Sequence record: NC_061449.1
Length of the DNA: 64,000 nt
Direction: 5' to 3' (one strand)
Shown: in pieces, positions 1 through 64,000 of the stretch
Position numbering within the stretch: the first letter of the stretch is position 1
Layout of the letters: each line of letters starts with the position of its first letter
The notes under the pieces: model-generated
The model's database searches: none
The model's input: the letters and a program-made list of their open reading frames with translations, nothing else
What the model was told of the DNA's origin: nothing
Program-made: the position numbers and the translations under genes

Positions 1-648
1 ATTGTACTTCACTCTGACAGGTACATCGTACCCATCAAGCAAGCCGTGACGTTGATATACTTCGAGGCGAAGTACCGGGGAACTGACCTGACAGCGTTCC
101 ATGATGTTCAGGTCAATTTTATCTGCATAGATGAACGGTCGTTCGCGCTTACACATGATATAATCTATCTCGTGTAAATTAAAGAGTGTGAAGTTCATAT
201 AGCCAATAATGAACTCAGCAATCAAACGGAACGATTCACTCATGTCCTGCCGAAACTGTTGTGTGAGAATCTGGTCAACATAGGGCCTGATAGCCATACG
301 CATCTCATACCAACTCTCACAAAACAGCGCGGGGAAGTCTTCAGGGTGATGGGCCATGAGACCCAGCACACCATTTTCTGTATCTGCGAAAGAGCTTAAA
401 ATGTCCGCAGCGTCAATGTCCGTTTCGACACCACAGCCTGTTGAAATAAATCGACGTTCAATCTCTCTCAACCAAGACTCTGATGCAGATAGGTATTGAA
501 GTAGTGTTTCTCTGGCGGCAGCCGTGAACTCATGCCTGTTGGAATCTAAAACTTCTCCAAGCATGAAGGCTTTCGCTTTGTAGAAATCACAATAGCGTTC
601 GGCAGTAAAGCGTCGAAACCCTATGTTATTCCTCAAATAGCCCATCAT
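1..648 (-). CDS. hypothetical protein, runs off the window (3' end missing)
   Basis: Hand-translated open frame MMGYLRNNIGFRRF... from ATG 648, overlapping the upstream stop (ATGA) and open to position 1; absent from the ORF track because it has no stop. Confidence 0.75.
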   Translation of the reverse strand, partial: MMGYLRNNIGFRRFTAERYCDFYKAKAFMLGEVLDSNRHEFTAAARETLLQYLSASESWLREIERRFISTGCGVETDIDAADILSSFADTENGVLGLMAHHPEDFPALFCESWYEMRMAIRPYVDQILTQQFRQDMSESFRLIAEFIIGYMNFTLFNLHEIDYIMCKRERPFIYADKIDLNIMERCQVSSPVLRLEVYQRHGLLDGYDVPVRVKYN

Positions 649-1163
649 CGCAATGCCCTCAAATCATTCAACTCCGTATTGCCTTGAGCATTAGGGGTTG
701 TATAAAGAGAACTGGATATGCTCTGCAAACGCAGACCGAGTTTCTCAAGTTCTTGCTGGTTTCCGCCCAACTTCTCAAGAACCTCTCGCATCAACTCGAC
801 AGACCCTTGATGGTCGCGGGACTGTTGAGAGATGATTCGTTCGAAGCGCTGCATGGCACGAAGAACAGAGTTCAAGCCCTCTTTCATATCCAAATTATCA
901 ACTGGCGCAGAATCAGAGATTGACTGTATCATCCGCATCATCTGTGCCAAGTCGGCTTGCAGCAATTCACCATCAGGGTTGATGGTCGATGCTGCTGCTT
1001 CCAGCTCTGCGTTCCGCTCTTTCAATTGCTCCAGTTCTTCAAGCTGAGGCAGTAGCTTCCACCAAACGTAGGCACCGCCCGCGATCAGTAGAACAACAGA
1101 GAAGACAGTCGCATAGTTGGACGCGAGCAACTTGTCTAAAATATCCGCCCACATTATATTCAA
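645..1163 (-). CDS. membrane-anchored coiled-coil protein (lysis/spanin- or holin-like, unproven)
   Basis: 172 aa; N-terminal TM (YATVFSVVLLIAGGAYVWW) followed by heptad-rich helices; coupled to both neighbours. Confidence 0.7.
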   Translation of the reverse strand: MNIMWADILDKLLASNYATVFSVVLLIAGGAYVWWKLLPQLEELEQLKERNAELEAAASTINPDGELLQADLAQMMRMIQSISDSAPVDNLDMKEGLNSVLRAMQRFERIISQQSRDHQGSVELMREVLEKLGGNQQELEKLGLRLQSISSSLYTTPNAQGNTELNDLRALR

Positions 1164-1444
1164 CCCTTACAGGTGTTATCGTTCAGGTCAACGATGACCC
1201 GTTCGGCACCTGGTTCGTTTACGTCAGTGGTTTTGTACGTGTGCGCCATCCGAGGCTTGAACTCTAAGCAGCTTTGTCCGTAACGTCCATCGACAACACA
1301 AATGGCAGACAAGCAGCTAACATCTTCCTTGAGTATTAAATTTTCAGGAGACTGGTTAACACTCCTAACAGCAGTGATCACGAAACCAACCACAGCGAGA
1401 GCAATGACAACCACAATGGCAATCCTAATTCGCTTGGCTTGCAT
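1160..1444 (-). CDS. small N-terminally anchored exported protein with 4 Cys
   Basis: 94 aa; KRIR then hydrophobic IAIVVVIALAVVGFVITAV; GAGGT RBS; GCTAATTT motif upstream. Confidence 0.75.
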   Translation of the reverse strand: MQAKRIRIAIVVVIALAVVGFVITAVRSVNQSPENLILKEDVSCLSAICVVDGRYGQSCLEFKPRMAHTYKTTDVNEPGAERVIVDLNDNTCKG

Positions 1445-1480
1445 TTCGGGTTCTACCTCATGGGTCCTTTTATATGTCTG

Positions 1481-1488
1481 AAATTAGC
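1481..1488 (-). promoter_or_regulatory. GCTAATTT motif, putative late promoter
   Basis: In the 65-nt gap, 37 nt upstream of ATG 1444. Confidence 0.55.
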
Positions 1489-1509
1489 GAACCACTTACG
1501 TATTGGAGG

Positions 1510-2535
1510 CTATTCCTCCAATACGCCGCTAATCTCCGAAAACATATTCTTGTACACTAAAGAACCATTCAGCTTGTCCAGTCTCTCAGGCAGAACGTAG
1601 AGGTGAGGCGATGTGCGCATGTTAGCCCACGTCTTCTCGTTACGATCCAGACCTCCAAGCATAGGTACGATAACCATACTCAGGTTCTTGTTTGCCTTGA
1701 CGAAACCAATGTCAATATGTTTCCTGTTTATGCTTCTGAACAACTTGTTGATTGCGTCCAAACCAACAGGTCGATTAAATTCCGTATCACTAACAGTATT
1801 GACAAGGCTGATAAGAAAACCTTTATCTTTGCTTTCAATGTCGAATAGGTCAGACTTTAAATCACCAACAGTGGACGCAGCGAAGTACGACACGTCATGC
1901 CCATAGTCTTTGAGACAAGCACCGAGCGCACGAGCTGATTCGATGTGCGCTACGTTGTCATCTCGTAGAATGTAAACAGGAGCATCAGCTTGGTACGTGC
2001 GTTGCGTCATCATATTGATAAGATCGCAAGAGGACTTACCGACAGTTGCTAATCCCTTATTTGCTATTACGAATTTGTCCTTATATTGTTCGTAAACATT
2101 TGGTGGCATGAACTTCATATAGTCATCGTCCAGACTAAGTATCATTCGAGGCTTAGATAGCTGGACGACTAGTTGCATACTGCGAAGCGATGCCTTGTAT
2201 TCTGTATCTGAAAGCACACGGCTTATAGGCAGATACTGCACGACAACGAAACGGTCATCAATTGAATCAACGACCGAACGTATCAACGTGCTACCGAGTG
2301 TCGGACCCGCAGAGAACTGAGTAACGATCATCAGGCTATTCTCAACCAAAGGAGCTGTTGAGGACATTGTGATGCCGTTACCCACTTGCTGCGTAGAGCG
2401 CTCCCACGTTAAGGTTGGCTCGCCTCCGCTATCGGCATATACATTAATTGCGCTACACCAGAGACAGGCTCCAAGAATGTAAGCAGCAATACGTTGTCTG
2501 GATCGGCTTCGGCTGGATTGACAGTTTCCGGCCAT
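1510..2535 (-). CDS. secreted protein, weakly resembling a periplasmic solute-binding fold
   Basis: 341 aa; AGAGGAG RBS 8 nt before ATG; signal-peptide-like N-terminus ending VYA|DS; alternating alpha/beta pattern. Confidence 0.65.
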   Translation of the reverse strand: MAGNCQSSRSRSRQRIAAYILGACLWCSAINVYADSGGEPTLTWERSTQQVGNGITMSSTAPLVENSLMIVTQFSAGPTLGSTLIRSVVDSIDDRFVVVQYLPISRVLSDTEYKASLRSMQLVVQLSKPRMILSLDDDYMKFMPPNVYEQYKDKFVIANKGLATVGKSSCDLINMMTQRTYQADAPVYILRDDNVAHIESARALGACLKDYGHDVSYFAASTVGDLKSDLFDIESKDKGFLISLVNTVSDTEFNRPVGLDAINKLFRSINRKHIDIGFVKANKNLSMVIVPMLGGLDRNEKTWANMRTSPHLYVLPERLDKLNGSLVYKNMFSEISGVLEE

Positions 2536-3233
2536 AGAACTTCTCCTCTATCGTCAGTGACGTAAGGAATGCCTGCGCCCTTGCCCAATCCATGCCGCAA
2601 GGCCCATACGGTGTCGGCATTCTGCTGCACAAACACTAACCCTTTCACCGACGCTTCATCAGTCGCCTGCTCAAGCACCTCGACACGGGCAGAAAGAAGC
2701 TGAGCCTCAGACTGTAGGTTACGAATAGCAGAAAGGTTAGAGTTAACACGCGCGTTCATGTTGTTGAACATGGTGAAGAACGAGTTGTTCATCGCCGTGC
2801 GGACGCCGTCCGTATAGGACTTAGGAATAAGTTCATCGCTGTCAAACGTTGTTACGCCTTTACGAGCCAGAACTTTACCAGTAAGACGTCCACCGCTTGC
2901 GCTGATAATCTGAGGGGCAGGCAGATCAGCTTCATCCCAGATTTGAACAGTGGTCATCACCGTATTGTAGTCAGTTTCCTCTTGCCACGTATTCTTGTAC
3001 GGCGCAGTAGCCGTCTTAGACTTACGCCGCATGACTTTCTTATATCCTGCATTTGCGCCATCTGCAATGATCCAGAGACCGTTAAGCGGGAATACGTGAG
3101 TGACCGGTTCGACGAAGGAGAGAATGATTGTAACATCCGCTCCTACCTTGTACGCAATATCATTCGACGCCGACAGACCTTGCTGTTGTGCAAGACTAAT
3201 CAACGTGTCCACGTAGTTAGTCAACTGGCTCAT
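2409..3233 (-). CDS. tail-fibre-associated protein with coiled coil
   Basis: 274 aa; AGGAG RBS; central coiled coil; C-terminal W-x-L-x-HGLG..P-Y-V-x-D..LTF..P.SG.A motif typical of phage fibre proteins. Confidence 0.7.
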   Translation of the reverse strand: MSQLTNYVDTLISLAQQQGLSASNDIAYKVGADVTIILSFVEPVTHVFPLNGLWIIADGANAGYKKVMRRKSKTATAPYKNTWQEETDYNTVMTTVQIWDEADLPAPQIISASGGRLTGKVLARKGVTTFDSDELIPKSYTDGVRTAMNNSFFTMFNNMNARVNSNLSAIRNLQSEAQLLSARVEVLEQATDEASVKGLVFVQQNADTVWALRHGLGKGAGIPYVTDDRGEVLWPETVNPAEADPDNVLLLTFLEPVSGVAQLMYMPIAEASQP

Positions 3234-3693
3234 CCGAGACTCCTAAGGATTGAAGAACAATGGAACTTTTATCGGAGAAGGCCTTAGCAATAAGTTTGGC
3301 AGCAGCCTTATCGACAACGAGTGTGCTGATTTTTCCTTTGGTATTACACACAATAGTTTGCGGTGCATACTGTGCTAGTGCCAAAGCGAATAGCAGATGG
3401 TTGCCTAGGTCACCAGTAATTGAAACGTCTACGTCAAGCTCAGGCACGTAGACATTCTGGTTAATCTCAGCAACAAACTGCGCCAGCGCAACAGGGTCGA
3501 ACTCAGGAGGCGCTGTATCATAACCCTCAACTAAGTCAATCTGACCGGTCTCAGGATAGAACTGAAAAGCAGACGGGTCGCTAATGATTCTACCGAATAG
3601 CTCGTCGCTAACTTCGATGCAATCATCGTCTGTCTTCTCGCGTACACGACCAACAATGCTGTTAGTCGCGCGATTGATTTTAATTATCGGCAT
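3217..3693 (-). CDS. putative fibre assembly chaperone / hypothetical
   Basis: Start moved to ATG 3693 (MPIIKI), immediately after the upstream stop; directly follows a collagen fibre gene. Confidence 0.6.
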   Translation of the reverse strand: MPIIKINRATNSIVGRVREKTDDDCIEVSDELFGRIISDPSAFQFYPETGQIDLVEGYDTAPPEFDPVALAQFVAEINQNVYVPELDVDVSITGDLGNHLLFALALAQYAPQTIVCNTKGKISTLVVDKAAAKLIAKAFSDKSSIVLQSLGVSDEPVD

Positions 3694-3694
3694 G

Positions 3695-4516
3695 TTAATC
3701 ACCCACCGCAGTATACCAGAAGTCCCAGCCGGCAGTGTTTGTGCCAGTAGACTTGATGGTGAAACCACCTAACAAGGCGTTCTCATTCATCGCGCTCGTA
3801 CCATCCAGATTGTAGAGCTGGTAGGTCTTCGCTTGGTTGAGTGCAGCGTTCACGAAGGTAATCTGAATGCTGATACAACGGTTGATGAATGCCGTGTTGA
3901 ATACGACGTGAATAGTATCAGTAGTTGACGCGTTCACGACTCGACCCATGTTATGAGTAAAGCCAGTGTTCATATCGCGGTTACTACCAATCCACGCGTT
4001 AGGGATAACTGCACCGGTCACAGGGTTGAGTGCTTGTGATACACGATACTCGTCGATAGCTGCATCACGCCCAGGACTACCTGTAGGGCCAGTGGCACCT
4101 GTAGGGCCAACAGCACCCGTGTTACCAGTAGCGCCGACAGGTCCTGTATTACCAGTAGGTCCGTTACGACCGCGCGGGCCACGAGGACCCGGGCAGCCAT
4201 CTTCACCGTCACGACCATCACGTCCGTCAGCGCCAGGCAGACCACGCAGACCATCTTTACCCTGCTTACCTTCACGACCAGATTTAAGCTGGTCAGCAGT
4301 CGGAAGTCCTAAGACGCTAGACTGACTTCCATCAGGCCAGACGATAGTGAGAGTGCCTGTAGTTGTATCAAACTCAGCACCCTGAGAGCCGGGAATCTTT
4401 GCAGCCTCTGTTGGGTCTATGAACTCAACAGCGGACGCCGTCTTCTTACCTAACACCTTGCCGACGGGGTACGAGCCACCGTCGATAAGAGCAGGGCTAA
4501 TCTTCGTAAGAGACAT
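3695..4516 (-). CDS. collagen-like fibre protein with C-terminal gp53-like/H-lectin-like domain
   Basis: 273 aa; about 30 Gly-X-Y triplets; N-terminal FDTTTGTLTI..GLPT motif shared with three paralogues. Confidence 0.85.
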   Translation of the reverse strand: MSLTKISPALIDGGSYPVGKVLGKKTASAVEFIDPTEAAKIPGSQGAEFDTTTGTLTIVWPDGSQSSVLGLPTADQLKSGREGKQGKDGLRGLPGADGRDGRDGEDGCPGPRGPRGRNGPTGNTGPVGATGNTGAVGPTGATGPTGSPGRDAAIDEYRVSQALNPVTGAVIPNAWIGSNRDMNTGFTHNMGRVVNASTTDTIHVVFNTAFINRCISIQITFVNAALNQAKTYQLYNLDGTSAMNENALLGGFTIKSTGTNTAGWDFWYTAVGD

Positions 4517-4527
4517 GGGCTAAACTC

Positions 4528-4731
4528 CTAACCAGTCAGTGTTGTCCAATCAGGTTGTCCCGATTGTCCGGCTTCTGGGTTTTTGACTTTCGTGTTATTG
4601 ATTGTCATACGAACCCAACGCACACTTCCGTCTGCGTCTTGAAACCGAACCTTCGTTCCACCGTATGCTAAATTAGCTACCCACCTGTCTCTTGAAGGGT
4701 CTTTGAAAGCTAAACGTGCATATGCTGGCAT
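4528..4731 (-). CDS. small hypothetical fibre-cluster protein
   Basis: 67 aa, fills the gap exactly; loosely resembles the N-terminus of 7652..9673. Confidence 0.7.
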   Translation of the reverse strand: MPAYARLAFKDPSRDRWVANLAYGGTKVRFQDADGSVRWVRMTINNTKVKNPEAGQSGQPDWTTLTG

Positions 4732-4734
4732 CGC

Positions 4735-7608
4735 TTAATCCTCAATCTCGTCAGGTTCCCAGCACAGGATAGGCCTGCGCCACACTTGGAATACGCCTTG
4801 TGGACTTGCAAGTCCGTCGAAGCAATCCATAGTTGTACCGCCACTGTTTCCACTCTGCATGAGAGTTGTGAGTCCGGCAGTCCACGATGCGCGTCCACCA
4901 GAGTCAGCCTCGAACAGTCCTTCCCATACCATGTCGAAAGCACCTTTCCATGCGTTGAAGTGATGCGAAGAATACGCACCGTCTTCTGTCGTACATAGAA
5001 CCATGTACTGATAATCTTTCACGCACGGAATGTTGTAGTTGTTACCGCGAGGCATTGTCGTACTGTTGCCGTTGTAGATACACTCCCAACCAGTGCGGTC
5101 TGATGCACCTGTCGTCATGAACAGAGGACGACGAATGATCATCATAATCCCGTTCTCTGTGCCGTGATTGTTCGACTTCTGGCAGAATGCGTTATGTCTA
5201 AAAGCACGGTCAGTTGTGAACGTCGTCGAGTTCGAGAAGTCACGGGTATAGTAGTTCGCTCCCCACTTAGGCAGATACTCTGCTGGTGGTACGAAGAAGT
5301 GACGTTCAGCAAGTTCAATCTCACCGTAACGGTCATACGCAAATACGATGTACTCATACCCAGGTGCTATGGTAATGTTGTGGCCTTGAGTGCCTACGCC
5401 GTTCCATTTCCACACAACCTGCCAGTCGTTTGAGTCACGCGTTGCTTCTTCGGTAATGAGCTGATACTTACGCTCATAGATGTGCCACACTTTCCCTTCT
5501 TCTGTGGTGTTGATGTATAGTGAGTTCGGGTCGTTGATGTTCCCGTTCTCAGTACCGCAGTAAATCTTATGCGACGCACCCGCAGAGTTATAGATAGTGC
5601 CGGACCCGATTGAACCAAACATATCCCAGTTCATCATCAGGTGAGAGGTACACATTTCGTTCTGACCGCTACCATCTGACGTTGTAATCAGATATTCGCA
5701 AAGGTCTTTAAACGGGTACTTAACATAGCGGTTGTTAGCTTTGTTTACAACGTGTACCCAGTCGTGCGATTGAATCTTCGGTACAGGGAAGCAAGGGTTA
5801 GTGACAGAAACAACGAAGGTTTTTGTCTCATACATAGGCAGCTTCTTGAAACGATTATCTCTGATCGTAACGCTATGCTGCATACCCATTGTTGAAGCAC
5901 CGTCTTGACTGCCGAGAACTTTGTAGTAACGCAAGTGACTGCTCTTGGTGTTTTCAAACAGACCGTTGAGCGCCATACTCATGTTACCTTCACGGTCAGT
6001 CCCTGTGACGTAAGGGAAGCCGTTCGTATCGAAGTCATAACCAACAGAGAAGTAGCTGTCAGTGTCAGAAGACTTAGCACCGCGATACATTTCGTTCCAC
6101 GCGTTACCCTCACCGATTCCCGGTTCACCGAACAGCGAGTAGGCAGCACGGTAAACATACTGCGAACCAGCGTAGACGCGACGTGATGCACCGATGCGAT
6201 ACATCGCTTGAGGCAAGCCACCTTGAAGTCGGTTAACGTCAGCAGTATCATAGGACACAACGTAGACGTAATGGTCAGAACCAATCGAGTTCAAGAATGC
6301 AGCGCAAGCAGCAGCATTAGCAACGCCTGGGTTAGTGCCCTCAGCAGATGCGTGAATGTCGAAGCGTTGACGTTCCACAAGCGCAAGGTCAGACTTACGA
6401 ATCTTATAGACGTTCCAGCCACGTTGATCTGTGTAGCGAGTACCGTTGAAGATTGTATAGCCTGTATCGCCTGTGTCGAGATAGCGCTGATAGCCTACAA
6501 CGTGCGAGAAGATTCTGCTACGTGCTGCAAGCGACTGCGCGTTCTCGTTCGACCAATTGACCGACACATCACCTGCTGCCATACGTGCTTGCCAATCATC
6601 AGGCTTGTACGGGTAGGTGGTAACATCGAAGTCTACCTGATAGGCTGAACCAGGTTCGACGCAGCATTTGTCTTTGTAGATGACAGGAGGATCGATGACA
6701 ACATCGTCAGGGATATCAACTTGACCGCAGTAGAATTGCTTCCACGTTCCAGGCTGGCCACCAATAGAGCCAGGACCTGACTGAGTTGTTCCTGTGAACT
6801 GATACGCAGCAGCGAGATGATAAGTCTGCTGGTTGTGCAACTGAGGCACGTTCGTCCAGCTAATGTGATTGCCAAACGTGTTCACGCTCTTGGTCTTCGC
6901 ATTAGGTGTAGCGACAACATACGCTTGACCGTTACTGCGTATACCGAGCGGGTTGAAGATCGCATTGAAGTTAACGTTACCTTCATATGCTCCCTTCTGC
7001 AATACAATCAGGTTCACACCGTTACGATGCGCTTCACGTAAAGCAGTAAGCATCGCAGTAGGCATACTCTGGTTAGGCGCAGACAGCAGCAGCATAACCG
7101 AGCTGAACTGTTTGAAATATTTATAGGTGCCGTCATATCCGTAAGCACCTGCATTGATTTCTTGCCAGCTATGCGCAAGCATATCGAGAGGGATACGCTG
7201 CATGTAGCTAACAAGCTGTCCCCATGATTCCATTGCTACATCATCATTCACTGGCGCAAGGTCAGAGATGACAAGCATTGTACTACCGAGAGTGACGTTC
7301 GAGTTATAGCCGCGTTGCGTAAGCAGATGACGCAGCACACCCATGTTGTTGATGTTCTTGTTTCGGTAGTTACCCAGCCAACCATAGTTGCCGTCAACCA
7401 TAGGGCTACCGTCACGAACAAAACGACCGTTCATATAGACAGCACCAAAGCCGCACACGAACGCTTGAGCATGACCATCAACTACAAACGAAGTGAAGCG
7501 AGTACCATCAACGGCCATAGCATCTACGCTTGCTTGGGAGCCATCGCCTGGGCTGCCACTAAATACGGGAGTAATGCCTCGCGCATATAAGCAACTTTGT
7601 TGCAGCAT
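4735..7608 (-). CDS. tail fibre / receptor-binding protein with ILEI/PANDER (GG-lectin-like) domain
   Basis: 957 aa; RGWNVY...RFDIH...VYVVSYD...IGAS...YRAAYSLFGEPG matches the ILEI pattern (about 6030-6430); repeated W-x-x-x-W/Y..YxYxV modules at the C-terminus. Confidence 0.7.
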   Translation of the reverse strand: MLQQSCLYARGITPVFSGSPGDGSQASVDAMAVDGTRFTSFVVDGHAQAFVCGFGAVYMNGRFVRDGSPMVDGNYGWLGNYRNKNINNMGVLRHLLTQRGYNSNVTLGSTMLVISDLAPVNDDVAMESWGQLVSYMQRIPLDMLAHSWQEINAGAYGYDGTYKYFKQFSSVMLLLSAPNQSMPTAMLTALREAHRNGVNLIVLQKGAYEGNVNFNAIFNPLGIRSNGQAYVVATPNAKTKSVNTFGNHISWTNVPQLHNQQTYHLAAAYQFTGTTQSGPGSIGGQPGTWKQFYCGQVDIPDDVVIDPPVIYKDKCCVEPGSAYQVDFDVTTYPYKPDDWQARMAAGDVSVNWSNENAQSLAARSRIFSHVVGYQRYLDTGDTGYTIFNGTRYTDQRGWNVYKIRKSDLALVERQRFDIHASAEGTNPGVANAAACAAFLNSIGSDHYVYVVSYDTADVNRLQGGLPQAMYRIGASRRVYAGSQYVYRAAYSLFGEPGIGEGNAWNEMYRGAKSSDTDSYFSVGYDFDTNGFPYVTGTDREGNMSMALNGLFENTKSSHLRYYKVLGSQDGASTMGMQHSVTIRDNRFKKLPMYETKTFVVSVTNPCFPVPKIQSHDWVHVVNKANNRYVKYPFKDLCEYLITTSDGSGQNEMCTSHLMMNWDMFGSIGSGTIYNSAGASHKIYCGTENGNINDPNSLYINTTEEGKVWHIYERKYQLITEEATRDSNDWQVVWKWNGVGTQGHNITIAPGYEYIVFAYDRYGEIELAERHFFVPPAEYLPKWGANYYTRDFSNSTTFTTDRAFRHNAFCQKSNNHGTENGIMMIIRRPLFMTTGASDRTGWECIYNGNSTTMPRGNNYNIPCVKDYQYMVLCTTEDGAYSSHHFNAWKGAFDMVWEGLFEADSGGRASWTAGLTTLMQSGNSGGTTMDCFDGLASPQGVFQVWRRPILCWEPDEIED

Positions 7609-7626
7609 GTTATGTCCTTAGATCGA

Positions 7627-7650
7627 TAAGAGGGGCCGAAGCCCCTTCTT
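7627..7650 (-). terminator. hairpin with UUCG loop, possible intrinsic terminator
   Basis: AGGGGC-TTCG-GCCCCT on the minus strand between two genes; weak U tract. Confidence 0.55.
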
Positions 7651-7651
7651 G

Positions 7652-9673
7652 TTATGCAAAGACTACGTTCGTGATCGCAATGTAATCCAGTTCTACACCG
7701 TCACCTCTATCAGAACTTGAGTAGAGGTATAGCCAAATTTCCTCACCTGCAGGAACATTGACGTTAATCGTGTACGACTGCATGGCTGTAGTGTTCAACG
7801 GATGGAACGCACTTCCGTTAGGGTCAGAACGTTCGTACCAACTAATGCCACTATGCCACGAACCCTGTTTACCAGAGTATCGAATAGCAACAGTGATTTG
7901 CTTGATACGACGGGTGAAGAAGTTATTCCACTTAATCCAACCTCTGGAGCCTCCCCAGAGAACACCATAGTCACCATCAGCAGCGCGTACTTGCGACCAG
8001 AAGTTACCAAAGCCACGACCACCTGTGTGTTCAATCTCGTAGCAGTACCACGGGAACGGGTCTGCTTCTGGAGGCTGCGCATTGCCGCCTTCGATTGTCA
8101 CACAACGATATGGAACAGTGAAGTCACTCACATTGATATGTGGTGGCTGAATCGGACAGTACACGTAGTACGACCAATCACATCCGATAGGCGCTGTCGC
8201 TCGCACTGTGATGTTAGAGCGAAGCACATGCTCAGGGTATTTCCAAAATTCGAGTGTGCCAGTCTTGCCCGCAGCAACGATAGAGGTATCGAGTACGTTC
8301 ATGTTCTGGTCAAACACTTCGAACTTGGTATCAAACGAGTTCGCTACGCAGACAACAAGCCCCGCGCGAATATCTGTCTGAGTTCCTAACGCAAAATTAT
8401 CTTCTGTGGTTGGATGACCGGCAGAGTATACGCTGTAACTCTGACATGGGTGCATGTATTCACGAGCACCACGTTCACCTGGGCAGTAGAGACTGTAGAA
8501 GCAACTCGCAAGCGATGCAGCATTGCCGAAGTCTTTGCTGACCACACGAACCATAATGTCACACGCAACGCCTTTAGGGTCAAAGTAGAAATACAGATAG
8601 CCTTCGCCTGTCTTAGCGTCGAGCGTTGTGGCAATACGTTGACCGCCTTGGTAGACCTCAATGAAGTCGAACGTTTCCCACGACGTGTAATCGAGATACA
8701 TCCAACCTGCAATCCAACCGATAAAGTGATAGTATTCGAAAGCGTTAGCGTTCTGAATACGTTCAGCAATAGGCCAGACTGTTGCGTGACATGGTGCAGG
8801 GAAGATTGGGCTGCCGATATAGTCAGGATGAATGACGTCAGGGAAGTTGATAACGTCATACGATGCCTGACTATCGAGCGCTAACCCACCACGGTCAGAC
8901 GGTGCAGCAAGACGAGGCGGATATACTTCGAGACTCCAGCCGTACCCTTGAGTTGTACGCACACGCACCATGATACGCATATCAGAAGCGTCAGGGTCGA
9001 ACTGGAATTTAATTCGAGAACGCCCTGTCAACTTGCCACACGTTGAAGCAACACGCGCACCCATGTGATATACATCGACGCTCGCACCGCCAGGCGCATA
9101 CGACGCAATCATCAGCTCGACATAACCTTCTATGGCTGGCATTGCATAGTACGTTTCAGTGATCACAGCACCACGTCCGTGAACAGACGCATATGGTACG
9201 TTGGGGTTAGCGTAAGTGCCTAATCCTGCGCGAGAAGCAACCCCAGTAGGGTCGTAGGATTCGATGGCCTTGATGCCGGGTCTGTTGATAGAACGACCAG
9301 TAGGAGGAGCGAAAGAGTTAACAAGACCGAAGCCAGTGCGACCAGCATCAGGCAAGTCAAACCCCGCAGGATAGCCGGTAAGTATGTCATACTTCTCACG
9401 ACCGCCACTCCCTATGCCATTGCCTGAGCCTTTGGTTGTTGACGTAGGACCGCCGCCACACGCGCCCGTTTCGAGATTCGAACACGGGTCATCGTATGTG
9501 GGGTCAAACGAGTCATCAATGAGATGCCAACGCTTGCCCCACTGGTTACGCACACTGAACTTCTCGGGAGTTAAAGGCGTCCAGTCTCCCTGATGTGTGC
9601 GTATGAACATAGGCGTGTCCACACAGTCATGCCAACCGTTATTCGCAGCATTACGAACGCGAAAACGAGACAT
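7652..9673 (-). CDS. Cys-rich virion fibre/adhesin protein with repeated beta-sandwich modules
   Basis: 673 aa; three related modules (V/I-D/E-V-Y..G.R.A.T) and an aromatic-rich C-terminal carbohydrate-binding-like domain. Confidence 0.7.
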   Translation of the reverse strand: MSRFRVRNAANNGWHDCVDTPMFIRTHQGDWTPLTPEKFSVRNQWGKRWHLIDDSFDPTYDDPCSNLETGACGGGPTSTTKGSGNGIGSGGREKYDILTGYPAGFDLPDAGRTGFGLVNSFAPPTGRSINRPGIKAIESYDPTGVASRAGLGTYANPNVPYASVHGRGAVITETYYAMPAIEGYVELMIASYAPGGASVDVYHMGARVASTCGKLTGRSRIKFQFDPDASDMRIMVRVRTTQGYGWSLEVYPPRLAAPSDRGGLALDSQASYDVINFPDVIHPDYIGSPIFPAPCHATVWPIAERIQNANAFEYYHFIGWIAGWMYLDYTSWETFDFIEVYQGGQRIATTLDAKTGEGYLYFYFDPKGVACDIMVRVVSKDFGNAASLASCFYSLYCPGERGAREYMHPCQSYSVYSAGHPTTEDNFALGTQTDIRAGLVVCVANSFDTKFEVFDQNMNVLDTSIVAAGKTGTLEFWKYPEHVLRSNITVRATAPIGCDWSYYVYCPIQPPHINVSDFTVPYRCVTIEGGNAQPPEADPFPWYCYEIEHTGGRGFGNFWSQVRAADGDYGVLWGGSRGWIKWNNFFTRRIKQITVAIRYSGKQGSWHSGISWYERSDPNGSAFHPLNTTAMQSYTINVNVPAGEEIWLYLYSSSDRGDGVELDYIAITNVVFA

Positions 9674-9682
9674 GCTTTCTCC

Positions 9683-10174
9683 TTAAGGACGGACCCAGAT
9701 GGCTCCGGGACTGATCTCTTGATCGATAGCAGGGTCAGTATCTTGCACGAAGACTTGTACTGTGCCTGGGTTACCCGGAGCGCCAGTAGGGCCAGTCGGA
9801 CCTGTAGGGCCAGCAGGACCACGATTGCCTACGTAACCTTGTTTGCCTTGCTGCCCATCAGTACCACGAGGACCCGGACAACCGTCTGTGCCTCGACGAC
9901 CATCATTACCCATCAGGCCGTCGATACCATCACGACCGGCAGGACCAACTCCACCAGCAGGACCGTAGCCAATGCTGTGAATAGTAGGCAGACCCGCGAT
10001 TTGCAGCTTGCCGATATTAGGGATATTGATTGCCAACACACCAGTAAGCGCATCGAACGCTCCGCTTAGAGTGCTATCGTCTTCTGACGTGTCAACAGTA
10101 ATACCACCTTGTGTCGCTACGACAGGACCAGAAGCATTGGCCCCGACGAGCGATATATCAACCTTAGATACCAT
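9683..10174 (-). CDS. collagen-like protein
   Basis: 163 aa; Gly-X-Y run containing GCPG; FDALTGVLAI..GLPT motif. Confidence 0.85.
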   Translation of the reverse strand: MVSKVDISLVGANASGPVVATQGGITVDTSEDDSTLSGAFDALTGVLAINIPNIGKLQIAGLPTIHSIGYGPAGGVGPAGRDGIDGLMGNDGRRGTDGCPGPRGTDGQQGKQGYVGNRGPAGPTGPTGPTGAPGNPGTVQVFVQDTDPAIDQEISPGAIWVRP

Positions 10175-10183
10175 GATTACTCC

Positions 10184-10816
10184 TTACGGCCAGGTTGTGC
10201 CTTGATCTTTTGTAGGGTCTACCCATATCGTCCCGGCTGCAACATTTCCGGGCTGGGTAGCACTCACAATAATAGACAGACGACCCGCAGGGCCCGCTGC
10301 GCCTGTAGGACCTGTAGGGCCTGTAGCGCCAGTTGCACCTGTAGGACCAGTGCCACCACGAGGACCAGTAGGCCCGGTAGGCCCCATAGGACCTGTTCGA
10401 CCGTCTGGTCCAGTAGGACCGACAGGACCGGGTAGACCATCACGTCCATCAGGACCGGGTAGACCCTGCTCACCGTCAGGACCGACGTCACCGTCACAAC
10501 CAGGCTCACCCGGATTACCATCTCGTCCATCGCGACCATCTTTACCATCAGCGCCTGTCTCACCTCTACTGCCCGGACGTCCCTCTGGAATATCAGACGC
10601 TGTAGGGAAACCGCCGACTTTTACTGTCTGTCCGTTAGCGAACTTGAGAGTAAGAATACCCGAAGTCGCATCGAACGATGAATCAGCAGTAAGCTCTGCG
10701 GGCACATCAGAATCAGCAGGGTCTATTGCAAGCACACCAGACTGAGCGCGAATCGCAGTAGCGGTGGTCGTCGAACCAGCCTGAATGAGACCGGTCTTAA
10801 CTTTAATCAGACTCAT
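10184..10816 (-). CDS. collagen-like protein
   Basis: 210 aa; about 33 Gly-X-Y triplets, GPT-rich; [14 protein letters not shown] motif. Confidence 0.85.
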
Positions 10817-12258
10817 TACTTTTTCTCCGCTTTCGCAACGATATCCGTGTTGTGTACGAGTACATCGCCGACGAAGTAACAGTCAAATGGATCGACGTCT
10901 ATATCGACTGTCTTCACATGAGCATCTACTCGGCGGAACTCGTAAATTGACACAGGTCCTTTGCGGCCTAAAACAGTTTGTCCTGCTTGAACATCACGCG
11001 CAGGAACATAGCGCCACACGCTGTCATCGTAAATCAAGACAGGGTGCTCGTGCGTGAACTTCTGACCGTTGATAACGAAGTAATGATCTTCTTCACCATA
11101 TTTAAGAGCAGTCACAGTAGCGTTTACCAGATTGCCTTTCAGACTCTGAGAAGACCACTGACGGAAGTTCTTCGGTTGATTAGAGAAGCCCAGCAGACTA
11201 TCACCGACGAGAACGTCTTCGACAGCTTTAGGTCCTGTAATCGTTTCTACCTCAGAACCAAACACGATACAACCAGAAGTTGCAGTGTTTGTAGGGTTAC
11301 GCGCTACGACTGTCAAAGCAGAACTCACAGTAACAGTTGGACGCGACGTTTGACCAAGGTCAGTTACTACGCAACGAATAGTGCCTTTGATTGTACGGTC
11401 AGCACCGAGTCCAAGACGCAGATAGAAGTTAACGATACACGTTGAGGATGTTGTAGCGTCAAGCGTTACACCCTCAGTAGTTGTGATAGACCACTGATAC
11501 TTATATGGGCCTACACCTCCACGCGCGTTAACAGGCAGATACGCAAGCGAAGTAAACACATCAGAACCCTGTACTGCACGTTGACCAACCATGTACAGAC
11601 TAGAGACTGACGCAGCAAGAGGTGTTATCGTAGGCAGAGGCGGAGCTGGGGTAACGTTGCTCGTAGGATATAACCAAACAAACACTTTACCGTCTGTAGG
11701 CTGTGTACTCGACAGCACGGCAGTGGTGATAGGCGCTGGTCCTGTAGGACCTGTTGCACCTGAGATACAGCTCGGACCATCGTTCCCACGAGGACCTATT
11801 GGACCCGTAGGACCCGTAGGACCATCTGGCCCCGTAGGACCGTCAGGACCCATGCGACCAGTATCGCCTGGAGGTCCGTCTTCACCGTCACGTCCAGGGT
11901 CACCTACAGGACCAGTCTTGCCTCTATTGCCAATCTTACCAGGACAGCCTTGACGACCTGTTTCACCGTCACGACCATCTCGTCCATCACGACCGGGAGA
12001 ACCCGGAGCGCCTCGACGCCCAGGTTTCCCTTCGCCAAACATAGCGATTGTCGGGAGTCCGGGAACGTTTATCACATCCCCGTTCTTCTTGATGAACACT
12101 AACACACCTGTCTTGCTGTTAAATCTTACGCTTGCGAGTTGTGTAAGAGCAGCAGTATCAGAGGATTCGAACTGAGCGCTACCACCAACACCAACCAGCG
12201 ACTTACCTTCATCGTTGGCGGTTGTTTCGATTTGCGAAAGTTTTAACTGTGTTGTCAT
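10816..12258 (-). CDS. collagen-like fibre protein with Ig-like domain and C-terminal Hint domain
   Basis: 480 aa; Gly-X-Y region, Ig-like segment, then CIVFGSEV...FTHEHPV...[10 protein letters not shown]|T. Confidence 0.85.
10849..11271 (-). other. Hint (intein-like) autoprocessing domain, 141 aa, no endonuclease
   Basis: Cys1 (res 330), block-B T-x-x-H (THEH), block-F D (VDIDV), terminal His-Asn followed by Thr+1. Confidence 0.85.
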
Positions 12259-14591
12259 TTCGGTTCAACCTTAATGCACAAGTTACCAGACAGCTTCGAA
12301 CCGTAGCTTGTGATCTGCGAATCAGTGATACGCACCTTAGCCACAATGTCGATGAAGCCTTGAGGCTGGTTCTCAATGAGCACGGTATACATCTGCGTCA
12401 GGCTAACGTTTGAATAGGCAATCACTTCTGTCAGACTCGCATCAGACGTGACGACGTTGAACCCTGCACTACCTGTACCCTTGAGGCCACGGCCATATTC
12501 AGCTTCGGCTGTTCCCGGAACTTTAAACGACAGGACGTACTCGATATGCTCTTTACCGCTGGTGGCTGCGAAGCCAGGACCCAGTTGACACTGGAAGTCA
12601 GCGGTACACGTAAGCATAACACCCTTGGTGAAGTCGATACGTTGAACGATGGTAAGTTCTTCAGAGTCTTCTACTACCTGCTGGATGTTGTACATGTTCT
12701 TTGGATCAGCTTCTTCGGCGAGAGCCTGAGTGTTGCTGATCGTAATCTCAGGCCACGTACCTTTAATCTGAATACCTTCACCCTGAATGATCTCAGGTGC
12801 AGCGATAGGCACGTCGATAGGAGGCAGACCCTGACGTTTGAACATGTAGCCGGTCGGTGTAGGGATAGCGTCAATGATGACACCATCAACTGAACTGTCT
12901 TTCGAACCCACCGCCATAACGTTCTCGAAGATTGTGATCTCAACGAGTGTATCAGCAGGGATAGGCGAAAGCGTTTTCAGTGTGTTGCCCGCGACCGTAA
13001 ACTCTTGCGTGTGAACTGTCAGACCACTCATTGCTACAATACAGTGCGACTTGTTCAGTGGTGTAGTCGGCAGAGTAAATGTATCAGCATCATAAGGCAG
13101 GCGATACTGAGCAACACGAATACGAGTAGACCAGTTGGCGCGTTCTTCATAGCGAGCTACATAGAATGTGTACTTCTGACCAGAAGGAATTGCTTCGGTC
13201 AGTGTGACGCTGTTACCGTTCGTGAGTTTATACACGGTGGTAGGCTGCCACGTAGAGCCGACAACACAGAACACCATGTCAACGCTATCAATCGGCTTAT
13301 TACCGAGTTTGAACAGCGCAGTCTGACCGTCACCAACACCTTCGTATGTTTCAAACAGGACAACGTGACCTTGCGACGGTTCGATGCGGAACTGACGCAT
13401 ATCAAGCTGCATACGCTGTTCAGGATAAGACGAAAGCAAAAGCTGATCGTCCACAACGCTATACGCAGTGCGAGGTTGAAGCACACCAGAAGTACCGAGC
13501 AGCAAGTCAGTCGAGCTATCGAGAATCTCGGACAGCGTGTAACGTAACTTGTCAGGAGTTGCTGTAGTCACAACAGAACTAAACAGCATCTTGCCCGGTG
13601 GAACGAATAGCGTACCTTGTGTCTGACGTGTGCTGCCAGCGACAGGACCCCAGTACGGCTGCAAGTCTTTGCCTCTGTACAATGCCCATGCTTCCGGTAC
13701 ATCGTTATTCAGCGGCCACGGAATGCCAGCAGACGGAGTTGTCGGGTTAGTGATGCGTCGCCACACAGCAATCGAAGTCTGAGCACTAACGAAAGGAATC
13801 GCGCTGTCCATATTGACAAGCTGACCGTTCGTGTACTTGAAGTGGCGACAAGCACCTGCACCTGTACCTGAGATTGTTTGAACAAGCACAATCTCGTTCG
13901 CTTTAAGACTAGTAATTGACGCAATCTTAAAGGTGTTCGCATTAATGAATCCAGCAGCAGTAATCTGTCCGCTGAAAATACGGTCGTGCTCACTGAAAGC
14001 CCAGTAATACGAGCCTTGACCGTAGCGATACGCAGTACCTGGAGAGCGTGTGCCGTCAGAGTTAACGTGCAGGTCAAGAACAGACACGGCGTTGAACACG
14101 TTGTCGTTCAAGCTCGGAAGATTTTGCAGCGTTGCTACACTCGGTATTGAAGTGTAGTCCGCCAGCTTAACAGCAAGAATCTTTTGAATGTCCTGCTGGA
14201 TATGTACGAGAAGACTAACACGGCTGATAGAGTTCGGCACAGCAATGATAGGCTCTTCCAAGACAACGTGACCGAAAGGTCTGTTATCTGAGAGCATGAT
14301 CAACAGCTCACCTACTCGTTTAAGCGTTTCACCTTCAACGTATTTGACTTTAATATCAAAGACGAAGCGAGCGCTGTTCTCGGTAAGAACCTGAACATAT
14401 GACAATGCGCCCGACGCAAGCTCGTTGCCAAGTAACTGCTCTGGAACCACTGATGGGTTTGAGCCTACAAAGTCACCTGCTTTGAATGCCACGGGTTGAA
14501 CTGCAAGTCCACTAGCATTCGCGTTCGCAACGGCCTGTTCTCCCTGAGGCGTTAGACGCAGAGCGTTAACGTAGATAGATTCAGTGGCCAT
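12255..14591 (-). CDS. baseplate/tail-fibre attachment protein with N-terminal tail-collar-fibre-like domain
   Basis: Start ATG 14591 with AGGAG RBS; N-terminus LTPQGEQAVA..AFKAGD..VGELLI..FGH resembles the DUF3751 tail-collar domain; internal repeated beta modules. Confidence 0.7.
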   Translation of the reverse strand: MATESIYVNALRLTPQGEQAVANANASGLAVQPVAFKAGDFVGSNPSVVPEQLLGNELASGALSYVQVLTENSARFVFDIKVKYVEGETLKRVGELLIMLSDNRPFGHVVLEEPIIAVPNSISRVSLLVHIQQDIQKILAVKLADYTSIPSVATLQNLPSLNDNVFNAVSVLDLHVNSDGTRSPGTAYRYGQGSYYWAFSEHDRIFSGQITAAGFINANTFKIASITSLKANEIVLVQTISGTGAGACRHFKYTNGQLVNMDSAIPFVSAQTSIAVWRRITNPTTPSAGIPWPLNNDVPEAWALYRGKDLQPYWGPVAGSTRQTQGTLFVPPGKMLFSSVVTTATPDKLRYTLSEILDSSTDLLLGTSGVLQPRTAYSVVDDQLLLSSYPEQRMQLDMRQFRIEPSQGHVVLFETYEGVGDGQTALFKLGNKPIDSVDMVFCVVGSTWQPTTVYKLTNGNSVTLTEAIPSGQKYTFYVARYEERANWSTRIRVAQYRLPYDADTFTLPTTPLNKSHCIVAMSGLTVHTQEFTVAGNTLKTLSPIPADTLVEITIFENVMAVGSKDSSVDGVIIDAIPTPTGYMFKRQGLPPIDVPIAAPEIIQGEGIQIKGTWPEITISNTQALAEEADPKNMYNIQQVVEDSEELTIVQRIDFTKGVMLTCTADFQCQLGPGFAATSGKEHIEYVLSFKVPGTAEAEYGRGLKGTGSAGFNVVTSDASLTEVIAYSNVSLTQMYTVLIENQPQGFIDIVAKVRITDSQITSYGSKLSGNLCIKVEPK

Positions 14592-14620
14592 CAAAGAACT
14601 CCTTGGGTTTTAACTGTCAT

Positions 14621-14628
14621 AAATTAGC
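14621..14628 (-). promoter_or_regulatory. GCTAATTT motif, putative late promoter
   Basis: Lies between a terminator and the RBS; the same 8-mer occurs in five other intergenic gaps. Confidence 0.6.
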
Positions 14629-14631
14629 AAG

Positions 14632-14674
14632 AAACAAAAAGGGAGCCAGGAACATGTCGCTCCGGACTCCCTTT
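14632..14674 (-). terminator. intrinsic terminator
   Basis: GGGAG...CTCCC stem followed by TTTTTGTTT, just after the stop at 14678. Confidence 0.7.
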
Positions 14675-14677
14675 ATT

Positions 14678-17600
14678 TTACTGGTAACGCACAGTGATAA
14701 CAGAGGAACCGAACGCTCGCGCATTGGTACGATAGATCAAGACGTTCTCTGTCAGGTTATCATACACAATTTTGCCAACGATAGGACCTTTCTTACCGTT
14801 ATCTCCAGTGACAGGCCACTGAGCACCATCAAACCCAAGCCACCCTTTGTTCACTGTTCCAGAACTGTCCGCGGCTGCTGCAAACACAGCTTGTCCGTAT
14901 GACTGTCTGACAACGAAGTAACCGTACTCGTCTTGTTTTGTGGACAACACGAACTGGCCACCTGTCTTAGAACGTAAACGTGTCGGCAACTGAGCAAGTG
15001 CGATACTCACACCAGTAATACCGAAAGGTGCAACACCGAATCGAGGATAGGACGACATGGCTTTCATGAAGTGCGTCTGCGTAAGCGTCTGCTGTCCTTC
15101 AATGTAGATAGCCTTAACACCAAAGTCCGTGTCGTTAAGCAACAGGCCGATAGTCAGGCGACCAGTCTGAGCATTGATAGAGATGCCCTGCACGTCTACC
15201 ACGTCACCCTTACTGTTCGTAATCTGCCACAGGCACTTAGCGCTCACATCATCTTTCACGAACGTACCAGTGCGACCAAGCAATGCGTTCATCTGCATTG
15301 AACTATCGTCACGCACATTCGTGTAGCCACCTACTGTCAGGTCTTGTGGGAAACCAATGCCTGGGCATGTGATCTCTTGCACGAGACTAATAGTGGTGCG
15401 CTGCTCGGTGATGATACATTCAACCTTAACCTTCTGCGGGTCTTTCGATGCAGGGAAACGGAACGTACCGTCTTGCGCAAGCGTAAACCCACTGACAGAT
15501 TCAATCACGTTCCACTGGAACTTCACACTATTCGCATCAGGCAAGCGGCTTGAACCAGTTGCACCAGAGCGTCGTGTGTAGAATGCAGTGAAGCGGTAAT
15601 CAGTGTTAGGGCTGATATTGCCGGGAGGGTTTTCGATATACCCGTTAAGAATCGTGTTCTGCGTTTGAAGCTGAATCGTGCGCGTACCGATAATTGTTTC
15701 ATCAGCAAGCGACTGCGGGTTCTGCTTGGTGAACACAGCATGAAGGTTAATAACACCGTCAGACAATTGGGTCTGTCCAATAAACAAATGACCGTTCAGA
15801 GGATTGACAGACACACCATCAACGTTAGTCTCGTCACCGATAGACCAGATAGCGTCAGTCGTCGTGAGTTCTGCATCGGGATCGATGATGACACGCAGAC
15901 CGTAAGGCACGTACCAGCGTCCGTTCTCGTAACCGATAGTAGGGTTACGATCAGATACATCCCACACAACGTCAGGACCAGTGATGCCAATCTGACGGAG
16001 ATACGTGTTCGCCTGAACAAGATAGACAAGCAACGTCTTCTCAATCTGATACTGGTCGCACGTATAGCGAGCGCGAATCAGCACAGCACCATTAACGTTC
16101 TTGCTAGGTGTGAGTGAACCTTCTGCATCAATCTCGGCCACTATGTCGGTAGTAGGCACAAGCATCTGCGTATTGTTCGGACCTGGCTGCACGTAATAGT
16201 TCTGCACCACCAGCCACTCTGAATCGACTTCGAGATCAAACGTCTTCGGCGTTTCCTCCGCATACGAACCGTCGAGTGTACGCATCACGCCACCAGTCTT
16301 ATACGTGTTGACCAGAGTGTATGACTCGGACAGCACGTCAGCACTGATTTGCGTTGCACCCTCAATACGGCTGTTAATGATGTTGTTGATACTCTGCTTA
16401 GGCTGAGGAGCCACCGTCACGTCAATCTTATTGCTCACTCGGAAGAATGAAGCAATAACCTGCGTAGCGGTGCTGTAGTCGTACTTGCTCTTGCCTGTTT
16501 GCAGAATAGCACCGTCAAAGTATGCTTTGTTCAGGTCAGCGATACTGCCGATAGCATTGAACATAGGCAGCTTACTGACACCCATCGAACGGAAGTCTTT
16601 GTAGTCAGTAGGTGTGCGACCCTCAACGATTTCAACAACCGCCATCCCACTGTATCGACCAGGCGAGAACTGGAGGAACTTGTAATCGTCTTCGTCTTTC
16701 TCAGGCCAGTTACCAACCCACTCAGCAGCGGTCACATACTCCTGACTACCATCAACATAGGTCGCAAGCAGACGAACGAACGTGCGTGACTTCTCGTACA
16801 ACAAGTCAGGACATTCGATAGTAATACTGTCCACCAGCGAGCGCGTAGGTATCAATTGCAAATCACGGTAGTTAGTGAGATGCGTACCTTCGAACTCATA
16901 CTCCATGCTGATACGCGCAGAACCATGCAGGTCACCCTGATAGTAAAGCACATACTCTTTCACACTGCGTCCCATGATTGGGTCATACACAGTGTTATTG
17001 CTTTGGCTAACAGTCAGCGTTACCCAGCGAGCATAATCAGGATGGTCAGGGTCGAACTGACTCGGGTCCTGCCCTTGTTCAACTGCTTGTTGTTGCAATC
17101 GGATTGTACGCTGTCTCGCTTCCTCAATAGCAGACGCAGACGGAACGTACTCAACCGTAACAGCAGCCGCAGCAGCATAAGACAAGCCGTTGTTCCATAG
17201 ACAGACCACAGGCATCATAAGTGTGGAGCCGCTACTGATAGTAGGAGAGGATCGCAGGTCAACTGACTTAGGAATCATAATCGTGTCGTTAACGAGAATG
17301 ATTCGGTTGAACGTTACGGTAGAGCTACCGTCAATGAAGGTGAAGTTCAGCGCATACTTCAACGCATCACCGCTAACCAGAGGGGCTTCGAACTCACCTG
17401 TCTGCGTATCGACACGAGGGATAGCATTGACCGCTGTTGCTTTGTCTTCACTACTGAACCAGATGCCAAACACTTCGATGTAAGCAACCACGATCGAAGG
17501 GTCACGCGCATTAATCTGGGCCTGAGTAGCAGACGCTAGTACATACAGTGCCATTGCTTTCGGGCGAACAATGTCGCGCTCAACCACAGTCTCAGGTACA

Positions 17601-19213
17601 ACGAGGTCAATCGTTGCCAGCTTAATATCAGGCGCTTTCAGCACGACCTGTTTGACTGCTTCGATAGGTGTGACTTCACCGAACACAGCATACACAGAAG
17701 TCAGATAGTCAGATCGCATGACCTTAGACTTCAACACGTTCTCAACTATCTCAGTATGCTCGCTGGTGGTACGTGCCTGTGCAGTGCCCAGCTTCGAAGT
17801 GCCGTCGTTGTACGTCACAGCATACTTGATAGAGACTTCTTCTCCCTGAGGGATTTCGTCGTCGAGGATGATGCGCAGTTCTGTAGGCACCAAGTCTTTG
17901 ACGCTGCGATTAACATCAAACTCCTGCGTCTTGGACATATCAAACTGTCCTTGGAACGCAACGCTAATGTCAACCTTAGAGTCTGCATCGACGCTAGGCA
18001 GATTGAGTGTCGTACCGTTGAACGTACCGAGAGTTGTGGACAGCGCAATCATGCCACTATCGGTCAGCTCTTTCATAGAGCCAGTGGACAGATACTTACC
18101 GTACACTCGGACTTTAGCACTCGCATTGCCGTACAGCGTAGGGCATTCAATTATCAGTTCATCTGGGTCAGGCTCGACACCCATAGGATAGATGCGCGAC
18201 TCTAACGCCTGCTTTGTGCCGTTGTAGCTTAGGGTGAGGTTGATAACAGAGATCGCAAGCGGTTCGTTGAAGCGCACTGCGTTACCGTCACGCTCTGCAA
18301 TCCATGAAGAGTCTTCTACCCACACTTCGACAGTCTGCTCGGTATTGTCGCTGTACTTAATGACAGCGCCGAACGTAGTCCACTCACCGCCTCTGATGAA
18401 CTCAGGTTGAATGAACGCGATAGACTTCTGCAACGGCGCACCTACCATGAAGCGTCGAACAGGCTCAACGACAACGTGCGCACCGAGATACAGTTTAGCA
18501 CTCAGATTGATTGCAGCGTATACGCCTTCTAATACTTCTTCGATGGGTGCCCACTGATAGAACAAGTCAGCAATGCGACGGTAGAACATCGCAGAACGCG
18601 CAGTGTATTGCTGGGCGTCGTTGTTGACAGGCTCAAAGCCGATGTGGTTGTTGAACCAATCTTCTGCCTCTTGCTGTGTCATGCCTACTTCTTGCAGTGC
18701 ACTAACAACGTCTTTCTCTGCGTCTTTCGTGATCGTCAGGTCAAGGCCACCATCAATCAGTTGCGCGTCAACTTCGAGATTAACCTTGTTCGTTTTGTAC
18801 CACGTACCACCGTCTTGAATCAGAGTACCAAGCGGGGTAGGCACGAACGTCTGATAGTCAGCAGTGTACAGGCGAGAAGCATCGAACTGCCCGCCCAACA
18901 ACATTCCCACGAACTTAGGCCACTGAGTTGTACCAGATACTTGCTGCCAGTCAGGTAAGCAGTCGATAACACGTTTCAATGAGGGCAAACGATACTGCAT
19001 CAGGTCGCGCGTGATGTTGATACCGAGCTGGCGAATACTCGCCTCAGCCAGCTCGTCGTTTGTGTCTGCATTGATACGACGAAGATTCAACAGTTGCTCA
19101 ATCACTGTGAGGTTCTGTTCGTCGTTGTGCCCATCGAGCATCTCGAACAACTCTGCCCATGCTGGGTTGGCTTCAACGAAGTCAATGTTAAAGGCTAGAG
19201 TGTTTGATTTCAC
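14678..19213 (-). CDS. large baseplate wedge protein with multiple Ig-like repeats
   Basis: 1511 aa; directly after the gp6-like gene; repeated Ig-like strands (A.Y.DG......W); C-terminal domain similar to that of 62067..64000. Confidence 0.7.
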   Translation of the reverse strand: MKSNTLAFNIDFVEANPAWAELFEMLDGHNDEQNLTVIEQLLNLRRINADTNDELAEASIRQLGINITRDLMQYRLPSLKRVIDCLPDWQQVSGTTQWPKFVGMLLGGQFDASRLYTADYQTFVPTPLGTLIQDGGTWYKTNKVNLEVDAQLIDGGLDLTITKDAEKDVVSALQEVGMTQQEAEDWFNNHIGFEPVNNDAQQYTARSAMFYRRIADLFYQWAPIEEVLEGVYAAINLSAKLYLGAHVVVEPVRRFMVGAPLQKSIAFIQPEFIRGGEWTTFGAVIKYSDNTEQTVEVWVEDSSWIAERDGNAVRFNEPLAISVINLTLSYNGTKQALESRIYPMGVEPDPDELIIECPTLYGNASAKVRVYGKYLSTGSMKELTDSGMIALSTTLGTFNGTTLNLPSVDADSKVDISVAFQGQFDMSKTQEFDVNRSVKDLVPTELRIILDDEIPQGEEVSIKYAVTYNDGTSKLGTAQARTTSEHTEIVENVLKSKVMRSDYLTSVYAVFGEVTPIEAVKQVVLKAPDIKLATIDLVVPETVVERDIVRPKAMALYVLASATQAQINARDPSIVVAYIEVFGIWFSSEDKATAVNAIPRVDTQTGEFEAPLVSGDALKYALNFTFIDGSSTVTFNRIILVNDTIMIPKSVDLRSSPTISSGSTLMMPVVCLWNNGLSYAAAAAVTVEYVPSASAIEEARQRTIRLQQQAVEQGQDPSQFDPDHPDYARWVTLTVSQSNNTVYDPIMGRSVKEYVLYYQGDLHGSARISMEYEFEGTHLTNYRDLQLIPTRSLVDSITIECPDLLYEKSRTFVRLLATYVDGSQEYVTAAEWVGNWPEKDEDDYKFLQFSPGRYSGMAVVEIVEGRTPTDYKDFRSMGVSKLPMFNAIGSIADLNKAYFDGAILQTGKSKYDYSTATQVIASFFRVSNKIDVTVAPQPKQSINNIINSRIEGATQISADVLSESYTLVNTYKTGGVMRTLDGSYAEETPKTFDLEVDSEWLVVQNYYVQPGPNNTQMLVPTTDIVAEIDAEGSLTPSKNVNGAVLIRARYTCDQYQIEKTLLVYLVQANTYLRQIGITGPDVVWDVSDRNPTIGYENGRWYVPYGLRVIIDPDAELTTTDAIWSIGDETNVDGVSVNPLNGHLFIGQTQLSDGVINLHAVFTKQNPQSLADETIIGTRTIQLQTQNTILNGYIENPPGNISPNTDYRFTAFYTRRSGATGSSRLPDANSVKFQWNVIESVSGFTLAQDGTFRFPASKDPQKVKVECIITEQRTTISLVQEITCPGIGFPQDLTVGGYTNVRDDSSMQMNALLGRTGTFVKDDVSAKCLWQITNSKGDVVDVQGISINAQTGRLTIGLLLNDTDFGVKAIYIEGQQTLTQTHFMKAMSSYPRFGVAPFGITGVSIALAQLPTRLRSKTGGQFVLSTKQDEYGYFVVRQSYGQAVFAAAADSSGTVNKGWLGFDGAQWPVTGDNGKKGPIVGKIVYDNLTENVLIYRTNARAFGSSVITVRYQ

Positions 19214-20673
19214 TGGTTCATTTTCCTTTCGCTGTACAGAATGTTGATGCGAAGGTTACGCAGTGCAACGTATTCGAGTACCGTGTTCGGGATAATATCC
19301 TGCACAGGGCTTTCGATGTTGCAGTAGTCTACTTCTGGTCTGCGTACAGGCTGATCAGGGTCGGTCCAATCATACAGCACACGGTCTGTAATGTCAGACA
19401 GCGCAAGACGTTTGCCTAGCAGACCCGGACGACGCTCAAACAGTTTAAGCACGGACTGTTCGAGGGTAGCCTTGTTTGAATCACGATCACCAGGCGCGTC
19501 AGCATACAGTGACACGTTCAGCGTACAGTCAATCTGTAGCTTGTCTGGGTTCCACGATTGAACATCGAGCGGGCTATTGAACTGAGCAAGCCAATTAAGG
19601 AACTTAGTCCATTGTGCAGACGAGGGATTAGGGTTGATGCCGCCCCACGTGCTCGTATTACGTGGCAACACAGCAACACGTACAACGCCTTGCCACTCTT
19701 TATCGTTCGGCGCAATTTCTGCCTGACCTTGAACAACAACGTCAGCAACGTCAGGATAAAGCGCGATAGCAGCTTTCCATTCGTCGCGGCGAATCAGTTT
19801 CTTACGACTGCGACCAACGATAGGACTGTAGTTACGATAGTAGTCAACAGGCGTTTCGTCAGAGCCGCCTAAAGCAGCGCTCACTGTCTTGCCTTGAAGC
19901 TGTGGGTTAGACAGGCATTGCACTTTCAGACCGATACTGTCAGTGTTACCGCTCGCGCCTAAAGACTTAATGCCCTGAACACGCAGCGTATAGCCTGCTG
20001 GTGGTTGTGCTCCCCACTGTTCCCCGCCAAACTGAATCTCAACGTCACCGTCATCCGTTGTCACATCGAGGAAGATTTGCTGATCAGCATATGCCTCGAA
20101 CAAACACTTGGTGAAACGCTGGAACTCAATCTTCGTGCCAGTAGGATGTTCGAACCACACACGCAGGTCATCAGTCAGTTGGAAATTCTGTGTACCCAAA
20201 CGAATCGACATGTAATCTACAGTGTTCGGTACGACCTGACTGAATGTGAACACTTCACCGATGATGAAGTCAACGTTCTTCACTTCACCCGGTTCCCATT
20301 GAGTTACTTCTGCAAGCAACGCATTGAAGTTACCGATAGTGAAAGGCGTGTACTTGTCATAAGATTGTTTTACAGAGCTTAGGTTAGCAACGGACGCAGT
20401 CACGGTTGATACTGACTTACGCCCTATATCAACACCCAAGTAACGAGCATTAGCAAGCACGGAGCTATTGCGTCGTGCAAGTCGGCTGAATGCTTCACGC
20501 GCTGCAATTAAAGACGCATAGGCATTCGTCACACCAAGGTCACCTAGTGCATCTGCCAGCAATGCGGTCAGGGAGCTTACCTGTGCGTCTGTCCAGTAGC
20601 TGGACTTATTAATACGATTCAGGAAGTCTTGTGCAAACTCCTCATGAGTCGTGTATGTGTTTAGCATGGACAT
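19210..20673 (-). CDS. baseplate wedge subunit (T4 gp6 / baseplate J-like)
   Basis: 487 aa; REAFSRLARRNSSVLANARYLG, GGSDETPVDYYR and LIRRDEW match gp6-family patterns; synteny with gp25. Confidence 0.85.
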   Translation of the reverse strand: MSMLNTYTTHEEFAQDFLNRINKSSYWTDAQVSSLTALLADALGDLGVTNAYASLIAAREAFSRLARRNSSVLANARYLGVDIGRKSVSTVTASVANLSSVKQSYDKYTPFTIGNFNALLAEVTQWEPGEVKNVDFIIGEVFTFSQVVPNTVDYMSIRLGTQNFQLTDDLRVWFEHPTGTKIEFQRFTKCLFEAYADQQIFLDVTTDDGDVEIQFGGEQWGAQPPAGYTLRVQGIKSLGASGNTDSIGLKVQCLSNPQLQGKTVSAALGGSDETPVDYYRNYSPIVGRSRKKLIRRDEWKAAIALYPDVADVVVQGQAEIAPNDKEWQGVVRVAVLPRNTSTWGGINPNPSSAQWTKFLNWLAQFNSPLDVQSWNPDKLQIDCTLNVSLYADAPGDRDSNKATLEQSVLKLFERRPGLLGKRLALSDITDRVLYDWTDPDQPVRRPEVDYCNIESPVQDIIPNTVLEYVALRNLRINILYSERKMNQ

Positions 20674-20674
20674 G

Positions 20675-21097
20675 TTATTGGCCCTTCATTGCAAACGTAA
20701 TGGATTGTTTGTCTTCGAGCTTAGGACAGCGCCATGTGACTACGCACACGTAGGTCTGTTCGAATTGATCGCTCGCTGTACACGCTGTTTGCACGTTCGT
20801 TACATCCTGCGTCAGCCCGTTATAAGGGTCTTCAAGGGCAAGGCGCATGTATGTTGCAATCCAGTCAGCAGTAGTCTGGTCAAACGGCTCAAATAGGTAT
20901 TTATATACATCTGCACCGAAGTTCTCGCGCCACTTGCGTGAACGTTTACGAGTACCGATTACCATCAGAATCTTCTGGACGATGCTGTCCATGTTCTGCA
21001 CGTTATCACGCGGCTCAAGTTGAATCCACGTATTGATATCACAATAGATGCGCTCACTAATGGGCACGTCTATCAATCGAATCCCGATTCCTGCCAT
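20675..21097 (-). CDS. baseplate gp25-like (GPW/gp25) protein
   Basis: 140 aa; SIVQKILMVIGTRKRSR..FGADVYKYLFEP motif. Confidence 0.85.
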   Translation of the reverse strand: MAGIGIRLIDVPISERIYCDINTWIQLEPRDNVQNMDSIVQKILMVIGTRKRSRKWRENFGADVYKYLFEPFDQTTADWIATYMRLALEDPYNGLTQDVTNVQTACTASDQFEQTYVCVVTWRCPKLEDKQSITFAMKGQ

Positions 21098-21387
21098 TAG
21101 CCAAATCTCACGTTAGAACTTCCGTTTGATGCAGTATCACCGCAACTGTTTGCATCACCTGCACGTTGGGCAGGCTTGCCATTGACACGTACACTTGAAC
21201 CTGAAGTAGCAACACCTGTATGGGGCGGCTTCTTTGGTTTCCAGTGTGGTCGATACTTGTCGCCAGAGCGAACACTTCCTTTGCCATTCACGAGCACATT
21301 AGACGAGGCTTGTGCCGGAACAACAGGGAAATAACCACTGTGACCAGTAGACAGGTCAGTGCCTAAACGAATAGCTTTCTGTCCCAT
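21097..21387 (-). CDS. PAAR-like spike tip protein (T4 gp5.4-like)
   Basis: Start ATG 21387 with AGGAG RBS; 96 aa; RLGTD..TGH, VLVNGK, VRVNGKPAQRAGD..SCG. Confidence 0.9.
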   Translation of the reverse strand: MGQKAIRLGTDLSTGHSGYFPVVPAQASSNVLVNGKGSVRSGDKYRPHWKPKKPPHTGVATSGSSVRVNGKPAQRAGDANSCGDTASNGSSNVRFG

Positions 21388-21409
21388 GATATTCTCCTCT
21401 GTTAGGCAC

Positions 21410-21417
21410 AAATTAGC
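21410..21417 (-). promoter_or_regulatory. GCTAATTT motif, putative late promoter
   Basis: Between the terminator at 21432-21464 and the PAAR RBS. Confidence 0.6.
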
Positions 21418-21431
21418 TTGTTACGCAGTAG

Positions 21432-21464
21432 AAACGAAAACGGGCGACCCGAAGGCCACCCGTT
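21432..21464 (-). terminator. intrinsic terminator
   Basis: GGGTGGCC-TTCG-GGTCGCCC followed by GTTTTCGTTT. Confidence 0.85.
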
Positions 21465-21496
21465 CTCTGTGCTTGGATTTGTGTCGCTTAACTCCC

Positions 21497-21655
21497 TTAC
21501 GCCCGATGCAAGTGCCACATAGCCGAAGCTACGGAGCCGGAGTTAATGACCGAGAGTGAAGCCGCACGCCACGGCAACAGTATGTGACTCTCGGAACCAG
21601 ATAGCAAGCGACCAAGCATCGCAATTGCTATCAGCGACACGAAGAACAAAATCAT
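21497..21655 (-). CDS. small hydrophobic peptide (52 aa)
   Basis: AGGAG RBS 6 nt before ATG 21655; MILFFVSLIAIAMLGRLL hydrophobic N-terminus; terminator just downstream. Confidence 0.55.
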   Translation of the reverse strand: MILFFVSLIAIAMLGRLLSGSESHILLPWRAASLSVINSGSVASAMWHLHRA

Positions 21656-21684
21656 GTTTGCTCCTGTGTCTCTCTGTAAGTAAA

Positions 21685-21698
21685 ACATTTGCAAATGT
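21685..21698. promoter_or_regulatory. perfect 14-bp palindrome ACATTTGCAAATGT, possible operator
   Basis: Seen directly; lies 30 nt upstream of the small ORF and at the edge of the structured region. Confidence 0.4.
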
Positions 21699-21739
21699 CG
21701 ATCAAGTTACTTCGAGTTGCCATTCGCCCGACTTCACTA

Positions 21740-22746
21740 TGGTTTCAACTCTCTTTCTCTCTTTACCGCCTGGGTTGCGGTCGAACCGCACACAAGAGCG
21801 TCACATAAAAGGCACACGGCGGAAAAGTGAAAAGTTCCGTGCGTCTTAAATGCAACAGCTCCAGCGAAGGAGGTGGCCCATCGGTGATCTGCGGTGGTTG
21901 ATACACTCTTTAACAATCGCTCTTGTTGTGCATTAAATCGTGGTAGGAACGCGATTGACCGCTAACAAGTCCTATACGATATTTCACTACCCGGAAAAGT
22001 GGGCAAGCTATGGCAGCACGTCAACGGCAGCATGGCGCGGACACACTCCATTGAACATTGTTAAGGGCAATGCTCAACAGGCTGTGAACAGCTTTGACCA
22101 AACGTAGAGTCGCTCGTCGCCCAACATCACTTGAGTATCTCGTCTACGTTCTTTTACTCCCTGAATACCATACAAGGAATACGGCACCCATGAGGGTCTG
22201 CGGATGTTTATCACTCTCAGACTCTTGCAGTTCAATCCTGTACGCAGTGTGTTGAGTCGTCCGCTGGATGACACACTACATACCCTCACCGTGCTGTACA
22301 TCGGTAGGAAAGAGCTGGTGGAAAGTTGTCATGAAAAGACTGCTAGCTGGTAGGCTTGCCTCTCTTCCCAATGTACACTTGCGCCAGCTAATGTACATCA
22401 GGCAGCGTAGGCTGCAATACTGCTGTCCCTGAAAGATTGACCACAGCGTTGAGACTTCGCTCCATCAATCTACGTGCCTAGAGGCGGTTGCCGTGCGTAT
22501 GTCTGAAAAGAATGTAAAACACTGGGCCTTGTGGGCGTCAGCAGCAGAGCAACGGTCTATCACGTGGGTGCCGGGGTTATCCTCACGATTACAGAGCGTA
22601 AGCTCAAACCGGCTGGAGGCTCACATGCTGCCCAGAAATACAGCGCATGAGTTTGATGGATCAGCAAGATGCCACCCGCGAAGAAAGCATCTTACCGCAA
22701 CAGTTAGATATTACTATCTGCAATTTTTATTTACAGATTTTTTTTT
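21740..22746 (+). ncRNA. candidate large (~1 kb) structured non-coding RNA
   Basis: No credible ORF in an otherwise gene-dense genome; more than 10 nested helices of 6-13 bp; G.U pairs and a GNRA loop favour the plus strand; ends at a T9 run. Boundaries and strand are approximate. Confidence 0.6.
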
Positions 22747-24508
22747 AAAACGCTTTACGTTCAACATTTGAATATAAAGTTTCATACGGCTCAGAGTACA
22801 GTTCAGGACCGCGTTGAGCGCGTACAGTCACGTAACCAGTGTGACGGTTGAACGCAGTGATTTCGACTGTAGGCTGTTTAGGCTTGATGGTCGCATAAAT
22901 CGGAGCGTTAAGCGTAGGTTCGTCTGTCTGAATCTTATTTACAGATTGCAGCGCAGCACCAGACAGCGTTGGCAGCTTGAATCGCAGTTCAGCGCGTTTC
23001 TGGCCGAACGCAGCACGAATCATACCGTTTTCCAACTGCACACCGTTCTGCTTGAGATACGCAGCGATGCGACGACCGATACCGGTAAGTTGATCGCGAG
23101 TGCGAGGGTCGAACGTACCTTCGAAGCTGATTGCTTCTGTAGGTTGACGCACAGACAGGTGCAGACCAGTATTGAAGTAGCCTTCGGTCAGCAGACGCAG
23201 GATCTCTTTAACGACCTCTTTCGTGTTCTGATTGATAGCAGCAATGCGCAGTTCTGGCACGTCTACTTTCACAGGGTCACGCAGTTCGGTCTGATTGTCC
23301 ATGTAGCCGAGAGACACATGCTTCGCGTTGGTGTATGTATGCTGCAACACACCAGTAGCGCGAATCAACACAGAGCCGCTTTTAGCGAGGTCATACAGTT
23401 CATCGCTGGTGGTTGTGCTGAACAGGTAGTAGTCTGTAGGCACTGCCATGCGATTGACAGCTTCGACCGCTTTCGTCTGCACTTCTTTCACAGTCTTGCC
23501 GAAGACAACACGACTACGGTTCGGCTGAGATGCAGACACAGGGAAGAACGCACCGTAGACAGCCTGAACGTTCTTCTTAATAGGCTGCTCAGACTGAACC
23601 TTCTTGCCACCCGCCAGTGGAGGCAGCTTAACACCCACCAGCTTGCCTTTAACGATGTGCTTGTTCTCTTTGACAGGCTTGAGCGAGTCAACGAGTTTAG
23701 CCAGCGATGCACCATCAAGAATCTTCTCAAGCGGAACAACAAGGTTCTGCGGCAGATAGTGTTTCTTGCGATACGTGTAGATGACGGTATCTTTCTTGAT
23801 CTGCAAAGGCGTTGCCATGTTGCGGCCAACTACGCCTACAGGCTGGAACGTGTTTACTTTGTCGTCAGCAATTGCACCGAACTGCTTGGTGAACTCAGTC
23901 TGCCCAATGATGTTAGCAACACGCAGATGACCACGAACGATAAACACGATCTTCGGTTCGTCTTTCAAGCGCAGCTCGTAACGGTCACGGTTCAGATAAA
24001 CCATGCTGTACTTGTCGCCCTTCTCCAGTTCAAGGTCATACTCGTCGTTAGCATCATCGACAACGACTTTCTTACCCTGATAAGTAGAGTAGGTACGAGC
24101 ACCAGCAGACTCAGAGGCAATCTCCATTGCCTTGCCTGTGTTAGACAGTGACGCGGCAAAGTCACGCACGGCTGGCATCAGGTCGAATGAAGACGATACT
24201 GCGTATGGTTCGCGCTTGTCGCCGAGGTGCAGATGCACAGCACTTGTGCTGGACATGAAGACGCTAGTACCTACATCTTCGTGCTTACCTGCAAAGTTCA
24301 TGCCACTAATACGTTCGATGACATTTGCATTCAGTGATTCGAAGCGAACATCGCTACCAGCAGCGAAGTCAAAGATTTCACCGTGACGCCAAGCATAGGC
24401 CACGTTGTTCGAACTAAGTCCGACAAACGCATCACCAATCTGACTGACGGTTAACGGCATGATACTCAGATCACGAATGATCGAGGACTGCTTTTTAATG
24501 AGGTTCAT
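22745..24508 (-). CDS. hypothetical protein, probable head-internal protein
   Basis: 587 aa; S-x-S-A motifs (MSSTSA, IASESA) followed by the shared Y-x-x-Y-x-G domain. Confidence 0.8.
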   Translation of the reverse strand: MNLIKKQSSIIRDLSIMPLTVSQIGDAFVGLSSNNVAYAWRHGEIFDFAAGSDVRFESLNANVIERISGMNFAGKHEDVGTSVFMSSTSAVHLHLGDKREPYAVSSSFDLMPAVRDFAASLSNTGKAMEIASESAGARTYSTYQGKKVVVDDANDEYDLELEKGDKYSMVYLNRDRYELRLKDEPKIVFIVRGHLRVANIIGQTEFTKQFGAIADDKVNTFQPVGVVGRNMATPLQIKKDTVIYTYRKKHYLPQNLVVPLEKILDGASLAKLVDSLKPVKENKHIVKGKLVGVKLPPLAGGKKVQSEQPIKKNVQAVYGAFFPVSASQPNRSRVVFGKTVKEVQTKAVEAVNRMAVPTDYYLFSTTTSDELYDLAKSGSVLIRATGVLQHTYTNAKHVSLGYMDNQTELRDPVKVDVPELRIAAINQNTKEVVKEILRLLTEGYFNTGLHLSVRQPTEAISFEGTFDPRTRDQLTGIGRRIAAYLKQNGVQLENGMIRAAFGQKRAELRFKLPTLSGAALQSVNKIQTDEPTLNAPIYATIKPKQPTVEITAFNRHTGYVTVRAQRGPELYSEPYETLYSNVERKAF

Positions 24509-24516
24509 ATAAATCC

Positions 24517-24951
24517 CTAATACGAAACAATGCGGAAGGCGTTCTGCTTGAGCAGATTGAGATTGCCCAGCATCAAGCTATACGCAAGAGTGCCGTGCTG
24601 TTCGAGCAGACTGTCAGGTACAAGTGACCCGAAGTAAAGTGCCTTGTCTGGCCGAGTGTTAATCTCTTCACCAGTAGACTTCATTGCGTCAGGGACAACG
24701 AAGCACCACGGTTCAGCAACGTACTTACCTTTGACGTACTGAATCCTATAACCAACAGCCATGTGTTGGTCTTTGGTCGGGCGATACGAAAAAACATCCG
24801 TATTCTGGTTGCGAGACTTGCGCACAGCGAACAGCGACATAGTGAGGAATCGCTGTTCGAACTGTGGGATGAACGCATTGTCTTCGCATATCTTTTTCAG
24901 CACCGCCTCTTGTCGAGCTTTTGGCATCGACGAGAACAGGTTTAGATTCAT
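24517..24951 (-). CDS. hypothetical protein
   Basis: 144 aa; coupled to tmk (ATGA overlap). Confidence 0.75.
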   Translation of the reverse strand: MNLNLFSSMPKARQEAVLKKICEDNAFIPQFEQRFLTMSLFAVRKSRNQNTDVFSYRPTKDQHMAVGYRIQYVKGKYVAEPWCFVVPDAMKSTGEEINTRPDKALYFGSLVPDSLLEQHGTLAYSLMLGNLNLLKQNAFRIVSY

Positions 24952-25562
24952 GACAGCTTGGCGAGAATTTGACGAACAACATCAGACACCGAATTAACCT
25001 CAGTGTCGATAACTAAATCAAAGCCTCCAGGCACTTCGAGATAGCGCTGGTTGTATTGCTCAAACACTTCTTTGGTCTGACGCTTTTCGATACGGTCTTC
25101 ACCGCCGATGCGAATCTTCCGACGCTCAACAGAAGTTTCATAGCCACACGTCAGCAGCACTGTCAGGCGATTCTCAGGAGCAAGCGCTTCCCAAGTATGC
25201 TGATAGATGTGTGCGTTAACGTCTGACTCACCTGCCTGATAAACGTAAGTGGAAGGGTAGCCGCGATCAGCAATAATGATCGTGTCTGGTTCGTTGGCGA
25301 GAATGCGCTCATACGCAGTCATCGTTGAAGAACGTGCAGCGAGGAACAGCAGCAGTTCGGTACGCGGGTCCATACCCTCGTTAAGAGGATTTGAATTGGA
25401 TAGCAGAACATCACGAATGTGTTCGGCAAGCGGCGTACCGCCAGGCTCACGCAAGCGCAGAGTTTTCGCACCACGTTGCGTCAGTATTTCAGACAGAGCA
25501 GTACATACAGTAGATTTACCGCTACCTTCGGGGCCTTCGACTAAGAGATAGGTTGAGTTCAT
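24948..25562 (-). CDS. tmk: thymidylate kinase
   Basis: P-loop VEGPEGSGKST, LREPGGT, LLFLAAR, IIADRGYPSTYVYQ, DRIE lid. Confidence 0.95.
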   Translation of the reverse strand: MNSTYLLVEGPEGSGKSTVCTALSEILTQRGAKTLRLREPGGTPLAEHIRDVLLSNSNPLNEGMDPRTELLLFLAARSSTMTAYERILANEPDTIIIADRGYPSTYVYQAGESDVNAHIYQHTWEALAPENRLTVLLTCGYETSVERRKIRIGGEDRIEKRQTKEVFEQYNQRYLEVPGGFDLVIDTEVNSVSDVVRQILAKLS

Positions 25563-25571
25563 AATGAGTCC

Positions 25572-26063
25572 TTAGGCAAATCGCCCACCACGCCATGCGG
25601 CCTTAATGAGCAATTTTGCCACGATTTCGTTCTTCATTGTCTTTCGCTTGGCATTGCTTCTGACAAATGCAGAGCCGAACTTATTCACGACAAGCAGACC
25701 ACAACCGAGTTTTTTGATACGCTCGATAATGCGCTCACCGTGAGAATCAAACAGTTGTTCATCAATGATGAAGTACATACGCATACAGTAAGGCAAATAC
25801 TTATGCCACTTCTTATCAGTATTGAAGTCAGCCCAGCAGCTTTTCACCTCAGTGATAATCATATCGCATTTGGTGTTTAGGCAGAACACGTCAGCCCTTA
25901 AGTTACCGTGCTTAATCAAACCGAGTTCAACGTGACACGAATAGCGTTTGTCAATCCAGTAGCGTTGTGCAGCTTCGGTGAGAAATGCCGTCTTATCAGG
26001 GCGGCTCATTGATTTAAAAACAGCAGTCTGAATAGGTTCAGCTTTGCGCCGCTTATAGGCCAT
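25572..26063 (-). CDS. MmcB-family PD-(D/E)xK nuclease / DNA repair protein
   Basis: E-L-G-L...RADV...ITEVKSCWADFNTDKKWHKYLPYC..MYF. Confidence 0.85.
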   Translation of the reverse strand: MAYKRRKAEPIQTAVFKSMSRPDKTAFLTEAAQRYWIDKRYSCHVELGLIKHGNLRADVFCLNTKCDMIITEVKSCWADFNTDKKWHKYLPYCMRMYFIIDEQLFDSHGERIIERIKKLGCGLLVVNKFGSAFVRSNAKRKTMKNEIVAKLLIKAAWRGGRFA

Positions 26064-26511
26064 ACGAGTCGATAATGTCCAGGGCTTGCTCTACGATAGG
26101 ACGAAGTTTCTTGTCCACTTTACGCAGAGCCTTATCTGCTTTGAACCATTTGCGCTCACGCGTCAGGGCTTCATCGTATTCAGTCAGCATCGTTTTGACT
26201 TTCATGATGAACCATTCAACGTGTTGCTCACGGCCGGTTTTGCCTTTAACGTAACGCATGATATCTACGAAGTCTTTCGGCTTACCGAGAACACCAGCTT
26301 CTTCCATTGCTTCTTTGAGAGCACTGTCAAGGGGCGTCATTCCTTTTTCGACTCCGCCTTTAGGCAGACCCCAATTGCCAGCGTGGGTGGTACGAATCAA
26401 AAGCAACTCGACTGTACCATCCTTTTTCTTTCTGTATGGAATGACGCCTGACTGCTTACGAGGTTTCTTCTCGTGTGGCAGTTTGGCAGACAATGATACG
26501 TTGATCATCAT
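26053..26511 (-). CDS. NUDIX hydrolase (Ap4A/DIPP-like subfamily)
   Basis: SGVIPYR...WGLPKGGVEKGMTPLDSALKEAMEEAGV Nudix box; RERKWF. Confidence 0.93.
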   Translation of the reverse strand: MMINVSLSAKLPHEKKPRKQSGVIPYRKKKDGTVELLLIRTTHAGNWGLPKGGVEKGMTPLDSALKEAMEEAGVLGKPKDFVDIMRYVKGKTGREQHVEWFIMKVKTMLTEYDEALTRERKWFKADKALRKVDKKLRPIVEQALDIIDSYGL

Positions 26512-27008
26512 AACGAGTCGAGTCCCCGTGGCAGGTCAACATCCCATGAACCAGCATTGTCTTTCCACAGACCTTGATCCTGCAACTCTTTATAGGCTTC
26601 ATAAAGAGACACGCGGGCCTGAGGCGAAAGCTCGTTCACAAATCCAGGCATGTTGTATGAATACGAACAGCCAGGGAAGTATTGTAGACGGCAGGACTCG
26701 TATGTGTCAAACACAATACGACCTTCTGCGTCAGTCACAACAGAATGTGAAGCCATACCACCTTGACCGAGAACAACAATCTCATAGTCAGGATGTTTGT
26801 TGTAGACACGTTGAATAAACTCGGCTGCTTCTGCAAACGGTCTGGCTACTTGCGCAGCTCGATGGCAGTTCTGCTCCACGGCCGATTCAGCGAGAGCGCG
26901 AGCGCCAGTCAAATTCATAGCCGAGGCAAAGATAAGAGTTGTGAGCGCTTTTGGCTCAACAGCAGTGGGGAAAAACTTTGTGCCCCACGCTTGAGATAAC
27001 GAAAGCAT
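26508..27008 (-). CDS. hypothetical protein
   Basis: 166 aa; AGGAG RBS; GCTAATTT upstream; N-terminal MLSLSQA. Confidence 0.8.
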   Translation of the reverse strand: MLSLSQAWGTKFFPTAVEPKALTTLIFASAMNLTGARALAESAVEQNCHRAAQVARPFAEAAEFIQRVYNKHPDYEIVVLGQGGMASHSVVTDAEGRIVFDTYESCRLQYFPGCSYSYNMPGFVNELSPQARVSLYEAYKELQDQGLWKDNAGSWDVDLPRGLDSL

Positions 27009-27037
27009 GGACGTCTCCTTATACGATAGTCTCAGCT

Positions 27038-27045
27038 AAATTAGC
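27038..27045 (-). promoter_or_regulatory. GCTAATTT motif, putative late promoter
   Basis: In the 38-nt gap, 30 nt upstream of ATG 27008. Confidence 0.6.
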
Positions 27046-27046
27046 G

Positions 27047-27337
27047 TCAGTCATCCCGACATGTAAGGACTTGCTTGCGAATCTGTGTAAACTCGCGAGG
27101 CGCAGGACCTGAAACAACAATAGCGAGTGTAGCAGGGCGCTTTGGCTCTTTCAGAGTCACGTTACAGCCAGCATGAGACAGTGCTGCGAAGGCGCCCTCA
27201 GCACATGGACCACTAACCACAAGACTATGCGAATAGAAAGGCTTGTACTTCTTAGCCATAAATCGGGATATTGCACCATGTATAGCTCGGCACTGCAAAT
27301 CGGTAGGCACAGAGCCGCACCAAATAGCATAGATCAT
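27047..27337 (-). CDS. hypothetical protein
   Basis: 96 aa; AGGAG RBS; overlaps the upstream stop. Confidence 0.7.
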   Translation of the reverse strand: MIYAIWCGSVPTDLQCRAIHGAISRFMAKKYKPFYSHSLVVSGPCAEGAFAALSHAGCNVTLKEPKRPATLAIVVSGPAPREFTQIRKQVLTCRDD

Positions 27338-28059
27338 TTCGTGTTCTCCTTAATCAAAAGGAGACCATTGAAGATACCGAACTTATCAGTGAAATCGCCG
27401 AGGACGTTATGGAGAGAACCACTATCACCAGGAGCACCGTAAGGATTAAAACCTGTGACGTTGATTTGCAGATGCGATGAACTGACGGTATCGCGTCCCT
27501 TTTCCGACAAAAAGATGGTATTGCCAGAAAAACGCTGCTTATCAGTAATGAGCACACCCATGTTAGACCACGTAGCGGAAGAGGTTTCCAACACAAAGAC
27601 AGACGCTTCGAAAAAGTTGCATCCCAGCTCTGGCTTGATATCTTCAATGTAGTGTGCATCTTCATGGTCAGCAACAACAACGTCCACCGTAATGAAATCA
27701 ATCGCATCACGACGGTTGCGCAACCAGATTTGCATACAGCGTTCAAAGTAGTCAGCCAACGCACAGCAGATGCAGCTATAGTTCGACGGGTCTTTCTTGG
27801 CGCGTGGTATGGCTGTAATGCTGCGGTCATTGAATTTCCAGCTAATGTGATCAGTTACAAGGATATCGCCTTGCATCTCGACGTCTTCGTCGTTGATGTA
27901 AAACAGTTTGGTGCGTTGCATAGCGATGTTGGACATGACGTGGAGGGCACTGCCCTGTAAGCCCAGCGGATGCTGAATCATAACACGAGCAGTAACCACG
28001 CGAGGTACGCCACCATCAAGATATGCGAAGTTCATGGTGCGATGTAATACAGTGCGCAT
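27334..28059 (-). CDS. hypothetical protein
   Basis: 241 aa; AAGGA RBS. Confidence 0.75.
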   Translation of the reverse strand: MRTVLHRTMNFAYLDGGVPRVVTARVMIQHPLGLQGSALHVMSNIAMQRTKLFYINDEDVEMQGDILVTDHISWKFNDRSITAIPRAKKDPSNYSCICCALADYFERCMQIWLRNRRDAIDFITVDVVVADHEDAHYIEDIKPELGCNFFEASVFVLETSSATWSNMGVLITDKQRFSGNTIFLSEKGRDTVSSSHLQINVTGFNPYGAPGDSGSLHNVLGDFTDKFGIFNGLLLIKENTK

Positions 28060-28069
28060 GATGCGTCCT

Positions 28070-28858
28070 TTAGTTCAGGTTGATTGTCTGTCCATTTACA
28101 GTTACTTCCTGACCTGCATCAATGCTAACAGCACCTTTAACATCAAGCACGTCATCGCCTTTAATTTTGGTAACGCGACTGCCTCCTATCTCAACAGTCT
28201 GGTTGCCTGTGATCTTCGTATACTGATTGCCACCGTCACCCTTAGGCGTACCTTTAAACTTGACACGCTTCTTCGGGTCAGGCTTGAGATTCTTAGGCGT
28301 CATCGTAGGGTCATTCAGAATGTAGTCGGGAATATCATTCTTCGTGCCTGTGATAATCAACTGTTGGTTGCCAACAATCGTCTGGTTAACATCACCCATG
28401 ATTGTCATGTGGAAGTCACCCGACGTAACGAGGAAATGCTCGTTAGTCATGCGGTCGATAATCAACTGCGTACCAGTAGATAGTCTGACGCCTATGCGAT
28501 GCGGATAGTTAACGAGAAACTCAGGCAGAATGTCTGCTTTCGTCATACGCACGTTCGTTGTGTACATACCCTCATGCAGTTGGCCAGTAGGGAACTTAAC
28601 ACTTACCTTAGCACCGCGAGTAGGGATGAATGACGTACCAAACACAACGCCAGTTGAACCACCTTTCAGCCCTTCGAGATGACCGACAGCAGGACGAATC
28701 CACGGAATCATCTCGTCGGCTATGTCATCCGTCAGTCCCATGACACGAGCACGAATCTGACCTATTTGCTGAGGATCGTTATTGTCTATAACGATTGCCT
28801 CATACTCCATTTGAGGGTCAATGCCCTTCTTGGAGTTAACTGTATTGAGTGGAATCAT
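28070..28858 (-). CDS. baseplate spike (gp5/gpV-like: OB fold plus beta-helix, no lysozyme domain)
   Basis: VIDNNDPQQIGQIRARV..L..IPW..P..GAKVSVKF..G; C-terminal 8-residue beta-helix repeats. Confidence 0.9.
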   Translation of the reverse strand: MIPLNTVNSKKGIDPQMEYEAIVIDNNDPQQIGQIRARVMGLTDDIADEMIPWIRPAVGHLEGLKGGSTGVVFGTSFIPTRGAKVSVKFPTGQLHEGMYTTNVRMTKADILPEFLVNYPHRIGVRLSTGTQLIIDRMTNEHFLVTSGDFHMTIMGDVNQTIVGNQQLIITGTKNDIPDYILNDPTMTPKNLKPDPKKRVKFKGTPKGDGGNQYTKITGNQTVEIGGSRVTKIKGDDVLDVKGAVSIDAGQEVTVNGQTINLN

Positions 28859-30750
28859 TTGTTCACCCGTGGTAAATACATTTCAAGTTTCTCACCGTCA
28901 GGCGTACCGTGCTTGCTTGAGCCATCGACAGTACCGTCACCGAGAGAGCACAAGAAGTTACGCAGGTTCTCTTCCTGTTGACGAATGAGTTGCGCTAGGT
29001 TAGTGCTCGGACCCAACAGCTTACTGATAGACAGTGCATCGAGGCACTTGTCAGGCAGAGCATCAGTCAGCATACGGTTCATATCGTCGATCTTATTCGA
29101 GACACAACGCTGATTGATTTGAGGACCATCAAGATACTCTGCGGGAATATCACCGTTAGCTATCAGGCTGTTCACGTCACTGGTGAATCCACCGAGCATA
29201 TTTTCCATAGCATCTATGCGCGAAGCGAGGCTACCGAGTATGCTGCCTTTATAGTTGATTGCCAGATTGACACTCAGCTTCTCAAGGCTGTTCAACGCGT
29301 TGCAGATACCAGTCAGGTACTTGGCCATGTTGAACTCTTGCATCAGGCTATTCAGATAGTCAGCACCTTCACCGTACTTAGCAGCCAACTCAGGGAACTT
29401 GAACATCTCGCTATCAGTCTGGAACTGGTCGAGCATCACATCAAGCTGTAGGTTGTGTTGCTGTGCAATCCAGTCGATAGGGTTCGAACCGTCGAGCGCC
29501 TGTTTGATGTTAGCGTTAATCTGGAACGGACGCAGCACGTTAGCGACAGTAGACAGTGGCGTCTGAATGATGTTTGCGCCACCGCCGATGTTTGACGTAC
29601 CTTCTACAGGGGTGAAGTTGCGGCTAAGCAGAAACGCTTCACTGTACATTCCACCGACGAACACGCGAGTACGACCAATGACAAGCCACTTGCCTGATAC
29701 CTTGATATCGGTCTCAACCTGACGCTGACCGTTGATAACACCGGCAGACACATCAACAATATCGAACAAGTCTACTTCTGGGCAGCCGCCGAGTATAAGT
29801 GCGCGGGCAGTCTCTGTGTACGTCATCGATTGACGTTTGTTCGAGTAGAACGCATGAAGATATTTATCGTGCAGGTTAATATCATTCGAGGGCCGAGCAT
29901 ACTGCTTGCGCGTACCTGCAATATCACCGCGAGTGTCACTGTTAATGTTCAGAGGGTCCGTGCTCTTAACAGACACGGACGAAAGCTCATTGGTTTTTCC
30001 CTCAGAGTCTGTCCACAGTAACTTCTCACCGTAGTTCGACATGCCATTGAACACACCGCTCATGGACTTAGGACGAAACTCATGCAGGTTATACAGAGGA
30101 CTATCGCCTGTCGGTTTGTGGTTGAACAGCCAGTATGCTTTCGGGTCGCTCTCGAATAGCTTGTTAATGTCACGCACCACCATGCGCTTATCGGCAGTGA
30201 TAAACATCTTAGGCAGCGCTTCTTCGGACACCCACATGTGCTGTTCGATTTCATGCGCGAACTTCTTCGGACTACACGCAGCAGACACCCAGCTCATTAT
30301 GTCTGAGGTCTGTATGTCTCCGAAGTCTGGTGTTAGACCGCCGAACGATGCAACTTGTTTGAGGGCATCGATAGAAGTACCGCGTATGCTAAAACTGCGG
30401 GTATCGAAGATGAAGGTGGGTGCGTCGAGAATACACAGCACATTAAGCATTGGTGTATTACCTTCACCGTACTCCCTTACTGCGAAGACAGAGAACGTAA
30501 GCGTTGACGCTGATTCTTGATCAGGGCCCATCACCATAGTTATCTTAGTGCCGTCTACAATCGCGTGGGTGGATCGTAGTACGTTCGTCTGGTCGGAGAA
30601 TACGATCAGAGCGCAGGGTACAGCAAAGGTGTTTTCGTAGACGTGAACAGAACGAATCAAGTTAGGCATAGACGGCGGTGCTTTGCCGTCTAACAGTAGC
30701 CCAAAATAACCTTGATCCTTCACGCCACCAGAAGATGCGTGATCAGACAT
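28855..30750 (-). CDS. baseplate hub / tail protein (gp27/VgrG N-terminal-like) with helical C-terminal extension
   Basis: 631 aa; directly upstream of the spike gene; SGKWLVIGRTRVF..GMYSEAFLLSR hub-like end. Confidence 0.7.
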   Translation of the reverse strand: MSDHASSGGVKDQGYFGLLLDGKAPPSMPNLIRSVHVYENTFAVPCALIVFSDQTNVLRSTHAIVDGTKITMVMGPDQESASTLTFSVFAVREYGEGNTPMLNVLCILDAPTFIFDTRSFSIRGTSIDALKQVASFGGLTPDFGDIQTSDIMSWVSAACSPKKFAHEIEQHMWVSEEALPKMFITADKRMVVRDINKLFESDPKAYWLFNHKPTGDSPLYNLHEFRPKSMSGVFNGMSNYGEKLLWTDSEGKTNELSSVSVKSTDPLNINSDTRGDIAGTRKQYARPSNDINLHDKYLHAFYSNKRQSMTYTETARALILGGCPEVDLFDIVDVSAGVINGQRQVETDIKVSGKWLVIGRTRVFVGGMYSEAFLLSRNFTPVEGTSNIGGGANIIQTPLSTVANVLRPFQINANIKQALDGSNPIDWIAQQHNLQLDVMLDQFQTDSEMFKFPELAAKYGEGADYLNSLMQEFNMAKYLTGICNALNSLEKLSVNLAINYKGSILGSLASRIDAMENMLGGFTSDVNSLIANGDIPAEYLDGPQINQRCVSNKIDDMNRMLTDALPDKCLDALSISKLLGPSTNLAQLIRQQEENLRNFLCSLGDGTVDGSSKHGTPDGEKLEMYLPRVNK

Positions 30751-30752
30751 GA

Positions 30753-31175
30753 TTAGCCCTCAGCATCAAGCTCAATCGCAATGGCTTTCAGTTTGGCAGC
30801 GAGCAGCTTAATGTCAGCAGACTTCGCTTGCATATTGAAACCACCGCGACCTGGCTTGATTTCAGAATCGTTTTTGGTGTTGTACCACTTACGCACTTCC
30901 ACGACACGGTTACCAGCATCATCAGTAGCGAGGTCAACAGACAGGAAGCCGTGCGCACCAATCTGAATACGAAACATCTCAGGCTCAGAAGTCTCTACAC
31001 GAGTTTTCTTCTTTGCCTTAACAGGCTTCTCTTCTTTCTTAGGTTTCTTCGCTCTGGCCGCTTTCAATTCAGCAGCCTGTTCAGCGAGAGGCTTGTCGTG
31101 CTTCTTTTTCTTTTTCAAGCTGTCTTTGATCTTCTTCGCTTTCGCGCCTACGATTTTGCCATTAACCATTGCCAT
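30753..31175 (-). CDS. PC4/p15-like ssDNA-binding protein with Lys-rich N-terminus
   Basis: LSVDL....GNRVVEVRKWY......KPGRGGFNM matches the PC4 pattern. Confidence 0.75.
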   Translation of the reverse strand: MAMVNGKIVGAKAKKIKDSLKKKKKHDKPLAEQAAELKAARAKKPKKEEKPVKAKKKTRVETSEPEMFRIQIGAHGFLSVDLATDDAGNRVVEVRKWYNTKNDSEIKPGRGGFNMQAKSADIKLLAAKLKAIAIELDAEG

Positions 31176-31468
31176 TAGATTTGCGTCCTCTTAACTTGTT
31201 TTATTGCAGCAGACGGACGCTTCATGGGTATTGCCATAAGCATACCAGCTTGCATCTCAGATGGATGCAGCAGAGCATTAGCAATAAGCAGTAACACCCA
31301 GTTAGCGTTCGAACCATATTTAACGTGCGACAAGAGTTGAGGATTGCCCTCCATAGAAGCGTCGATGCGCACAGGGTTATCGTAGATAGCCGTGTCAACA
31401 TCATCAAACACTTTCATGGTCAAAGGGTCAATTCCCCACTTGTCAATCACTGCGATTGTTTCAGCCAT
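31175..31468 (-). CDS. LysM-like baseplate protein (gp53/tail X-like)
   Basis: PQLLSHVKYGSNANWVLLLIAN.L.HP.EMQAGMLMAIP. Confidence 0.8.
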   Translation of the reverse strand: MAETIAVIDKWGIDPLTMKVFDDVDTAIYDNPVRIDASMEGNPQLLSHVKYGSNANWVLLLIANALLHPSEMQAGMLMAIPMKRPSAAIKQVKRTQI

Positions 31469-32274
31469 TTCTTCAAGTCCTCTCGCGTTACTGCGAAGTA
31501 GCTACTGACCTGCAGGATGAAGTCAACGCTGATAGGGTTTCCCGTCCCGTCTTCCCATACGTTATCGAAGTTAGCGCTAACGCTATCAATGACGCAAGGA
31601 CTCATTGAGAAGAAATTACCAATATCAACGAAGAACGCTTCACTGTCCTCTAGGACATTACCTATTGCGGCGTTAGCAGCATCAGCACTAGCGCCACTTG
31701 CGGCTAATGTCATCGTTTCCATGCTGACTGCCTTTAAAGGGCTTGGGCCCGGAGGCAGCAACAGACCACCTTTCTCAGATGGTGCACACAGAGACAGTAA
31801 CGCGATGGTCGTGTCAACAACTTCGGTCTTCGTGTCAGAGTAAGCATCGACGAAGATAGGGAGGTCGATTGAAAGATAACTCGGTCCTCCCCATACGCGA
31901 GCACTCGCCAGCTTGTGCATTGAACTTGCACCAGCGAAGCGCAGAGCTTTATCAGCAGCACCAGCATTGTTTCCTACGAATCTACCCGCAGCACCAATAG
32001 CATCCTTAACTCTGCTGCCACCGACAGTTGACAAAGCATCACCGCCTCTCTCTGCGAGGTCTGCAAGCGTAGTGTTAGCGAACGGTGCATCCCATTGCGA
32101 AGACAGGCTGAACGAGAAGTCTGGGGGAATGAATCCAGTGAACGTGATTGTGCCACTTTTGTTATAGATCTTAACGCGATACATGTTGTCAACAGAGATA
32201 ACATCATCGCGTGATCGTGTAGTACCAACAGAAGTGGCTTGCCCGCCGTCAGCAGGCATGAGATAGTTAGCCAC
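31447..32274 (-). CDS. tail tube initiator / baseplate protein (gp48-like)
   Basis: 275 aa; VWGGPS...CVIDSVSANFD...GNPISVDFILQV; position between tape-measure-like and LysM-like genes. Confidence 0.65.
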   Translation of the reverse strand: MANYLMPADGGQATSVGTTRSRDDVISVDNMYRVKIYNKSGTITFTGFIPPDFSFSLSSQWDAPFANTTLADLAERGGDALSTVGGSRVKDAIGAAGRFVGNNAGAADKALRFAGASSMHKLASARVWGGPSYLSIDLPIFVDAYSDTKTEVVDTTIALLSLCAPSEKGGLLLPPGPSPLKAVSMETMTLAASGASADAANAAIGNVLEDSEAFFVDIGNFFSMSPCVIDSVSANFDNVWEDGTGNPISVDFILQVSSYFAVTREDLKKWLKQSQ

Positions 32275-32286
32275 ACAAACTCCTTA

Positions 32287-34950
32287 TCACATGTAGCCCA
32301 TAGTAATCATGTTCAGCATCGGGTCGTCCATGAAGACTGGGATCGAATCGAGTGAGTGAGCATTACTAGGACTAGAGCTATTTGAACCTTTCGTGCTAGG
32401 GCGAGATACTGCAACGCCTTTAGGTTGATTAGCAGTCTGCGTCGGTGGAGGCGTCGGTGCAACTGGTTCAGGTACTTCTGTGCGAGCAATGTCACCAGGA
32501 GTTACGAGTGGCACGCGCTCAACAGGAGCTTCCGGCTGCACAACAGGCGTGATACGATTGGTATCTTGTGTCATCTCTTTAGGAAGAACATCCGTAGACG
32601 GTTTCTTCGTAAATGTCTCAGCCATGACTTCTTTGCGGACTTGTTTATCAAGTTCCTCAGAGAATGGCGTTCGACTATCGGCGACACCAGAACCACCAGA
32701 AGCAGCAACAACGTCCTTAGAAGACTGTCGCTCAGGAGAAGGAGATTGGTCTGTATTTACAGCTTTCTTCCTATCTGCTTCTGCGACCTTGAGCAATACA
32801 TCCTTCTCGTTCTGCGCTCGTGTAGCAACGGACTGTCGCGTTTGAGCATCAGACGATTTGAAGTATTTGTCAGTCGTCGCGGCTTTGTAGTCCTGAATCG
32901 TCTTAATCAACTCTTCATCGGACATGCCGTTAACGTCTTTGCCTTGCAGTGCGTTCGAGATAACACTGGTGCCCGCCCCGTACTGAACTGCGGTACTGTA
33001 CAGCAGCTCCTTCACACCTGCACCACGCTTCGTCAGGTCAACACCCACTTCGTTCTGCATCTTCGCAGCGAGAGGCGCATAGTGAGTACGCGTGATATAG
33101 TCAGACTGCGCTTTATCGAAGTCCGCACCCTGTGTCGCTGCAACGTCTTTGTACACAGAGTTGAACTGTGCTGTCCCCGGAGCAAGACCACCGAAACGCT
33201 GCAAGAAAGGCTTACCTTCAGGGCTGTTCAGGAAGTTCATCATACTGCCGTTGTTCGTAGCGAGCTGGTGCTTACCGTAAGACACACCGCCGTAGTCACC
33301 GCGACCGGTAGATACAGTGCCGACTCCACGACCTCCAGATTCGAACTGCTCTGATACCGCACCAAGACCACCTTCAGCAATTGCTTTGTTGGCGATATCG
33401 GTTACTTGCTTGCTATCATAGCGACGGGAAGGTTGTGCTCGCATCGGACCTTGATACGTACCTCCACCACCGCCACCCATTCCCATCAGACCCATGAAGC
33501 TGAAAGGTGAGATAGTCGGGCTTGGGAACTTGGCTTTGTTCTCATTCTCTGCTGTAGTGTCGTTGTACTCGTCCATCTTCTCTTTGCGGTCTTTCTCACC
33601 GTCAGCGAGCATCGTGTCTGTTTCGTCAGTAATCTTATCAGCAACGTATTCACCGATAGAGTTACCGAAGTAGTCACCCAAGATGCCACCCAGCAAGCCA
33701 CCAAGAGCAGCACCAGCAGCAGTGCCAACAACAGGAACGACTGAGCCTAACGTACCACCAATCCACGCACCAGCAACAGCACCTGTAGTGCCACCAGCAG
33801 TACCGCCAATAGCGCCACCAGTTGCTTTCTTCTTCTCATGCGCTTTCTCTTGGTCAGTCAGTGTTTCGTCTGCATCGATGTGTTGCATATCGTTTGCAAG
33901 CGACAGACCATTACCAAGAGCAGGACCTACAACAGGAATCTTCTTCGCAGCACCAGCAAGTAGCAGTGAAGCGCCAGCTACAGCAGCGTCTTGTACTTCT
34001 GACGGAGGCTTGGGTGCATCACCCTTAGCAGCTTCTTCTGCGCGTTGTATCTCTGGTTGCTGTGCGACAGGTGCAGGCGCATCAGGCTGGTTAACAGGAG
34101 CACCTGCACCTGCATTGTCTGCGTTGTCTTGCTCGAACTTCTCTTGCGATTCGTTCTTTAACCACAGACCGCCAACAGTAGCAGCAGCGATAGTGCCTAA
34201 TCCCAACAGAGCACCCAGCTTGCCTCTTAATCTACGTCTAGGTAGGTTACGTCCCGGACCGCGACGTGATCCTGCACCACGACCGTAACGTCTGCCACGG
34301 CGATTACGACGACCGGTACGACGACGGCGATTATCATTGCCATTACCACCGAAATCAGGACCGCCATTATCATTTTCATCAGCGCCTCCATCGTCGTTAG
34401 CACTGCCGGTTCCTGGGCCACCAGCACCAGGCTGATTGCCATGAGGGTCAGACTTCGCTTTGTTTTTCGCTTTGAACGCTTCTGACTTTTCCCACTCAAG
34501 CCAGTCTTCGAGGGCTTTCTGCGTCTTTGTTGAGACTGCATTGCCCTCTTTGATTGCCTTAACAATATCGTCGCCTGACTTCTCGCCTGCAATAAACAGG
34601 TCTTCAAGCGCAGATTCGACTTCTCGTGGATTTGGTTGTTGCGCTACAGCACGAGGGGAAGCGGCTGGTGCATCGTTATCACTTACATAACGCACACGTT
34701 GGTTGGCCATCTTCTCGCGCATTGCTTTCGCTGCACGGTTCTTAGCGCGTGACCCAGGACCGACGAATACAACTTCATCGTCATACATCTCTGGGTCGTA
34801 GTCGCGGTCGTAATCCGCAGACGGAGAATCGTTAGCGGCTTTACGTTTGCGACGCGCTTTAGGCATACCGGCAACAGAAGGGCTAACGCTGTCTGCGTGT
34901 TCGATCATAAGTTCGAGAGCAGACAACTCTTTCTCTTGTGGCTTAGCCAT
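32287..34950 (-). CDS. tape-measure-like tail protein with glycine zipper and VgrG3-like lysozyme domain
   Basis: 887 aa; Arg-rich patch, TM-like segments, GxxxG zipper; SEQFESG..G.VSTG.GD.GGVSYGKHQL (about 32790-33370). Confidence 0.75.
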   Translation of the reverse strand: MAKPQEKELSALELMIEHADSVSPSVAGMPKARRKRKAANDSPSADYDRDYDPEMYDDEVVFVGPGSRAKNRAAKAMREKMANQRVRYVSDNDAPAASPRAVAQQPNPREVESALEDLFIAGEKSGDDIVKAIKEGNAVSTKTQKALEDWLEWEKSEAFKAKNKAKSDPHGNQPGAGGPGTGSANDDGGADENDNGGPDFGGNGNDNRRRRTGRRNRRGRRYGRGAGSRRGPGRNLPRRRLRGKLGALLGLGTIAAATVGGLWLKNESQEKFEQDNADNAGAGAPVNQPDAPAPVAQQPEIQRAEEAAKGDAPKPPSEVQDAAVAGASLLLAGAAKKIPVVGPALGNGLSLANDMQHIDADETLTDQEKAHEKKKATGGAIGGTAGGTTGAVAGAWIGGTLGSVVPVVGTAAGAALGGLLGGILGDYFGNSIGEYVADKITDETDTMLADGEKDRKEKMDEYNDTTAENENKAKFPSPTISPFSFMGLMGMGGGGGGTYQGPMRAQPSRRYDSKQVTDIANKAIAEGGLGAVSEQFESGGRGVGTVSTGRGDYGGVSYGKHQLATNNGSMMNFLNSPEGKPFLQRFGGLAPGTAQFNSVYKDVAATQGADFDKAQSDYITRTHYAPLAAKMQNEVGVDLTKRGAGVKELLYSTAVQYGAGTSVISNALQGKDVNGMSDEELIKTIQDYKAATTDKYFKSSDAQTRQSVATRAQNEKDVLLKVAEADRKKAVNTDQSPSPERQSSKDVVAASGGSGVADSRTPFSEELDKQVRKEVMAETFTKKPSTDVLPKEMTQDTNRITPVVQPEAPVERVPLVTPGDIARTEVPEPVAPTPPPTQTANQPKGVAVSRPSTKGSNSSSPSNAHSLDSIPVFMDDPMLNMITMGYM

Positions 34951-34952
34951 TA

Positions 34953-35795
34953 TTAACCTCTTCGACCTTTCTGAGCCGCTTTAGCAAGCGCTCGCTGCTC
35001 TTCGGCTTTGTTCTTATCGTGAACGTAAGCACTGTGCCAGTAAAGCAGTTTGTTGATCGTTATATCGTCCGGCACATAGATGTTCTTAGCCGACGCAAGG
35101 TCGAGCGTCATGTTCATCATAGAGGTGTCGGAGAATACACGGAAGTAACCGAGAATATCAATTGGACTTTTGTATGTATACGTGCGGAAACAACGGTTAC
35201 ACTTATGCGTGGTCTCCAGTTCACAGCTCACGTATACATAATTGCTCGCTTCAAGCAATTCAACAGGGTCAGCATACTCAAGCGTTTGCGCAAGAGGAAT
35301 ATCACTGTCGATATACATTGCATTCATAACCTGAGTGCGATCTTCTGTCTCTGCCAGCAGCTCGGCGTCAATCCACCTCTGAACAGTAGGATGGCGCAAG
35401 CCTTGTGGAAGGTCGCGCCATTTGTGCGTTACTATCTTTTGTCGCATAACCTCTTCGGTGTTGAGCAGGTTACATTCTACTTCTACGAATTTGCGACCTC
35501 TTGGCCTGTCGTAATAACGCTCTCCACGCATATCAACGAAGAACGTTTGTGTGCAACGCCACTCGTAAAGGCGGTGCGACTGCGGCCAACTATTTCTGTC
35601 GATCATCGCCAGCATATAACGAAAGTCTTCGAGGTACATATCTCGAACACGAACGTTGGTGAATCGCTGCAACGTATCAACAAAGAGTTCAGGCAGTTTG
35701 TGTTTCTGTGCGTTGTACAGACTTGACATTGCATCAGCGGTTATCTGCATGATGCGAACGTCTGACCTGCCTGAGGGGAGATATATCTCTAACAT
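34953..35795 (-). CDS. baseplate hub assembly / tail chaperone protein (gp26-like paralogue 2)
   Basis: LPSG start; C..C motif (CNRC) near the C-terminus; adjacent to its paralogue. Confidence 0.55.
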   Translation of the reverse strand: MLEIYLPSGRSDVRIMQITADAMSSLYNAQKHKLPELFVDTLQRFTNVRVRDMYLEDFRYMLAMIDRNSWPQSHRLYEWRCTQTFFVDMRGERYYDRPRGRKFVEVECNLLNTEEVMRQKIVTHKWRDLPQGLRHPTVQRWIDAELLAETEDRTQVMNAMYIDSDIPLAQTLEYADPVELLEASNYVYVSCELETTHKCNRCFRTYTYKSPIDILGYFRVFSDTSMMNMTLDLASAKNIYVPDDITINKLLYWHSAYVHDKNKAEEQRALAKAAQKGRRG

Positions 35796-36478
35796 CAGTT
35801 AACGAAGATCGAAGGGTTGAGATCCCATGCGCGTGTGCTGTGACGACCACAGCTCGGACACAGGAGTTCAATATCAGTCAGCAGACCGTGACGCGATGCA
35901 CGTACCCACTCAGACAGCTCTAACCAAAGTGTCAGGTCAGTCTGTTCTTCGAGCAATGCAACGTTGCCGTCAAAGTTAGGTCCCATATGCGCTACGTGCC
36001 AACTGAACATATCCTCAGACGAACGCTCATAGTGTCGCATACGAGGCAGGTCGAATCGCTCGTGCTCTGCATTAAGCATAGCCACAGTCATGGACGTTTC
36101 GTCAATCACACCGATGTTGTTGGTGGCACACGGGAACGTATTGATAACGCCACCATCTGGGCGCAAATCATTAACGATACCATCGGAATATTCAAACAGC
36201 GGTTTATTGCAGCGCCAATGAGTACGCAGCGGTAGTACCGTGTTCATCCACATACGCTGTTGAAAAACGAGTGCGAACGCATCAGGTACAGTCAGTTCTT
36301 CGAGCGAGATGCTCAGGCACGGGGCCAGTGCATCAAGCAGAATGTACTTCATATCCTTCGCATCAATTGCCTTAGCGATAGCGCGGTTCTCTTTGCCTGC
36401 AAAACGACGCATCTCAAAAACATCAGGCAGCTCTGCTTTATAGCCACGCGAAGGTAAACTCGCTGTTTGAATTTCCAT
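35795..36478 (-). CDS. baseplate hub assembly protein (T4 gp26-like)
   Basis: SLPSRGY...EMRRF..KE..I..A...L....SI.LEELT..D; C-terminal CPSCG. Confidence 0.7.
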   Translation of the reverse strand: MEIQTASLPSRGYKAELPDVFEMRRFAGKENRAIAKAIDAKDMKYILLDALAPCLSISLEELTVPDAFALVFQQRMWMNTVLPLRTHWRCNKPLFEYSDGIVNDLRPDGGVINTFPCATNNIGVIDETSMTVAMLNAEHERFDLPRMRHYERSSEDMFSWHVAHMGPNFDGNVALLEEQTDLTLWLELSEWVRASRHGLLTDIELLCPSCGRHSTRAWDLNPSIFVN

Positions 36479-36488
36479 AGTTCTTATC

Positions 36489-37001
36489 TCACATCATTGG
36501 ACGGGAAACATCAAGAGCCATCTGCACAGACCACATAGCTCGACCACCGGTACCGTTAAGCGTAATGCTTTGACCACCGATAGGCCAGCAGTTGCGTAGC
36601 TGTTGTTCGCCAACCATTTGCCCTTGGTTGTCGTATAGCTCAATGATAAGGTTTTTCTTATACACGGACGGCAGTCTAAAACCACCAGTGTATGGGTTCT
36701 GAATCAAGTTCTGCCACGCAGTGAAATACTTCATCACCGCGAGCTTCTGGTCGATGCCAAACAGCAATGCGAATCCGTCAACGCTCGAACCATGAGGCCA
36801 GTTGATAGTAACCGTAGCCACTTCTTTTGATTTCGATTGATAGACGGAGAATGGCAGGTCAACTTCTTCACACGCAAACGGGCTTAACGATACATTACCA
36901 ATTACAGGAAAATCTCGCACACGCCACTTGTCTTGCATGAAGGGGTCGTCAAGGCCAGGAGCAGAAGAATCATTCAGATCGTCAAGCGTCGGCAGCGGCA
37001 T
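36489..37001 (-). CDS. tail tube protein paralogue (T4 gp19-like)
   Basis: 170 aa; YFTAWQNLI.NP......YKKNLIIELYD..G.......NCWP. Confidence 0.8.
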   Translation of the reverse strand: MPLPTLDDLNDSSAPGLDDPFMQDKWRVRDFPVIGNVSLSPFACEEVDLPFSVYQSKSKEVATVTINWPHGSSVDGFALLFGIDQKLAVMKYFTAWQNLIQNPYTGGFRLPSVYKKNLIIELYDNQGQMVGEQQLRNCWPIGGQSITLNGTGGRAMWSVQMALDVSRPMM

Positions 37002-37003
37002 GA

Positions 37004-37678
37004 TTAGTCCTCTACAATAACAAGCACCGGTCTAACTGCATCGTCGAACTTGAGGAACGTAGCACCAACCAGATAGCCACCATTCTCTACTTGTTTCACA
37101 ACGGCTTTCTCGTAGTCCGTTTCCCACTTCTCACGTTGATTAGGCTTGTAGCCTTCAAACGTTTCTGACGCGTCGTAGTAGTTATACGTGCCACCAGTTG
37201 GCATTGGGATTCGAGCAAGGAACTCAATACGACCAGCGTTCTTAAACTTGGCCTTACGTAGTTCTTGAGTCAGCTTAGTGTTCTCAGCTTTAGAGCCAGG
37301 AACAGCTTTGAATGGTTTCTTCGGTTGTGGTTCTTTAGGCGCAGCAGGAAGTTTCTCACGCGCTGGAGTGTTCTTGTCACTCGCTTTCTTAATGCGAATG
37401 CCGGACACTGTACCAGTGAACGGGCGACTACGGCCAAGCAACGAACGTGCTGTAGCGGCATCGACTTCAAACACTACTGACGGGTCATCCTTATGCAGCA
37501 CATAGAACTTGTTGCGCTTTGCTGCCAAGATACCGAATACATCTTTTTCCTCGATATCGGCCTCATGCTCCTTGTTCTCAATGCTTACCTTGCGCTTACC
37601 TTCGAAGCGATACCAGTCGCAGTCTTGAATCCCTACGATAGGTGTCTTACGTGCGCTTTCGCTCAGTAGAATAAGCAT
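37004..37678 (-). CDS. hypothetical protein, probable head-internal protein
   Basis: 224 aa; N-terminal LLSESA then the shared W-Y-R-F-E-G domain. Confidence 0.8.
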   Translation of the reverse strand: MLILLSESARKTPIVGIQDCDWYRFEGKRKVSIENKEHEADIEEKDVFGILAAKRNKFYVLHKDDPSVVFEVDAATARSLLGRSRPFTGTVSGIRIKKASDKNTPAREKLPAAPKEPQPKKPFKAVPGSKAENTKLTQELRKAKFKNAGRIEFLARIPMPTGGTYNYYDASETFEGYKPNQREKWETDYEKAVVKQVENGGYLVGATFLKFDDAVRPVLVIVED

Positions 37679-37693
37679 AGTCTCTCCAAAACG

Positions 37694-37722
37694 AAAAAGG
37701 GCCAGAACGAATCTTGGCCCTT
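37694..37722 (-). terminator. intrinsic terminator after the tube gene
   Basis: GGGCCAAGA-TTCG-TTCTGGCCC followed by TTTTT. Confidence 0.85.
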
Positions 37723-37729
37723 GTGTTTC

Positions 37730-38242
37730 TTACGATGCGAGTTCGGCGTAGTCGAAGGACCATTCGATTGATACCGGAACAGCCTGCGCAGCACCAGAGA
37801 ACTGCAAATCAGGAACCTGCTTCGGCCACACACCGTAGATGTTGTACTCAGCAACTACAGAACCGTCCATATCGAAGATACGGAAGATTGCTTTGGTCGC
37901 GTAGTCAGCTTTACGTGCGCCCAGCTGGGTTTGAGTAGCACGAACGAACTCATGCCATTCTTCCAGTTGTTTGTACACCGCCATTTCAGAGTTTTCGTTG
38001 TACTCTGTGGACAGCGCGTGAGAGAAGATCTTACGACCAGCGTAGTTGAGCTGGTGGCCGAACGCTTCTTTCAGAACTTCTTCCAGAGTAGAACCTGGCT
38101 TAACACCGGTCTTACAGAACAGGCGCAGAGTACGCGCGTAATCCGTACCACCGACAGGCGGGTTAGGAATCAGGAACTCGAAGTTGTCATCGAGTAACGG
38201 ATCTTTCGTAGACGCAAATTCGTCAAGAGTTACCTTTGGCAT
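37730..38242 (-). CDS. major tail tube protein (T4 gp19-like)
   Basis: 170 aa; directly after the sheath; LEEWHEF...DY...IFDMDG..V.EYNIYGVWP..V.DLQF. Confidence 0.88.
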   Translation of the reverse strand: MPKVTLDEFASTKDPLLDDNFEFLIPNPPVGGTDYARTLRLFCKTGVKPGSTLEEVLKEAFGHQLNYAGRKIFSHALSTEYNENSEMAVYKQLEEWHEFVRATQTQLGARKADYATKAIFRIFDMDGSVVAEYNIYGVWPKQVPDLQFSGAAQAVPVSIEWSFDYAELAS

Positions 38243-38253
38243 CTAAAAGCTCC

Positions 38254-39939
38254 TTAGAGTGCACCAGAGTTGATCAGTTGCAGCGCGTACTGGATATCAC
38301 CGACTGGCGGTACGATAGCAGTTACGTGAATGCGTTTAGTGTAGCGAGTCGGGTCAAGGAACACGTCGATGATCAGATCGCCACGCGCTTCGTCTTCTGC
38401 GGTGTTGTTCTTGTAGTCGCACTGGACTGCATACCAACGCAAACCACGGCCGGTCTTAATCGGTTCGAGGATTGCTTCCATCGCAGACTTCTGGCGCTGT
38501 TTCAGAATGTCGTCGTTCGGTTCGAAGACAGCACTCAGGTTATTAGCGCGGGCAGAAGCATGAAGCATTGCAAGCAGACGACGGATGCCGATATCTTGCA
38601 GCGGGCTCTTAGTGGTGTACGTTGTATCAGCACCCCACATGAAGATACCTTCGCCTTCGAATACAGCAATCGGGTTAATCTGGTTATCCACCAGAATGTC
38701 ACGGTCGCCCTGCTTGAAGCGATAGCGCACGTCAGTAGCGAAGTCGAGCTTACCGCGTTGCAGACCACCAGGCGCTAACCACGATGCTACTTGGTCAGCA
38801 GTCAACATGCAGTACGCCATACAGACAGACGCTGGCACGTAGTAGTCACGCGCATTGTCATTGTCACGGGCCTTAACGTCTGAGTTAGCCAACGCAGACC
38901 AAGAACCGATGATGGAGAACTCTGCTTGCTGATAAGGCTTGTTGCCGCGACGATACGCAACAGAGCTATCACGCGCTTGCAGACTAACAGGCACACCGTG
39001 AGTAGCGATACAGTCCATGCGGCTCTCAGCCAGTTCATCGATCTTGTTCGCAATCACAGGATGCTCAAGGCCACCAGAACACAGGATGCCAGCTTGAACA
39101 TCTTCCCAGTCGCGGTAGTTATCCCACGCACTGAGAACAGCAGACAGACTCTGATTAGCGATAGTCGCATCAGAATGGTCTACGTCGATAACAGCACCAT
39201 CGCTGCCGCCAGTGAACTGACCGTTCGGAGCAGTCGGGTTCGTTGGGTCAGCAGGGCCACCGCCGATAGAGTTGATGACCACGAAGTTCGGGTCTTCCAG
39301 CAGCTTGTAGTGGTTTTCGTTCAGCTTAACGCGAATGTACTTAGAGTTAACGTTGATCACGTCTTCAATGAAGAACTGATTTCCCGCTTCGTCTTTGTAG
39401 TAACGCGTAGTCACAGTGTGCGACTCAAGAGGAGTCAGGTAACCGACACGATACACTTTGATGATAGACTTAATGCCCAGCGCATCTGTCACGTCAGGTT
39501 CAAACGTGATGTACATGTCGTTCGCCGCTGCGTACTGGGACATTGCGTAGATCAGGCAGATATCGCGATCAGAGAAAGCAATCTGCTCAGGGTCAACAAG
39601 TCCAGCGTCACCCAGAGGGCGGCAGGTGGCGAAGTTGTTATAAGTTGTGATATACACACCTGCGTATTTCACGGAGAGAGCGACACGCGTAATGTTCAGC
39701 TTGGTTGCTTTCGTCATCAGAAGTTTTGCGTTCTGGACGTTGTTAGCGTACTGCCCCGTTGCTGGACCAAAAATTGCGTCAATCTCATCCTTAGAGGTAA
39801 CAGTTGTGTTAACACCCACAGGTCCGCGAGGGAACGGCAGCACCAGAGTACACATGCCATACTGCACAAGTGACGCTTGGTTGCTACGGTCATTCTCCTG
39901 CGAATAGACCCCCGGAGAGGGGTGATTAGGTTGTAACAT
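38254..39939 (-). CDS. contractile tail sheath protein
   Basis: 561 aa; PSPGVYSQEND, FTGGSDG, WLAPGG.QRG, QINPI..F.GEG..MWG..T, IRRLL. Confidence 0.95.
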   Translation of the reverse strand: MLQPNHPSPGVYSQENDRSNQASLVQYGMCTLVLPFPRGPVGVNTTVTSKDEIDAIFGPATGQYANNVQNAKLLMTKATKLNITRVALSVKYAGVYITTYNNFATCRPLGDAGLVDPEQIAFSDRDICLIYAMSQYAAANDMYITFEPDVTDALGIKSIIKVYRVGYLTPLESHTVTTRYYKDEAGNQFFIEDVINVNSKYIRVKLNENHYKLLEDPNFVVINSIGGGPADPTNPTAPNGQFTGGSDGAVIDVDHSDATIANQSLSAVLSAWDNYRDWEDVQAGILCSGGLEHPVIANKIDELAESRMDCIATHGVPVSLQARDSSVAYRRGNKPYQQAEFSIIGSWSALANSDVKARDNDNARDYYVPASVCMAYCMLTADQVASWLAPGGLQRGKLDFATDVRYRFKQGDRDILVDNQINPIAVFEGEGIFMWGADTTYTTKSPLQDIGIRRLLAMLHASARANNLSAVFEPNDDILKQRQKSAMEAILEPIKTGRGLRWYAVQCDYKNNTAEDEARGDLIIDVFLDPTRYTKRIHVTAIVPPVGDIQYALQLINSGAL

Positions 39940-39981
39940 CGTGAATCTCCATAAGAATGGGCATCGTGTAACGACTGTATG

Positions 39982-39989
39982 AAATTAGC
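39982..39989 (-). promoter_or_regulatory. GCTAATTT motif, putative late promoter for sheath/tube
   Basis: In the gap, 43 nt upstream of the sheath ATG. Confidence 0.6.
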
Positions 39990-39995
39990 GAATTG

Positions 39996-40340
39996 TCAGT
40001 AACAAACCAGATTAACTCGCTGATCCACGTCACTTACCAGAACGGATTGTGCCATCTTACCTGTCAGGGTGAATTGCCCTTCGATAATCATTTGACCACC
40101 AGCGAACTGGAGAATGATTGGCTCTGCGGTGTCAATGTACAGCAGACCCTTAATCTCAGGCAGCGCATAACCTTTAGGTCCGACAATGATACTCTGCATT
40201 TGATACTCACCGTCTAGGGGAATACCAACAGCATGTGATTGTCGTTTAAGAATAGAGTTCTGGTTAGAAGTGACAGCGCGTACACGACTATCAATGACCA
40301 GAGTACGGTCGAGCTTACGATACTTCTCGCGTGTGTACAT
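39996..40340 (-). CDS. hypothetical protein
   Basis: 114 aa; coupled to the upstream gene. Confidence 0.7.
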   Translation of the reverse strand: MYTREKYRKLDRTLVIDSRVRAVTSNQNSILKRQSHAVGIPLDGEYQMQSIIVGPKGYALPEIKGLLYIDTAEPIILQFAGGQMIIEGQFTLTGKMAQSVLVSDVDQRVNLVCY

Positions 40341-41029
40341 TAGTCTACTTCCTCCTCATCCTGTTCAGCGGCAGCAGCGGCGCGTGGACCTAAGTCCATG
40401 TCGATTTCAACGTTCTCGGTGATTTCACCGTAGTTGTTAATCTTAGCCTGCTCCATGTTGAAACCAATCTTCGAATGAATCGTGATTGGAATCTCAAGTT
40501 CGAAACTACCCGGCGTACTACCGTCGTCGAGGTCATCAATGTTAGGCATAGGCAGAGAGTCATCCAGCTTAACACGCGCAGTCCACTTAGCTGTAGGCAT
40601 CTCAATAGAGAAGCTCATAAGGTCAGTGAGTCCTGCGATCATCGCCTGCTGAATAAACAACAGCGCTTGGTCGATGTTCATGAACTTAACAAACAACGAA
40701 CCAGTGAGCGTTACAGGGAAATAGTAGTTCGTTACAACGATAGCGTTCGTATCGTCTTTGCCTAACGCCCAGCCACTACCATGACGTGCAATGTTCTTTA
40801 CGTTGACAGACTCGTCTCGGTTAAATGCAATGTTCGGCAGCTTGAACCAACCGTACGGATAGTCAGTGCTTTGATTGTTCGTTGCACGAATACCCTGCTT
40901 CGGGTTATTATGCACAGACCAAACAAAACGCTTTAACCCGAACCCCTGACGGAATTGACGCTGAAAGCCAAAGATAGTTGCCCGCAGCGATGTACTGCTA
41001 CTGAGCATACCTGCAATGTTTGCACTCAT
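40340..41029 (-). CDS. putative neck / tail-completion protein
   Basis: Start moved to ATG 41029 (GGAG RBS, downstream of a terminator); lies between the capsid and sheath genes. Confidence 0.55.
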   Translation of the reverse strand: MSANIAGMLSSSTSLRATIFGFQRQFRQGFGLKRFVWSVHNNPKQGIRATNNQSTDYPYGWFKLPNIAFNRDESVNVKNIARHGSGWALGKDDTNAIVVTNYYFPVTLTGSLFVKFMNIDQALLFIQQAMIAGLTDLMSFSIEMPTAKWTARVKLDDSLPMPNIDDLDDGSTPGSFELEIPITIHSKIGFNMEQAKINNYGEITENVEIDMDLGPRAAAAAEQDEEEVD

Positions 41030-41048
41030 TTGCGGTGCTCCAGATACG

Positions 41049-41077
41049 AAAAAGGGCAGCCTATTGGCCACCCTTTT
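41049..41077 (-). terminator. intrinsic terminator closing the capsid operon
   Basis: AAAAGGGTGGCC-AATA-GGCTGCCCTTTTT. Confidence 0.8.
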
Positions 41078-41096
41078 GGTTACCCGTAATCGGGTG

Positions 41097-41471
41097 TTAG
41101 TCAAGTCGTAAGCGAATCAGTGAAGCGCTAGACGATTCGGAATCAACTTCATCGTCTGCGTCTTCTTCGTCTTCAACATCTTCATCAGAGTTGAGACTGA
41201 TAACTTCGTCGTCGTACAACGAGTTTTCTTCCTCGGCATTAAGCTCTAAAGCAGCAGACAACGCGGCGACGGATTCAGCCATACCGGATGCGCCACTCAC
41301 AGAGTTTACCAAGCAAGAAGCCTGGAAGTTATCAGCGAGTTCGCATTCGAGAAAGTCCTCAGTGTCTGGTGCAACAGCCGCTTGAGCAAGCAAGCGAGCA
41401 GCATCAGTCCACTGTCCGTCACGCGCTGCGACGATTGCCAGTGCAGCTAAGGAACCAGATAAAGTCTTCAT
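41097..41471 (-). CDS. small acidic head protein
   Basis: 124 aa; GAGG RBS; acidic C-terminal half with VDSESSS. Confidence 0.75.
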   Translation of the reverse strand: MKTLSGSLAALAIVAARDGQWTDAARLLAQAAVAPDTEDFLECELADNFQASCLVNSVSGASGMAESVAALSAALELNAEEENSLYDDEVISLNSDEDVEDEEDADDEVDSESSSASLIRLRLD

Positions 41472-41524
41472 GCTTGGTCCTCAGTAGTGAGGGCAGCAAT
41501 AAGCTACCCTCGTTGCACAGTCAA

Positions 41525-42622
41525 TTAGCCACGGACGGCTTTCGCCACGGAACGCACGTTCGCCAGAGTGAAGGAGAAGGTGCTAGACAGCAACCAACCG
41601 CGGTCGGTGTTGCCCTGGTTCGCGCCGGAAGTCGGGGTAGACTGGGTGCCGCCACGAGTGGTGTACACTGCGTGGTAGTCCTGGTCGGCCAGAACATACA
41701 GTTCGCCGTCCTGCAGAACGCGGTGCTCTGGAGCGCGGAAGCCGTCAGTTACCAGTTCCAGACCCAGCAGAGTACCCAGACGACCAGTAGTGATCAGGTC
41801 GTATTTGCTTACCGGGTCCAGAGCAGAGGAGAACTGATCGTTACCAACGATATCGTTCCAGTAGTCCTGCGCCATCACAGCGGTGCTGACAGGCAGCGGC
41901 CATGAAGACACAGAATTTTTCAGAGTGGACAGCAGACGCGGAGTCAGGTCGCCGTGTACCCAGGTGATAGGGTTAGCGATGCCAACAGCCTGATCACAAG
42001 CGCGTTTCCACAGACGGTCTTCTGCAACCATGATAGAAGACAGGCCGTCTTGCTGTGCGCGATCCAGCAGGTCGCCGTTGATCTGATCCAGATCCATTTT
42101 GCTAACGCGGATGTTGGATTTCAGTTCGAACTCAGCAGGCGTGAACACACGACCGCGGAACTGACGGTAACCGTAGTCGGTAGGACCGGTTGCCATGATC
42201 GCTTCTGCCTGGTGGATTTTCAGTTCGATACGAGCGATATCGCCCTGACGAACAGTAGCGCCTTTACACACTTTGCGCAGCAGGCCAGCACGTTCAGCAC
42301 GGTCTTCGATAGATGCAACGATGGATGCACCCAGAGAAGCCCACTTCTCACCGCTGCTATCAGCAACAGCTTCCTGGAACAGCTCGATCTTCTCAGCTTC
42401 TGTCAGCGGGTTCGAAGCAGAGGTAGAGTGAACCAGTTCGCCGGTCTGGAAGCTGTTCATCAGCTTGCTGATTTGACCCAGCAGATCTTTTTGCGAGTAG
42501 GCGTTGATTTCGCCGGTGCTTTCGCTCAGTGCCAGATCACCTTTCCCGCCAAAACGCAGGTCTTCGATAGGTGCACCAGTACGCAGAGTTACTTTAGCGC
42601 CGCGCATTAAGGAATTGTTCAT
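41525..42622 (-). CDS. major capsid protein (HK97 fold)
   Basis: 365 aa; very strong codon bias; follows the scaffold and decoration genes; FELKSNIRVSKMDL..I.GDLL, G.LGTLLGLELVTD pattern. Confidence 0.85.
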   Translation of the reverse strand: MNNSLMRGAKVTLRTGAPIEDLRFGGKGDLALSESTGEINAYSQKDLLGQISKLMNSFQTGELVHSTSASNPLTEAEKIELFQEAVADSSGEKWASLGASIVASIEDRAERAGLLRKVCKGATVRQGDIARIELKIHQAEAIMATGPTDYGYRQFRGRVFTPAEFELKSNIRVSKMDLDQINGDLLDRAQQDGLSSIMVAEDRLWKRACDQAVGIANPITWVHGDLTPRLLSTLKNSVSSWPLPVSTAVMAQDYWNDIVGNDQFSSALDPVSKYDLITTGRLGTLLGLELVTDGFRAPEHRVLQDGELYVLADQDYHAVYTTRGGTQSTPTSGANQGNTDRGWLLSSTFSFTLANVRSVAKAVRG

Positions 42623-42681
42623 TAGTTGCTCCTGAGAATAATCTCGTAAGTTTCAGTTCAAACAGTTACGGTGCGCGACGA

Positions 42682-43389
42682 TTAGGCGCCGTAAGAGGAA
42701 GACATTTCGACGATCAGGTAACCACGTTCAGTGGTAGGTGCCTGTTTGATCACGCAGCCTTTCAGCACAGTACCGGTTCCGCCGATAGTCAGCATACCGT
42801 TCGGGCCGAGAGTTGGGTGAATCACGTTGTCAGCAGACCAGTCAGCAGTCGGGTCAAACATAGAGGTAGCGATGTTACCCAGTTTGATGTAGCCACAACG
42901 GCCTTCAACGTTAGAAGCCAGACCACCGATAGGAGCATCAGCAGTGTAAGAACGCGCTTCGGTCACAGACAGTTCGTAAGCATACTGGATGCGAACTTTC
43001 TTGCCCTGGTCGTCAGCGTGGAAGTACAGGTCAGCACCCTGAACACCAACAGCACCAGCTTCGGAAGGAGCTGCGTTAGCTTCCTGATCCGCTTTAACGC
43101 CGTCGATTTTAACCAGCAGTGCGCCAGCGTCAGGAACGCGGGAAGCAGTGAATTTTTTGGTCGCGTCGATAACGAACTCTTCAACACGGTTCATGTGCGC
43201 AGGCGGCATAGAGCGAGCCAGAGCGAAACCGGCGAATACTTCGTTAGCAGCACCAGTAGACAGACGCAGGAAAGAGTGACCGCCTTCGCGAGCCCAAACC
43301 AGTGCGACGCCTTCTTCGTGGATTACTTCGCCCGGCAGCAGGTCAGCTTCCTGGGTCTGTACGATATCGGTAGCGTTTTGAAACAACAT
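42682..43389 (-). CDS. head decoration / cement protein
   Basis: Start moved to ATG 43389 (GGAG RBS); strong codon bias; directly upstream of the MCP. Confidence 0.6.
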   Translation of the reverse strand: MLFQNATDIVQTQEADLLPGEVIHEEGVALVWAREGGHSFLRLSTGAANEVFAGFALARSMPPAHMNRVEEFVIDATKKFTASRVPDAGALLVKIDGVKADQEANAAPSEAGAVGVQGADLYFHADDQGKKVRIQYAYELSVTEARSYTADAPIGGLASNVEGRCGYIKLGNIATSMFDPTADWSADNVIHPTLGPNGMLTIGGTGTVLKGCVIKQAPTTERGYLIVEMSSSYGA

Positions 43390-43441
43390 AATCAGTTTCT
43401 CCAATAAGAGAGATTAGGAATTAAACTGTCACAGGCCGCAA

Positions 43442-45472
43442 TTACATGCGGCGCAGGCGAGCAAGTTTATCTTCATACGAGGAGCCAGTGGAAGCTGAAC
43501 TCTGGGATTCAACAGTGTCGTTACCCTGAGTAAGCAGTTCAGCAGCGGATGCCGGAGCTTTAGGCTGCGCGGTTACAACCTGCTGTTGAACGACCGATGC
43601 GCGTTCAGCACTCACGGTGCCGGCGGCTGCGTCGATTGACTCAGAGATTTCGTTCTGGGCGACTTCGGACTTGCTCATGAGGTCCATCGCTTTTGACAGC
43701 GAAGTAGTCAGGAAGTCTTTGCCGTGTGCAATAAACGCACGTTCAACCAGAGCGCGAGGCTCTTTGATACCAGCAGCAGACAGTGAGCTGCACAGGCTAT
43801 CGACGATTGGGTTGCGTACATCGCCCCAGAAGTTTTTCGTAACACCCAGCTGGGATGCAGACAGGGCAGCGATGAAGCGTTCAGTATAAGCTGAGGTTGC
43901 TTCTTCGATAGTGCCGGTAACGTTCGCGGTAGCTTCGCTAACACGCGCGTCAGACTGCGCAGCCAGAAGTTTTTCGACAGGCATTTCGATCTGATACGGC
44001 ATAAAGCCGAATGCTTCACAAGTACCAGTCACACCAGTCTGATTCAGAGAGTGTGATACTGCACGAATGAAATTATCAGTTGCGAAGGATTTCACCGCAT
44101 TTTCTTCGCCAACTGCATTAGATACAGAAGCGAGAGTAGCGCGAGCAATCGGATGACCGTCGTAATACATGTGAACGGTTTCCAGCTTGCCAGTTGCGCG
44201 GCTCAGAGCTACCAGAGCAGGGTCCAGTGTGCCGTGTTGAGCTTGCGCGGTAGACAGGCTGTCGAAGGTGCGAGAGACAACGCCGCTTTCAGAATCAATG
44301 TCGTCCTCGTCATCGAGGTCGAGATCGTCTTCTTCCAGATCTTCTTCGTCGTCGAACTCGTCGTCTTCGTCAGAGCTGGATTCAGAGTCGATATCCTCTT
44401 CATCGTCCAGGTCTTCTTCGTCGAGGTCTTCTTCGTCGAGATCTTCTTCGTCGTCCTCGTCAGAGCTGGATTCAGAATCGAAGTCTTCGTCTTCTTCGAG
44501 GTCTTCATCATCTTCCAGATCTTCGTCGTCAATGTCGTCCAGATCGTCTTCATCCAGATCTTCATCGTCGAGGTCGTCTTCGTCGTCGATATCATCGTCT
44601 TCATCATTAGATGATTCAGAATCGAAGTCTTCGTCGTCCGAATCATCTTCGTCGTCGAGGTCGTCTTCTTCAATGATATCAATGTCGCTATCGTCGTCGC
44701 CGGACTGAGATTCAATCGGCTCGTCGACCAGAGCGGCAGAACAGTGCGCACAGAACACAGGCTCTTCGTCAGAGCTTACAGTGAATGGCTGTTCGCAGTT
44801 AGCGGAGCAGCTATAGATGTGCGCTTCGACTTCACCGTCAGCAGAGGACAGCGCGGCCAGAGCTTCTGGAGCTTCCTGCGCTTCGCAATTCTCTACAGCT
44901 TGACCGGTGTACGGGTCGAAGTTTACGGCAGTAGCAGCGTTAAAGCTACCAGTACCAGACAGCGCAGTGAACGCGTGTGCGTTGCTCAGTGCCAGAGCGA
45001 AGTTGCGTTTAGCAGCTTCGGCAGTTTCACCAGTAGCAACCAGACCAGCGTGTTCAATTTGTTCGTCAGCAGAAGCGGACTCGGCCAGGAATTGAGTTAC
45101 GCGGTCGTCAGTGATTTCTGACAGGTCAGCAGAGCACGATGGGCAGCAGCCCTGAACCAGTGCAGCAGAGTCAGAGATAACGTGGCTACCACAACCATCA
45201 AGACAGATGGTGTAATGAGCTTTCACGTCACCGGCAGCAGACTGCGACTGGACTTCGGCGCGCTCAACCAAATCAGGATGCTCTTCCAGCAGTTCTTCAC
45301 CGCCTTTCGGATTGTAGAGGTCTGTGCCACTCTGCGAAGCAAAGCCTACACCATCAGAGGACCCGAAAATCATCAGGTTCTGACCGAGTGCAGTGCGGCG
45401 AAAGTTCTCTACTGCCTGATTATGGTTTTGACCGACACACAGGATACCCGCGAGTTGGGTAATCTTTGGCAT
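43442..45472 (-). CDS. prohead core / scaffold protein with two Zn-ribbon-like modules and an acidic linker
   Basis: Start ATG 45472 (GAGG RBS); Cys4 modules; ~145-aa D/E tract; ten S-x-S motifs; C-terminal LARLRRM. Confidence 0.7.
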   Translation of the reverse strand: MPKITQLAGILCVGQNHNQAVENFRRTALGQNLMIFGSSDGVGFASQSGTDLYNPKGGEELLEEHPDLVERAEVQSQSAAGDVKAHYTICLDGCGSHVISDSAALVQGCCPSCSADLSEITDDRVTQFLAESASADEQIEHAGLVATGETAEAAKRNFALALSNAHAFTALSGTGSFNAATAVNFDPYTGQAVENCEAQEAPEALAALSSADGEVEAHIYSCSANCEQPFTVSSDEEPVFCAHCSAALVDEPIESQSGDDDSDIDIIEEDDLDDEDDSDDEDFDSESSNDEDDDIDDEDDLDDEDLDEDDLDDIDDEDLEDDEDLEEDEDFDSESSSDEDDEEDLDEEDLDEEDLDDEEDIDSESSSDEDDEFDDEEDLEEDDLDLDDEDDIDSESGVVSRTFDSLSTAQAQHGTLDPALVALSRATGKLETVHMYYDGHPIARATLASVSNAVGEENAVKSFATDNFIRAVSHSLNQTGVTGTCEAFGFMPYQIEMPVEKLLAAQSDARVSEATANVTGTIEEATSAYTERFIAALSASQLGVTKNFWGDVRNPIVDSLCSSLSAAGIKEPRALVERAFIAHGKDFLTTSLSKAMDLMSKSEVAQNEISESIDAAAGTVSAERASVVQQQVVTAQPKAPASAAELLTQGNDTVESQSSASTGSSYEDKLARLRRM
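44270..44705 (-). repeat. low-complexity D/E tract with four imperfect DSES units
   Basis: Repeated GAC/GAT/GAA codons; F/I-DSES-S/G recurs four times. Confidence 0.9.
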
Positions 45473-45550
45473 GGTTAAAACCCTCATAGAATTTATAGTC
45501 GTTGAATCGACAGGTTGAAATTAACGATTGCAGAAAAAATTCAGGTATTT

Positions 45551-46684
45551 TTAAATTTTTCTGCTATCAATGTCAGTTTGTGGAATATATCTGTTTTCGA
45601 AGTATTTCGCTACTACCTCGACGCCGTTTAGCGTATAAACGTTGCGTAAGCTATATCCCCAAACCATCAGTTCAGCAAGCGTTGCGAAGTGCTCTGCGGG
45701 TACTGATTTAATGGTCAACGCGTTCATAGAATCCGGGTGGATTTTCTTGCCGCGAATGGCCTGATCAAACTTCATGCGTTCTACGTTACGTAGCATCGTA
45801 TGGTCCACAAAGTGGGCTAATTCATGCGTAATAACGTGCGCCATACTCAGGCTATTATAGCCGCCGAGTAGCTGCACTAACTGTGCAGGATGGATTGATA
45901 TCGCACCGTACAGGAAACCGTGTACGCGGTATGTTGCAATGTGACTACCACCACTATCCGAGTTAGCTTTCAGCAGGCCAACATACAGACGTTTGAATGG
46001 TAGTTCAAAGTTCAGGCCGATGCCGGGCATAACGTTTTCCTGAATATCTTTAAGTACATAGTCAGGAGGGCTAATACCGTTCTTCTCAAGCGTGACACCA
46101 GGAACACGCAAGTCATCCATGCCCAATATTTCGAGATGCACACGACCACACTTAGGAACAGGCTTGACAGCGTAGTTATTGGGCGTACCACCAGGATATA
46201 TTGCTGGTGCGTACTGCAATGGTTTGAAATTACCAAAATCAGGCATATCCATTAGACGACGCTGTGCAGCTTTCATCGAGTCAGGAGTGTCTTCGCCTGG
46301 GCGATCGTCATTCCCCGTTGCCAATGGCTTAGGTTTAGACTCAGGCTCTGGTGATTTCTCAAGTTTAACAGGCTTTGGTTCTGGTGCTGGTGGCGCAGGC
46401 TTCTTCTGCTTCTCCTCGTAAGGAGTGAAGTCGAAGTCCGGCTTAAAGAGAGCGTCAGGTTTCGCAGTGAATGGGCGACTGTTCTGAACGAGCTTGTCAC
46501 CGTCTTCTCCACTGATTGCATATGCCTGATCGTATTTAGGATGGGCAATGTAGTACAGGTCATCGCTTACTTTGAGAAGGCCAATGACCTCACGCGATTC
46601 CATATGGACACCGTTTGAGATCATTGCCGCCTGACCCAGATAGCGATAGTACGTGTAGTCCCCTATAGCTAAACCTTCTGGCAT
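45551..46684 (-). CDS. HExxH zinc metallopeptidase-like protein
   Basis: Start ATG 46684 (TGATG overlap, AAGGA RBS); VITHELAHFVDH...EHFA; Pro/Lys-rich linker; N-terminal shared domain. Confidence 0.75.
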   Translation of the reverse strand: MPEGLAIGDYTYYRYLGQAAMISNGVHMESREVIGLLKVSDDLYYIAHPKYDQAYAISGEDGDKLVQNSRPFTAKPDALFKPDFDFTPYEEKQKKPAPPAPEPKPVKLEKSPEPESKPKPLATGNDDRPGEDTPDSMKAAQRRLMDMPDFGNFKPLQYAPAIYPGGTPNNYAVKPVPKCGRVHLEILGMDDLRVPGVTLEKNGISPPDYVLKDIQENVMPGIGLNFELPFKRLYVGLLKANSDSGGSHIATYRVHGFLYGAISIHPAQLVQLLGGYNSLSMAHVITHELAHFVDHTMLRNVERMKFDQAIRGKKIHPDSMNALTIKSVPAEHFATLAELMVWGYSLRNVYTLNGVEVVAKYFENRYIPQTDIDSRKI

Positions 46685-47463
46685 CAGGCCATCCTTAATA
46701 GATGTTCTTTGTACGTTGCAGCACACGCGAACGCTGGGTCATCCACGCTACTACATTCGAAGCCGGTAAGCATCTTACAGTCACGATACACCAGACGGCC
46801 TGTACGCGCATCGAGATAGGTCGGTTTGTTGAACGCTGTGTGCGAACAGAAGTTACGCATCTTAGGCGTTACCAACTGACCGCAGATACTGCACTTATAA
46901 GCACGATACGTTGTGCCTTTGCTGTACGTGTTCAACTCACCACTCAGGATTCGGTCGCAGCGCTCTTTACAACGCGTACGGTCGAATGCCAGCAGCAACG
47001 TCAGACGAGCGTGGTCGCCACGGAAGTTCTTGAGCTTGGACAGGTTGCTGTCGAAGATCATACCCATGGCCTGACGGTAGTCTTTATTGTTGTGCTCGAT
47101 GAACGTCGGCTTACCAATGAACGTCTGATAAGCAAGACGACCTTGGTCAGGGTTGAACGTTAACCACTCTTGCAGACTAAACGCATCACCGTTAGTGTTC
47201 GGCAGCTCAGTGATGTTCACCGGAACAGGAACGATGATATAGTCGCGGATATCGCGTGACGTGTTATACTGCTCGGCTGCTTTCGGCAACCACACGTTCA
47301 CATCAAGGTTAAAGGAGCCTGTCTGAATACCGAAGCGAGAAGCATCCACACGAATAGATTTAGCTGTACGGCTAACATCTTCCTTGTGCATGTCAATCGC
47401 GTTCAATCCGACGAGGCCCATGTCTGACGTATCAAACGATTCAGACTTTACTGACTGGGTCAT
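46684..47463 (-). CDS. prohead (capsid maturation) serine protease-like protein
   Basis: Start ATG 47463 (GGAG RBS); PNTNGDAF, GKPTFIEH, YSKG..CSICG pattern; synteny protease-scaffold-MCP. Confidence 0.7.
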   Translation of the reverse strand: MTQSVKSESFDTSDMGLVGLNAIDMHKEDVSRTAKSIRVDASRFGIQTGSFNLDVNVWLPKAAEQYNTSRDIRDYIIVPVPVNITELPNTNGDAFSLQEWLTFNPDQGRLAYQTFIGKPTFIEHNNKDYRQAMGMIFDSNLSKLKNFRGDHARLTLLLAFDRTRCKERCDRILSGELNTYSKGTTYRAYKCSICGQLVTPKMRNFCSHTAFNKPTYLDARTGRLVYRDCKMLTGFECSSVDDPAFACAATYKEHLLRMA

Positions 47464-47473
47464 CGTGTTCTCC

Positions 47474-47896
47474 CTACTGGAAATTGTTGATGTTATCTGG
47501 ACCGGCATTCGCAAGACGCACACAACCTTCTTCGACTTGAAAGGCGTTGAGTCCGTCCATAGTGCTCAGCCAGTAACGTAGGCGTCCATCTGAAATTACT
47601 GCGTTTTCAACATACGCAGGAACTTCTTTGCCGCTATCTTTCAGCGTGGCGATGACTTCGACGCCAGGATAGAACACGTCAAAGGACTTCGTACTGAAAA
47701 TCGGTTTAATAATATCGGACTCGGACACTGGGTGCTGCGCGTAGCGACTCTGAATCATGTAGATAGCTTCATCTTTATTGATCAGAATCGAGTTGATTGT
47801 ACCACGCAGCTTACATCGCGCACCTGTCCCGATAGTACGTCCGTAATAGAACGAAACAATGTCACCAATGTTATACGCAAAGTGGAACTGCGCCAT
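47474..47896 (-). CDS. hypothetical protein (two small beta-barrel-like halves)
   Basis: Start ATG 47896 with GAGG RBS; YNIGDIV and FYPGVEV repeats. Confidence 0.7.
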   Translation of the reverse strand: MAQFHFAYNIGDIVSFYYGRTIGTGARCKLRGTINSILINKDEAIYMIQSRYAQHPVSESDIIKPIFSTKSFDVFYPGVEVIATLKDSGKEVPAYVENAVISDGRLRYWLSTMDGLNAFQVEEGCVRLANAGPDNINNFQ

Positions 47897-47897
47897 G

Positions 47898-48776
47898 TTA
47901 ACCTCGCAGAGCACCACGAGCCCATGACTTAGCGAGGGCCAGAGTCATACGAGCAGGGTTGTGCAACTTGACTTCACCTTTATGGACGGCAGTGAATGGT
48001 TCATGCGCGTTCTCACTGCGGCCCGAGCGATATGCGGCTTCGTTGAAACCATCGAACAGAGTAACTACCCAGCCAGTAGATTTCTCAGAGCACTCACCAC
48101 ACGCTTTATCCCACGCAATCTTACCGCAAACACGACCACCAGCATTAACTGCATAACTGATTTGCTCAGTGCCTTTATAAATGTCAGGCGACTTGATGGT
48201 CTTGAAGGTGACACGCGACGCAGACTCAGAGCGAGGAATCATCTTCTCTTTCAGAGTTTCAACATCCAGTGATGACCAGAAAGATTCAAACAGTGCTGCA
48301 AACTTCTGTTCGATAGGAAGATTGATAGCGTTGATTTGCGCGATGGTGCTGGAGCTATCGTTGAGTACTCGGTTGATAAAATACCCGCCGATAATCACAG
48401 GCATCTGTGTCCCCTGCGAGCCCGCCGTCAGACCAGACTTCTTGCAGTAGATTTCAGACAGGCCGATAGCCAGACGCGCAAGAGTCATGAACGTCTGCTT
48501 CTCGGTCGAGTTAGCGATCTCTGTGTAGATACGCGCAGCGATAGCAGGGACAACAGTACGCTTTGCTACACTCAGAATATCTTCTGGTGTGATTGACTGG
48601 CCGAGCTTCTTACGCGCAGCCAGTTCGAAGGCGTTAATCAGGCTTGCTTTGTTCGCTGGCGTCAGCGACTCCCCTAACTTGATAGTCGTCTGCTCGGAGC
48701 TGCTCACTATGTTCGGAGCTGGAGCTGTCTTGAGTCTTTTCACTCCCGACGTTGACTTCATTCGCTGTACTGTCAT
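47898..48776 (-). CDS. hypothetical protein, probable head protein
   Basis: 292 aa; AGGA RBS; MKSTSG, IVSSSE and PRSESA motifs. Confidence 0.75.
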   Translation of the reverse strand: MTVQRMKSTSGVKRLKTAPAPNIVSSSEQTTIKLGESLTPANKASLINAFELAARKKLGQSITPEDILSVAKRTVVPAIAARIYTEIANSTEKQTFMTLARLAIGLSEIYCKKSGLTAGSQGTQMPVIIGGYFINRVLNDSSSTIAQINAINLPIEQKFAALFESFWSSLDVETLKEKMIPRSESASRVTFKTIKSPDIYKGTEQISYAVNAGGRVCGKIAWDKACGECSEKSTGWVVTLFDGFNEAAYRSGRSENAHEPFTAVHKGEVKLHNPARMTLALAKSWARGALRG

Positions 48777-49881
48777 TTGTTTGTTCCTGAGTAACAGGCT
48801 GCATGTGACTCAACAGCCCAGAGTTCTGAATTGCCTCATTCAAATCTTCACCACGATGAATGGTGAGTTGAGCGAGGTAGTTGAGAGCAGGTTCAACCAT
48901 ACCGAGATTACGACAGCCCCAATAAGCTGTTTCGTAACATAGGTCTAAATTAATAGAGGTCTGGTCAAACAAGAAACTTTTTGGATTCTGCTTGGCTGCA
49001 TCAATACCCTGAATAGCCATGCCTGTAGCATTGATCATATCGTCGTGACGATAGAAAATGTCGGCGAGCATCGCATAGCACTCAATGCGATCAGGGCGGA
49101 ACGCTACCGCACGATAACAGGCAGCAATCGCTTCCTGTGTGAACCCCTGCTTGAATGTCGCTTTCGCCAGCTCGATGTTAGCGATAGCAACATAGTCAGC
49201 CCAGCGAGCAATGCCAGCAAGACGATCTACTTCACGACGAGCATCGTCCAGCAGGTCAGCACGTTCGTTATAGCTTACCGCATAGCAGAGTTCACGCGCA
49301 TAGTAGAAGCTGCAACGATCATCGTGCGGGTAATCACCCACATCCTTACCAAGCTCAAGCAGATAACCGCGAGGCTTCGTGTGGTCAGGGTAGTGGTCAG
49401 TTGCAAACGGCGCCTCGATGGTACGCAGGTTCTGGCCAGGCTTACGAGAAGACAGGACTTCATGAGCACGATACTTCCAGAAGTAAGAGCGACGACGATA
49501 CGCTTTCATCTGCTGGTAGTGACTATCACCGTTGCGCATCAGAATCCAAACTGCTTCGGCATGTTTAATGTGCTTCGTGTTGCGTAGCGTTTCAACCCAA
49601 TTAGGGTCATCGAAACGTTCGTCGATATCGAGCCACACAACGAGATCATCTTCGGAGAATGGCGTAGCGGCCAGTTCACGACTCGCGCCCAGATTACGTT
49701 CTTCTGACACGTCGAACATATGATACAGGTTAGGGTGCGTGAACGCAGAGATGATGTTTGTGGTTTGGTCTTCGCTGCCCGTGTCTACGATACTGATTGC
49801 ATCAGCACCAGCAACGTGTTCCAACCACTCACGCATATTCTTTTCTTCATTGCGACAGATAGCCGCTACGCAAATTCTCAT
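48634..49881 (-). CDS. GT2-family glycosyltransferase with TPR repeats
   Basis: AICRNEEKNM, IVDTGSEDQT, WLDIDERF (DxD), HEVL, DHYPDH; TPR-like helices in the C-terminal half. Confidence 0.9.
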   Translation of the reverse strand: MRICVAAICRNEEKNMREWLEHVAGADAISIVDTGSEDQTTNIISAFTHPNLYHMFDVSEERNLGASRELAATPFSEDDLVVWLDIDERFDDPNWVETLRNTKHIKHAEAVWILMRNGDSHYQQMKAYRRRSYFWKYRAHEVLSSRKPGQNLRTIEAPFATDHYPDHTKPRGYLLELGKDVGDYPHDDRCSFYYARELCYAVSYNERADLLDDARREVDRLAGIARWADYVAIANIELAKATFKQGFTQEAIAACYRAVAFRPDRIECYAMLADIFYRHDDMINATGMAIQGIDAAKQNPKSFLFDQTSINLDLCYETAYWGCRNLGMVEPALNYLAQLTIHRGEDLNEAIQNSGLLSHMQPVTQEQTNDSTANEVNVGSEKTQDSSSSEHSEQLRADDYQVRGVADASEQSKPD

Positions 49882-49897
49882 ACATGCCTCATTTGGG

Positions 49898-50815
49898 TTA
49901 TACTAAAATGTTACCACTATCCCACCACTGCTTGCCGTAAATATCAGACAGGCGATAGTCAAGGATGAGTGGCTGGTCAAGGTCGACTTGCGTTATGTTA
50001 CGCCCTAAAGCAGGACTCCAGACTGTTTTCTCCTCAGTGTAGAGTCTTATCTCAAGTTCAATGTCGCCTTGTGAGTTCTTCGGCACAAACGGATGTGAGT
50101 AGTCACCATCAAAGCCCACACCGAGCGAGTCATCGAAGTAAGTGTACGCACGGATTTCTTCCGCACTATTAATGATTGTAGGCGCGTACACCTGACGGTT
50201 GTAGTAGGAAGTGTAATCAGCAATGGTTGATTGCATGACAACACGGCGCTTGTAGATTCGCGTTACACCTTTGCTGTCAGTCTCTGCGCGATACTGGTTG
50301 TAGTACCAACTTATTTGCGCAAACTTAACAGGCTTCAATTGCTCTTGGCCCGAAGCGTACTTCATGAAAGGCTTCGCAGTAAAACGGTGGTACGTCTTCT
50401 GCGTGTTCAATCTGTACACCAACATCTGATACGTATACCACTGGTATATATCAAGGGTAATCGTACCGCTATCGGATTGCTGCGTACCGTTAGTCAGGAT
50501 GTAAGCGAAACAGTCAGCGCCAACATAACCGCTTCGTGGACTGTAGATAAACGCGTCGTTGAATGTGTTCAATCGCACAGTGCCTACCATAGGGTCATTG
50601 ACCTTAATAGCAGAAAGGCGCCAACCCCTTTGAGCTGGCACCTTATCAAGCACACCCTCAGTCGGGCTATGCAATGTCACTTCGTCACGAGCGCCTTGTA
50701 AGATCTTTTCGAGCGTTATCTCAGTTTCACCTGAGTTACGCACTCGCACAGTCAAGTTCGGAGCCAGCGGTTTGTAGTTACGCCAGTAGTCGAACGTACA
50801 AGGCAAAGAGAGCAT
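49898..50815 (-). CDS. virion protein with Big_9/cadherin-like Ig domain
   Basis: P..GTVRLN..NDAFIYSPRSGYVGADCFAYILTNG...S..GTITL; start ATG 50815 with GGAG RBS. Confidence 0.7.
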   Translation of the reverse strand: MLSLPCTFDYWRNYKPLAPNLTVRVRNSGETEITLEKILQGARDEVTLHSPTEGVLDKVPAQRGWRLSAIKVNDPMVGTVRLNTFNDAFIYSPRSGYVGADCFAYILTNGTQQSDSGTITLDIYQWYTYQMLVYRLNTQKTYHRFTAKPFMKYASGQEQLKPVKFAQISWYYNQYRAETDSKGVTRIYKRRVVMQSTIADYTSYYNRQVYAPTIINSAEEIRAYTYFDDSLGVGFDGDYSHPFVPKNSQGDIELEIRLYTEEKTVWSPALGRNITQVDLDQPLILDYRLSDIYGKQWWDSGNILV

Positions 50816-50817
50816 AA

Positions 50818-52764
50818 TCACTCCAGTTTGTATTTGCTCTTGAACTCCGCAATGCTCATAACAGGAATGCCCTTGTCAATCGCTTTCTGTAGCTTCGCGG
50901 AACCAGAGCCAGGGTCTTTAGCAATCAGAATCGACGTGTCTGCTTTCATGCCGTCAGAAGCAACGCCACCGAGTTCGACGATACGCTTCATCAGGTCACG
51001 ATCACGCACACCAGTGAACGCTACGTTAACGCCTTTGAGCTTGGAGCTAACCACTTTCACTTTCTTCGGTGCAACGAGAGTCACATCCATTTCAACTGCC
51101 ATGAGATAAGACTTAATCGCAGCGTCAGCAATCTGAGGCGCGAGCTTATCGACACCGTGCATACTGTTGATCTTGACAGTCAGGTCAGCAGTCTTTCCTT
51201 TCTTCAAATAAGATTCGAGGTTAGGCACGGCATCGACAACCTTATCGAACGTTGTGTTAGCACCGCGCATGAAGAATGAAGCAGTAGCTTTAAGCCACGT
51301 ATTCATCGGCACACCGGCTTTCAACGCTTTCAGATCTTTAGCCAACTGACGACCGCGAGAGTCACCAACGATTTCACGCAGTGTTGCCATAGGCGTCATG
51401 AACAGTTGCTGCGGTGTTTTGATACCAGAAGCAACGAGCAGCTTACACGTACTCGGTCCTGTGTTTGCAACGTCCAGCCCTTTCAAGAACGAGCCGAGCA
51501 TACGAGAGTCAGCAGCACTGGTCTTCGTCTTAGCAACGAACTCAACGCCATTGATCTTGTACTGTACGTCAGGCAGCTTAGGCTTCTTAGCAGGCTTGAG
51601 GATTTCCATGATGTACGGAATTACCTTGCCGCTTCGAATCAACTTAACCTTAGCGCCTGGACCAAGAGGTCGCTTAGGCCCCATGACAGCGCCTTTCTTC
51701 TTCGGCTTGAGATAGCCATGCTCAACGTAGAAGCCGTTGTGCGCAGAAGCACGTTCAACCGTAACACCACCGGGCATAACAGTCGGCGGGAAGATTGCAA
51801 CAGGAGCCAGCACACCGTACTTTGACTCTTGATAGATTACGTCTTTGACAGTCACTATAACAGTGTCCGACTCAACGTTCATCTTGAACTTGAAAGCGTG
51901 TTTAGGATTGCTCGCAGTAGCCTTCGGTGTAGGAACATCGCGGGTCATTACGATGCCGTCGAGTTCATACTTTGCCTTAGCGATGCGTTTGTCCAACCAC
52001 GGAATGAGTTCTTCTTCCGACTCAAAACGCATAGGGCCGAAGTGGCGAACTACTTCGAATCCCCATTTCTCTAACAGCTTGAACTGCGAAGACTGTTTGA
52101 GTGTAGCGCCTTTGCCTCCGATGATACCGAAGCACACCATGTGGACGTACTTGAACTCTTTCGCTGTTTCGAAGTTACGCACCAGACCTGACGCAGCATT
52201 ACGCGCAGCTTTGAAGCGGCCACCAGCAGATTCATGCAGCTTAGCCATAAAGGTCTTGTACGGAATCAGCGCTTCACAACGCAACACGACTTGACCCTTC
52301 TCAGAGATTTTCTGAGGGATACGCATAGCAGGTAAATGCTGGGACACGTCTTTACCGTGAGTAGCATCACCACGAGTAAGCGCACGAACAGGTACGCCTT
52401 TCTCGTAAACGATTTCAATACTCAGGCCATCGAGTTTATCAGTCAGAACCCAATCAACGTCTTCGGCAAGAGCTTTAGACAGTTGTTTGCCCCCCAGAAC
52501 GAACTGATCAAGACTTGCCATAGGTACAGGCAGCTTAACGTCCGAATCATCACGCGCACCGACTTTACGCGCCAGCTTAGACTTAGGCCAGCGCTTGTCG
52601 ATGTAGGTGCGGATGTAGTCGTACACAGCGTCCGATATCAGACCTTCTGAGTCAGTGTGAAACGCATCATCAAGATGCGCCACCAGCTTCGTCGCTTGAG
52701 TAAGATTAAGCGTGTCCAGAACCTTATCAGGATTCTTTTCAAGCCGCTTCAAAGAGATTTGCAT
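50818..52764 (-). CDS. ligA: NAD+-dependent DNA ligase
   Basis: ISDAVYD, PMASLD, KLDG, LTRGD..GKDV, ELDGIV, AFKF, OB fold, HhH, C-terminal BRCT; start ATG 52764 with GGAG RBS. Confidence 0.95.
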   Translation of the reverse strand: MQISLKRLEKNPDKVLDTLNLTQATKLVAHLDDAFHTDSEGLISDAVYDYIRTYIDKRWPKSKLARKVGARDDSDVKLPVPMASLDQFVLGGKQLSKALAEDVDWVLTDKLDGLSIEIVYEKGVPVRALTRGDATHGKDVSQHLPAMRIPQKISEKGQVVLRCEALIPYKTFMAKLHESAGGRFKAARNAASGLVRNFETAKEFKYVHMVCFGIIGGKGATLKQSSQFKLLEKWGFEVVRHFGPMRFESEEELIPWLDKRIAKAKYELDGIVMTRDVPTPKATASNPKHAFKFKMNVESDTVIVTVKDVIYQESKYGVLAPVAIFPPTVMPGGVTVERASAHNGFYVEHGYLKPKKKGAVMGPKRPLGPGAKVKLIRSGKVIPYIMEILKPAKKPKLPDVQYKINGVEFVAKTKTSAADSRMLGSFLKGLDVANTGPSTCKLLVASGIKTPQQLFMTPMATLREIVGDSRGRQLAKDLKALKAGVPMNTWLKATASFFMRGANTTFDKVVDAVPNLESYLKKGKTADLTVKINSMHGVDKLAPQIADAAIKSYLMAVEMDVTLVAPKKVKVVSSKLKGVNVAFTGVRDRDLMKRIVELGGVASDGMKADTSILIAKDPGSGSAKLQKAIDKGIPVMSIAEFKSKYKLE

Positions 52765-52803
52765 GATTTTCTCCAATCGTCATTAACACTGGTATTTACA
52801 GTC

Positions 52804-54633
52804 TTAACTGGCGATAGGGTCTTTGTTGACGGGGAAGTCTTCGGTCATATCGAGCACACGATTGAACAGCTTAGGTGCCATGTCTTTCACATGTTCTGCA
52901 TAATCGAAGAGATTCTGCTTACGCGCACGGTTCACACGAACCTGACGTACCTCATCAGGGCTGTTGGTAATGTCGTACAGCGTATAGATGACGATGTTAT
53001 CTGAGGTCGAGTGCGTACTGACTCGGACGATAACCCAATCACGATTGAGCTTCGCATCTGCCTTGAATCTAAGCACGTCACCTTCTTCTGCTTCCTCGGC
53101 GCGATGCTGAGGAGTAGATTTGTTGGCGGCTGCAATCTTCTTAGCAGTCTCTTTCGCTTCCTGCTCTGCGGCAGCAACGTCTGAGTCCGTGTCTTCGTCA
53201 GCTTCGGTTTCGTCTACAGCGTCAGAGGTGTCAGCGGATTCATCTTCCTCTGATTCCTCGTCTTCTCCATCTTCACCTTCGCTATCAGCTCCTTCGTCGT
53301 CAGCGGCGTCATCATCCACAGATTCATCGTCTGCGTCTGAATCGGTGTCCCCATCATCTGCATCATCAACATCTGTATCACTATCGTCAGTGTCTTCTTC
53401 TGCATCAGGGTCTTCCTCTTCTTCGACAGGCTCAGCGGCTTTCTTACCGGCCTTAGCACGAACTTTCTTAGGAGGCACGTCTTCTTCGTCCTCTTCTGGT
53501 TCGTCAATGTCTGACAGGTCCAGAGCAGGTTCATCAATGTCTTGCGAATCATCTCCGCCAAACAGAGAACCTATAGAGTCTTCAATGTTGAACGCATCGC
53601 CAGCGAACGGACTACGCGCAAGAATATCTTCGAGCTTCTGCTCGTCGAGGTCCGCGTCGATTTCGACTTCTTCGATTTCATCATCCAAGACTTCTTCCTC
53701 GATTACGCGAATACGCTTGCCGCGCCTGTCAACACCGTCTTCGTAGACAGTACGCACTTCGGGCTTATCGATCTCGATTTCACCAGAGCGCACTTTCTTA
53801 CGCAGCGAACTAAGCTCAGACTCGCGCTCTCGCTTCTTCCTGTTCGCTTCTTTCTGTAGCTCTTTGCGTTGCTGCTTTTGCTCAAGGATCTTCGCATTGT
53901 TTGCGAGTCGTTGGGCTTCCTGTTCTTCTTCGGCAGAACGTCGACGGGCGCGTCGTACTATGCGGCGATAGGCTTTAACGTCATCAGCAGTCAGAACACC
54001 TTTAGGCCAATCGTTGAACGGCAGGATGTTGGTATCATGCACGACCAAGTCGTATTGAGCGTCATCGACTTTAAGGAACATTCCCTCGGAGTTAATGATG
54101 ATACCGCCTTTGCCTTGCCGCAAGAAGCGCACACCAATCATGTCGTTCTTATACAGCTTGGTCATACCCTTAGAAGTCTTCACAGGGTATTCAGGGCTTG
54201 CAACCATACGCCACTGATAGTTGTCGAAGTTAACTCCGTACACAGATTCAGATGGGACACGACGAGGCGAGAATCGTGCGGCATCGAACTGACTGCGGTT
54301 GAGTTGACGCTCCATCGTTTTGGCACCAGCAGTCTTAGTACGCCCAGAGACCTCACGATTAACAACGTCAGGTACTTTGCGCAACTTCGATGCACGTTCC
54401 ATCAGGAACAGTCCAGTAGACTTATCAAGAGGGAAGTCAACATGCGGCATATCAGGGAAAATCAGAGTGTAGCGTCCGCCATTACGCAGCGGGAGAATAC
54501 CGAAGATATCACCTTCACGAATCATGCGTTTATGAGTTCGCTGGGATACTTCTTTTCCGCGTGAACCTGTATACTTCATCCACGCGTACTTCGATACGGC
54601 ATCTTGATAGGATGCAGATACGGAAAGTACCAT
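52804..54633 (-). CDS. acidic virion/head-internal protein with two copies of the shared domain
   Basis: MVLSVSAS start; coiled coil; long D/E tract; alternative GTG start at 54660. Confidence 0.75.
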   Translation of the reverse strand: MVLSVSASYQDAVSKYAWMKYTGSRGKEVSQRTHKRMIREGDIFGILPLRNGGRYTLIFPDMPHVDFPLDKSTGLFLMERASKLRKVPDVVNREVSGRTKTAGAKTMERQLNRSQFDAARFSPRRVPSESVYGVNFDNYQWRMVASPEYPVKTSKGMTKLYKNDMIGVRFLRQGKGGIIINSEGMFLKVDDAQYDLVVHDTNILPFNDWPKGVLTADDVKAYRRIVRRARRRSAEEEQEAQRLANNAKILEQKQQRKELQKEANRKKRERESELSSLRKKVRSGEIEIDKPEVRTVYEDGVDRRGKRIRVIEEEVLDDEIEEVEIDADLDEQKLEDILARSPFAGDAFNIEDSIGSLFGGDDSQDIDEPALDLSDIDEPEEDEEDVPPKKVRAKAGKKAAEPVEEEEDPDAEEDTDDSDTDVDDADDGDTDSDADDESVDDDAADDEGADSEGEDGEDEESEEDESADTSDAVDETEADEDTDSDVAAAEQEAKETAKKIAAANKSTPQHRAEEAEEGDVLRFKADAKLNRDWVIVRVSTHSTSDNIVIYTLYDITNSPDEVRQVRVNRARKQNLFDYAEHVKDMAPKLFNRVLDMTEDFPVNKDPIAS

Positions 54634-54666
54634 GTTATTGTCTCTATGTTGTACGAACACACGATG

Positions 54667-54674
54667 AAATTAGC
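54667..54674 (-). promoter_or_regulatory. GCTAATTT motif, putative late promoter
   Basis: Directly after the hairpin at 54686-54707 and upstream of the 52804 gene. Confidence 0.6.
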
Positions 54675-54685
54675 TTGCGCGAGGT

Positions 54686-54707
54686 AAAGCGGGGATTAAC
54701 CCCCGCT
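54686..54707 (-). terminator. hairpin overlapping the stop codon, possible terminator
   Basis: AGCGGGG-GTTAAT-CCCCGCT followed by TT. Confidence 0.5.
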
Positions 54708-57700
54708 CAAATATCCTCTAGCGGCACACGACATAGAACCGCAAGATTCTTCGCACACAGTAATCTGCGCCCAAGTCCAATAGCCATTAGGCTGCTGGAT
54801 AGCATAGACCACAGAAGGGTCGAAGCCCCAGACCTGAGTAGCGTTCTGCAACGCACCAAGTTCTGTAGCGAAGTACCCCTCCTCAAGAGGCTTATCAATT
54901 GAACCGTGGTTCGGTTCAACCGTCCATGCTTCAACAACAGGCGCAAGAACAACGTAAGTCCTACTGGTGGATCTGCGCGTCTTCTGAATCTCTACTGGGA
55001 TCGCTTTAGGCGTAACAGGATTACCTGCCTTACGAGCAACAGGAATAACCTTGTCCGTGTTTACCAGACGTCTACCCAGCTCCTCAGTCTTACCGCTCTG
55101 ACTGGATTGAATGAACTGACCTTCAATCAAGTGCGTGTACACGGTAGGAGCGTCTACAGTATGTGGTTCGAATGCCGCATGTACACCAGAGACTGCTTTC
55201 AGGTGATAGAAGTCGCTAGGTGCCGGTGATACTGGGTACTGAACAGGAGCCTTCATCCACTGAGGATCAGACGGCACATAGTGGTAGTACACAGGCGCAG
55301 GCATACGTCGCACAAACGGTATTTCAGGAATGAACAGAACAGCAGGGTGATAGATTGGATCAACGTATTTCGCAACGTGAGCATCTACTTGGTACGTCAC
55401 AGTCGCAGGCATCCACTGAGGTCTTGCCCAACCTACATTGTACACAGCACTAGGTGGAACGTACTGCGCCTCTGTCACATCCTGTCGATACAGGCCACCT
55501 ACGGATTTCTGACTAGGTAATATAGAACCACCATCATACAATCCGAGGATATCTACTTTACGCGGCGCAAGCGCGTCTGTAGGGTAGATACCTTTATCGT
55601 TTGCGAACTTAGGCAGAATCTGATCTGGCATAGCACGAGCAGAAGAACGATAACCAGGGCTACGCAAATCGAAATACTGTGCAGCCACATCCGCGTACGC
55701 AACGAAGTTATTAATAAACGTATCGTTGACAGCAACTAAGTCTGTAGCGAAGTCAGGCAGGAACGTGTCCGCAGCAATATCCGGCACTTCAACAAATAAA
55801 GCACCAAATGAATCAGCGACAAAATCAGTACCGACAGTTGCTTCAAACAGAGGGAAGTCAGCTACTGTATCTTCTTGCCCAACAGTCGGTTCGAACAGCG
55901 GGAAGTCAGTTACTGTATCTTCTTGTCCAACAGTTGCCTCAAACATAGGGAAGTCTGTTACGGTATCTTCTTGTCCAACAGTTAGTTCGAACAGTGGGAA
56001 GTCAGTTACTGTATCTTCTTGTCCAACAGTTAGTTCGAACAGTGGGAACGTATCAGACGTTATGCTTTCGGCCTCACCGACAAAGTCAGCCGTAGGCATT
56101 GTCGTAATAACGTCCTTCTGACCTTGCGTAAGTTCAAACAAATCAAACTTGTCAACCACAATGTCAGAACGTGCGATCAGGTCGAACATGCGGAAGTTAT
56201 CAACAAAGTCCTTATGATCTGTATCGAACTCAGGGCCGGAGATAACCTGCGTATCAGTCGTACCGCCTACTTCAATCGTGCGGACAACTGCTGCATCCGT
56301 ATGTGTCTGACCTTGCTCAAAGTCGAACCACTGGTGCTGCACTTCAAGATCACTGTCAAACTCAGGCTCAAGATTGACACTGTGCGTACTTGTACCGACG
56401 AACGTCTTATCCGTGGCAGTGACGGCTTCGGCCACAGCGTCCAGGTGTGTGACGTCAAACAGTTGCACAGACTCAGTGGCGTATGCAGTATAGGACGGAT
56501 CAACCGTCATATCATACAACCAACCGAACGGTGCATTGCCAAACATCAACGTGTGTGGCTGATCGTGCGACGGCAGACCATAGATCTTGAGCATGGTGTC
56601 TGCACACTCAAACGGACCCAAGACAAGACCCTGCTCCTTGTACACACCACGAGAGTCTAAGCCAGCGACAACACGCACACCATCAACGTCAAGCAACATA
56701 CCAGCAGGGACGGTGAAGTACGTCCAGAAGTTATCTGGAATGTTATCAACAAACAGATCACCGCTGTCGCCCATAACATAACGCTCTGCGCGTTTAGTTG
56801 GAGCTGGAGTGCCGAGCCATTCAGCGTCTGCCCACACATACCACTCATAGCTGAACTGATCAGAATGAAACTTGATCGTGTACTGCTTGTTTTCAGTAGG
56901 TGTAAACTTAATGCTGGACGTTCCGTTCACAGGCACAGTGACAGTCGTACTACCGTCGGCAAACACAGCACCTTCAGGAGAGTCGATAGTCAATGTTAGT
57001 GGGATAGTGCCAGTGTTCTTGAACGTATCGGATTTGACTTCTTTTCCGATAGGCATATACGCCCAGTGTCGGCCGACATCAATCTGCGCTTCGACAATCG
57101 TATAGATACCGAAACCAGAAGTGCCCTTTCCTACACCAACATCAATACGCGACGTGTTGTTTTCATGCAGAATCTCAAAGCCGAGCTTTTGATTATTGCG
57201 AATGAGCACAGGCATCGCTGTCTCTACACCATCCACAAAGATCTTAACGCGGTCATAGTCTTCCTGACCATCGATCAGCACAGAGACAGGCACTGCAACG
57301 TTAATGCCGCTGATAGTAACATCTTCGGTACGATTCCAAGTGTCGTTGTCAACACCAAGAATGTTCTGCCACGAGAAAGCGTTAGGCGTATCATCAGCTT
57401 TCATCTCGAACTGGTAAACAGAACGCCCGATAGAGATAGGGAACGATGTACTGGTGATGTACTCATGGCCAAGCGTGATAGTAACTTCCTGACCATCATA
57501 TACTTTCGACACAGGCACTTTCTTGGTCGTTGTGACTTCTTTACCGTCAACAATATCAGTCGTGGTGACGTCAATCGTGGCCGCAACAGTCACACCAGCA
57601 GGTGCTGTGATAGGCAGTGCAATGTCAGGGTCACCCGCATCGACAATCACTTTGAACGTTACAGACGGACCTAAGTTGATGTTGCTCAGGTCAGGCATGT

Positions 57701-59021
57701 TCACAGTGTAGTCTCGAATGGTCAGATGTTTCAGACCTGTGGTAGGACGTGCTGCGTAATAGAACAGACGGTCGTATGTATCTTCCTGAGTATATGGAGG
57801 TGTCAGGAGTTCAACATAAGGCCAACCAGAACGAGTCTGCGTAGGCGCGTCGGTCGTAGCGAAGTCGAACAGCGCATTGCTACCGTTCGTGTCCATACCA
57901 GAAACTAACTTGCCACCCGCATCCGTCCAAGCAGCAGTCGTGTTAAACACAACAAGATCGTTGGCCACAAGAGGACGAGCAGCAACGTTCTGTACGTTAT
58001 CACGGATGTTGAACTGATAGACGTTTGATCCATCGTGGCCGAAAACAAGCAACGAACTCGGTACGAACTGATACCAGAAAACGTTGGCAGGTGCCGCAGA
58101 GGTATTACCGCCCACCAGCTTGCCGTCAAGAGTTGACAGCACATCGTAACTATCGGAGCCGTTGACGTAGAACTTGTCTGACTTAACAGACGTTTCAACG
58201 AACGAGGCATTCAGGTAATGCGCACGGCCGTCTAGGTCAAACGCAACATAGCTATCGACAGTGTTTGAACCAACACCAGCACGACGACACACAACGCGGT
58301 TGACTGCATAACCAAGTCGTTTAGGCTCACCGAACTGAGTCATTGCTTCATCAAGAATGTCCACTTGCCCAGACTTGTGAAAGACTACAGCGCTGCGTTT
58401 ACCTGTCGAGTCGTAACTGATTTTATAGCCAGCAATATCAACGTTGTACATCGCACCGAACACTTTCGTATTCGACACATCACCGTCAGTATGGACATAG
58501 TACAGGGTACGCGCCACACGGTCATGAACGATTGATATAGGTTTAGTTAGATCAAAGAATGTGGATTCGAAGTCCGAGAACTTCGCCACGCTGCCCTGCT
58601 GCATGTCCTGAACAGTGGGAATACGAACACCACCACCAAGAACAAGACCACCATACGTAGGGTTGACAGCAGCGCCGAGAGGCATAGCGTCCATACCCTG
58701 AGTAACCAGACGATAATCCAGCTCTTTTGTTTGGGGCCTGACAAAGATTCGGGACATAGAATGCACAAGCACCCACAAGTCACCGTCTTTGTAGTAAAGC
58801 AGAACAGGTTGCGTAGCAGAGGCATCGACTGTGACAGTAGCGATTAAGCTAACTGGATAGTCAGAACCAGAACTCGGCGCGATATCCTTTTCAGTTGTTG
58901 CATCAGCAAACGTACCGCCAACCACACGAAACGTCAGCGTGTCAGTGTGACTCTGGATTGTCGCAGTGCCTGACCACGACTGTTCACCCACCGCTGATAC
59001 TACAGGAATCATTTCAGCCAT
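54696..59021 (-). CDS. very large virion structural / fibre protein
   Basis: 1441 aa; beta-rich; NTWNRTEDVTISGINVAVPVSV module typical of tail appendages; 16-aa tandem repeat; C-terminal Cys cluster. Confidence 0.75.
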   Translation of the reverse strand: MAEMIPVVSAVGEQSWSGTATIQSHTDTLTFRVVGGTFADATTEKDIAPSSGSDYPVSLIATVTVDASATQPVLLYYKDGDLWVLVHSMSRIFVRPQTKELDYRLVTQGMDAMPLGAAVNPTYGGLVLGGGVRIPTVQDMQQGSVAKFSDFESTFFDLTKPISIVHDRVARTLYYVHTDGDVSNTKVFGAMYNVDIAGYKISYDSTGKRSAVVFHKSGQVDILDEAMTQFGEPKRLGYAVNRVVCRRAGVGSNTVDSYVAFDLDGRAHYLNASFVETSVKSDKFYVNGSDSYDVLSTLDGKLVGGNTSAAPANVFWYQFVPSSLLVFGHDGSNVYQFNIRDNVQNVAARPLVANDLVVFNTTAAWTDAGGKLVSGMDTNGSNALFDFATTDAPTQTRSGWPYVELLTPPYTQEDTYDRLFYYAARPTTGLKHLTIRDYTVNMPDLSNINLGPSVTFKVIVDAGDPDIALPITAPAGVTVAATIDVTTTDIVDGKEVTTTKKVPVSKVYDGQEVTITLGHEYITSTSFPISIGRSVYQFEMKADDTPNAFSWQNILGVDNDTWNRTEDVTISGINVAVPVSVLIDGQEDYDRVKIFVDGVETAMPVLIRNNQKLGFEILHENNTSRIDVGVGKGTSGFGIYTIVEAQIDVGRHWAYMPIGKEVKSDTFKNTGTIPLTLTIDSPEGAVFADGSTTVTVPVNGTSSIKFTPTENKQYTIKFHSDQFSYEWYVWADAEWLGTPAPTKRAERYVMGDSGDLFVDNIPDNFWTYFTVPAGMLLDVDGVRVVAGLDSRGVYKEQGLVLGPFECADTMLKIYGLPSHDQPHTLMFGNAPFGWLYDMTVDPSYTAYATESVQLFDVTHLDAVAEAVTATDKTFVGTSTHSVNLEPEFDSDLEVQHQWFDFEQGQTHTDAAVVRTIEVGGTTDTQVISGPEFDTDHKDFVDNFRMFDLIARSDIVVDKFDLFELTQGQKDVITTMPTADFVGEAESITSDTFPLFELTVGQEDTVTDFPLFELTVGQEDTVTDFPMFEATVGQEDTVTDFPLFEPTVGQEDTVADFPLFEATVGTDFVADSFGALFVEVPDIAADTFLPDFATDLVAVNDTFINNFVAYADVAAQYFDLRSPGYRSSARAMPDQILPKFANDKGIYPTDALAPRKVDILGLYDGGSILPSQKSVGGLYRQDVTEAQYVPPSAVYNVGWARPQWMPATVTYQVDAHVAKYVDPIYHPAVLFIPEIPFVRRMPAPVYYHYVPSDPQWMKAPVQYPVSPAPSDFYHLKAVSGVHAAFEPHTVDAPTVYTHLIEGQFIQSSQSGKTEELGRRLVNTDKVIPVARKAGNPVTPKAIPVEIQKTRRSTSRTYVVLAPVVEAWTVEPNHGSIDKPLEEGYFATELGALQNATQVWGFDPSVVYAIQQPNGYWTWAQITVCEESCGSMSCAARGYLSGG
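55834..56048 (-). repeat. 48-bp in-frame tandem repeat (~4.5 copies, DFPLFELTVGQEDTVT)
   Basis: Units start at 55852, 55900, 55948, 55996, with a partial unit at 56044. Confidence 0.95.
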
Positions 59022-59045
59022 TGTTCACCTCACGATGCGGAAACT

Positions 59046-59069
59046 AAAAAGGGCGCCCGAAGGCACCCT
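59046..59069 (-). terminator. intrinsic terminator
   Basis: GGGTGCC-TTCG-GGCGCCC followed by TTTTT. Confidence 0.88.
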
Positions 59070-59076
59070 GTGAGGA

Positions 59077-60258
59077 TTAGGCTCCGGCGCCTTCTTGGGC
59101 TTTATAGCCTTTTAAGAAGAAGATACGCATACCGGTGTTGTTCGGACTGTTAGCAGTCAGAGCTTTATAGGTACGCTTCTTCGGCGTGCTGCCGTCGTCT
59201 TCCGTTTCGTTATACACCTGCACGTCGATCTCAGTGCCGTTGGAGATAACGTCAGCAGATGCGTAGCCGACCATATCCATTTCGTACGGGTAGCTATAAC
59301 GCTGCGTGTTGAAGCCCGCAGGCAGACGGAAATCGAAGTGGTTATCTTCGGAGAACGGAACCATCTGATACGGGTTGATAACAGCAGAGCTATCCGCGCT
59401 GTGTACGTGAGCAGGTGCCGGAATAGTAGGAGCATTCACGTCAGACTCACGCACTGTATAACGCATGATCTGGAATGATCCCGGGCTGCTCGCTGCCGGA
59501 CGCACCTCAATGTCGTTGTTAATAGAGCCGCCGCCGTTTACAGAGAACATGCAGAACAGAGGAGCTTTCCCTTCAACAACAACGGTACCATCAGAGTTGA
59601 TAGCGCGTTGTACAACAAGCCACGCAGCGCGGCAGCCGTCGGAATCACGTCCTTCAACAGCGATATGCAGAGCAAAGCCGTGATCAGTGAAAGACAGATG
59701 GTACGTAAACGGAGTCGCTTCCGGGTCAGCCCAGATCAGGCTGTCGTTGTTGGTCTGTCCGGCAGTGTTGGTGGTGGCATTAGTTGGATATGCCATCGTG
59801 CCGCCGTAGTATACAGTGTTGCTTGGACCTGCGATACCACGATGGTAGAAGCATACGTCATTGTCACCAGCCGAACCGCCGTTGATGCCAGAGAAGCGAG
59901 CACCAATCTGACCTGCATACTCAGGAACGCCTGAGGACGTAATAGCAGCAGTGCCTGTTTTTGCCACAGTACCCGTGTCAGAAATCTGCTCAGGCGCAGC
60001 GCAGTATAGATTCGTGCGCTTCTCAGTACCCTTCATGGCGATACGCCAGCGCTGTTTACCTGCACCAGTACCGGCAAGCGGGTCGATGGTATTTGTCGCT
60101 TCCAGTACGAAAGACGAAAGATCAGTCGAAGGAAGAGTAGAAGCGATGGTGCCGTTATAGCTCACCAGAGAGAAGCCGTTAGCCATCATATCCTCTAGGA
60201 TAGAGCGCCACATTTTCAGGTTGCTGGTGAAGCCAGATTTCACAATCAGTTTGTTCAT
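59077..60258 (-). CDS. abundant virion appendage protein (paralogue A)
   Basis: 393 aa; strong codon bias; TDHGFALHI and YPYEMDMVGYASADV motifs shared with the neighbour. Confidence 0.7.
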   Translation of the reverse strand: MNKLIVKSGFTSNLKMWRSILEDMMANGFSLVSYNGTIASTLPSTDLSSFVLEATNTIDPLAGTGAGKQRWRIAMKGTEKRTNLYCAAPEQISDTGTVAKTGTAAITSSGVPEYAGQIGARFSGINGGSAGDNDVCFYHRGIAGPSNTVYYGGTMAYPTNATTNTAGQTNNDSLIWADPEATPFTYHLSFTDHGFALHIAVEGRDSDGCRAAWLVVQRAINSDGTVVVEGKAPLFCMFSVNGGGSINNDIEVRPAASSPGSFQIMRYTVRESDVNAPTIPAPAHVHSADSSAVINPYQMVPFSEDNHFDFRLPAGFNTQRYSYPYEMDMVGYASADVISNGTEIDVQVYNETEDDGSTPKKRTYKALTANSPNNTGMRIFFLKGYKAQEGAGA

Positions 60259-60276
60259 GAGCTGTTATCCCCTTAA

Positions 60277-61263
60277 TTAAGCAGTATCGCCCAGGCCGAT
60301 AGGAAGCATCAGACGCATACCACGGTTGTCTTTACCGTTAGCGTTCATGCCCAGGTATTTGGTTTTGTTTGCTGCTTTCAGAGGGTTCAACTGCACTTCG
60401 GAGCCGGCAGAGAGAACGTCAGCAGACGTATAGCCCAGCATGTCCAGTGTAGCGAAGTACACATAACGCTGAGTGTTGATCATCTGCGGGAACAGAACGA
60501 TAGCGCGGTTACCTTCTGCAATCATAACCTGCTGGAGCGGGTTGATGATTGGTGCAGAGTCAGGCGTAGGCTGCACAGCAGACAGCGGCGCCGTAGCTGA
60601 GTAAATACCATCTTCGATTACAGTGTAGCGCTGAATAGCATCAGCAGAGAACTTATCAGGGTCACCGGCAAGGCCGCCACCGCAAGAGAATACTGCAAAC
60701 AACGGACTCTGATCGCCTGGTTTAGAGTCTGTGGACTGGACGCCGCGCTGAACAACGAACCAGCTAAACGCAGTACCGGTATTATCGAAACCTTCTGCAT
60801 TGATATGCAGAGCGATACCGTGGTCGGTAGTGATGAAGTCATACGTCAGAGGGTACGCAGACACATCAGCAGTCGGGTCCATCTTCCAGTCGTTAGTCAG
60901 ATCGATGAAGAAGTTAGCAATCAAGCCAGACTTAGACATACGTCCGATTTCAACTGTAGCAGAGCGTTTCGCTGCGGTGTAATCGGTGGCGTTCACCTGA
61001 TTGTCAGGCAAAACATTCACAGCCAAAGTTTTAGCGGCGTTGTCCGCAGACAGCAGGATGCCCCACTTTTGGTTTTGATACAGAGGGTCAACCGCCTCAG
61101 ATGCCAGCAAATAGAAAGTCTTGCCAGTAGGTGTTACGGTAGTTCCTGTTTTGCCGTCAACAGCAACAAGCGAGAAGCCAGCAGTAATCATTTTGCCGAC
61201 GAGATCGCGAGTCAGGGCCTCAAGGCCTACGAGCTTAGTGGCGTTAATACGTTGAATAGCCAT
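60277..61263 (-). CDS. abundant virion appendage protein (paralogue B)
   Basis: 328 aa; TDHGIALHI and LDMLGYTSADV motifs. Confidence 0.7.
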   Translation of the reverse strand: MAIQRINATKLVGLEALTRDLVGKMITAGFSLVAVDGKTGTTVTPTGKTFYLLASEAVDPLYQNQKWGILLSADNAAKTLAVNVLPDNQVNATDYTAAKRSATVEIGRMSKSGLIANFFIDLTNDWKMDPTADVSAYPLTYDFITTDHGIALHINAEGFDNTGTAFSWFVVQRGVQSTDSKPGDQSPLFAVFSCGGGLAGDPDKFSADAIQRYTVIEDGIYSATAPLSAVQPTPDSAPIINPLQQVMIAEGNRAIVLFPQMINTQRYVYFATLDMLGYTSADVLSAGSEVQLNPLKAANKTKYLGMNANGKDNRGMRLMLPIGLGDTA

Positions 61264-61270
61264 ACAGTTA

Positions 61271-62056
61271 TCACTCCATTACCAGATAGGTTACAGTGAG
61301 TTTCGGTTTCGACGGTGATGTGCCGATATTCTTCATACGCCAAGAAATAGTGGACGTATTGTCTTTGTTGGACAGGAAAGAGTATCGACGCAGCTTACGA
61401 ACAATAGGACTGCCTTCGCTGTCCACGTCAGTAAACACACCATCATCTTCGAGAAAATTAGCAGTGGAACGGAATATATACGGGTTTCTGTCGTCACGAA
61501 GTGTACTTTGATACGCAGTCAACTCTACGTCAAAAGCGTTCAGTTTAACAGAAAGCAGCATAACAGTTTTGTTCATCGCCAGATCAAAGTCCAGATGCTG
61601 ACCTGGGGTAATATAGTCGGCGGCTTCGTACTCTACAGTCTTACGCACACCAGCACTCTCATTACCGCTCATATCAGCCCAGAACATTGTACCGTTTGCA
61701 CCTGACATGAGGGTCATGCCCGCATATTCAGGCTCAGGTACTTGCTTACTCGGGTCAAGTCCAACAACTGTCAGACCTGTTTCATCCACAGCAGTGACGA
61801 ACGGCGATTCGAACTTGTAGTTGGAACCGCCGAACTTCGCTTCTTCCCACGTCACGTTGTCTGCACCAAGTTGATACATCTTCTTGGTCTCAGTGACGTA
61901 ACATAACATCCCAGGCTTTTTATTGCCTACGGACATTGTGTCACGATCATTGAGTGTAGCCAGACAGCGCATACCCCCTCGAAGATATTTGTCTTCAAGG
62001 AGGTATGGGAGTGCTGCGGATGCTGGTAACAGAAACGAAGTCATGTTAACCGGCAT
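61271..62056 (-). CDS. fibre-associated protein
   Basis: 261 aa; LRGGMRCLATLNDRDTM....KPGMLCYV.ET.KMYQL is a common phage fibre N-terminal motif; AGGAG RBS. Confidence 0.7.
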   Translation of the reverse strand: MPVNMTSFLLPASAALPYLLEDKYLRGGMRCLATLNDRDTMSVGNKKPGMLCYVTETKKMYQLGADNVTWEEAKFGGSNYKFESPFVTAVDETGLTVVGLDPSKQVPEPEYAGMTLMSGANGTMFWADMSGNESAGVRKTVEYEAADYITPGQHLDFDLAMNKTVMLLSVKLNAFDVELTAYQSTLRDDRNPYIFRSTANFLEDDGVFTDVDSEGSPIVRKLRRYSFLSNKDNTSTISWRMKNIGTSPSKPKLTVTYLVME

Positions 62057-62066
62057 CTTATTCTCC

Positions 62067-64000
62067 TTACGCGATACCTGAACCTGGGTTAGAGGAACCG
62101 TAGGTCAGTTTGAACGTATACGCCAAACCATCGAACGGGAAGTCGTTTCGGTAGATAACGTAATCAACACCATTGATGGTCACTTCGGCAGGACCAGCAA
62201 AGTTGAAGTCATCGAACTCTAAAGCGCCATCCCATGAACCAGCAAAGCCCTGCACAGATTCAACGAAGTAACCATAGCCAAGAGACTTAGGCCACGCAAC
62301 GTAGAAGAACACGTTGTTTGAACTTGTACTGGTGTTTCCTGGACAGTTCAGGAGCTGCTGACCTGTAGTGGTCAGAGCTGTTTGCAGACCCTGTACGAAC
62401 TGCGCATCGTAACCGCTGGTGGACTTGATCTTAGAGTGATAGCCGAAGCGAGCACCCAAGTCAGAGGACTGTTGCGGTTTGAGTGTGACGTCTTTCGTCG
62501 CAGTAACCGTCTTACCGTTCTTAACGTAAGTCACGGTGATAGTCACTACAGCGTCAGCAGTAACAGCGTTAGACTTCAACGAACCACCAACAACGCTCAG
62601 GCCGGTTGCAGTACCAGACTTCACAGCTACTGCCCACGTTGTACCGCTATCGGCAGTCACGTCAGGCGTAGTACCGTCAGACAGCGTAGCAGTCGCAGTG
62701 TATGCAGTAGTCACACCTCCGATGATTGACGCAGAGCCGGTGATGGTCACAGAGTCAGGAGTCGGTGGAGCAGGTGTGTTCGTTACCGTCAGGTTAGCAG
62801 TCTGAGATTGACTGTTATACGATGCAGTACCAGTGATGATTGCTGTCTGCGTCGTGCTCACAGTGTTACCGGTGATCGTGTTGTTGCCATTAAACGTGAA
62901 GCCTGTAGTAGAACCAGAGCTACGCGTAATAACAGGCGTCAGGTCGACCGTGGTGTTGTCAGAGAAGGTCAGGCGCAGAATGTAAGTACCAGTCTCACCT
63001 TTGTTCACAGCAGTAGGACCAATCAGCTCGCGCTTAGTGATCGTTGCTGCCTGATTAATCAGAGTGACAACTTTCTCAGGGGCATACGTCTGGCCGTCAA
63101 CAGTTACGTTAGCAGCACGAAGCGTAGCAGTCTGGTTCTGGCTAATCGAGTTAGCAGGTACGGTCAGCTTCACACGAGTTGAAGTAGAACCCACAGACAG
63201 CGTTGCGTATGCAGCGCCTTGAGGCAGTGACCAAGTAGGCAGAGAAGCATACTCATTCACAGCACCAGACAGTCGAGTAACACGAACGAAGTAGTCACCA
63301 GACACTGTACCTTCTGTCACAGAGTCGTTACCGATGATTTCGACTTTGCTCACGTCGTCAGTAGGACCAACAACAGTGAACTGGACGTTACCGGTTTTCG
63401 ATACTGTACCTACAGTGGCAGCCACGTTCAATTGGAACGTCAGGGTACCATAGAAACCGCTGAGTGCTTTCTTAGTACGAATGCGCCAGCCAGTTGTGCC
63501 ACCAGCAACGATCTCAAAGTATTCTTGAGCCGCAGTTGACAGCGTATAAGACAGTTCCCCGCTAGTACCCTCACGAGTAGTAGAGTCAGAGAACGTCAGG
63601 GTGCTATGCAGGTCACGCGTCACACCAGATGCAGTACCGAAGTCAAACACAGGCGATGGAGCAGCCGGTTGTACGGACAGCAGAGTAATGACGATGATGT
63701 TTTTAACCAGCACAGACTTCTGAGCGTTACGCCCATCGTAGGTCGCACGAATCAGAACAGTTGTGTCCTGAGTCACTTCGCCAGCAGACAGCACACCAGT
63801 TTGAGCGATGCTTGCAACTGCGCTACCCTGAATCACAGACCACGTAGGCGAAGCTACCTGACGATCAGTACCGTCAGAGAGAATTTCCCACGCAGTAAAT
63901 TGCGCAGTAGTGTTCTCGTTCATCGAGTCGTTGCCGCGAATCTCAAGCGAGGTCACAGTCGGAGGGTTACCAACGATAGACACAGGCAGAGTTGCAGTTT
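62067..64000 (-). CDS. Ig-like repeat virion protein, 5' end outside the window
   Basis: Frame is open to the window edge (TATLPVSIVGN...); repeated Big_2-like units; C-terminal domain like that of 14678..19213. Confidence 0.85.
   Translation of the reverse strand, partial: TATLPVSIVGNPPTVTSLEIRGNDSMNENTTAQFTAWEILSDGTDRQVASPTWSVIQGSAVASIAQTGVLSAGEVTQDTTVLIRATYDGRNAQKSVLVKNIIVITLLSVQPAAPSPVFDFGTASGVTRDLHSTLTFSDSTTREGTSGELSYTLSTAAQEYFEIVAGGTTGWRIRTKKALSGFYGTLTFQLNVAATVGTVSKTGNVQFTVVGPTDDVSKVEIIGNDSVTEGTVSGDYFVRVTRLSGAVNEYASLPTWSLPQGAAYATLSVGSTSTRVKLTVPANSISQNQTATLRAANVTVDGQTYAPEKVVTLINQAATITKRELIGPTAVNKGETGTYILRLTFSDNTTVDLTPVITRSSGSTTGFTFNGNNTITGNTVSTTQTAIITGTASYNSQSQTANLTVTNTPAPPTPDSVTITGSASIIGGVTTAYTATATLSDGTTPDVTADSGTTWAVAVKSGTATGLSVVGGSLKSNAVTADAVVTITVTYVKNGKTVTATKDVTLKPQQSSDLGARFGYHSKIKSTSGYDAQFVQGLQTALTTTGQQLLNCPGNTSTSSNNVFFYVAWPKSLGYGYFVESVQGFAGSWDGALEFDDFNFAGPAEVTINGVDYVIYRNDFPFDGLAYTFKLTYGSSNPGSGIA

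Follow-up and report, generated by a model that had tools for sequence, protein, structure and literature searches.

The protein encoded by MPK72_gp106 of the Erwinia phage pEa_SNUABM_17 is, on the evidence of its sequence and gene context, a collagen-like tail fibre (or tail 'hair') protein, and at its distal end it carries a cassette composed of a short linker running to Gly329, a Hint domain resembling those of type-A bacterial intein-like (BIL) proteins and a ten-residue tail containing lysine. Comparison of orthologues indicates that the cassette is domesticated, vertically inherited and under purifying selection. We propose, with about even confidence, that it is an autoprocessing device that transfers its lysine-bearing tail to Gly329. 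No description of fibre-terminal Hint domains was found in the searchable literature, nor did we find a published account of the arrangement seen here, a C-terminal Hint domain followed by a short lysine tail on phage fibres.

The gp106 gene and its neighbourhood

The window analysed is a stretch of 64,000 nucleotides from NC_061449.1. Positions 10816..12258 of its minus strand form a genuine ORF of 480 amino acids with an ATG start, whose product is 100% identical to MPK72_gp106 (72816-74258 in NC_061449.1), labelled 'virion structural protein' in the record. The host of this gene, pEa_SNUABM_17, is an Erwinia jumbo phage. The protein matches PHROG 38766 over its full length (E 2.6e-256) and also matches PHROG tail-fibre families.

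Several distinct parts can be recognised in gp106, all encoded on the minus strand. The N-terminal domain (residues 1-75; 12034..12258) is shared, as judged by alignment, with two shorter collagen paralogues, gp105 and gp104, and is modelled by AlphaFold2 as beta strands with pLDDT values of 51-72. It is followed by a collagen-like Gly-X-Y region (residues 77-175; 11734..12030) that is matched by the Pfam Collagen family (E 8.9e-15) and displays invariant glycine columns; a regular-expression count gives 32 triplets in total, 29 of them unbroken (residues 77-163) and three more (167-175) lying beyond a break at Cys164. A further cysteine within this region, Cys105, is conserved. Next comes an Ig-like beta-sandwich domain (residues 213-322; 11293..11622), all-beta at about residues 213-320 in the AlphaFold2 model, with block-mean pLDDT values mostly of 85-94. 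Foldseek searches with this model return Ig and PapD-type sandwiches, there is a weak match to the SprB repeat, and the domain closes with a conserved Ala-Arg-Asn-Pro sequence. The remainder is the cassette itself: a variable linker (residues 323-329; 11272..11292) whose last residue, at position -1, is the invariant Gly329, the predicted autoprocessing Hint domain (residues 330-470; 10849..11271) and the tail (residues 471-480; 10819..10848), which includes Thr+1, Asp+2, Glu+8 and Lys+9. The original prediction of a collagen fibre protein with an Ig-like domain and a complete Hint domain followed by a 10-residue C-extein is thus borne out in each of its elements by the ORF, Pfam, AlphaFold2 and Foldseek analyses.

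The two paralogues lie immediately downstream, both identified by ORF, Pfam and alignment evidence. The start codon of gp105 (10184..10816, minus strand) overlaps the gp106 stop codon (TAATG) and the gene encodes a 210 amino acid collagen-like protein lacking the Ig-like and Hint parts, whilst gp104 (9683..10174, minus strand) encodes a 163 amino acid protein with a shorter Gly-X-Y run. A -1 ribosomal shift from the A-rich end of gp106 into the gp105 frame was considered and dropped, the last codon not being conserved among orthologues. The upstream neighbour gp107 (12255..14594, minus strand; 779 amino acids), whose stop codon overlaps the gp106 start (ATGA), has a weak, below cut-off match to the tail-collar fibre N-terminus family PF12571 (E 0.0023). 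Genes for a PAAR protein, a tail protein and fibres also lie nearby, so that gp106 combines the two features of phage collagen-like tail fibres, a Gly-X-Y repeat and a gene located in a tail/baseplate module.

The Hint domain and the inheritance of the cassette

At 141 residues, the gp106 Hint domain is of mini-intein size. It is modelled with block-mean pLDDT values of 83-91 and adopts a Hint fold. Both sequence and structure point to PDB 2LWY, the type-A BIL domain of Clostridium thermocellum: phmmer aligns the two over the entire domain (E 1.4e-6) and 2LWY is the best Foldseek match (E 7.9e-9, TM 0.81), with many inteins matching as well. The second-best structural match (TM 0.72-0.75, identity 17-18%) is BIL2 from the polyubiquitin-like BUBL locus of Tetrahymena thermophila (PDB 6Y75 and 6TMM). 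In Pfam searches, the highest-scoring Hint family was PT-HINT (PF07591) at 23.6 bits, under its 27.7-bit cut-off, with Hint_2 at 16.4 bits; several gp106 orthologues have a precomputed PF07591 match. Pfam searches of gp106 gave no match to endonuclease families at E<=0.1, in line with the prediction that no homing endonuclease is present, and none to Peptidase S74 (PF13884). Neither in the window nor in the genome was a second Hint domain found.

The motifs quoted in the original prediction are all present: SG/C at residues 328-330, with the junction ahead of the cysteine, THEH at 402-405 and VHN at 468-470, followed by the ten residues of the tail. So too are the splicing residues that it listed, giving gp106 the full class-1 intein set of Cys1, block-B His, His-Asn and a +1 Thr. 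The residues that characterise type-A BIL domains are likewise in place (Cys330, the T-x-x-H motif formed by Thr402-His405, and His469-Asn470), as is their typical setting, with a variable linker as flank, a collagen-like fibre as host and no endonuclease match. The lack of a +1 nucleophile, also characteristic of type-A BILs, is seen in wider relatives but not in gp106, where Thr471 occupies this position. Across 23 orthologues, with identities down to 46%, Gly329, Cys330, Thr402, Glu404, His405, His469 and Asn470 are invariant, which argues that their occurrence in gp106 is not due to chance. Within the tail, Asp472, Glu478 and Lys479 are found in all 23 orthologues and Thr471 in 22 of the 23; residues 473-480 could not be placed with confidence in the AlphaFold2 model (pLDDT <50). 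The Hint fold is very probably catalytically competent.

The cassette has evolved together with the rest of the gene. The Hint domain has a dN/dS of 0.10, against 0.09-0.12 in the other gp106 domains, and its identity between orthologues co-varies with that of the Ig-like and N-terminal domains (r 0.90, a value reached in none of 2000 Mantel permutations). Mean pairwise identity falls to 0.43 in the linker, versus 0.66-0.83 in the adjoining segments, and the tail, at 0.83, is the most conserved segment of the entire protein. Homologues in phage NCTB and Alcaligenes phage Afa-NA1, with 27-39% identity, carry the Hint domain at the same site and with gene order kept. Recent acquisition of the domain was rejected: the GC content of the segment (0.46-0.49) is like that of neighbouring non-collagen genes. 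The claim that the module is domesticated rather than a selfish intein is upheld by this combination of constraint, co-divergence, unremarkable GC content, variable N-terminal flank and conserved tail, and we regard it as likely to be right.

One syntenic clade, comprising Dickeya phages JA11, JA13, JA29 and JA33 and seven metagenomic clusters, has no Hint domain. The proteins of this clade are missing the linker, the Hint domain and the tail together and terminate instead in Asn-Pro-Lys. They are nested among the Hint-bearers, making one loss of the whole cassette, rather than an empty homing site, the likeliest history on the sequence evidence. The existence of this clade also means that the cassette is dispensable. 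Hint-bearing orthologues belong to Alexandravirus and Hint-less ones to Salmondvirus. Canonical inteins are inserted within conserved motifs of enzymes that are essential, and in their intein-free alleles the exteins are contiguous. The flanks of the gp106 Hint, in contrast, are a variable linker and a tail that belongs to the module, both of which are missing in the element-free homologues. It had been suggested that sporadic Hint presence at this site would betray a mobile mini-intein; one clade does indeed lack the domain, but with a nested loss of the whole cassette, co-divergence elsewhere and no endonuclease, the distribution is not of the sporadic, mobile type.

Relatives of the cassette and known Hint systems

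Searches with HMMER identified 392 relatives of the Hint domain at E<=0.001. His-Asn is present in all 146 located non-orthologous relatives, since the locating step required it; in 105 of these the Hint domain closes the protein apart from a tail of no more than 15 residues after His-Asn. The catalytic residues are invariant across the family. PT-HINT matches 41 of 71 relatives. The domains found upstream are varied (collagen, fn3, Ig, PKD, Calx-beta and tail-collar fibre) and the genes sit in phage tail modules, the gene contexts of P0040, P0041 and P0062 being uninformative; in one relative, a fibre gene with a weak match to Peptidase_S74 precedes the gene of the Hint-ended protein.

Lysine is present in 101 of the 105 short tails. 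It falls within the last three residues in 65 of the 105, compared with 15 of 61 control phage ORFs (25%; Fisher p 5e-6), a statistic that overstates independence because family members are related. The position of the lysine varies, being +1 or anywhere from +4 to +9 (it is at +9 in P0024, P0025 and Afa-NA1), and in some relatives the whole tail is one lysine residue. Conservation of the +1 residue is far weaker, with serine or threonine in only 14 of the 105 tails; in the relatives next closest to gp106 it is alanine (P0020, P0024, NCTB), serine or methionine (Afa-NA1, P0025). The original prediction counted Thr+1 among the splicing residues and missed that this holds for gp106 but not for the module as a whole, in which the tail lysine is far more strongly conserved. 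Of 86 short-tailed relatives with a located Cys1 and N-extein, 55 have glycine at -1, usually within a glycine run. A contrast set was obtained by scanning IMG/VR with a back-translated block-G motif, which yielded 120 Hint-positive loci. Nearly all are canonical inteins with a +1 cysteine in terminase-like proteins, lying 20-25 residues from the C-terminus; the +1 residue is cysteine, serine or threonine in 96 of 103, and cysteine in 92 of those. As these loci serve as contrast only, the lysine rule applies to the HMMER representative set.

Type-A BIL domains, a class reportedly described by Amitai in 2003 and Dassa in 2004, are the closest known system: besides sharing sequence, structure, catalytic residues and the absence of an endonuclease with gp106, they reside in variable surface-type proteins rather than conserved enzymes, and the +1 residue of most gp106 relatives is, as in BILs, non-nucleophilic. 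The phage domains differ from them in lying at the extreme C-terminus, with 1-15 residues following and a near-universal tail lysine, in being attached to tail fibre or tip proteins and, in gp106, in having an intein-like threonine at +1. Canonical class-1 mini-inteins, such as gp41-1 and the phage terminase inteins, have the same fold and the same four catalytic positions, including the +1 hydroxyl of gp106. PT-HINT pretoxins are related through their Pfam family, but release a C-terminal toxin domain where gp106 has nothing but its short tail. Hedgehog-type Hints carry out the N-terminal reaction only and have no C-terminal Asn. By analogy with Hedgehog/Hog proteins, in which the Hint also sits at the C-terminal end of the cargo behind a Gly-Cys junction, the gp106 domain may activate the C-terminus of its cargo as a thioester; Hedgehog, however, continues beyond the Hint with a sterol-recognition region and lacks His-Asn, whereas gp106 has its tail and an invariant His-Asn. 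An analogy of role may also be drawn with the Peptidase S74 chaperone, a C-terminal self-releasing module of trimeric phage fibres whose genes lie in similar clusters, though its fold and chemistry, those of a Ser-Lys dyad protease, are unrelated. In BUBL BIL2, a lysine epsilon-amine is reported to resolve the N-terminal thioester, forming an isopeptide with the C-terminus (PMC8616854). Such chemistry would fit the conserved tail lysine of gp106; BIL2 is eukaryotic, however, and is flanked by ubiquitin-like domains, whilst the gp106 Hint lies between a collagen plus Ig-like part and the tail.

Possible fates of the fibre C-terminus

As candidate outcomes, the original prediction named splicing onto the short tail, cross-linking of the fibre to other virion proteins, attachment of a small molecule and release of the Hint as a folding chaperone. 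In the scheme that we propose, Cys330 would attack the Gly329 carbonyl after translation in an N-S acyl shift, generating a thioester, and cyclisation of Asn470 would sever the Hint domain from the tail. The 15.8-kDa Hint would then depart, leaving the tail joined to Gly329. Thr471 would permit the canonical class-1 route in gp106; in relatives without a +1 nucleophile, the free amine of the tail would have to act. The mature fibre would finish, a few residues past the Ig-like domain, with a peptide whose last residue is lysine, an end resembling the Asn-Pro-Lys of the Hint-less orthologues. Before its removal the Hint domain would probably cap the C-terminus for a time or assist assembly. Type-A BILs are reported to generate a thioester at the N-terminal junction, to undergo cleavage through cyclisation of the Asn and to ligate by way of the freed amine (PMC4031507); in vitro, they give mostly cleavage products (PMC4031507, PMC7664689). 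Self-processing of gp106 in vivo seems to us quite likely, and the chance that the mature protein bears the tail, by either type of bond, slightly better than even. The searchable literature yielded no virion mass spectrometry or proteomics for Alexandravirus. Since the phage could simply encode the spliced product as such, retention of the cassette calls for some reason besides splicing.

The rather unlikely alternative that only cleavage occurs has the Gly329 thioester hydrolysed and the Hint and tail discarded, so that the mature fibre ends at Gly329 and the Hint acts as a self-removing cap or assembly aid. This agrees with the predominance of N- and C-cleavage products among BIL domains, with the variable +1 residue of the relatives, with the viability of a fibre that ends right after its Ig-like domain, as the Hint-less orthologues do, and with the occurrence of both Hint and S74 ends in one type of gene cluster, as at the single locus mentioned above. 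It leaves unexplained the His-Asn found in 23 of 23 orthologues, which the N-terminal reaction of Hedgehog-type Hints does without, as well as the exceptional conservation of the tail with its invariant Asp+2, Glu+8 and Lys+9. A conserved tail and a retained His-Asn make little sense if the N-terminal cut alone is functional, and hence the tail probably matters. A second, doubtful possibility is that the epsilon-amine of Lys479, or else a lysine belonging to another virion protein, resolves the thioester, creating a branched end with an isopeptide bond or a covalent link between fibre and virion. The presence of Lys479 in every orthologue and of lysine in almost all wider tails, set against the less conserved +1 nucleophile, fits this reading, as do the Gly-rich stretch ahead of Cys1, the resemblance to BUBL BIL2 with its reported isopeptide chemistry and the tails made up of one lysine residue, for which side-chain attack before Asn cyclisation seems the only workable order of events. 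Yet at such low identity the BIL2 match reflects only the shared Hint fold, the shifting lysine position implies no fixed geometry, bacterial and phage proteins show a general C-terminal lysine bias (as in the control ORFs), and no candidate acceptor protein was found that differs between the Hint-bearing and Hint-less gene clusters.

Were the element a degenerate selfish mini-intein, left behind close to the 3' end of the fibre gene after losing its homing endonuclease, it might persist only because failed splicing would harm the fibre; the complete class-1 residue set of gp106, the one related clade without the element and the near-terminal position of the terminase-like inteins are compatible with this. 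We nevertheless consider it very unlikely, given that the Hint-less orthologues offer no contiguous empty site, that the N-terminal flank is no conserved host motif, that the +1 nucleophile is not conserved in relatives, that the Hint-plus-lysine-tail unit caps non-homologous proteins, that it co-diverges with its host gene save for one nested loss and that the genome has a single copy. Least credible of all, barely deserving weight, is a Hint domain that stays unprocessed on the mature fibre in a structural or binding role: nothing specific speaks for it beyond a well-folded model, a structural role does not require catalytic residues that are invariant family-wide, and orthologues without the domain exist.

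To our knowledge, the self-cleaving C-terminal modules that control how phage fibres fold and mature are S74 proteases. If our proposal of an autoprocessing cassette is right, its Hint-based equivalent would represent a second solution to fibre maturation, chemically different from the first in that it produces an activated thioester and not a plain cut. C-terminal Hint domains are found on hundreds of phage tail proteins, including those of jumbo phages of plant-associated bacteria, and BIL biology would be extended to a setting in which virions give a direct view of substrate, product and phenotype, with the Alexandravirus (Hint) and Salmondvirus (no Hint) orthologues as a ready natural comparison. 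For protein chemists, short Hint modules of this C-terminal, minimally tailed type may be of interest as a natural means of generating thioesters. More speculatively, and well against the balance of probability, the cassette may be a widespread phage device in which the C-terminal thioester of a fibre is resolved on a lysine side chain, yielding an isopeptide-capped or cross-linked end without ATP or a partner enzyme. If true, such a lysine-ligating fibre cassette would be a viral counterpart of the 'ubiquitination by protein splicing' of BUBL, and virion assembly would gain a new class of post-translational chemistry.

Layout and setting of the fibre protein

The Hint-ended protein belongs to Erwinia phage pEa_SNUABM_17, an Alexandravirus jumbo myovirus with a 263.9 kb genome (NC_061449.1; window coordinates are record coordinates minus 62,000). 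Positions 10816-12258 on the minus strand comprise exactly one ORF with an ATG start, encoding the 480 aa MPK72_gp106, annotated as 'virion structural protein'. The gene is part of a tail/baseplate module whose other genes encode fibres, a PAAR protein, a tail protein of 1511 aa and a protein that matches the tail-collar fibre weakly; its start overlaps the gp107 stop (ATGA) and its stop overlaps the gp105 start (TAATG). All that the original prediction described was found by ORF, Pfam, structure-model and motif analysis. The protein is made up of an N-terminal domain (residues 1-75), a collagen-like region (29 unbroken Gly-X-Y triplets at 77-163, a Cys-containing break and three further triplets at 167-175), an Ig-like beta sandwich (about 213-322; a confident model, with block-mean pLDDT mostly 85-94), a linker of seven residues up to Gly329, a Hint domain that spans 141 residues from Cys330 to Asn470, includes Thr402-His-Glu-His405 and has the full set of catalytic residues, and a tail (Thr471 to Lys480). 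A -1 ribosomal slip into the gp105 frame at the end of gp106 (...GAG AAA AAG TAA TG, window 10816-10830) was considered and rejected, because orthologues vary in the final codon.

Downstream of gp106 (window 9683-10816, minus strand) lie two collagen-like paralogues, gp105 (210 aa) and gp104 (163 aa), which have the gp106 N-domain, a Cys at the position of Cys105 in Gly-X-Y and a post-collagen Thr-Gln/Asp-Pro ... Trp ... Pro motif, and then end. The trio is kept in Salmondvirus, Phage NCTB and Afa-NA1, and its members could assemble as three homotrimers or as one mixed trimer. Erwinia phage vB_EamM_Y3 (KY984068.1) encodes a gp106 orthologue with a Hint domain 72.5% identical to that of gp106; Y3 is a 'hairy' myovirus according to an entry in the reference list of PMC11512310, and the collagen-like trio may correspond to those hairs. 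An HNH endonuclease gene, gp098, is found between tail-fibre genes at window 2409-3233 (record 64409-65233), where it shares 17 nt with the end of gp099. It lies ~7.6 kb from the Hint domain and no link between the two was found.

Inheritance and absence of the cassette

The Hint domain is present in all 22 orthologue clusters (46-98% identity, 476-490 aa), with Gly329, Cys330, Thr402, Glu404, His405, His469, Asn470, Asp472, Glu478 and Lys479 invariant and Thr471 kept in 22 of 23 sequences. Mean pairwise identity among orthologues is 0.58 for the N-domain, 0.67 for the Ig-like domain and 0.66 for the Hint domain; the linker before Gly329 stands at 0.43, as against 0.83 for the tail, the best conserved stretch of gp106. 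The Hint domain is under purifying selection, with a dN/dS of 0.10 as against 0.09-0.12 for the other domains across seven phage genomes. Hint pairwise identity follows that of the Ig-like and N-domains (r 0.90, reached by none of 2000 Mantel permutations), the GC content of the segment is unremarkable, and both the site of the domain and the gene order around it are retained in the far more divergent homologues of Phage NCTB (BN7874_136) and Alcaligenes phage Afa-NA1 (overall identity about 30-39%). We therefore conclude that the gp106 Hint domain is an ordinary, selected and long vertically inherited part of the gene.

Orthologues lacking the domain were reached via a BFVD structural match. 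In Dickeya phages JA11, JA13, JA29 and JA33 (Salmondvirus), the syntenic orthologue is only 324 aa long, is 48% identical to gp106 over the N-domain, collagen and Ig-like domain, and ends one residue, a lysine, past a conserved Ala-Arg-Asn-Pro, 10 nt from the start of the next gene. Seven metagenomic Hint-less clusters share 61-99% identity with JA13_097; their lengths are 322-324 aa and every one ends ...Asn-Pro-Lys. Since every Hint-less orthologue stops at this point, linker, Hint and tail occur or are missing jointly, and the 'C-extein' is part of the module rather than of the host protein.

In a neighbour-joining tree built from the parts of the orthologues outside the repeats and the Hint domain, the Hint-less clade falls within the Hint-bearers, as sister to the Alexandravirus-like group and with four other Hint-bearing lineages outside, a placement backed by 200 of 200 replicates in a bootstrap distance check. 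A single loss of the cassette is much more parsimonious than several gains at one site. The original prediction had named sporadic presence, as expected of a mobile mini-intein, as a sign against domestication: absence was indeed found, in one clade, but the mobile-intein signature of an empty site with contiguous exteins, sporadic presence and phylogenetic conflict was not. The existence of the Hint-less clade shows the cassette to be dispensable.

Hint-ended proteins in phage tail modules

With the gp106 Hint and tail as query, a full HMMER search returned 392 proteins at E<=0.001. Tail counts rest on the 146 non-orthologous matches with a locatable terminal His-Asn, 105 of which end no more than 15 residues past it. 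These share a family-wide signature. Lysine is found in 101 of the 105 short tails, zero or one residue from the protein end in 59 of the 101; it lies within the last three residues in 65/105, compared with 15/61 long phage-contig ORFs (Fisher p 5e-6, from a single search of related proteins, though each stands for a separate 50%-identity cluster), and at +1, immediately after the Asn, in another 23. The -1 residue is Gly in 55 of the 86 with a located Cys1, mostly within a glycine run, and +1 is Ser or Thr in just 14/105.

Upstream of the Hint domain, the relatives have collagen repeats or fn3, Ig, PKD, Calx-beta, PASTA or tail-collar fibre domains that match PHROG tail-fibre families, and the readable genomic contexts are phage tail modules. 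A 311-kb contig has the same fibre synteny as gp106 and a second Hint-ended protein; a 56-kb myophage has its Hint-ended gene after baseplate and fibre genes; and in a third module the gene follows those for a very large protein and an NlpC/P60 protein, resembling the position of a siphophage tip protein. Phage NCTB encodes three Hint proteins in one module, labelled 'contains intein domain' by the depositors. Ten more relatives come from contigs of 2.4-329 kb. On the 311-kb contig (L002, from a metagenomic phage), Hint-ended P0026 (723 aa, 8001-10172) and P0073 (1208 aa, 12606-16232) lie in one fibre module, comparable to that of Phage NCTB.

Within the window, gp103 (7652-9673, minus strand; 673 aa) has no Hint domain. 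About 460 of its residues are homologous to the N-terminal part of the 1304-aa NCTB 'large intein domain protein' (20-3934 of the NCTB locus, L017), which ends in a glycine run, Cys-Hint-His-Asn and a Lys tail of 7 residues. The two proteins have unrelated C-terminal halves, and therefore Hint cassettes are gained or lost with whole distal modules. Stand-alone Hint ORFs of ~145-160 aa, without Cys1 or an N-extein, were also seen (BN7874_135 at L017:5298-5759, P0038, P0041, P0085, P0108, P0114 and others), several beginning Met-Ala-Asp-Gly. BN7874_135 directly follows a Hint-ended fibre gene and has a degenerate block B. These ORFs might represent remnants, the partners of split proteins or errors of gene calling. 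Upstream of P0041, 1.3 kb has no called gene (1-1300 of its contig, L013), perhaps because the genetic code differs or because an ORF there is disrupted.

Class and putative chemistry of the Hint domain

The best Foldseek match to the gp106 Hint domain is 2LWY, a bacterial intein-like (BIL) domain (E 7.9e-9, TM 0.81), with the Tetrahymena BUBL BIL2 domain next and a series of mini-inteins after it. Pfam PT-HINT scored 23.6 bits, slightly under the 27.7-bit cut-off, and no endonuclease family was matched in the Pfam search, in line with the predicted lack of a homing endonuclease. By fold and motifs, the domain is a member of the Hint superfamily closest to the type-A BILs, although with Thr at +1 in pEa_SNUABM_17 it departs from one defining feature of that class. 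It lacks the mobility of canonical inteins and the features of their insertion sites, differs from Hedgehog in possessing His-Asn and lacking an adduct-recognition region, is unlike PT-HINT in having no toxin domain after it, and is not of the Peptidase S74 type. A DNA-pattern scan of IMG/VR for the block-G motif, used as a contrast set, yielded canonical inteins with +1 Cys in 92/103 and terminase-type C-exteins, which shows that the flanks of the fibre cassette are very different. Many of the viral contigs (L018-L137) carry +1 Cys inteins 20-25 residues from a terminase-like C-terminus, just ahead of an Asp-Ala-x-Arg-Tyr type motif.

Type-A BILs undergo an N-S acyl shift, Asn cyclisation and release of the domain (summarised in PMC4031507). 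For gp106, we infer as the most economical reading a similar self-processing, in which an N-S acyl shift would occur at Gly329-Cys330 and Asn470 would cyclise to release the Hint domain. Thr471 in pEa_SNUABM_17 would permit the canonical branched-ester route; relatives whose +1 residue is Ala or Met would need attack by an amine in its place. Given the conservation of both active sites and of the tail, and the single-lysine tails of some relatives, it seems somewhat more probable that the tail is destined for the fibre than for discard, and the Asn-Pro-Lys end of the Hint-less clade is weakly consistent with a Lys-terminated mature fibre. Plain cleavage, with both Hint and tail lost, is a strong rival since BILs mainly cleave in vitro (PMC4031507, PMC7664689), albeit one we regard as less likely. 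In BUBL BIL2, a lysine side chain is reported to resolve the thioester (PMC8616854); by analogy, such a resolution could operate here and would account for lysine being better conserved than the +1 nucleophile, but we consider this quite improbable. The cassette might serve the fibre as a temporary cap, as a help in assembly or as a capping chemistry.

No paper describing fibre-end Hint domains in phages was found in the open-access literature (subscription journals being outside the search), such domains being recorded only in GenBank product names. Within that literature, Hint domains capping phage fibres are apparently a new arrangement of an already known, type-A BIL-like fold and motif class, for which the Hint-less clade provides a natural comparator to Hint-bearing fibres.

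Follow-up and report, generated by a model that had tools for sequence, protein, structure and literature searches.

The longest gene-free gap in the 64-kb stretch of DNA that was analyzed (the window), from the Erwinia jumbo phage pEa_SNUABM_17 (Alexandravirus), very probably encodes a genuine structured RNA of a new family, read from the minus strand. The gap spans positions 21388 to 22744 (1,357 nt), with the PAAR gene on one side and the gene for a 587-aa protein on the other. As the original prediction had stated, no other large ORF-free gap exists in the window, the runner-up being 218 nt and the majority being shorter than 85 nt, and all genes lie on one strand, the minus strand. The extent first proposed, 21740 to 22746, did not hold, as the conserved gap also includes a small ORF and a terminator. 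An equivalent gap of 1,267 to 1,465 nt was found in 16 lineages belonging to Alexandravirus, Sasquatchvirus (Y3), the S14/S13 group, and metagenomic lineage L046, the last being the one new lineage added by a metagenome scan. Fifteen full-length lineages were compared; in a further lineage, L030, the gap measures only 862 nt and the contig ends there. A pattern scan of IMG/VR for more members returned the same clade only, with seven extra matches that were due to chance and had no covariance-model match. The genes on either side are full length, each collinear with its homologues (57 phage records), and outside an invariant 5′ element the identity of the gap sequence falls to about 58%. A paralogue search found no second copy of the gap elsewhere in the window, which ruled out a diversity-generating retroelement (DGR) template or other repeated element.

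Folding of the single sequence gave unexceptional energies. In 200-nt windows, the mean z-score was about −0.7 on the plus strand and about −1.2 on the minus strand, and the flanking genes behaved alike, such that the dense self-complementarity claimed earlier was not above chance and the structure signal is visible only between phages. RNAalifold z-scores on the minus strand ranged from −3 to −22 in the gap, versus +1.9 to −3.6 in the coding flanks of the same phages. A model with 55 helices (347 pairs) had 93.7% of its cells paired and compensatory change in 159 pairs, versus 34 to 42% and 37 to 54 pairs, respectively, when partners were slid; none of 500 shuffles reached the observed pairing value. 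Structures derived with RNAalifold lean towards covariation, a bias mitigated by the slid-partner control and by lineages of 58 to 66% identity that were left out of the derivation: 78 to 81% of pairs were kept in Y3, S14, and S13 and 86% in L046, versus about 40% in the slid control. Conservation and covariation in relatives, named beforehand as a check, were thus found across 15 to 16 lineages. We conclude that comparison shows the predicted secondary structure, together with the two pseudoknots described below, to be under selection and that the modeled fold is conserved over several phage genera despite sequence drift.

Ten helices had been proposed from the single sequence, of which four to five were kept in relatives, as judged by the fraction of cells with standard pairs. 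The best preserved were the hairpin at 22594 to 22605 (0.92) and the helices 22101-22108/22143-22150 (0.91), 22434-22440/22465-22471 (0.85), and 22256-22262/22266-22272 (0.80). Helix 22666-22672/22687-22693 was intermediate, with only 0.67 of cells paired but three to five pair types per position, suggestive of compensation. The other five, at 0.48 to 0.66, were not retained. Likewise, the T9 run and both repeated words were located correctly, but neither the run nor the repeated 8- to 10-mers are conserved among relatives.

Two modules within the fold appear to be paralogous, and each contains a pseudoknot in which a hairpin loop pairs with a downstream strand. The stem of module 1 had compensatory change in all 10 of its pairs. 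Its pseudoknot, PK1, was 100% paired with all changes two-sided, occurring as GCGGA/UCCGC, as GCGGG/CCCGC (S14 and S13), and as GCAGG/CCUGC (JACCDR). The pseudoknot of module 2, PK2, also changed only two-sidedly, among GCGGU/ACCGC, GCAGG/CCUGC (Alexandra group), GCGGG/CCCGC (S3 and JACCDR), and GCUGG/CCAGC (S14). Moreover, an unbiased scan for non-nested covarying stacks returned PK1 and PK2 as 5-bp stacks and no others. Covariance model R1, which scored 92.9 bits on module 1, also matched the position of module 2 in Y3 (E = 1.6e−4) and L046 (E = 0.012) and, weakly, in S17, AD1, phB78, and 2910A (E about 1 in most phages). We conclude, with moderate confidence for most phages, that modules 1 and 2 arose by internal duplication. 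Both modules also contain a local hairpin whose formation competes with that of the pseudoknot.

Module 1 is kept beyond the clade that carries the gap. In the distant leaders (Yoloswag, S5, JA11, and others), the sequence alignment is too poor for projecting the whole structure, and the usable evidence consists of motif order and spacing and of the module-1 model, which gave weak matches, with the expected strand and location, in the promoter-proximal leaders of Yoloswag, S5, L039, L041, and L042. In these five, 1 to 1.5 kb of real protein genes lies between the leader and the small ORF, and therefore the leader is not tied to the ribosome-binding site of that ORF.

The gap RNA is bounded by signals of one polarity. 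At its 5′ end, the sequence from 22737 to 22708 occurs once in the window and is 99% conserved over 15 phages, and its core lies directly 3′ of the stop codon of the 587-aa homologue in Yoloswag, S5, JA11, and fHe-Yen9-02, being preceded by a terminator in Yoloswag and S5. The core motif, CTGTAAATA, has 10 copies in 114 kb of phage (0.29 expected per 50 kb), all 10 in the gene sense; 8 are 16 to 80 nt upstream of a gene start and 2 are within genes. An A-rich stretch precedes the copy at 22736 to 22728, and the class otherwise fronts the many small non-structural genes of the phage. A structural hairpin was considered for the invariant element and rejected, as the variants in JACCDR and L030 were non-compensatory by eye; the element therefore behaves as a sequence motif, that is, a putative promoter, from which transcription would start near 22721 (±3). 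At the 3′ end, the terminator (helix 54) is nearly invariant, with GC/AU and GU/GC exchanges in its stem, and no terminator or processing signal was found between the structured part and the small ORF. Beyond the terminator lies GCTAATTT, a motif with 8 exact copies in the window versus 1.35 expected, all on the minus strand and 7 of them intergenic and upstream of genes. The copy here is invariant in 15 of 15 phages and probably restarts transcription for the PAAR and baseplate genes. Two promoter-motif classes are revealed in this jumbo-phage clade.

The 3′ part of the gap holds the small ORF, whose frame is open in 15 of 15 full-length lineages (47 to 53 codons), beginning in one shared region of the alignment. 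In S14 and S13, the aligned start column reads ATT, and ATGATG lies in frame three codons farther upstream; net indels within the ORF are 3 or 15 nt. Homologues were found in Yoloswag (gp109), S5, JA11/JA29, L039, L041, and L042, such that a peptide of 47 to 53 aa with a transmembrane-like N-terminal helix occurs in at least seven genera; no family in Pfam, PHROG, NCBIfam, or PADLOC matched it. The Shine-Dalgarno columns pair with codons 4 to 6, and the 3′ half of the ORF overlaps covarying hairpins 21633-21599, 21594-21550, and 21543-21490. At the C-terminal part, UAA/UGA and CUU/CUC covary inside a stem and the reading frame differs between the S17 and S14 groups. We conclude that the C-terminal part of the predicted peptide is shaped by RNA pairing and, as judged by these exchanges, evolves as RNA rather than as protein. 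The unit is not purely non-coding, because a conserved small ORF lies at its end, and a conserved small putative membrane peptide is thereby revealed in this clade.

Table 1. Coordinates of the predicted RNA, its parts, and its neighbors in the window
Feature	Position	Strand	Basis or composition
Upstream neighbor, 587-aa protein with KMPT-N domain (phrog_32352)	22745..24508	−	Intact in all relatives
Invariant promoter-like element AAATCTGTAAATAAAAATTGCAGATAGTAATATC	22707..22740	−	Core CTGTAAATA at 22736-22728
Non-coding multi-domain structured RNA body, ~1,050 nt	21671..22720	−	Comparative evidence
5′ domains	22427..22651	−	Helices 2-11, with 9, 1, 3, 3, 6, 3, and 5 compensatory pairs among them; hairpin 22651-22620; branched hairpin 22613-22570 (inner 22605-22594); long hairpin 22565-22472; hairpin 22471-22434, closing pairs 22568-22566/22429-22427
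Module 1	22197..22285	−	10-bp covarying stem 22282-22273/22250-22241, AGCGGA in loop (helix 18)
PK1, pseudoknot of module 1	22264-22260 (GCGGA) with 22204-22200 (UCCGC)	−	Covariation
Central domain	22015..22198	−	Helices 22-30, with 8, 7, 5, and 8 compensatory pairs among them; 22198-22195/22099-22096 around 22194-22157 and 22151-22100 (inner 22135-22120); then hairpins 22092-22081, 22080-22048, and 22047-22015
Module 2, paralogue of module 1	21888..21991	−	Stem 21980-21970/21948-21937; hairpin 21933-21901
PK2, pseudoknot of module 2	21962-21958 (GCGGU) with 21895-21891 (ACCGC)	−	Covariation
3′ non-coding domain	21714..21885	−	Helices 38-43, with 2, 8, 7, 3, 5, and 3 compensatory pairs; 21885-21877/21774-21765 around 21866-21791, 21847-21809, and 21789-21777; then hairpin 21751-21714
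Hairpin with Shine-Dalgarno (GGAG) and AUG of small ORF	21636..21670	−	Helix 44: 11 pairs, 93% paired
Small ORF, 52 codons plus stop, hydrophobic N-terminal helix (MILFFVSLIAIAMLGRLLS...)	21497..21655	−	Frame conservation
Intrinsic terminator, 13- to 14-bp G+C-rich stem with UUCG loop (21467-21436), then GUUUUCGUUUCU	21425..21467	−	Terminator scan
GCTAATTT, structural-operon promoter motif	21410..21417	−	Outside the RNA unit, marks its end
Downstream neighbor, PAAR spike-tip protein, 96 aa, first gene of the baseplate block	21097..21387	−	

The best overall explanation, which we consider probable, is a large phage RNA, so far undescribed, that has a dual function and works by means of its fold. 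The gap would be the body of a discrete minus-strand transcription unit of about 1.29 kb that starts at the phage-specific motif CTGTAAATA and ends at the terminator, directly after which GCTAATTT would restart transcription for PAAR. The first ~1,050 nt is non-coding and folds into about 45 to 55 helices in local domains, including the two paralogous modules in which hairpin-loop GCGGR pairs with downstream YCCGC to form a pseudoknot, and the last ~160 nt carries the ORF with its hydrophobic N terminus and with its Shine-Dalgarno sequence and AUG in a hairpin. The large 5′ part may form, by tertiary folding, a stable RNA particle that serves as a scaffold or decoy, its partner being a phage molecule, a host molecule, or itself. 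The 3′ cistron would supply a small membrane peptide, with translation damped by local structure. The RNA presumably accumulates as one species and may act in trans via its fold; to our knowledge, 1 kb with tertiary pairing is far above the size of known cis-regulators. The dual-function, fold-mediated mechanism as such is tentative, at somewhat below even odds.

Dual-function RNAs such as Staphylococcus RNAIII/hld and SgrS/SgrT are structured regulators that are also mRNAs for a small, often membrane-active, peptide. The gap RNA shares with them a many-hairpin RNA with a short hydrophobic-peptide ORF and its own (here predicted) promoter and terminator. Unlike them, it is 2.5 to 6 times larger, has its ORF at the extreme 3′ end, encodes a peptide of an unrelated family, and has no homology to them.

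Two aspects of the anatomy were counted against the dual-function explanation: its simplest reading is one mRNA with a giant leader, and the structured part is promoter-proximal and 5′ of the ORFs in every genus, as cis-regulators are. In a rival explanation, the 1-kb fold would be solely a cis-acting leader that controls transcription, stability, or translation of downstream cistrons, namely, the small peptide here and a small-gene cassette in Yoloswag/S5-type phages, with the modules as sensors or protein-binding platforms. We consider this reading unlikely. The fold and the ORF do share one unit with no internal terminator, the Shine-Dalgarno sequence and AUG do lie within a conserved hairpin, and the competition between hairpin and pseudoknot in each module would permit switching. 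That Shine-Dalgarno hairpin is, however, local and self-contained; no covarying long-range pairing was found between the 5′ domains and the ribosome-binding site; and the conserved module stands 1 to 1.5 kb from the small ORF in distant genera. Moreover, no known aptamer class was matched, and any bacterial or phage leader that we know to have been described is several times smaller than 1 kb.

Tandem riboswitches and phage put/antitermination RNAs are regulatory modules in leaders, and the gap RNA resembles them in that two homologous modules follow one another near the promoter and 5′ of ORFs, the loop of each forming a pseudoknot with a strand farther downstream. In contrast to those systems, the gap modules match no Rfam aptamer or put family and are separated by about 300 nt amid many conserved domains, with no adjacent expression platform evident.

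If the membrane peptide were the essential product, the locus could instead be a cassette for lysis timing or one resembling type I toxin-antitoxin systems (hok/sok style), in which a long structured mRNA silences the peptide until processed and an antisense RNA may oppose it. The length of the peptide, its transmembrane-like helix, and its spread over at least seven genera fit such a cassette, as do the sequestered Shine-Dalgarno sequence and the highly structured mRNA. Nonetheless, we regard it as improbable. No Hok/Gef, Ldr, TisB, or other toxin family was matched in Pfam or NCBIfam, PADLOC gave no match, and the C-terminal half of the peptide evolves as RNA. No convincing plus-strand promoter faces the ORF; the sole sigma70-like match on that strand, at 21955 to 21983, is 300 nt off and within chance. 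Type I toxin mRNAs of the hok/sok family have leaders of 100 to 300 nt, and a 1-kb pseudoknotted leader is far beyond such systems. The gap RNA has in common with these mRNAs a hydrophobic peptide of about 50 aa (less than 60 aa), a conserved mRNA fold, and an occluded Shine-Dalgarno sequence, but it differs in lacking a toxin family match, a detected antisense gene, and covariation support for 5′-3′ fold-back pairing, and in its leader of about 1 kb.

The strand assignment assumed above departs from the original prediction, which held the RNA to be probably antisense to every gene and argued for the plus strand from G·U pairs. That argument was contradicted: among strand-neutral pairs, i.e., those predicted on both strands, 113 G·U versus 11 A·C cells favor the minus strand. 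Consistent with this asymmetry, RNAalifold z-scores were more negative on the minus strand in 13 of 15 windows, and loops alternate between UUCG and GAAA as read on that strand. Because these three lines agree with the co-oriented promoter motif and terminator, we conclude that comparative evidence shows the predicted RNA to be the minus strand, in the sense of the genes and not antisense. A plus-strand RNA could draw on a hairpin followed by T9 at 22716 to 22746, on a GTAA (GNRA) loop at 22598 to 22601, and on RNAalifold z-scores that are negative on that strand too. A real structure, however, is expected to give negative z-scores on the opposite strand too, as its mirror image, only S17 has the T9 run, the hairpin has a C·A mismatch where the minus strand has U·G, and it is the minus strand that carries the terminator and both promoter motifs, which together leave a plus-strand RNA highly improbable.

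DNA hairpins also tolerate G·T wobble, and hence strand asymmetry alone is no proof of RNA. The region could then be a single-stranded-DNA or other DNA-level element with hairpins in the minus-sense strand, for instance, an origin of replication or packaging or a site of recombination, a reading helped by the lack of mapped replication and packaging sites in this jumbo phage. We give this reading very little credence, as a promoter motif and an intrinsic terminator of one polarity bound the region, and UUCG/GNRA loop exchanges and pseudoknots are hallmarks of RNA. Repeats, iterons, and an AT-rich unwinding region were sought in the gap and not found, and its GC content equals that of the flanks.

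Protein-coding origins were examined for the 5′ part of the gap. The segment from 22720 to 21671 has no ORF shared among relatives, its phase counts are flat with no 3-nt codon periodicity, and only 14% of 320 indel runs have a length divisible by three (86% do not). The ORF pieces between stops, searched one by one, matched nothing in Pfam or PHROG. Six-frame reading, periodicity, indel lengths, and these searches together ruled out a pseudogene or recoded gene. Known RNAs were similarly absent. Rfam gave no match at the gathering score in the window and seven related loci, and the expectation that no known family would be found held even at E ≤ 10, where the gap had only three chance matches of 17 to 21 bits to unrelated families. 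No covariance-model match was obtained for GOLLD, ROOL, OLE, HEARO, raiA, or other large Rfam ncRNA families, nor, even at E ≤ 10 in the gap, for group I or group II introns (RF00028, RF00029, and D1-D4 models). ARAGORN found no tRNA or tmRNA in the 64 kb, as predicted. Although the same slot is occupied by real small protein genes in distant genera, a decayed or recoded protein gene or a known RNA (group I/II intron, GOLLD, ROOL, OLE, RNase P, or tmRNA) has next to no chance of being correct given these results and the intact flanking genes, which leave an intron without a split host gene. A CsrB/RsmB-type sponge for CsrA (RsmA) was disfavored, as GGA occurs 14 to 21 times per 1.3 kb, which is as often as on the antisense strand and as expected at random; no more than four GGA are conserved, three of them base-paired.

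The closest systems in kind are GOLLD (~800 nt) and ROOL (~580 nt). Both are large ornate RNAs that are often found in phages or prophages (Weinberg et al. 2017, PMC5737381), and both form cages as seen by cryo-EM (bioRxiv 10.1101/2024.12.08.627333). Like them, the gap RNA exceeds 500 nt, is multi-domain, phage-borne, and backed by covariation, has pseudoknots or tertiary pairings, and was discovered as a conserved ORF-free gap. Unlike them, it is larger (~1,050 nt non-coding and ~1,290 nt as the predicted transcript), bears a small ORF in cis, and resides in lytic Enterobacterales jumbo phages within the virion-gene block. Moreover, whereas GOLLD and ROOL are typically beside tRNA genes, its neighbors are the KMPT-N-domain protein and the PAAR/baseplate genes, and it has no sequence or structure homology to either (no Rfam match). 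The literature on Alexandravirus, Y3, AD1, and PaBG contained no mention of an RNA from this gap. We conclude that a new large multi-domain structured RNA, as originally proposed and previously undescribed, is strongly supported by covariation, held-out tests, two pseudoknots, and the lack of an Rfam match.

A bolder form of the dual-function explanation, possible but on balance doubtful, is a new class of giant phage RNA of ~1.05 kb with duplicated pseudoknot modules, forming a trans-acting RNA-only or RNA-protein particle and ending in a membrane-peptide mRNA. If so, no larger structured non-coding RNA domain would have been seen in a phage so far, and the particle would assemble during infection by "hairy" jumbo myoviruses of Erwinia, Dickeya, and Yersinia. 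Such a particle might counter a host system as a decoy or scaffold, or it might be associated with virions or with assembly, the latter being suggested by the constant position of the locus at the start of the baseplate block. Action in trans would widen the repertoire of RNA-based host manipulation by phages; action in cis would mean that no structured leader known from a bacterial virus comes close to it in size.

Large structured RNAs of unassigned function are seldom found, and each of them, OLE, GOLLD, and ROOL included, has opened new biology. The comparative support is unusually clean here, with compensatory pairs, covarying pseudoknots, and held-out lineages in agreement, and the predicted unit has defined ends. 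The RNA is carried by cultivable lytic phages with laboratory hosts, including fire-blight biocontrol phages of Erwinia amylovora, Dickeya phage AD1, and Erwinia phage Y3, and is therefore directly testable. The finding also corrects public annotations, which place spurious "hypothetical protein" CDSs within the RNA.

Every credible gene in the 64-kb window of Erwinia phage pEa_SNUABM_17 (MZ443777; Alexandravirus; 264 kb; record position minus 62000 gives window position) lies on the minus strand, and the gap between the 587-aa gene and the PAAR gene (21388-22744) is, as originally predicted, the sole large ORF-free stretch, with a runner-up intergenic spacer of 218 nt. BLASTN matched the gap in 46 phage records with identity steps of 100, 92, 88, 82, 81, 77, 73, 72, and 71%, and in Y3-, S14/S7-, and S13-type phages the gap was alignable in islands only. 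From the stop of the 587-aa gene to the start of PAAR, all 15 phages compared had 1267-1456 nt, and the metagenomic lineage L046 had 1465 nt.

Beyond the small 3′ ORF discussed below, no ORF was common to relatives on either strand of the gap. Variable sites were distributed evenly across the three phases, 14% of 320 indel runs in 22700-21700 were multiples of three, base composition equaled that of the flanks, and between-stop pieces, each searched alone, matched nothing in Pfam or PHROGs. A pseudogene was disfavored by specific tests. In the curated annotations of Alexandra, AD1, Y3, phB78, and S14 the gap is free of CDSs, and the CDS calls scattered there in some SNUABM records vary in placement between phages. 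The GenBank CDSs within the RNA had no family matches, overlapped covarying helices, and were positioned inconsistently among phages; they are almost certainly spurious gene calls. Rfam 15 gave no match at the gathering score in the window and seven related loci, and just three sub-threshold chance matches in the gap at an E value of ≤10; ARAGORN found no tRNA or tmRNA. Specific tests likewise disfavored a known RNA family, with no relation to any curated one, and we found no publication that describes the RNA.

Features of the gap, its neighbors, and related loci (window positions unless an L number, denoting a locus of a related phage or metagenomic contig or, for L070, record positions 1-50000 of pEa_SNUABM_17, is given)
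Feature	Position	Strand	Remarks
587-aa gene	24508-22745	minus	KMPT-N domain (residues 140-201), phrog_32352; borders gap upstream
(A-rich)CTGTAAATA copies	22736-22728, 22944-22936, 32762-32754, 52801-52793	minus	
(A-rich)CTGTAAATA copies	L070: 7816, 10486, 20958, 36854, 40000, 44031	plus	
Module 1	22285-22197	minus	pseudoknot PK1
Module 2	21991-21888	minus	pseudoknot PK2
Small ORF	21655-21497	minus	52 codons, in 3′ 160 nt of unit; good SD (AGGAG)
Intrinsic terminator	21467-21436	minus	13-14-bp stem, UUCG loop, then GUUUUCGUUUCU
GCTAATTT copies	1481-1488, 4670-4677, 14621-14628, 21410-21417, 27038-27045, 39982-39989, 54667-54674, 61455-61462	minus	
PAAR spike-tip gene	21387-21097	minus	first in gp25-like and baseplate-wedge block; borders gap downstream
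Annotated CDS within RNA	22204-22353	plus	GenBank pEaSNUABM17_00113
Annotated CDSs within RNA	L010 2009-2284, 2106-2573; L005 2405-2548; L011 1865-2026		
Small-protein cassette	L031 5985-6775, L032 6031-7099, L033 6013-6324, L039-L042 slots		
~40-aa basic-protein ORF	L003 (AD1), L008 (2910A), L009 (S3), L046, L031 (Yoloswag 7259-7414), L032 (S5 7589-7714)		

Single-sequence folding in 200-nt windows gave unremarkable mean z-scores, ~-0.7 for the plus and ~-1.2 for the minus strand, similar to neighboring genes; the dense self-complementarity first noted in the gap therefore does not by itself exceed chance. The comparative structure signal was very strong: for 12 Alexandravirus sequences, RNAalifold z-scores against column shuffles ranged over all gap windows from -2.6 to -8.9 (plus) and from -3 to -22 (minus), compared with +1.9 to -3.6 for flanking coding alignments of the same phages. 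A consensus structure based on an alignment of 15 lineages (A2) contained 55 helices and 347 pairs. In that alignment 93.7% of cells were paired, versus 34-42% when partner columns were slid; 159 pairs were changed on both sides, versus 37-54 slid and 87 shuffled; and 0 of 500 shuffles matched the observed value on any measure. When a structure derived from 11 Alexandravirus sequences alone was projected onto lineages outside the derivation, 78-81% of pairs were kept in Y3, S14, and S13 (58-60% identity) and 86% in L046 (66% identity), each against ~40% in the slid control, and 64-81% of doubly changed pairs were still canonical, versus 26-56% in the control. Covariation, held-out lineages, and the absence of an Rfam match thus bear out the original prediction of a new large structured RNA. 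At the level of single elements, four or five of the ten helices first proposed are kept in relatives and the rest are not, nor are the repeated 8-10-mers and the T9 run conserved.

The RNA had been proposed to be antisense to the genes. Among the 212 RNAalifold pairs common to both strands, non-Watson-Crick cells comprised 113 G.U in the minus-strand reading and 11 A.C, the latter being G.U if the plus strand were transcribed. In 13 of 15 windows the minus strand gave the stronger RNAalifold z-score, and hairpin loops alternate between UUCG and GAAA when read as minus-strand RNA. These specific tests place the RNA in gene sense and disfavor the plus-strand reading.

A covariance model built from module 1 matched this domain in all lineages, detected a second internal copy in Y3 (E = 1.6e-4) and L046 (E = 0.012), and matched weakly at the homologous place in S17 (pEa_SNUABM_17), AD1, phB78, and 2910A. 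In both modules, a hairpin-loop GCGGR is complemented by YCCGC 60-85 nt downstream, and the pair covaries: GCGGA/UCCGC in most lineages, GCGGG/CCCGC in S14 and S13, and GCAGG/CCUGC in JACCDR for module 1; GCGGU/ACCGC, GCAGG/CCUGC, GCGGG/CCCGC, and GCUGG/CCAGC for module 2. Pseudoknot cells were 94.5% paired (22-48% slid) with all changes two-sided, 0 of 500 shuffles reached the observed paired-cell, changed-cell, or covariation measures, and an unbiased scan for non-nested covarying stacks returned these two as the sole 5-bp candidates. Thus, two paralogous pseudoknotted modules lie amid many other conserved domains. We conclude on comparative grounds that the minus strand specifies a conserved non-coding RNA fold of ~1.05 kb with tertiary pairings.

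At the 5′ end, 30 nt (22737-22708) are essentially invariant across all lineages. In Yoloswag, S5, JA11, and Yersinia phage fHe-Yen9-02 the core AATCTGTAAATA..AATT is retained right behind the 587-aa homologue, and in Yoloswag and S5 a terminator precedes it. CTGTAAATA occurs four times in the window and six times in record positions 1-50000 (0.29 expected in the latter); 10 of 10 copies are in gene sense, 8 lie 16-80 nt 5′ of a gene start (for two of them the ATG is as close as 16 and 19 nt), and the remaining 2 are within genes. The distribution fits a -10-like phage promoter element with a transcription start a few nucleotides downstream. Sigma factors of their own are encoded by relatives of this clade (PMC7412058). 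One of the copies, an exact match to the 13-mer AATCTGTAAATAA, falls in the 3′-terminal part of the 587-aa gene, 200 nt before the copy that belongs to the RNA; it may act as an internal promoter or simply coincide with the codons for QSVNKIQ.

At the 3′ end, the terminator is almost invariant, with GC/AU and GU/GC exchanges in its stem, and is directly followed by GCTAATTT. This motif occurs 8 times in the window (1.35 expected), always in gene sense, and once in record positions 1-50000; seven of the eight copies are in intergenic spacers just 5′ of structural or other operons, often straight after an intrinsic terminator. GCTAATTT is likely a phage promoter element, perhaps late. The second-largest spacer (4517-4734, minus strand) contains one copy. 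An invariant complementarity of 8-9 nt, ACACAAAU/AUUUGUGY (21487-21478/21414-21406, minus), lies on both sides of the terminator and extends into the GCTAATTT promoter region; it showed no covariation and so may either be coincidental or act as a clamp in read-through transcripts. From the 5′ element and the terminator, we therefore infer a unit from ~22721 to ~21428, roughly 1.29 kb, which would be a discrete transcript with its own promoter, probably of a class typical of small non-structural genes.

Besides the terminator, the 3′ end carries a frame-conserved small ORF, which the original prediction overlooked. The ORF has a hydrophobic N terminus (MILFFVSLIAIAMLGRLLS), is open from a common aligned start region in 15 of 15 full-length lineages (S14 and S13 start at an in-frame ATG three codons upstream), and has net indels of 3 or 15 nt. 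Homologues occupy the end of the corresponding slot in Yoloswag (gp109), S5, JA11/JA29, and three metagenomic phages, and database searches assigned it to no known family. Its SD and AUG lie within a conserved hairpin (helix 44 of the consensus). RNA pairing shapes the C-terminal half: the UAA/UGA stop covaries with an upstream codon inside a stem, and the reading frame of this half differs between the S17 and S14 groups.

In the more distant Yoloswagvirus, Rivsvirus S5, Salmondvirus JA11/JA29, and related contigs, the slot is 1.7-2.4 kb and holds this promoter element, 650-1250 nt lacking credible ORFs, real small protein genes (gp112-/gp111-like), and the small peptide ORF. In all genera with the slot, the 587-aa protein is kept directly upstream (42-100% identity). 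The Alexandravirus gap lacks counterparts of the cassette proteins of Yoloswag, S5, and JA-type phages, among them a conserved family with motif SAEKSAGLRKLLEAKDC as well as a second small transmembrane protein; this difference reflects either growth of the RNA where cassette genes were lost or the opposite change. Distant leaders retain m4 (CAUUGGGRAG) and m6 (GUG..AACAYCCGC) with order and spacing unchanged, PK1 complementarity (GCGGG/CCCGC in Yoloswag), and weak module-1 covariance-model matches with the correct strand and placement (E = 0.0025 to 0.29), which dates at least the 5′ half to before Alexandravirus. An IMG/VR pattern scan found the module within this clade only, a clade equivalent to the "hairy Myoviridae" jumbo phages (PMC6143709).

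We favor a dual-function RNA whose large 5′ part would work via its fold as a scaffold, decoy, or particle. The reasons are that selection has preserved ~50 helices and two pseudoknots across 1 kb, that the hairpin holding the SD forms locally, that covariation reveals no pairing between the 5′ domains and the ribosome-binding site, and that in distant genera protein genes part the conserved module from the peptide ORF. The main rival, less likely but credible, is a giant cis-acting leader, because the RNA is promoter-proximal in all cases and continues into the ORF with no terminator in between. A type I toxin-like system and a DNA-level element are both disfavored by specific tests. We regard the family as new, one of a loose grouping of large ornate RNAs from phages. 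Absent from pEa_SNUABM_17 and most close relatives, an extra ORF of ~40 aa encoding a basic protein (motif ..PAKGPKIP..) lies between the GCTAATTT motif and PAAR in some relatives.

What the first reader, a model, noticed from the sequence alone, without database searches (positions are those of the whole stretch)
37410..37678. An unrecognised ~70-aa domain shared by four otherwise unrelated proteins, usually right after an S-x-S site
SEEN: W/Y-x-x-Y/F-x-G-K...I/L-x-x-x-D-x-F-G-I...Y-x-L-x-x-x-D-x-P-x-V-x-F-x-V-D occurs in 37004 (WYRFEGKRK...IEEKDVFGI...YVLHKDDPSVVFEVD...RSRPFT), 52804 (WMKYTGSRG...IREGDIFGI...YTLIFPDMPHVDFPLD, plus a weaker second copy), 22745 (YSTYQGKK...LEKGDKYSM...YELRLKDEPKIVFIV, from about 24094) and the metallopeptidase 45551 (YYRYLGQ...SREVIGL...YYIAHP...NSRPFT). 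In three of the four it starts a few residues after an S-x-S-A motif. INFERENCE: an SH3-like docking module that addresses different cargo (peptidase, acidic protein, unknowns) into the head or onto a common partner. Together with the S-x-S code it would be a modular packaging/injection system.
Basis: partly seen in the sequence, partly recalled or inferred. Interest (0 to 1): 0.72.

Follow-up and report, generated by a model that had tools for sequence, protein, structure and literature searches.

The report
KMPT-N: catalogued SH3-like jumbo-phage domain
The shared ~70-residue segment is real, but it is the Pfam domain KMPT-N of a jumbo-phage lineage, already catalogued though of unknown function; it is predicted to be an SH3-like barrel and nearly always follows a short flexible Ser-x-Ser-Ala leader that looks like a head-maturation cleavage signal.

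Summary
The window is Erwinia phage pEa_SNUABM_17 (Alexandravirus), bases 62001-126000. All four proteins match Pfam PF20294, KMPT-N ("KTSC and Metallopeptidase N-terminal fusion domain"), at E 1e-18 to 1e-28. UniRef already names their close relatives this way, so the domain is not unrecognised. The weak second copy in gp147 is real (profile-profile E 2e-10). The genome holds no other copy.

The family is rare: 76 clusters among 1.84 billion proteins, all jumbo-phage-like. Most fall into four conserved classes, which are the four window genes. AlphaFold2 (pLDDT 85) gives six strands plus a helix. The best solved-structure matches are nearly all SH3 domains, but weakly (E at least 0.017).

The S-x-S-A observation holds across the family. 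58 of 80 domains have it 5-17 residues upstream, against a 3.5% background, including internal domains. The leader is predicted flexible.

Leader and domain are separable. The leader also heads a NUDIX hydrolase and a giant helicase-like protein. S-x-S also sits at a conserved site near residue 66 of the capsid protein, in this clade only. The peptidase class has the domain without the leader.

Best reading (confidence about 0.4): a retained SH3-like docking module on head-associated accessory proteins, preceded by a protease cleavage site. No proteomic evidence was found.

The parts
37004..37678 (-). gp131, 224 aa: leader, KMPT-N domain, Lys/Pro-rich linker and a conserved ~100-aa C-terminal domain of unknown family. 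It lies between two tail-tube paralogues.
37427..37621 (-). KMPT-N domain of gp131 (residues 20-84). Predicted six strands plus a helix, SH3-like.
   Evidence: Pfam E 7e-21; AlphaFold2 pLDDT 84.9; Foldseek
37652..37663 (-). S-E-S-A leader motif of gp131 (residues 6-9), in a stretch predicted to be flexible.
52804..54633 (-). gp147, 609 aa: leader, two KMPT-N copies, a basic coiled region, a long acidic tract and a C-terminal domain.
54394..54588 (-). KMPT-N copy 1 of gp147.
   Evidence: Pfam E 5e-18
54019..54231 (-). KMPT-N copy 2 of gp147, divergent, with a 'NYQWR' motif and no S-x-S leader.
   Evidence: hhalign Prob 96.8%, E 2e-10; same strand order in the AlphaFold2 model
54613..54624 (-). 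S-V-S-A leader motif of gp147 (residues 4-7).
22745..24508 (-). gp114, 587 aa: a ~130-aa N-terminal region, then S-E-S-A, an internal KMPT-N domain and a ~380-aa C-terminal part.
23906..24091 (-). KMPT-N domain of gp114 (residues 140-201).
   Evidence: Pfam E 2e-18
24104..24115 (-). S-E-S-A motif of gp114 (residues 132-135), lying inside the protein just ahead of the domain.
45551..46684 (-). gp140, 377 aa: KMPT-N at the very N-terminus with no leader, a Pro/Lys-rich linker and a zincin-type peptidase with HExxH at 45812-45826.
46478..46657 (-). KMPT-N domain of gp140.
   Evidence: Pfam E 2e-28
46684..47463 (-). gp141, head maturation protease and candidate enzyme for the S-x-S sites. Its own N-terminus carries a conserved S-E-S-F-D at 47434-47445.
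   Evidence: phrog_18299 E 1.5e-126; alignment
41525..42622 (-). gp137, major capsid protein, with S-x-S sites at residues 33-36 (42515-42526) and 66-69 (42416-42427).
43442..45472 (-). gp139, an acidic scaffold-like protein with six S-x-S-A sites and repeated 'DSESS' units.
26053..26511 (-). gp118, NUDIX hydrolase that carries the leader (MMINVSLSAK) but no KMPT-N domain.

Best explanation
The segment is the KMPT-N domain (Pfam PF20294). It is a small SH3-like beta-barrel with a C-terminal helix, used by one jumbo-phage lineage as a portable protein-binding adaptor.

In this phage it sits on four conserved late-gene products: a zincin peptidase, a tandem-domain acidic protein and two proteins of unknown function. 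I propose that it docks these accessory proteins onto a common partner inside the assembling head, either the scaffold or core or the inner shell.

I propose that the short flexible leader ahead of it, hydrophobic-S-x-S followed by Ala, is a maturation cleavage site for the prohead protease gp141. Cleavage would leave the domain at the new N-terminus of the mature protein.

What is shown:
- family membership;
- the fold class (weakly);
- family-wide conservation and predicted flexibility of the leader;
- enrichment of the motif and its conservation at fixed positions in head proteins.

What is inferred:
- that cleavage occurs;
- the identity of the protease;
- location in the head;
- the binding partner.
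For: Membership and fold:
- Pfam hits at 65-99 bits.
- AlphaFold2 pLDDT 84.9; six strands plus a helix. Leader residues 1-16 have low confidence, so they are not part of the fold.
- Top solved-structure matches are SH3 domains.

Leader:
- Present ahead of 58 of 80 domains, including 13 of 16 internal ones, against a 3.5% background.
- Ser codons come from both codon families, so the constraint is on the protein.

S-x-S in the proteome and in head proteins:
- S-x-S-A occurs 61 times in the genome against 32.8 +/- 5.2 expected, and 21 against about 9 in the window.
- The capsid protein has S-x-S at residues 66-68 in all five phages compared from the enterobacterial (Erwinia/Dickeya/Yersinia) clade, but not in HRDY3, PaBG or RSL1.
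- A cut at residue 68 would remove 19% of the protein. PaBG's capsid protein loses about 20% on maturation (PMC7412058).
- The protease N-terminus has a conserved S-E-S-F-D in the same clade only.
- Scaffold-like gp139 has six sites plus 'DSESS' repeats, mostly conserved in JA11 at 50% identity.

Leader on other proteins:
- The same leader heads NUDIX gp118, and the NUDIX of a distant metagenomic relative, where its first six residues (MFISIS) are the same as those of the neighbouring KMPT-N-SprT gene.
- It also heads the 1950-aa helicase-like gp174 in three phages whose N-terminal regions are 36-45% identical.
- A 221-kDa 'RuvB helicase-like' protein is a virion band in PaBG.

Context:
- gp140 lies between the protease gene and the scaffold-like and capsid genes.
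- In another contig a KMPT-N-KTSC gene lies between genes I take to be terminase and portal from their sizes and order. They are not annotated as such.
Against: - No proteomic data place any KMPT-N protein in a virion. The 14 abundant PaBG virion bands do not include its KMPT-N protein gp217.
- gp131 lies in the tail module, between two tube paralogues.
- Leader and domain occur independently, so the domain need not be the address.
- Unlike the T4 targeting peptide, the domain would stay on the mature protein.
- The S-x-S cleavage specificity is unproven. It differs from the Glu-at-P1 sites of T4, phiKZ and SPN3US proteases.
- Foldseek E-values against solved SH3 domains are weak (at least 0.017).
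Confidence: 0.4

Rival explanations
1. KMPT-N is a nucleic-acid-binding small barrel, as many SH3-like, Tudor or KOW-type barrels are. It would tether its partners to phage DNA or RNA, in the cell or in the capsid, rather than to a protein.
For: - The domain is basic on average: mean net charge +5, and 78% of copies have pI above 9.
- Several Lys/Arg positions are conserved.
- Some members are fused to KTSC, a domain described as RNA-binding (PMC7824862).
- SprT-type peptidase partners act on DNA-protein crosslinks in cells (my own knowledge).
Against: - The gp140 and gp114 copies are acidic (net -4 and -1).
- The best fold matches are peptide-binding SH3 domains.
- No known nucleic-acid-binding family was matched.
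Confidence: 0.2
2. KMPT-N is a homotypic recruitment domain. The peptidase class (gp140 or the SprT fusions) would use its own leaderless copy to bind the copies on the other family members, and would then cut their S-x-S-A leaders, which are held at a short distance from the domain.
For: - The peptidase class alone lacks the leader, in all four orthologues examined.
- The other three classes carry it 5-17 residues upstream of the conserved Trp, mostly 6 or 9-13.
- KMPT-N peptidases occur together with non-enzyme KMPT-N proteins in the loci examined.
- Tandem copies exist in one chain.
Against: - The leader is also found on proteins without the domain: NUDIX, helicase-like, capsid protein and the protease itself.
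- Distant relatives have peptidase and KTSC members without any leader.
- The tandem model gives no confident contact between the two domains (pTM 0.49).
Confidence: 0.15
3. The proteins are tail- or baseplate-associated cargo, for example carried in the tube lumen as Hcp-bound effectors are in type VI secretion, and KMPT-N binds tube or spike proteins.
For: - gp131 and its orthologues always lie between two tail-tube paralogues.
- Metagenomic members lie near gp5/VgrG-type spike genes.
- One family representative has a T4 gp19 tube-domain hit.
Against: - The shared S-x-S leader links the family to head proteins and the head protease.
- gp140 lies in the head module.
- The single tube hit could come from two adjacent genes called as one.
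Confidence: 0.1

Closest known systems
Pfam PF20294, KMPT-N (KTSC and Metallopeptidase N-terminal fusion domain)
   Same: All four window proteins score two to three times the curated cut-off over the full 66-position model. Fusions to SprT-type metallopeptidase and to KTSC were recovered among relatives. UniRef uses this name for their close relatives.
   Different: I found no paper that uses the name, so no function is attached to the family. The model starts after the S-x-S-A leader. I found no published description of the leader, the tandem copy or the SH3-like fold, but I could not read the Pfam entry text.
T4 capsid targeting sequence and internal proteins (IPI-III, Alt), cut by the prohead protease gp21
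   Same: Both have a short N-terminal leader on otherwise unrelated proteins that ends in a conserved short motif. The motif is shared with the capsid protein's propeptide boundary and with scaffold proteins (PMC5694885).
   Different: The T4 leader is 10-20 residues long, ends in Glu and is itself the address. Here the leader can be as short as six residues and the motif is S-x-S before Ala. In this family a folded 70-residue domain follows and would be retained. Neither cleavage nor packaging is shown.
phiKZ / SPN3US head and ejection proteins with propeptides (cleavage motif S/A/G-x-E)
   Same: These are jumbo phages with many head proteins processed at a short motif. They show paralogous proteins with near-identical N-termini and multiple sites in core proteins (PMC5694885).
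   Different: This is a different phage lineage. It groups with PaBG, Lu11 and RSL1 by capsid protein similarity. The motif has no Glu at P1. The propeptides there are mostly longer than 100 residues, and no shared folded domain has been described.
SH3 and bacterial SH3b domains
   Same: The predicted strand topology and size agree. The top Foldseek matches are the Pex13, Src-family, Eps8 and OSTF1 SH3 domains and the SH3b domains of NlpC/P60 enzymes. The tandem model matches tandem-SH3 proteins.
   Different: There is no sequence similarity, and E-values are at least 0.017. The domain has an extra C-terminal helix and strand. The SH3 ligand-binding residues were not examined.
MuF-domain polymorphic toxins of temperate phages (own knowledge; not checked here)
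   Same: A constant N-terminal phage-particle domain is joined to variable C-terminal enzymatic domains.
   Different: KMPT-N partners fall mostly into four conserved orthologous classes rather than a fast-changing set. There is no homology to MuF.

Membership tests
Pfam PF20294 KMPT-N | Score above the curated gathering threshold (28.9 bits) over most of the 66-position model | tested here: met
   74.6, 65.3, 66.8 and 98.6 bits, covering model positions 1-66, 1-65, 3-64 and 1-66
Pfam PF20294 KMPT-N | Fusion to a metallopeptidase or a KTSC domain, as the family name states | tested here: met
   gp140 has HExxH. Relatives P0025, P0044 and P0063 form the class I equate with the three SprT-like hits, and P0051 has KTSC. 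gp131, gp147 and gp114 carry other partners. The gp131 C-terminus gave no KTSC hit.
SH3-like small beta-barrel fold | Five or six antiparallel strands forming a barrel of about 60 residues that superposes on solved SH3 domains | tested here: inconclusive
   The model has pLDDT 84.9. Nearly all of the top 50 PDB matches are SH3 or SH3-like, with TM by target 0.5-0.6 and probability up to 1.0. The best E is 0.017 and none is at or below 0.001.
SH3-like small beta-barrel fold | Binding of a proline-rich or other linear peptide in the aromatic groove | not testable with these tools
   No complex prediction or binding assay is available here. Pro/Lys-rich linkers do follow the domain in gp131 and gp140.
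T4-type capsid targeting / internal head proteins | An N-terminal leader removed by the prohead protease at a motif shared with the capsid protein | not testable with these tools
   Only sequence evidence exists: the leader and the capsid-protein site share S-x-S. No N-terminal sequencing or semi-tryptic peptide data were found.
T4-type capsid targeting / internal head proteins | The protein is present inside the prohead or virion | not testable with these tools
   The only related virion proteome found, PaBG with 14 Coomassie bands, does not list its KMPT-N protein gp217.
T4 / phiKZ-type prohead protease cleavage code | Glu at P1 (L/I-x-E or S/A/G-x-E) | tested here: not met
   The conserved motif is S-x-S followed by A, S or T, with no Glu at the inferred P1 position. 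The PaBG leaders look like h-x-E-A instead.
Polymorphic-toxin-type delivery domain | Highly variable C-terminal domains among close relatives | tested here: not met
   About 55 of the 76 representatives fall into four conserved architecture classes.

The most novel reading that the evidence does not exclude
The enterobacterial (Erwinia/Dickeya/Yersinia) branch of this jumbo-phage lineage may have replaced the usual Glu-at-P1 head-maturation code with an S-x-S code. It may use that code, together with a retained SH3-like docking domain, as a two-part system for loading enzymes into the capsid for co-injection. The cargo would include a zincin peptidase, a NUDIX hydrolase, a giant helicase-like protein and, in relatives, a Tad6-like Thoeris inhibitor. 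The leader would give access and processing, and KMPT-N would give anchorage to a common internal partner.
Probability: 0.25. Interest if true: 0.75.

Novelty: already known. Interest (0 to 1): 0.35.

Why it matters
As stated, the finding is not new. The domain has a Pfam accession, and UniProt already labels close relatives of these proteins with it.

Three things seen here could not be found in the literature I was able to search:
- The domain is almost always preceded by a flexible h-S-x-S-A leader.
- The same motif marks the capsid protein, the protease, a scaffold-like protein and several enzymes, in one clade only.
- The fold is SH3-like.

If the leader is the cleavage and entry signal and KMPT-N the anchor, this lineage would offer a simple, testable code for what gets packed into a jumbo-phage head. 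It would also offer a handle for loading foreign proteins, as the T4 targeting peptide does.

Tried and rejected
- **Small HMMs for the second copy.** An HMM of the four window segments, and one of 76 domains, did not detect the second gp147 copy directly (domain E 8 to 210). A profile-profile comparison of orthologous regions settled it.
- **Literature.** No paper contains 'KMPT-N'. The jumbo-phage survey mentions KTSC and zincins but not this domain. No virion proteome was found for Alexandra-, Y3- or JA11-type phages, and the Y3 paper is not held.
- **gp131 C-terminus as KTSC.** Rejected: no hit in any of 22 class members.
- **gp114 N-terminus as Tad6.** Profile comparison gives 4.5% probability, E 0.009, so it is not established. 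Synteny with Tad6-bearing relatives is suggestive only.
- **gp140 peptidase against the SprT class.** No significant similarity. Pfam gives only a weak M57 hit.
- **Sequence search of PDB.** Nothing for the domain profile, for gp141 or for gp140. NCBIfam also gave nothing.
- **'PaBG lacks the family'.** I first thought so from synteny. This was wrong: Foldseek and HMM searches find PaBG gp217 and an unannotated ORF of about 80 codons.
- **PaBG virion protein gp83 as the gp140 orthologue.** Rejected: it has no HExxH and no similarity.
- **Leader as a nucleotide-level signal.** Rejected, because Ser codons of both families are used and the motif also occurs inside proteins.

Full report
**Source and layout.** The window is identical to Erwinia phage pEa_SNUABM_17 (NC_061449.1, genus Alexandravirus, 263,916 bp), record positions 62001-126000. 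All genes of interest are on the minus strand, in the late and structural region. The four ORFs are gp131 (37004-37678), gp147 (52804-54633), gp114 (22745-24508) and gp140 (45551-46684). The annotated ATG starts give N-termini that match the orthologues.

**Is the shared segment real?** Yes.
- The curated Pfam model PF20294, KMPT-N, hits all four proteins at E 7e-21, 5e-18, 2e-18 and 2e-28. The cut-off is 28.9 bits and the scores are 65-99.
- Pairwise BLAST of the segments is only moderately significant.
- In leave-one-out HMMs the omitted protein ranks fourth of 692 ORFs each time.
- With the domain masked, the four proteins share nothing.
- A family HMM run over all six frames of the whole genome finds only these four genes.

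**The second copy in gp147.** It is too diverged to score on its own. The same region in 21 orthologues is strongly conserved around 'NYQWR ... GD.FG ... GG'. As a profile it matches the family at 96.8% probability, E 2e-10, over 68 columns. AlphaFold2 on gp147 residues 1-215 (pLDDT 85.2) gives both halves the same order of six strands, a helix and a strand. They are joined by a low-confidence linker, with no confident mutual orientation (pTM 0.49).

**Is it unrecognised?** No. Besides the Pfam hit, UniRef names close relatives (90% clusters) of all four proteins 'KTSC and Metallopeptidase-like N-terminal fusion domain-containing protein'. No paper in the searchable library uses the name, and no function is attached to it.

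**Distribution.** A profile of the four segments, scored against 1.84 billion representative proteins, finds 76 clusters at E up to 0.001. Three of them are low-complexity false positives. The domain is usually at the N-terminus.

With the domain masked, the representatives (together with the four window proteins) fall into these classes:

| Class | Members in the cluster |
|---|---|
| gp147-like | 24 |
| gp131-like | 19 |
| gp114-like | 6 |
| N-terminal Pfam Tad6 domain | 6 |
| SprT-like peptidase fusions | 3 |
| Unnamed (P0030, P0033, P0049) | 3 |
| gp140-like | 2 |
| Singletons, including KMPT-N plus KTSC (P0051) | about 15 |

The four window genes are thus the four main conserved classes of the family, not a fast-changing cargo set. 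Among isolated phages, gp131-type and gp140-type genes occur in 59 records each, with the same breakdown by host genus (Erwinia, Dickeya, Yersinia, Salmonella, phage NCTB). Structure and HMM searches also find members in PaBG and, probably, Lu11.

**Fold.** AlphaFold2 on gp131 residues 1-95 with a 78-sequence alignment gives pLDDT 84.9 and pTM 0.71. Strands lie at 21-25, 31-34, 39-42, 47-52, 57-62 and 69-73, a helix at 74-82 and a short strand at 84-86. Residues 1-16, which hold the leader, have low confidence.

Against solved structures, nearly all of the best 50 matches are SH3 domains (Pex13, OSTF1, Eps8, Src family), bacterial SH3b domains or Tudor-like barrels. TM by target length is 0.5-0.6, the best E is 0.017, and none is at or below 0.001. 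The tandem model matches tandem-SH3 proteins, again weakly. Against predicted viral structures, the ten significant matches that carry a name are all members of this family. A profile search of PDB sequences finds nothing.

**The S-x-S-A motif.** This part of the observation turned out to be the most informative.
- 58 of 80 domains have S-x-S-[ASTVK] within 22 residues upstream (46 have strict S-x-S-A). The second Ser lies 5-17 residues before the conserved Trp.
- This holds for 45 of 64 N-terminal domains, typically M-L-L-S-L-S-A, and for 13 of 16 internal ones.
- The background rate in the same proteins is 3.5%.
- Most exceptions carry A-x-A-type variants.
- Ser codons of both families are used, so the constraint is on the protein.

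**The leader and the domain are separable.**
- The gp140 class lacks the leader in all four orthologues examined.
- Distant metagenomic relatives have KMPT-N proteins without it.
- The leader also occurs without the domain. It heads NUDIX gp118 (conserved in Y3).
- In a distant metagenomic contig the NUDIX begins with the same six residues as the neighbouring KMPT-N-SprT gene.
- It also heads gp119, gp172, gp192-194 and the 1950-aa helicase-like gp174. On gp174 it is kept in JA11 and pEa_SNUABM_5, whose N-terminal regions are 36-45% identical to the window's.

**Link to head maturation.**
- S-x-S-A is over-represented: 61 observed against 32.8 +/- 5.2 in the genome, and 21 against about 9 in the window.
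- The capsid protein has L-S-x-S-T at residues 32-36. This is conserved in the five clade phages and in PaBG, and only partly in HRDY3 (L-S-S-A-T).
- It also has S-x-S at residues 66-68. The five phages of the enterobacterial clade that were aligned all keep it. HRDY3, PaBG and RSL1 do not.
- A cut at residue 68 would remove 19% of the protein, and the PaBG capsid protein loses about 20% on maturation (PMC7412058).
- The protease gp141 (phrog 'head maturation protease') has a conserved S-E-S-F-D near its N-terminus in the same clade only.
- gp139 lies between a 235-aa virion structural protein (42682-43389) and gp140. It is an acidic, scaffold-like protein with six S-x-S-A sites and repeated 'DSESS' units, mostly conserved in JA11 at 50% identity.
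- In T4, phiKZ and SPN3US, a short motif shared by capsid protein, core proteins and internal proteins is the mark of prohead-protease processing (PMC5694885).
- I therefore read S-x-S followed by a small residue as the candidate cleavage motif of this clade. This is an inference, because no N-terminal or semi-tryptic data exist.

**What the domain does.** The most economical reading is a retained docking module on accessory proteins that enter the prohead and are trimmed at the leader. Four things support it: the fold class, which is typically a peptide or protein binder; the constant position just after a processing-type leader; the flexible Lys/Pro-rich linker to varied C-terminal domains; and the position of gp140 in the head module.

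Several points count against it.
- No KMPT-N protein is among the 14 abundant PaBG virion proteins.
- gp131 sits between two tube paralogues in every relative examined.
- The family is mostly basic and is sometimes fused to KTSC, which fits nucleic-acid binding.
- The leaderless peptidase class suggests an alternative in which the domain recruits substrates to the peptidase.

I give the head-docking model about 0.4, nucleic-acid binding 0.2, homotypic substrate recruitment 0.15 and tail association 0.1.

**Verdict.** The domain is already catalogued, so the headline claim of an unrecognised domain fails. The SH3-like guess is supported at fold level. The packaging idea is plausible but untested, and leader and domain are two separable elements rather than one. 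The clade-specific S-x-S code is the part most worth a proteomics experiment.

Noticed in passing
whole genome of pEa_SNUABM_17; in the window e.g. 26485-26496 (gp118), 26988-27008 (gp119), 42416-42427 and 42515-42526 (capsid protein), 47434-47445 (protease): S-x-S-A occurs about twice as often as per-protein shuffles predict. It forms N-terminal leaders on proteins without KMPT-N: NUDIX gp118, gp119, gp172, helicase-like gp174 and gp192-194. It looks like a clade-specific maturation or targeting code.
   Followed up: partly
window 43442-45472 (gp139, annotated 'ATPase'): No ATPase domain was found. The protein has paired CxxC motifs near the N-terminus and a very long Asp/Glu tract with repeated 'FDSESS' units. 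It also has a conserved C-terminal domain shared with PaBG gp82 and RSL1 ORF134. It looks like a scaffold or core protein cut into small acidic pieces.
   Followed up: partly
window 22745-24508 (gp114); loci L011 2945-4678 and L012 10001-12760: In metagenomic relatives, one gene at the same place after thymidylate kinase (L011) and a related gene in L012 carry a Pfam Tad6 (type I Thoeris inhibitor) domain ahead of S-x-S-A and KMPT-N. The gp114 N-terminus resembles it only faintly (hhalign E 0.009, 4.5% probability). gp114 also has two further conserved S-x-S sites, near residues 58 and 87.
   Followed up: partly
window 36489-38242: gp131 lies between two tail-tube paralogues, gp132 and gp130 (both hit phrog_45). 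The arrangement is kept in JA11, Y3, pEa_SNUABM_5 and fHe-Yen9-02. In PaBG and HRDY3 the two tube genes are adjacent with nothing between them.
   Followed up: partly
locus L003 (PaBG) 3756-4190 and 4203-5165; L023 13160-14350: PaBG has an unannotated KMPT-N-like ORF of about 80 codons just upstream of the virion protein gp83. The two share an 'IKINLxEA' N-terminus. PaBG gp217 has tandem KMPT-N copies and begins M-L-M-I-A-E-A-K. PaBG leaders therefore look like h-x-E-A rather than S-x-S-A. That would fit a change of the P1 residue from Glu to Ser in the enterobacterial clade.
   Followed up: partly
window 46684-47463 (gp141): The head protease has a Cys-rich, zinc-ribbon-like stretch (C-S-I-C-G ... 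C-x-H) after the 'TYSKG' motif. It is conserved in relatives from JA11 to RSL1.
   Followed up: no
window 45812-45826 (gp140): The zincin motif H-E-L-A-H-F-V-D-H is present. One relative is annotated 'peptidase family M34', but Pfam gives only a weak M57 hit here and PDB gives nothing. The gene is intact.
   Followed up: partly
window 37004-37378 (C-terminal half of gp131): A conserved domain of about 100 residues ('EDK.LT ... GE.Y.YYDA') is shared by 19 representative clusters and matches no Pfam family.
   Followed up: partly
Orthologue N-termini support the ATG starts.
   Followed up: yes
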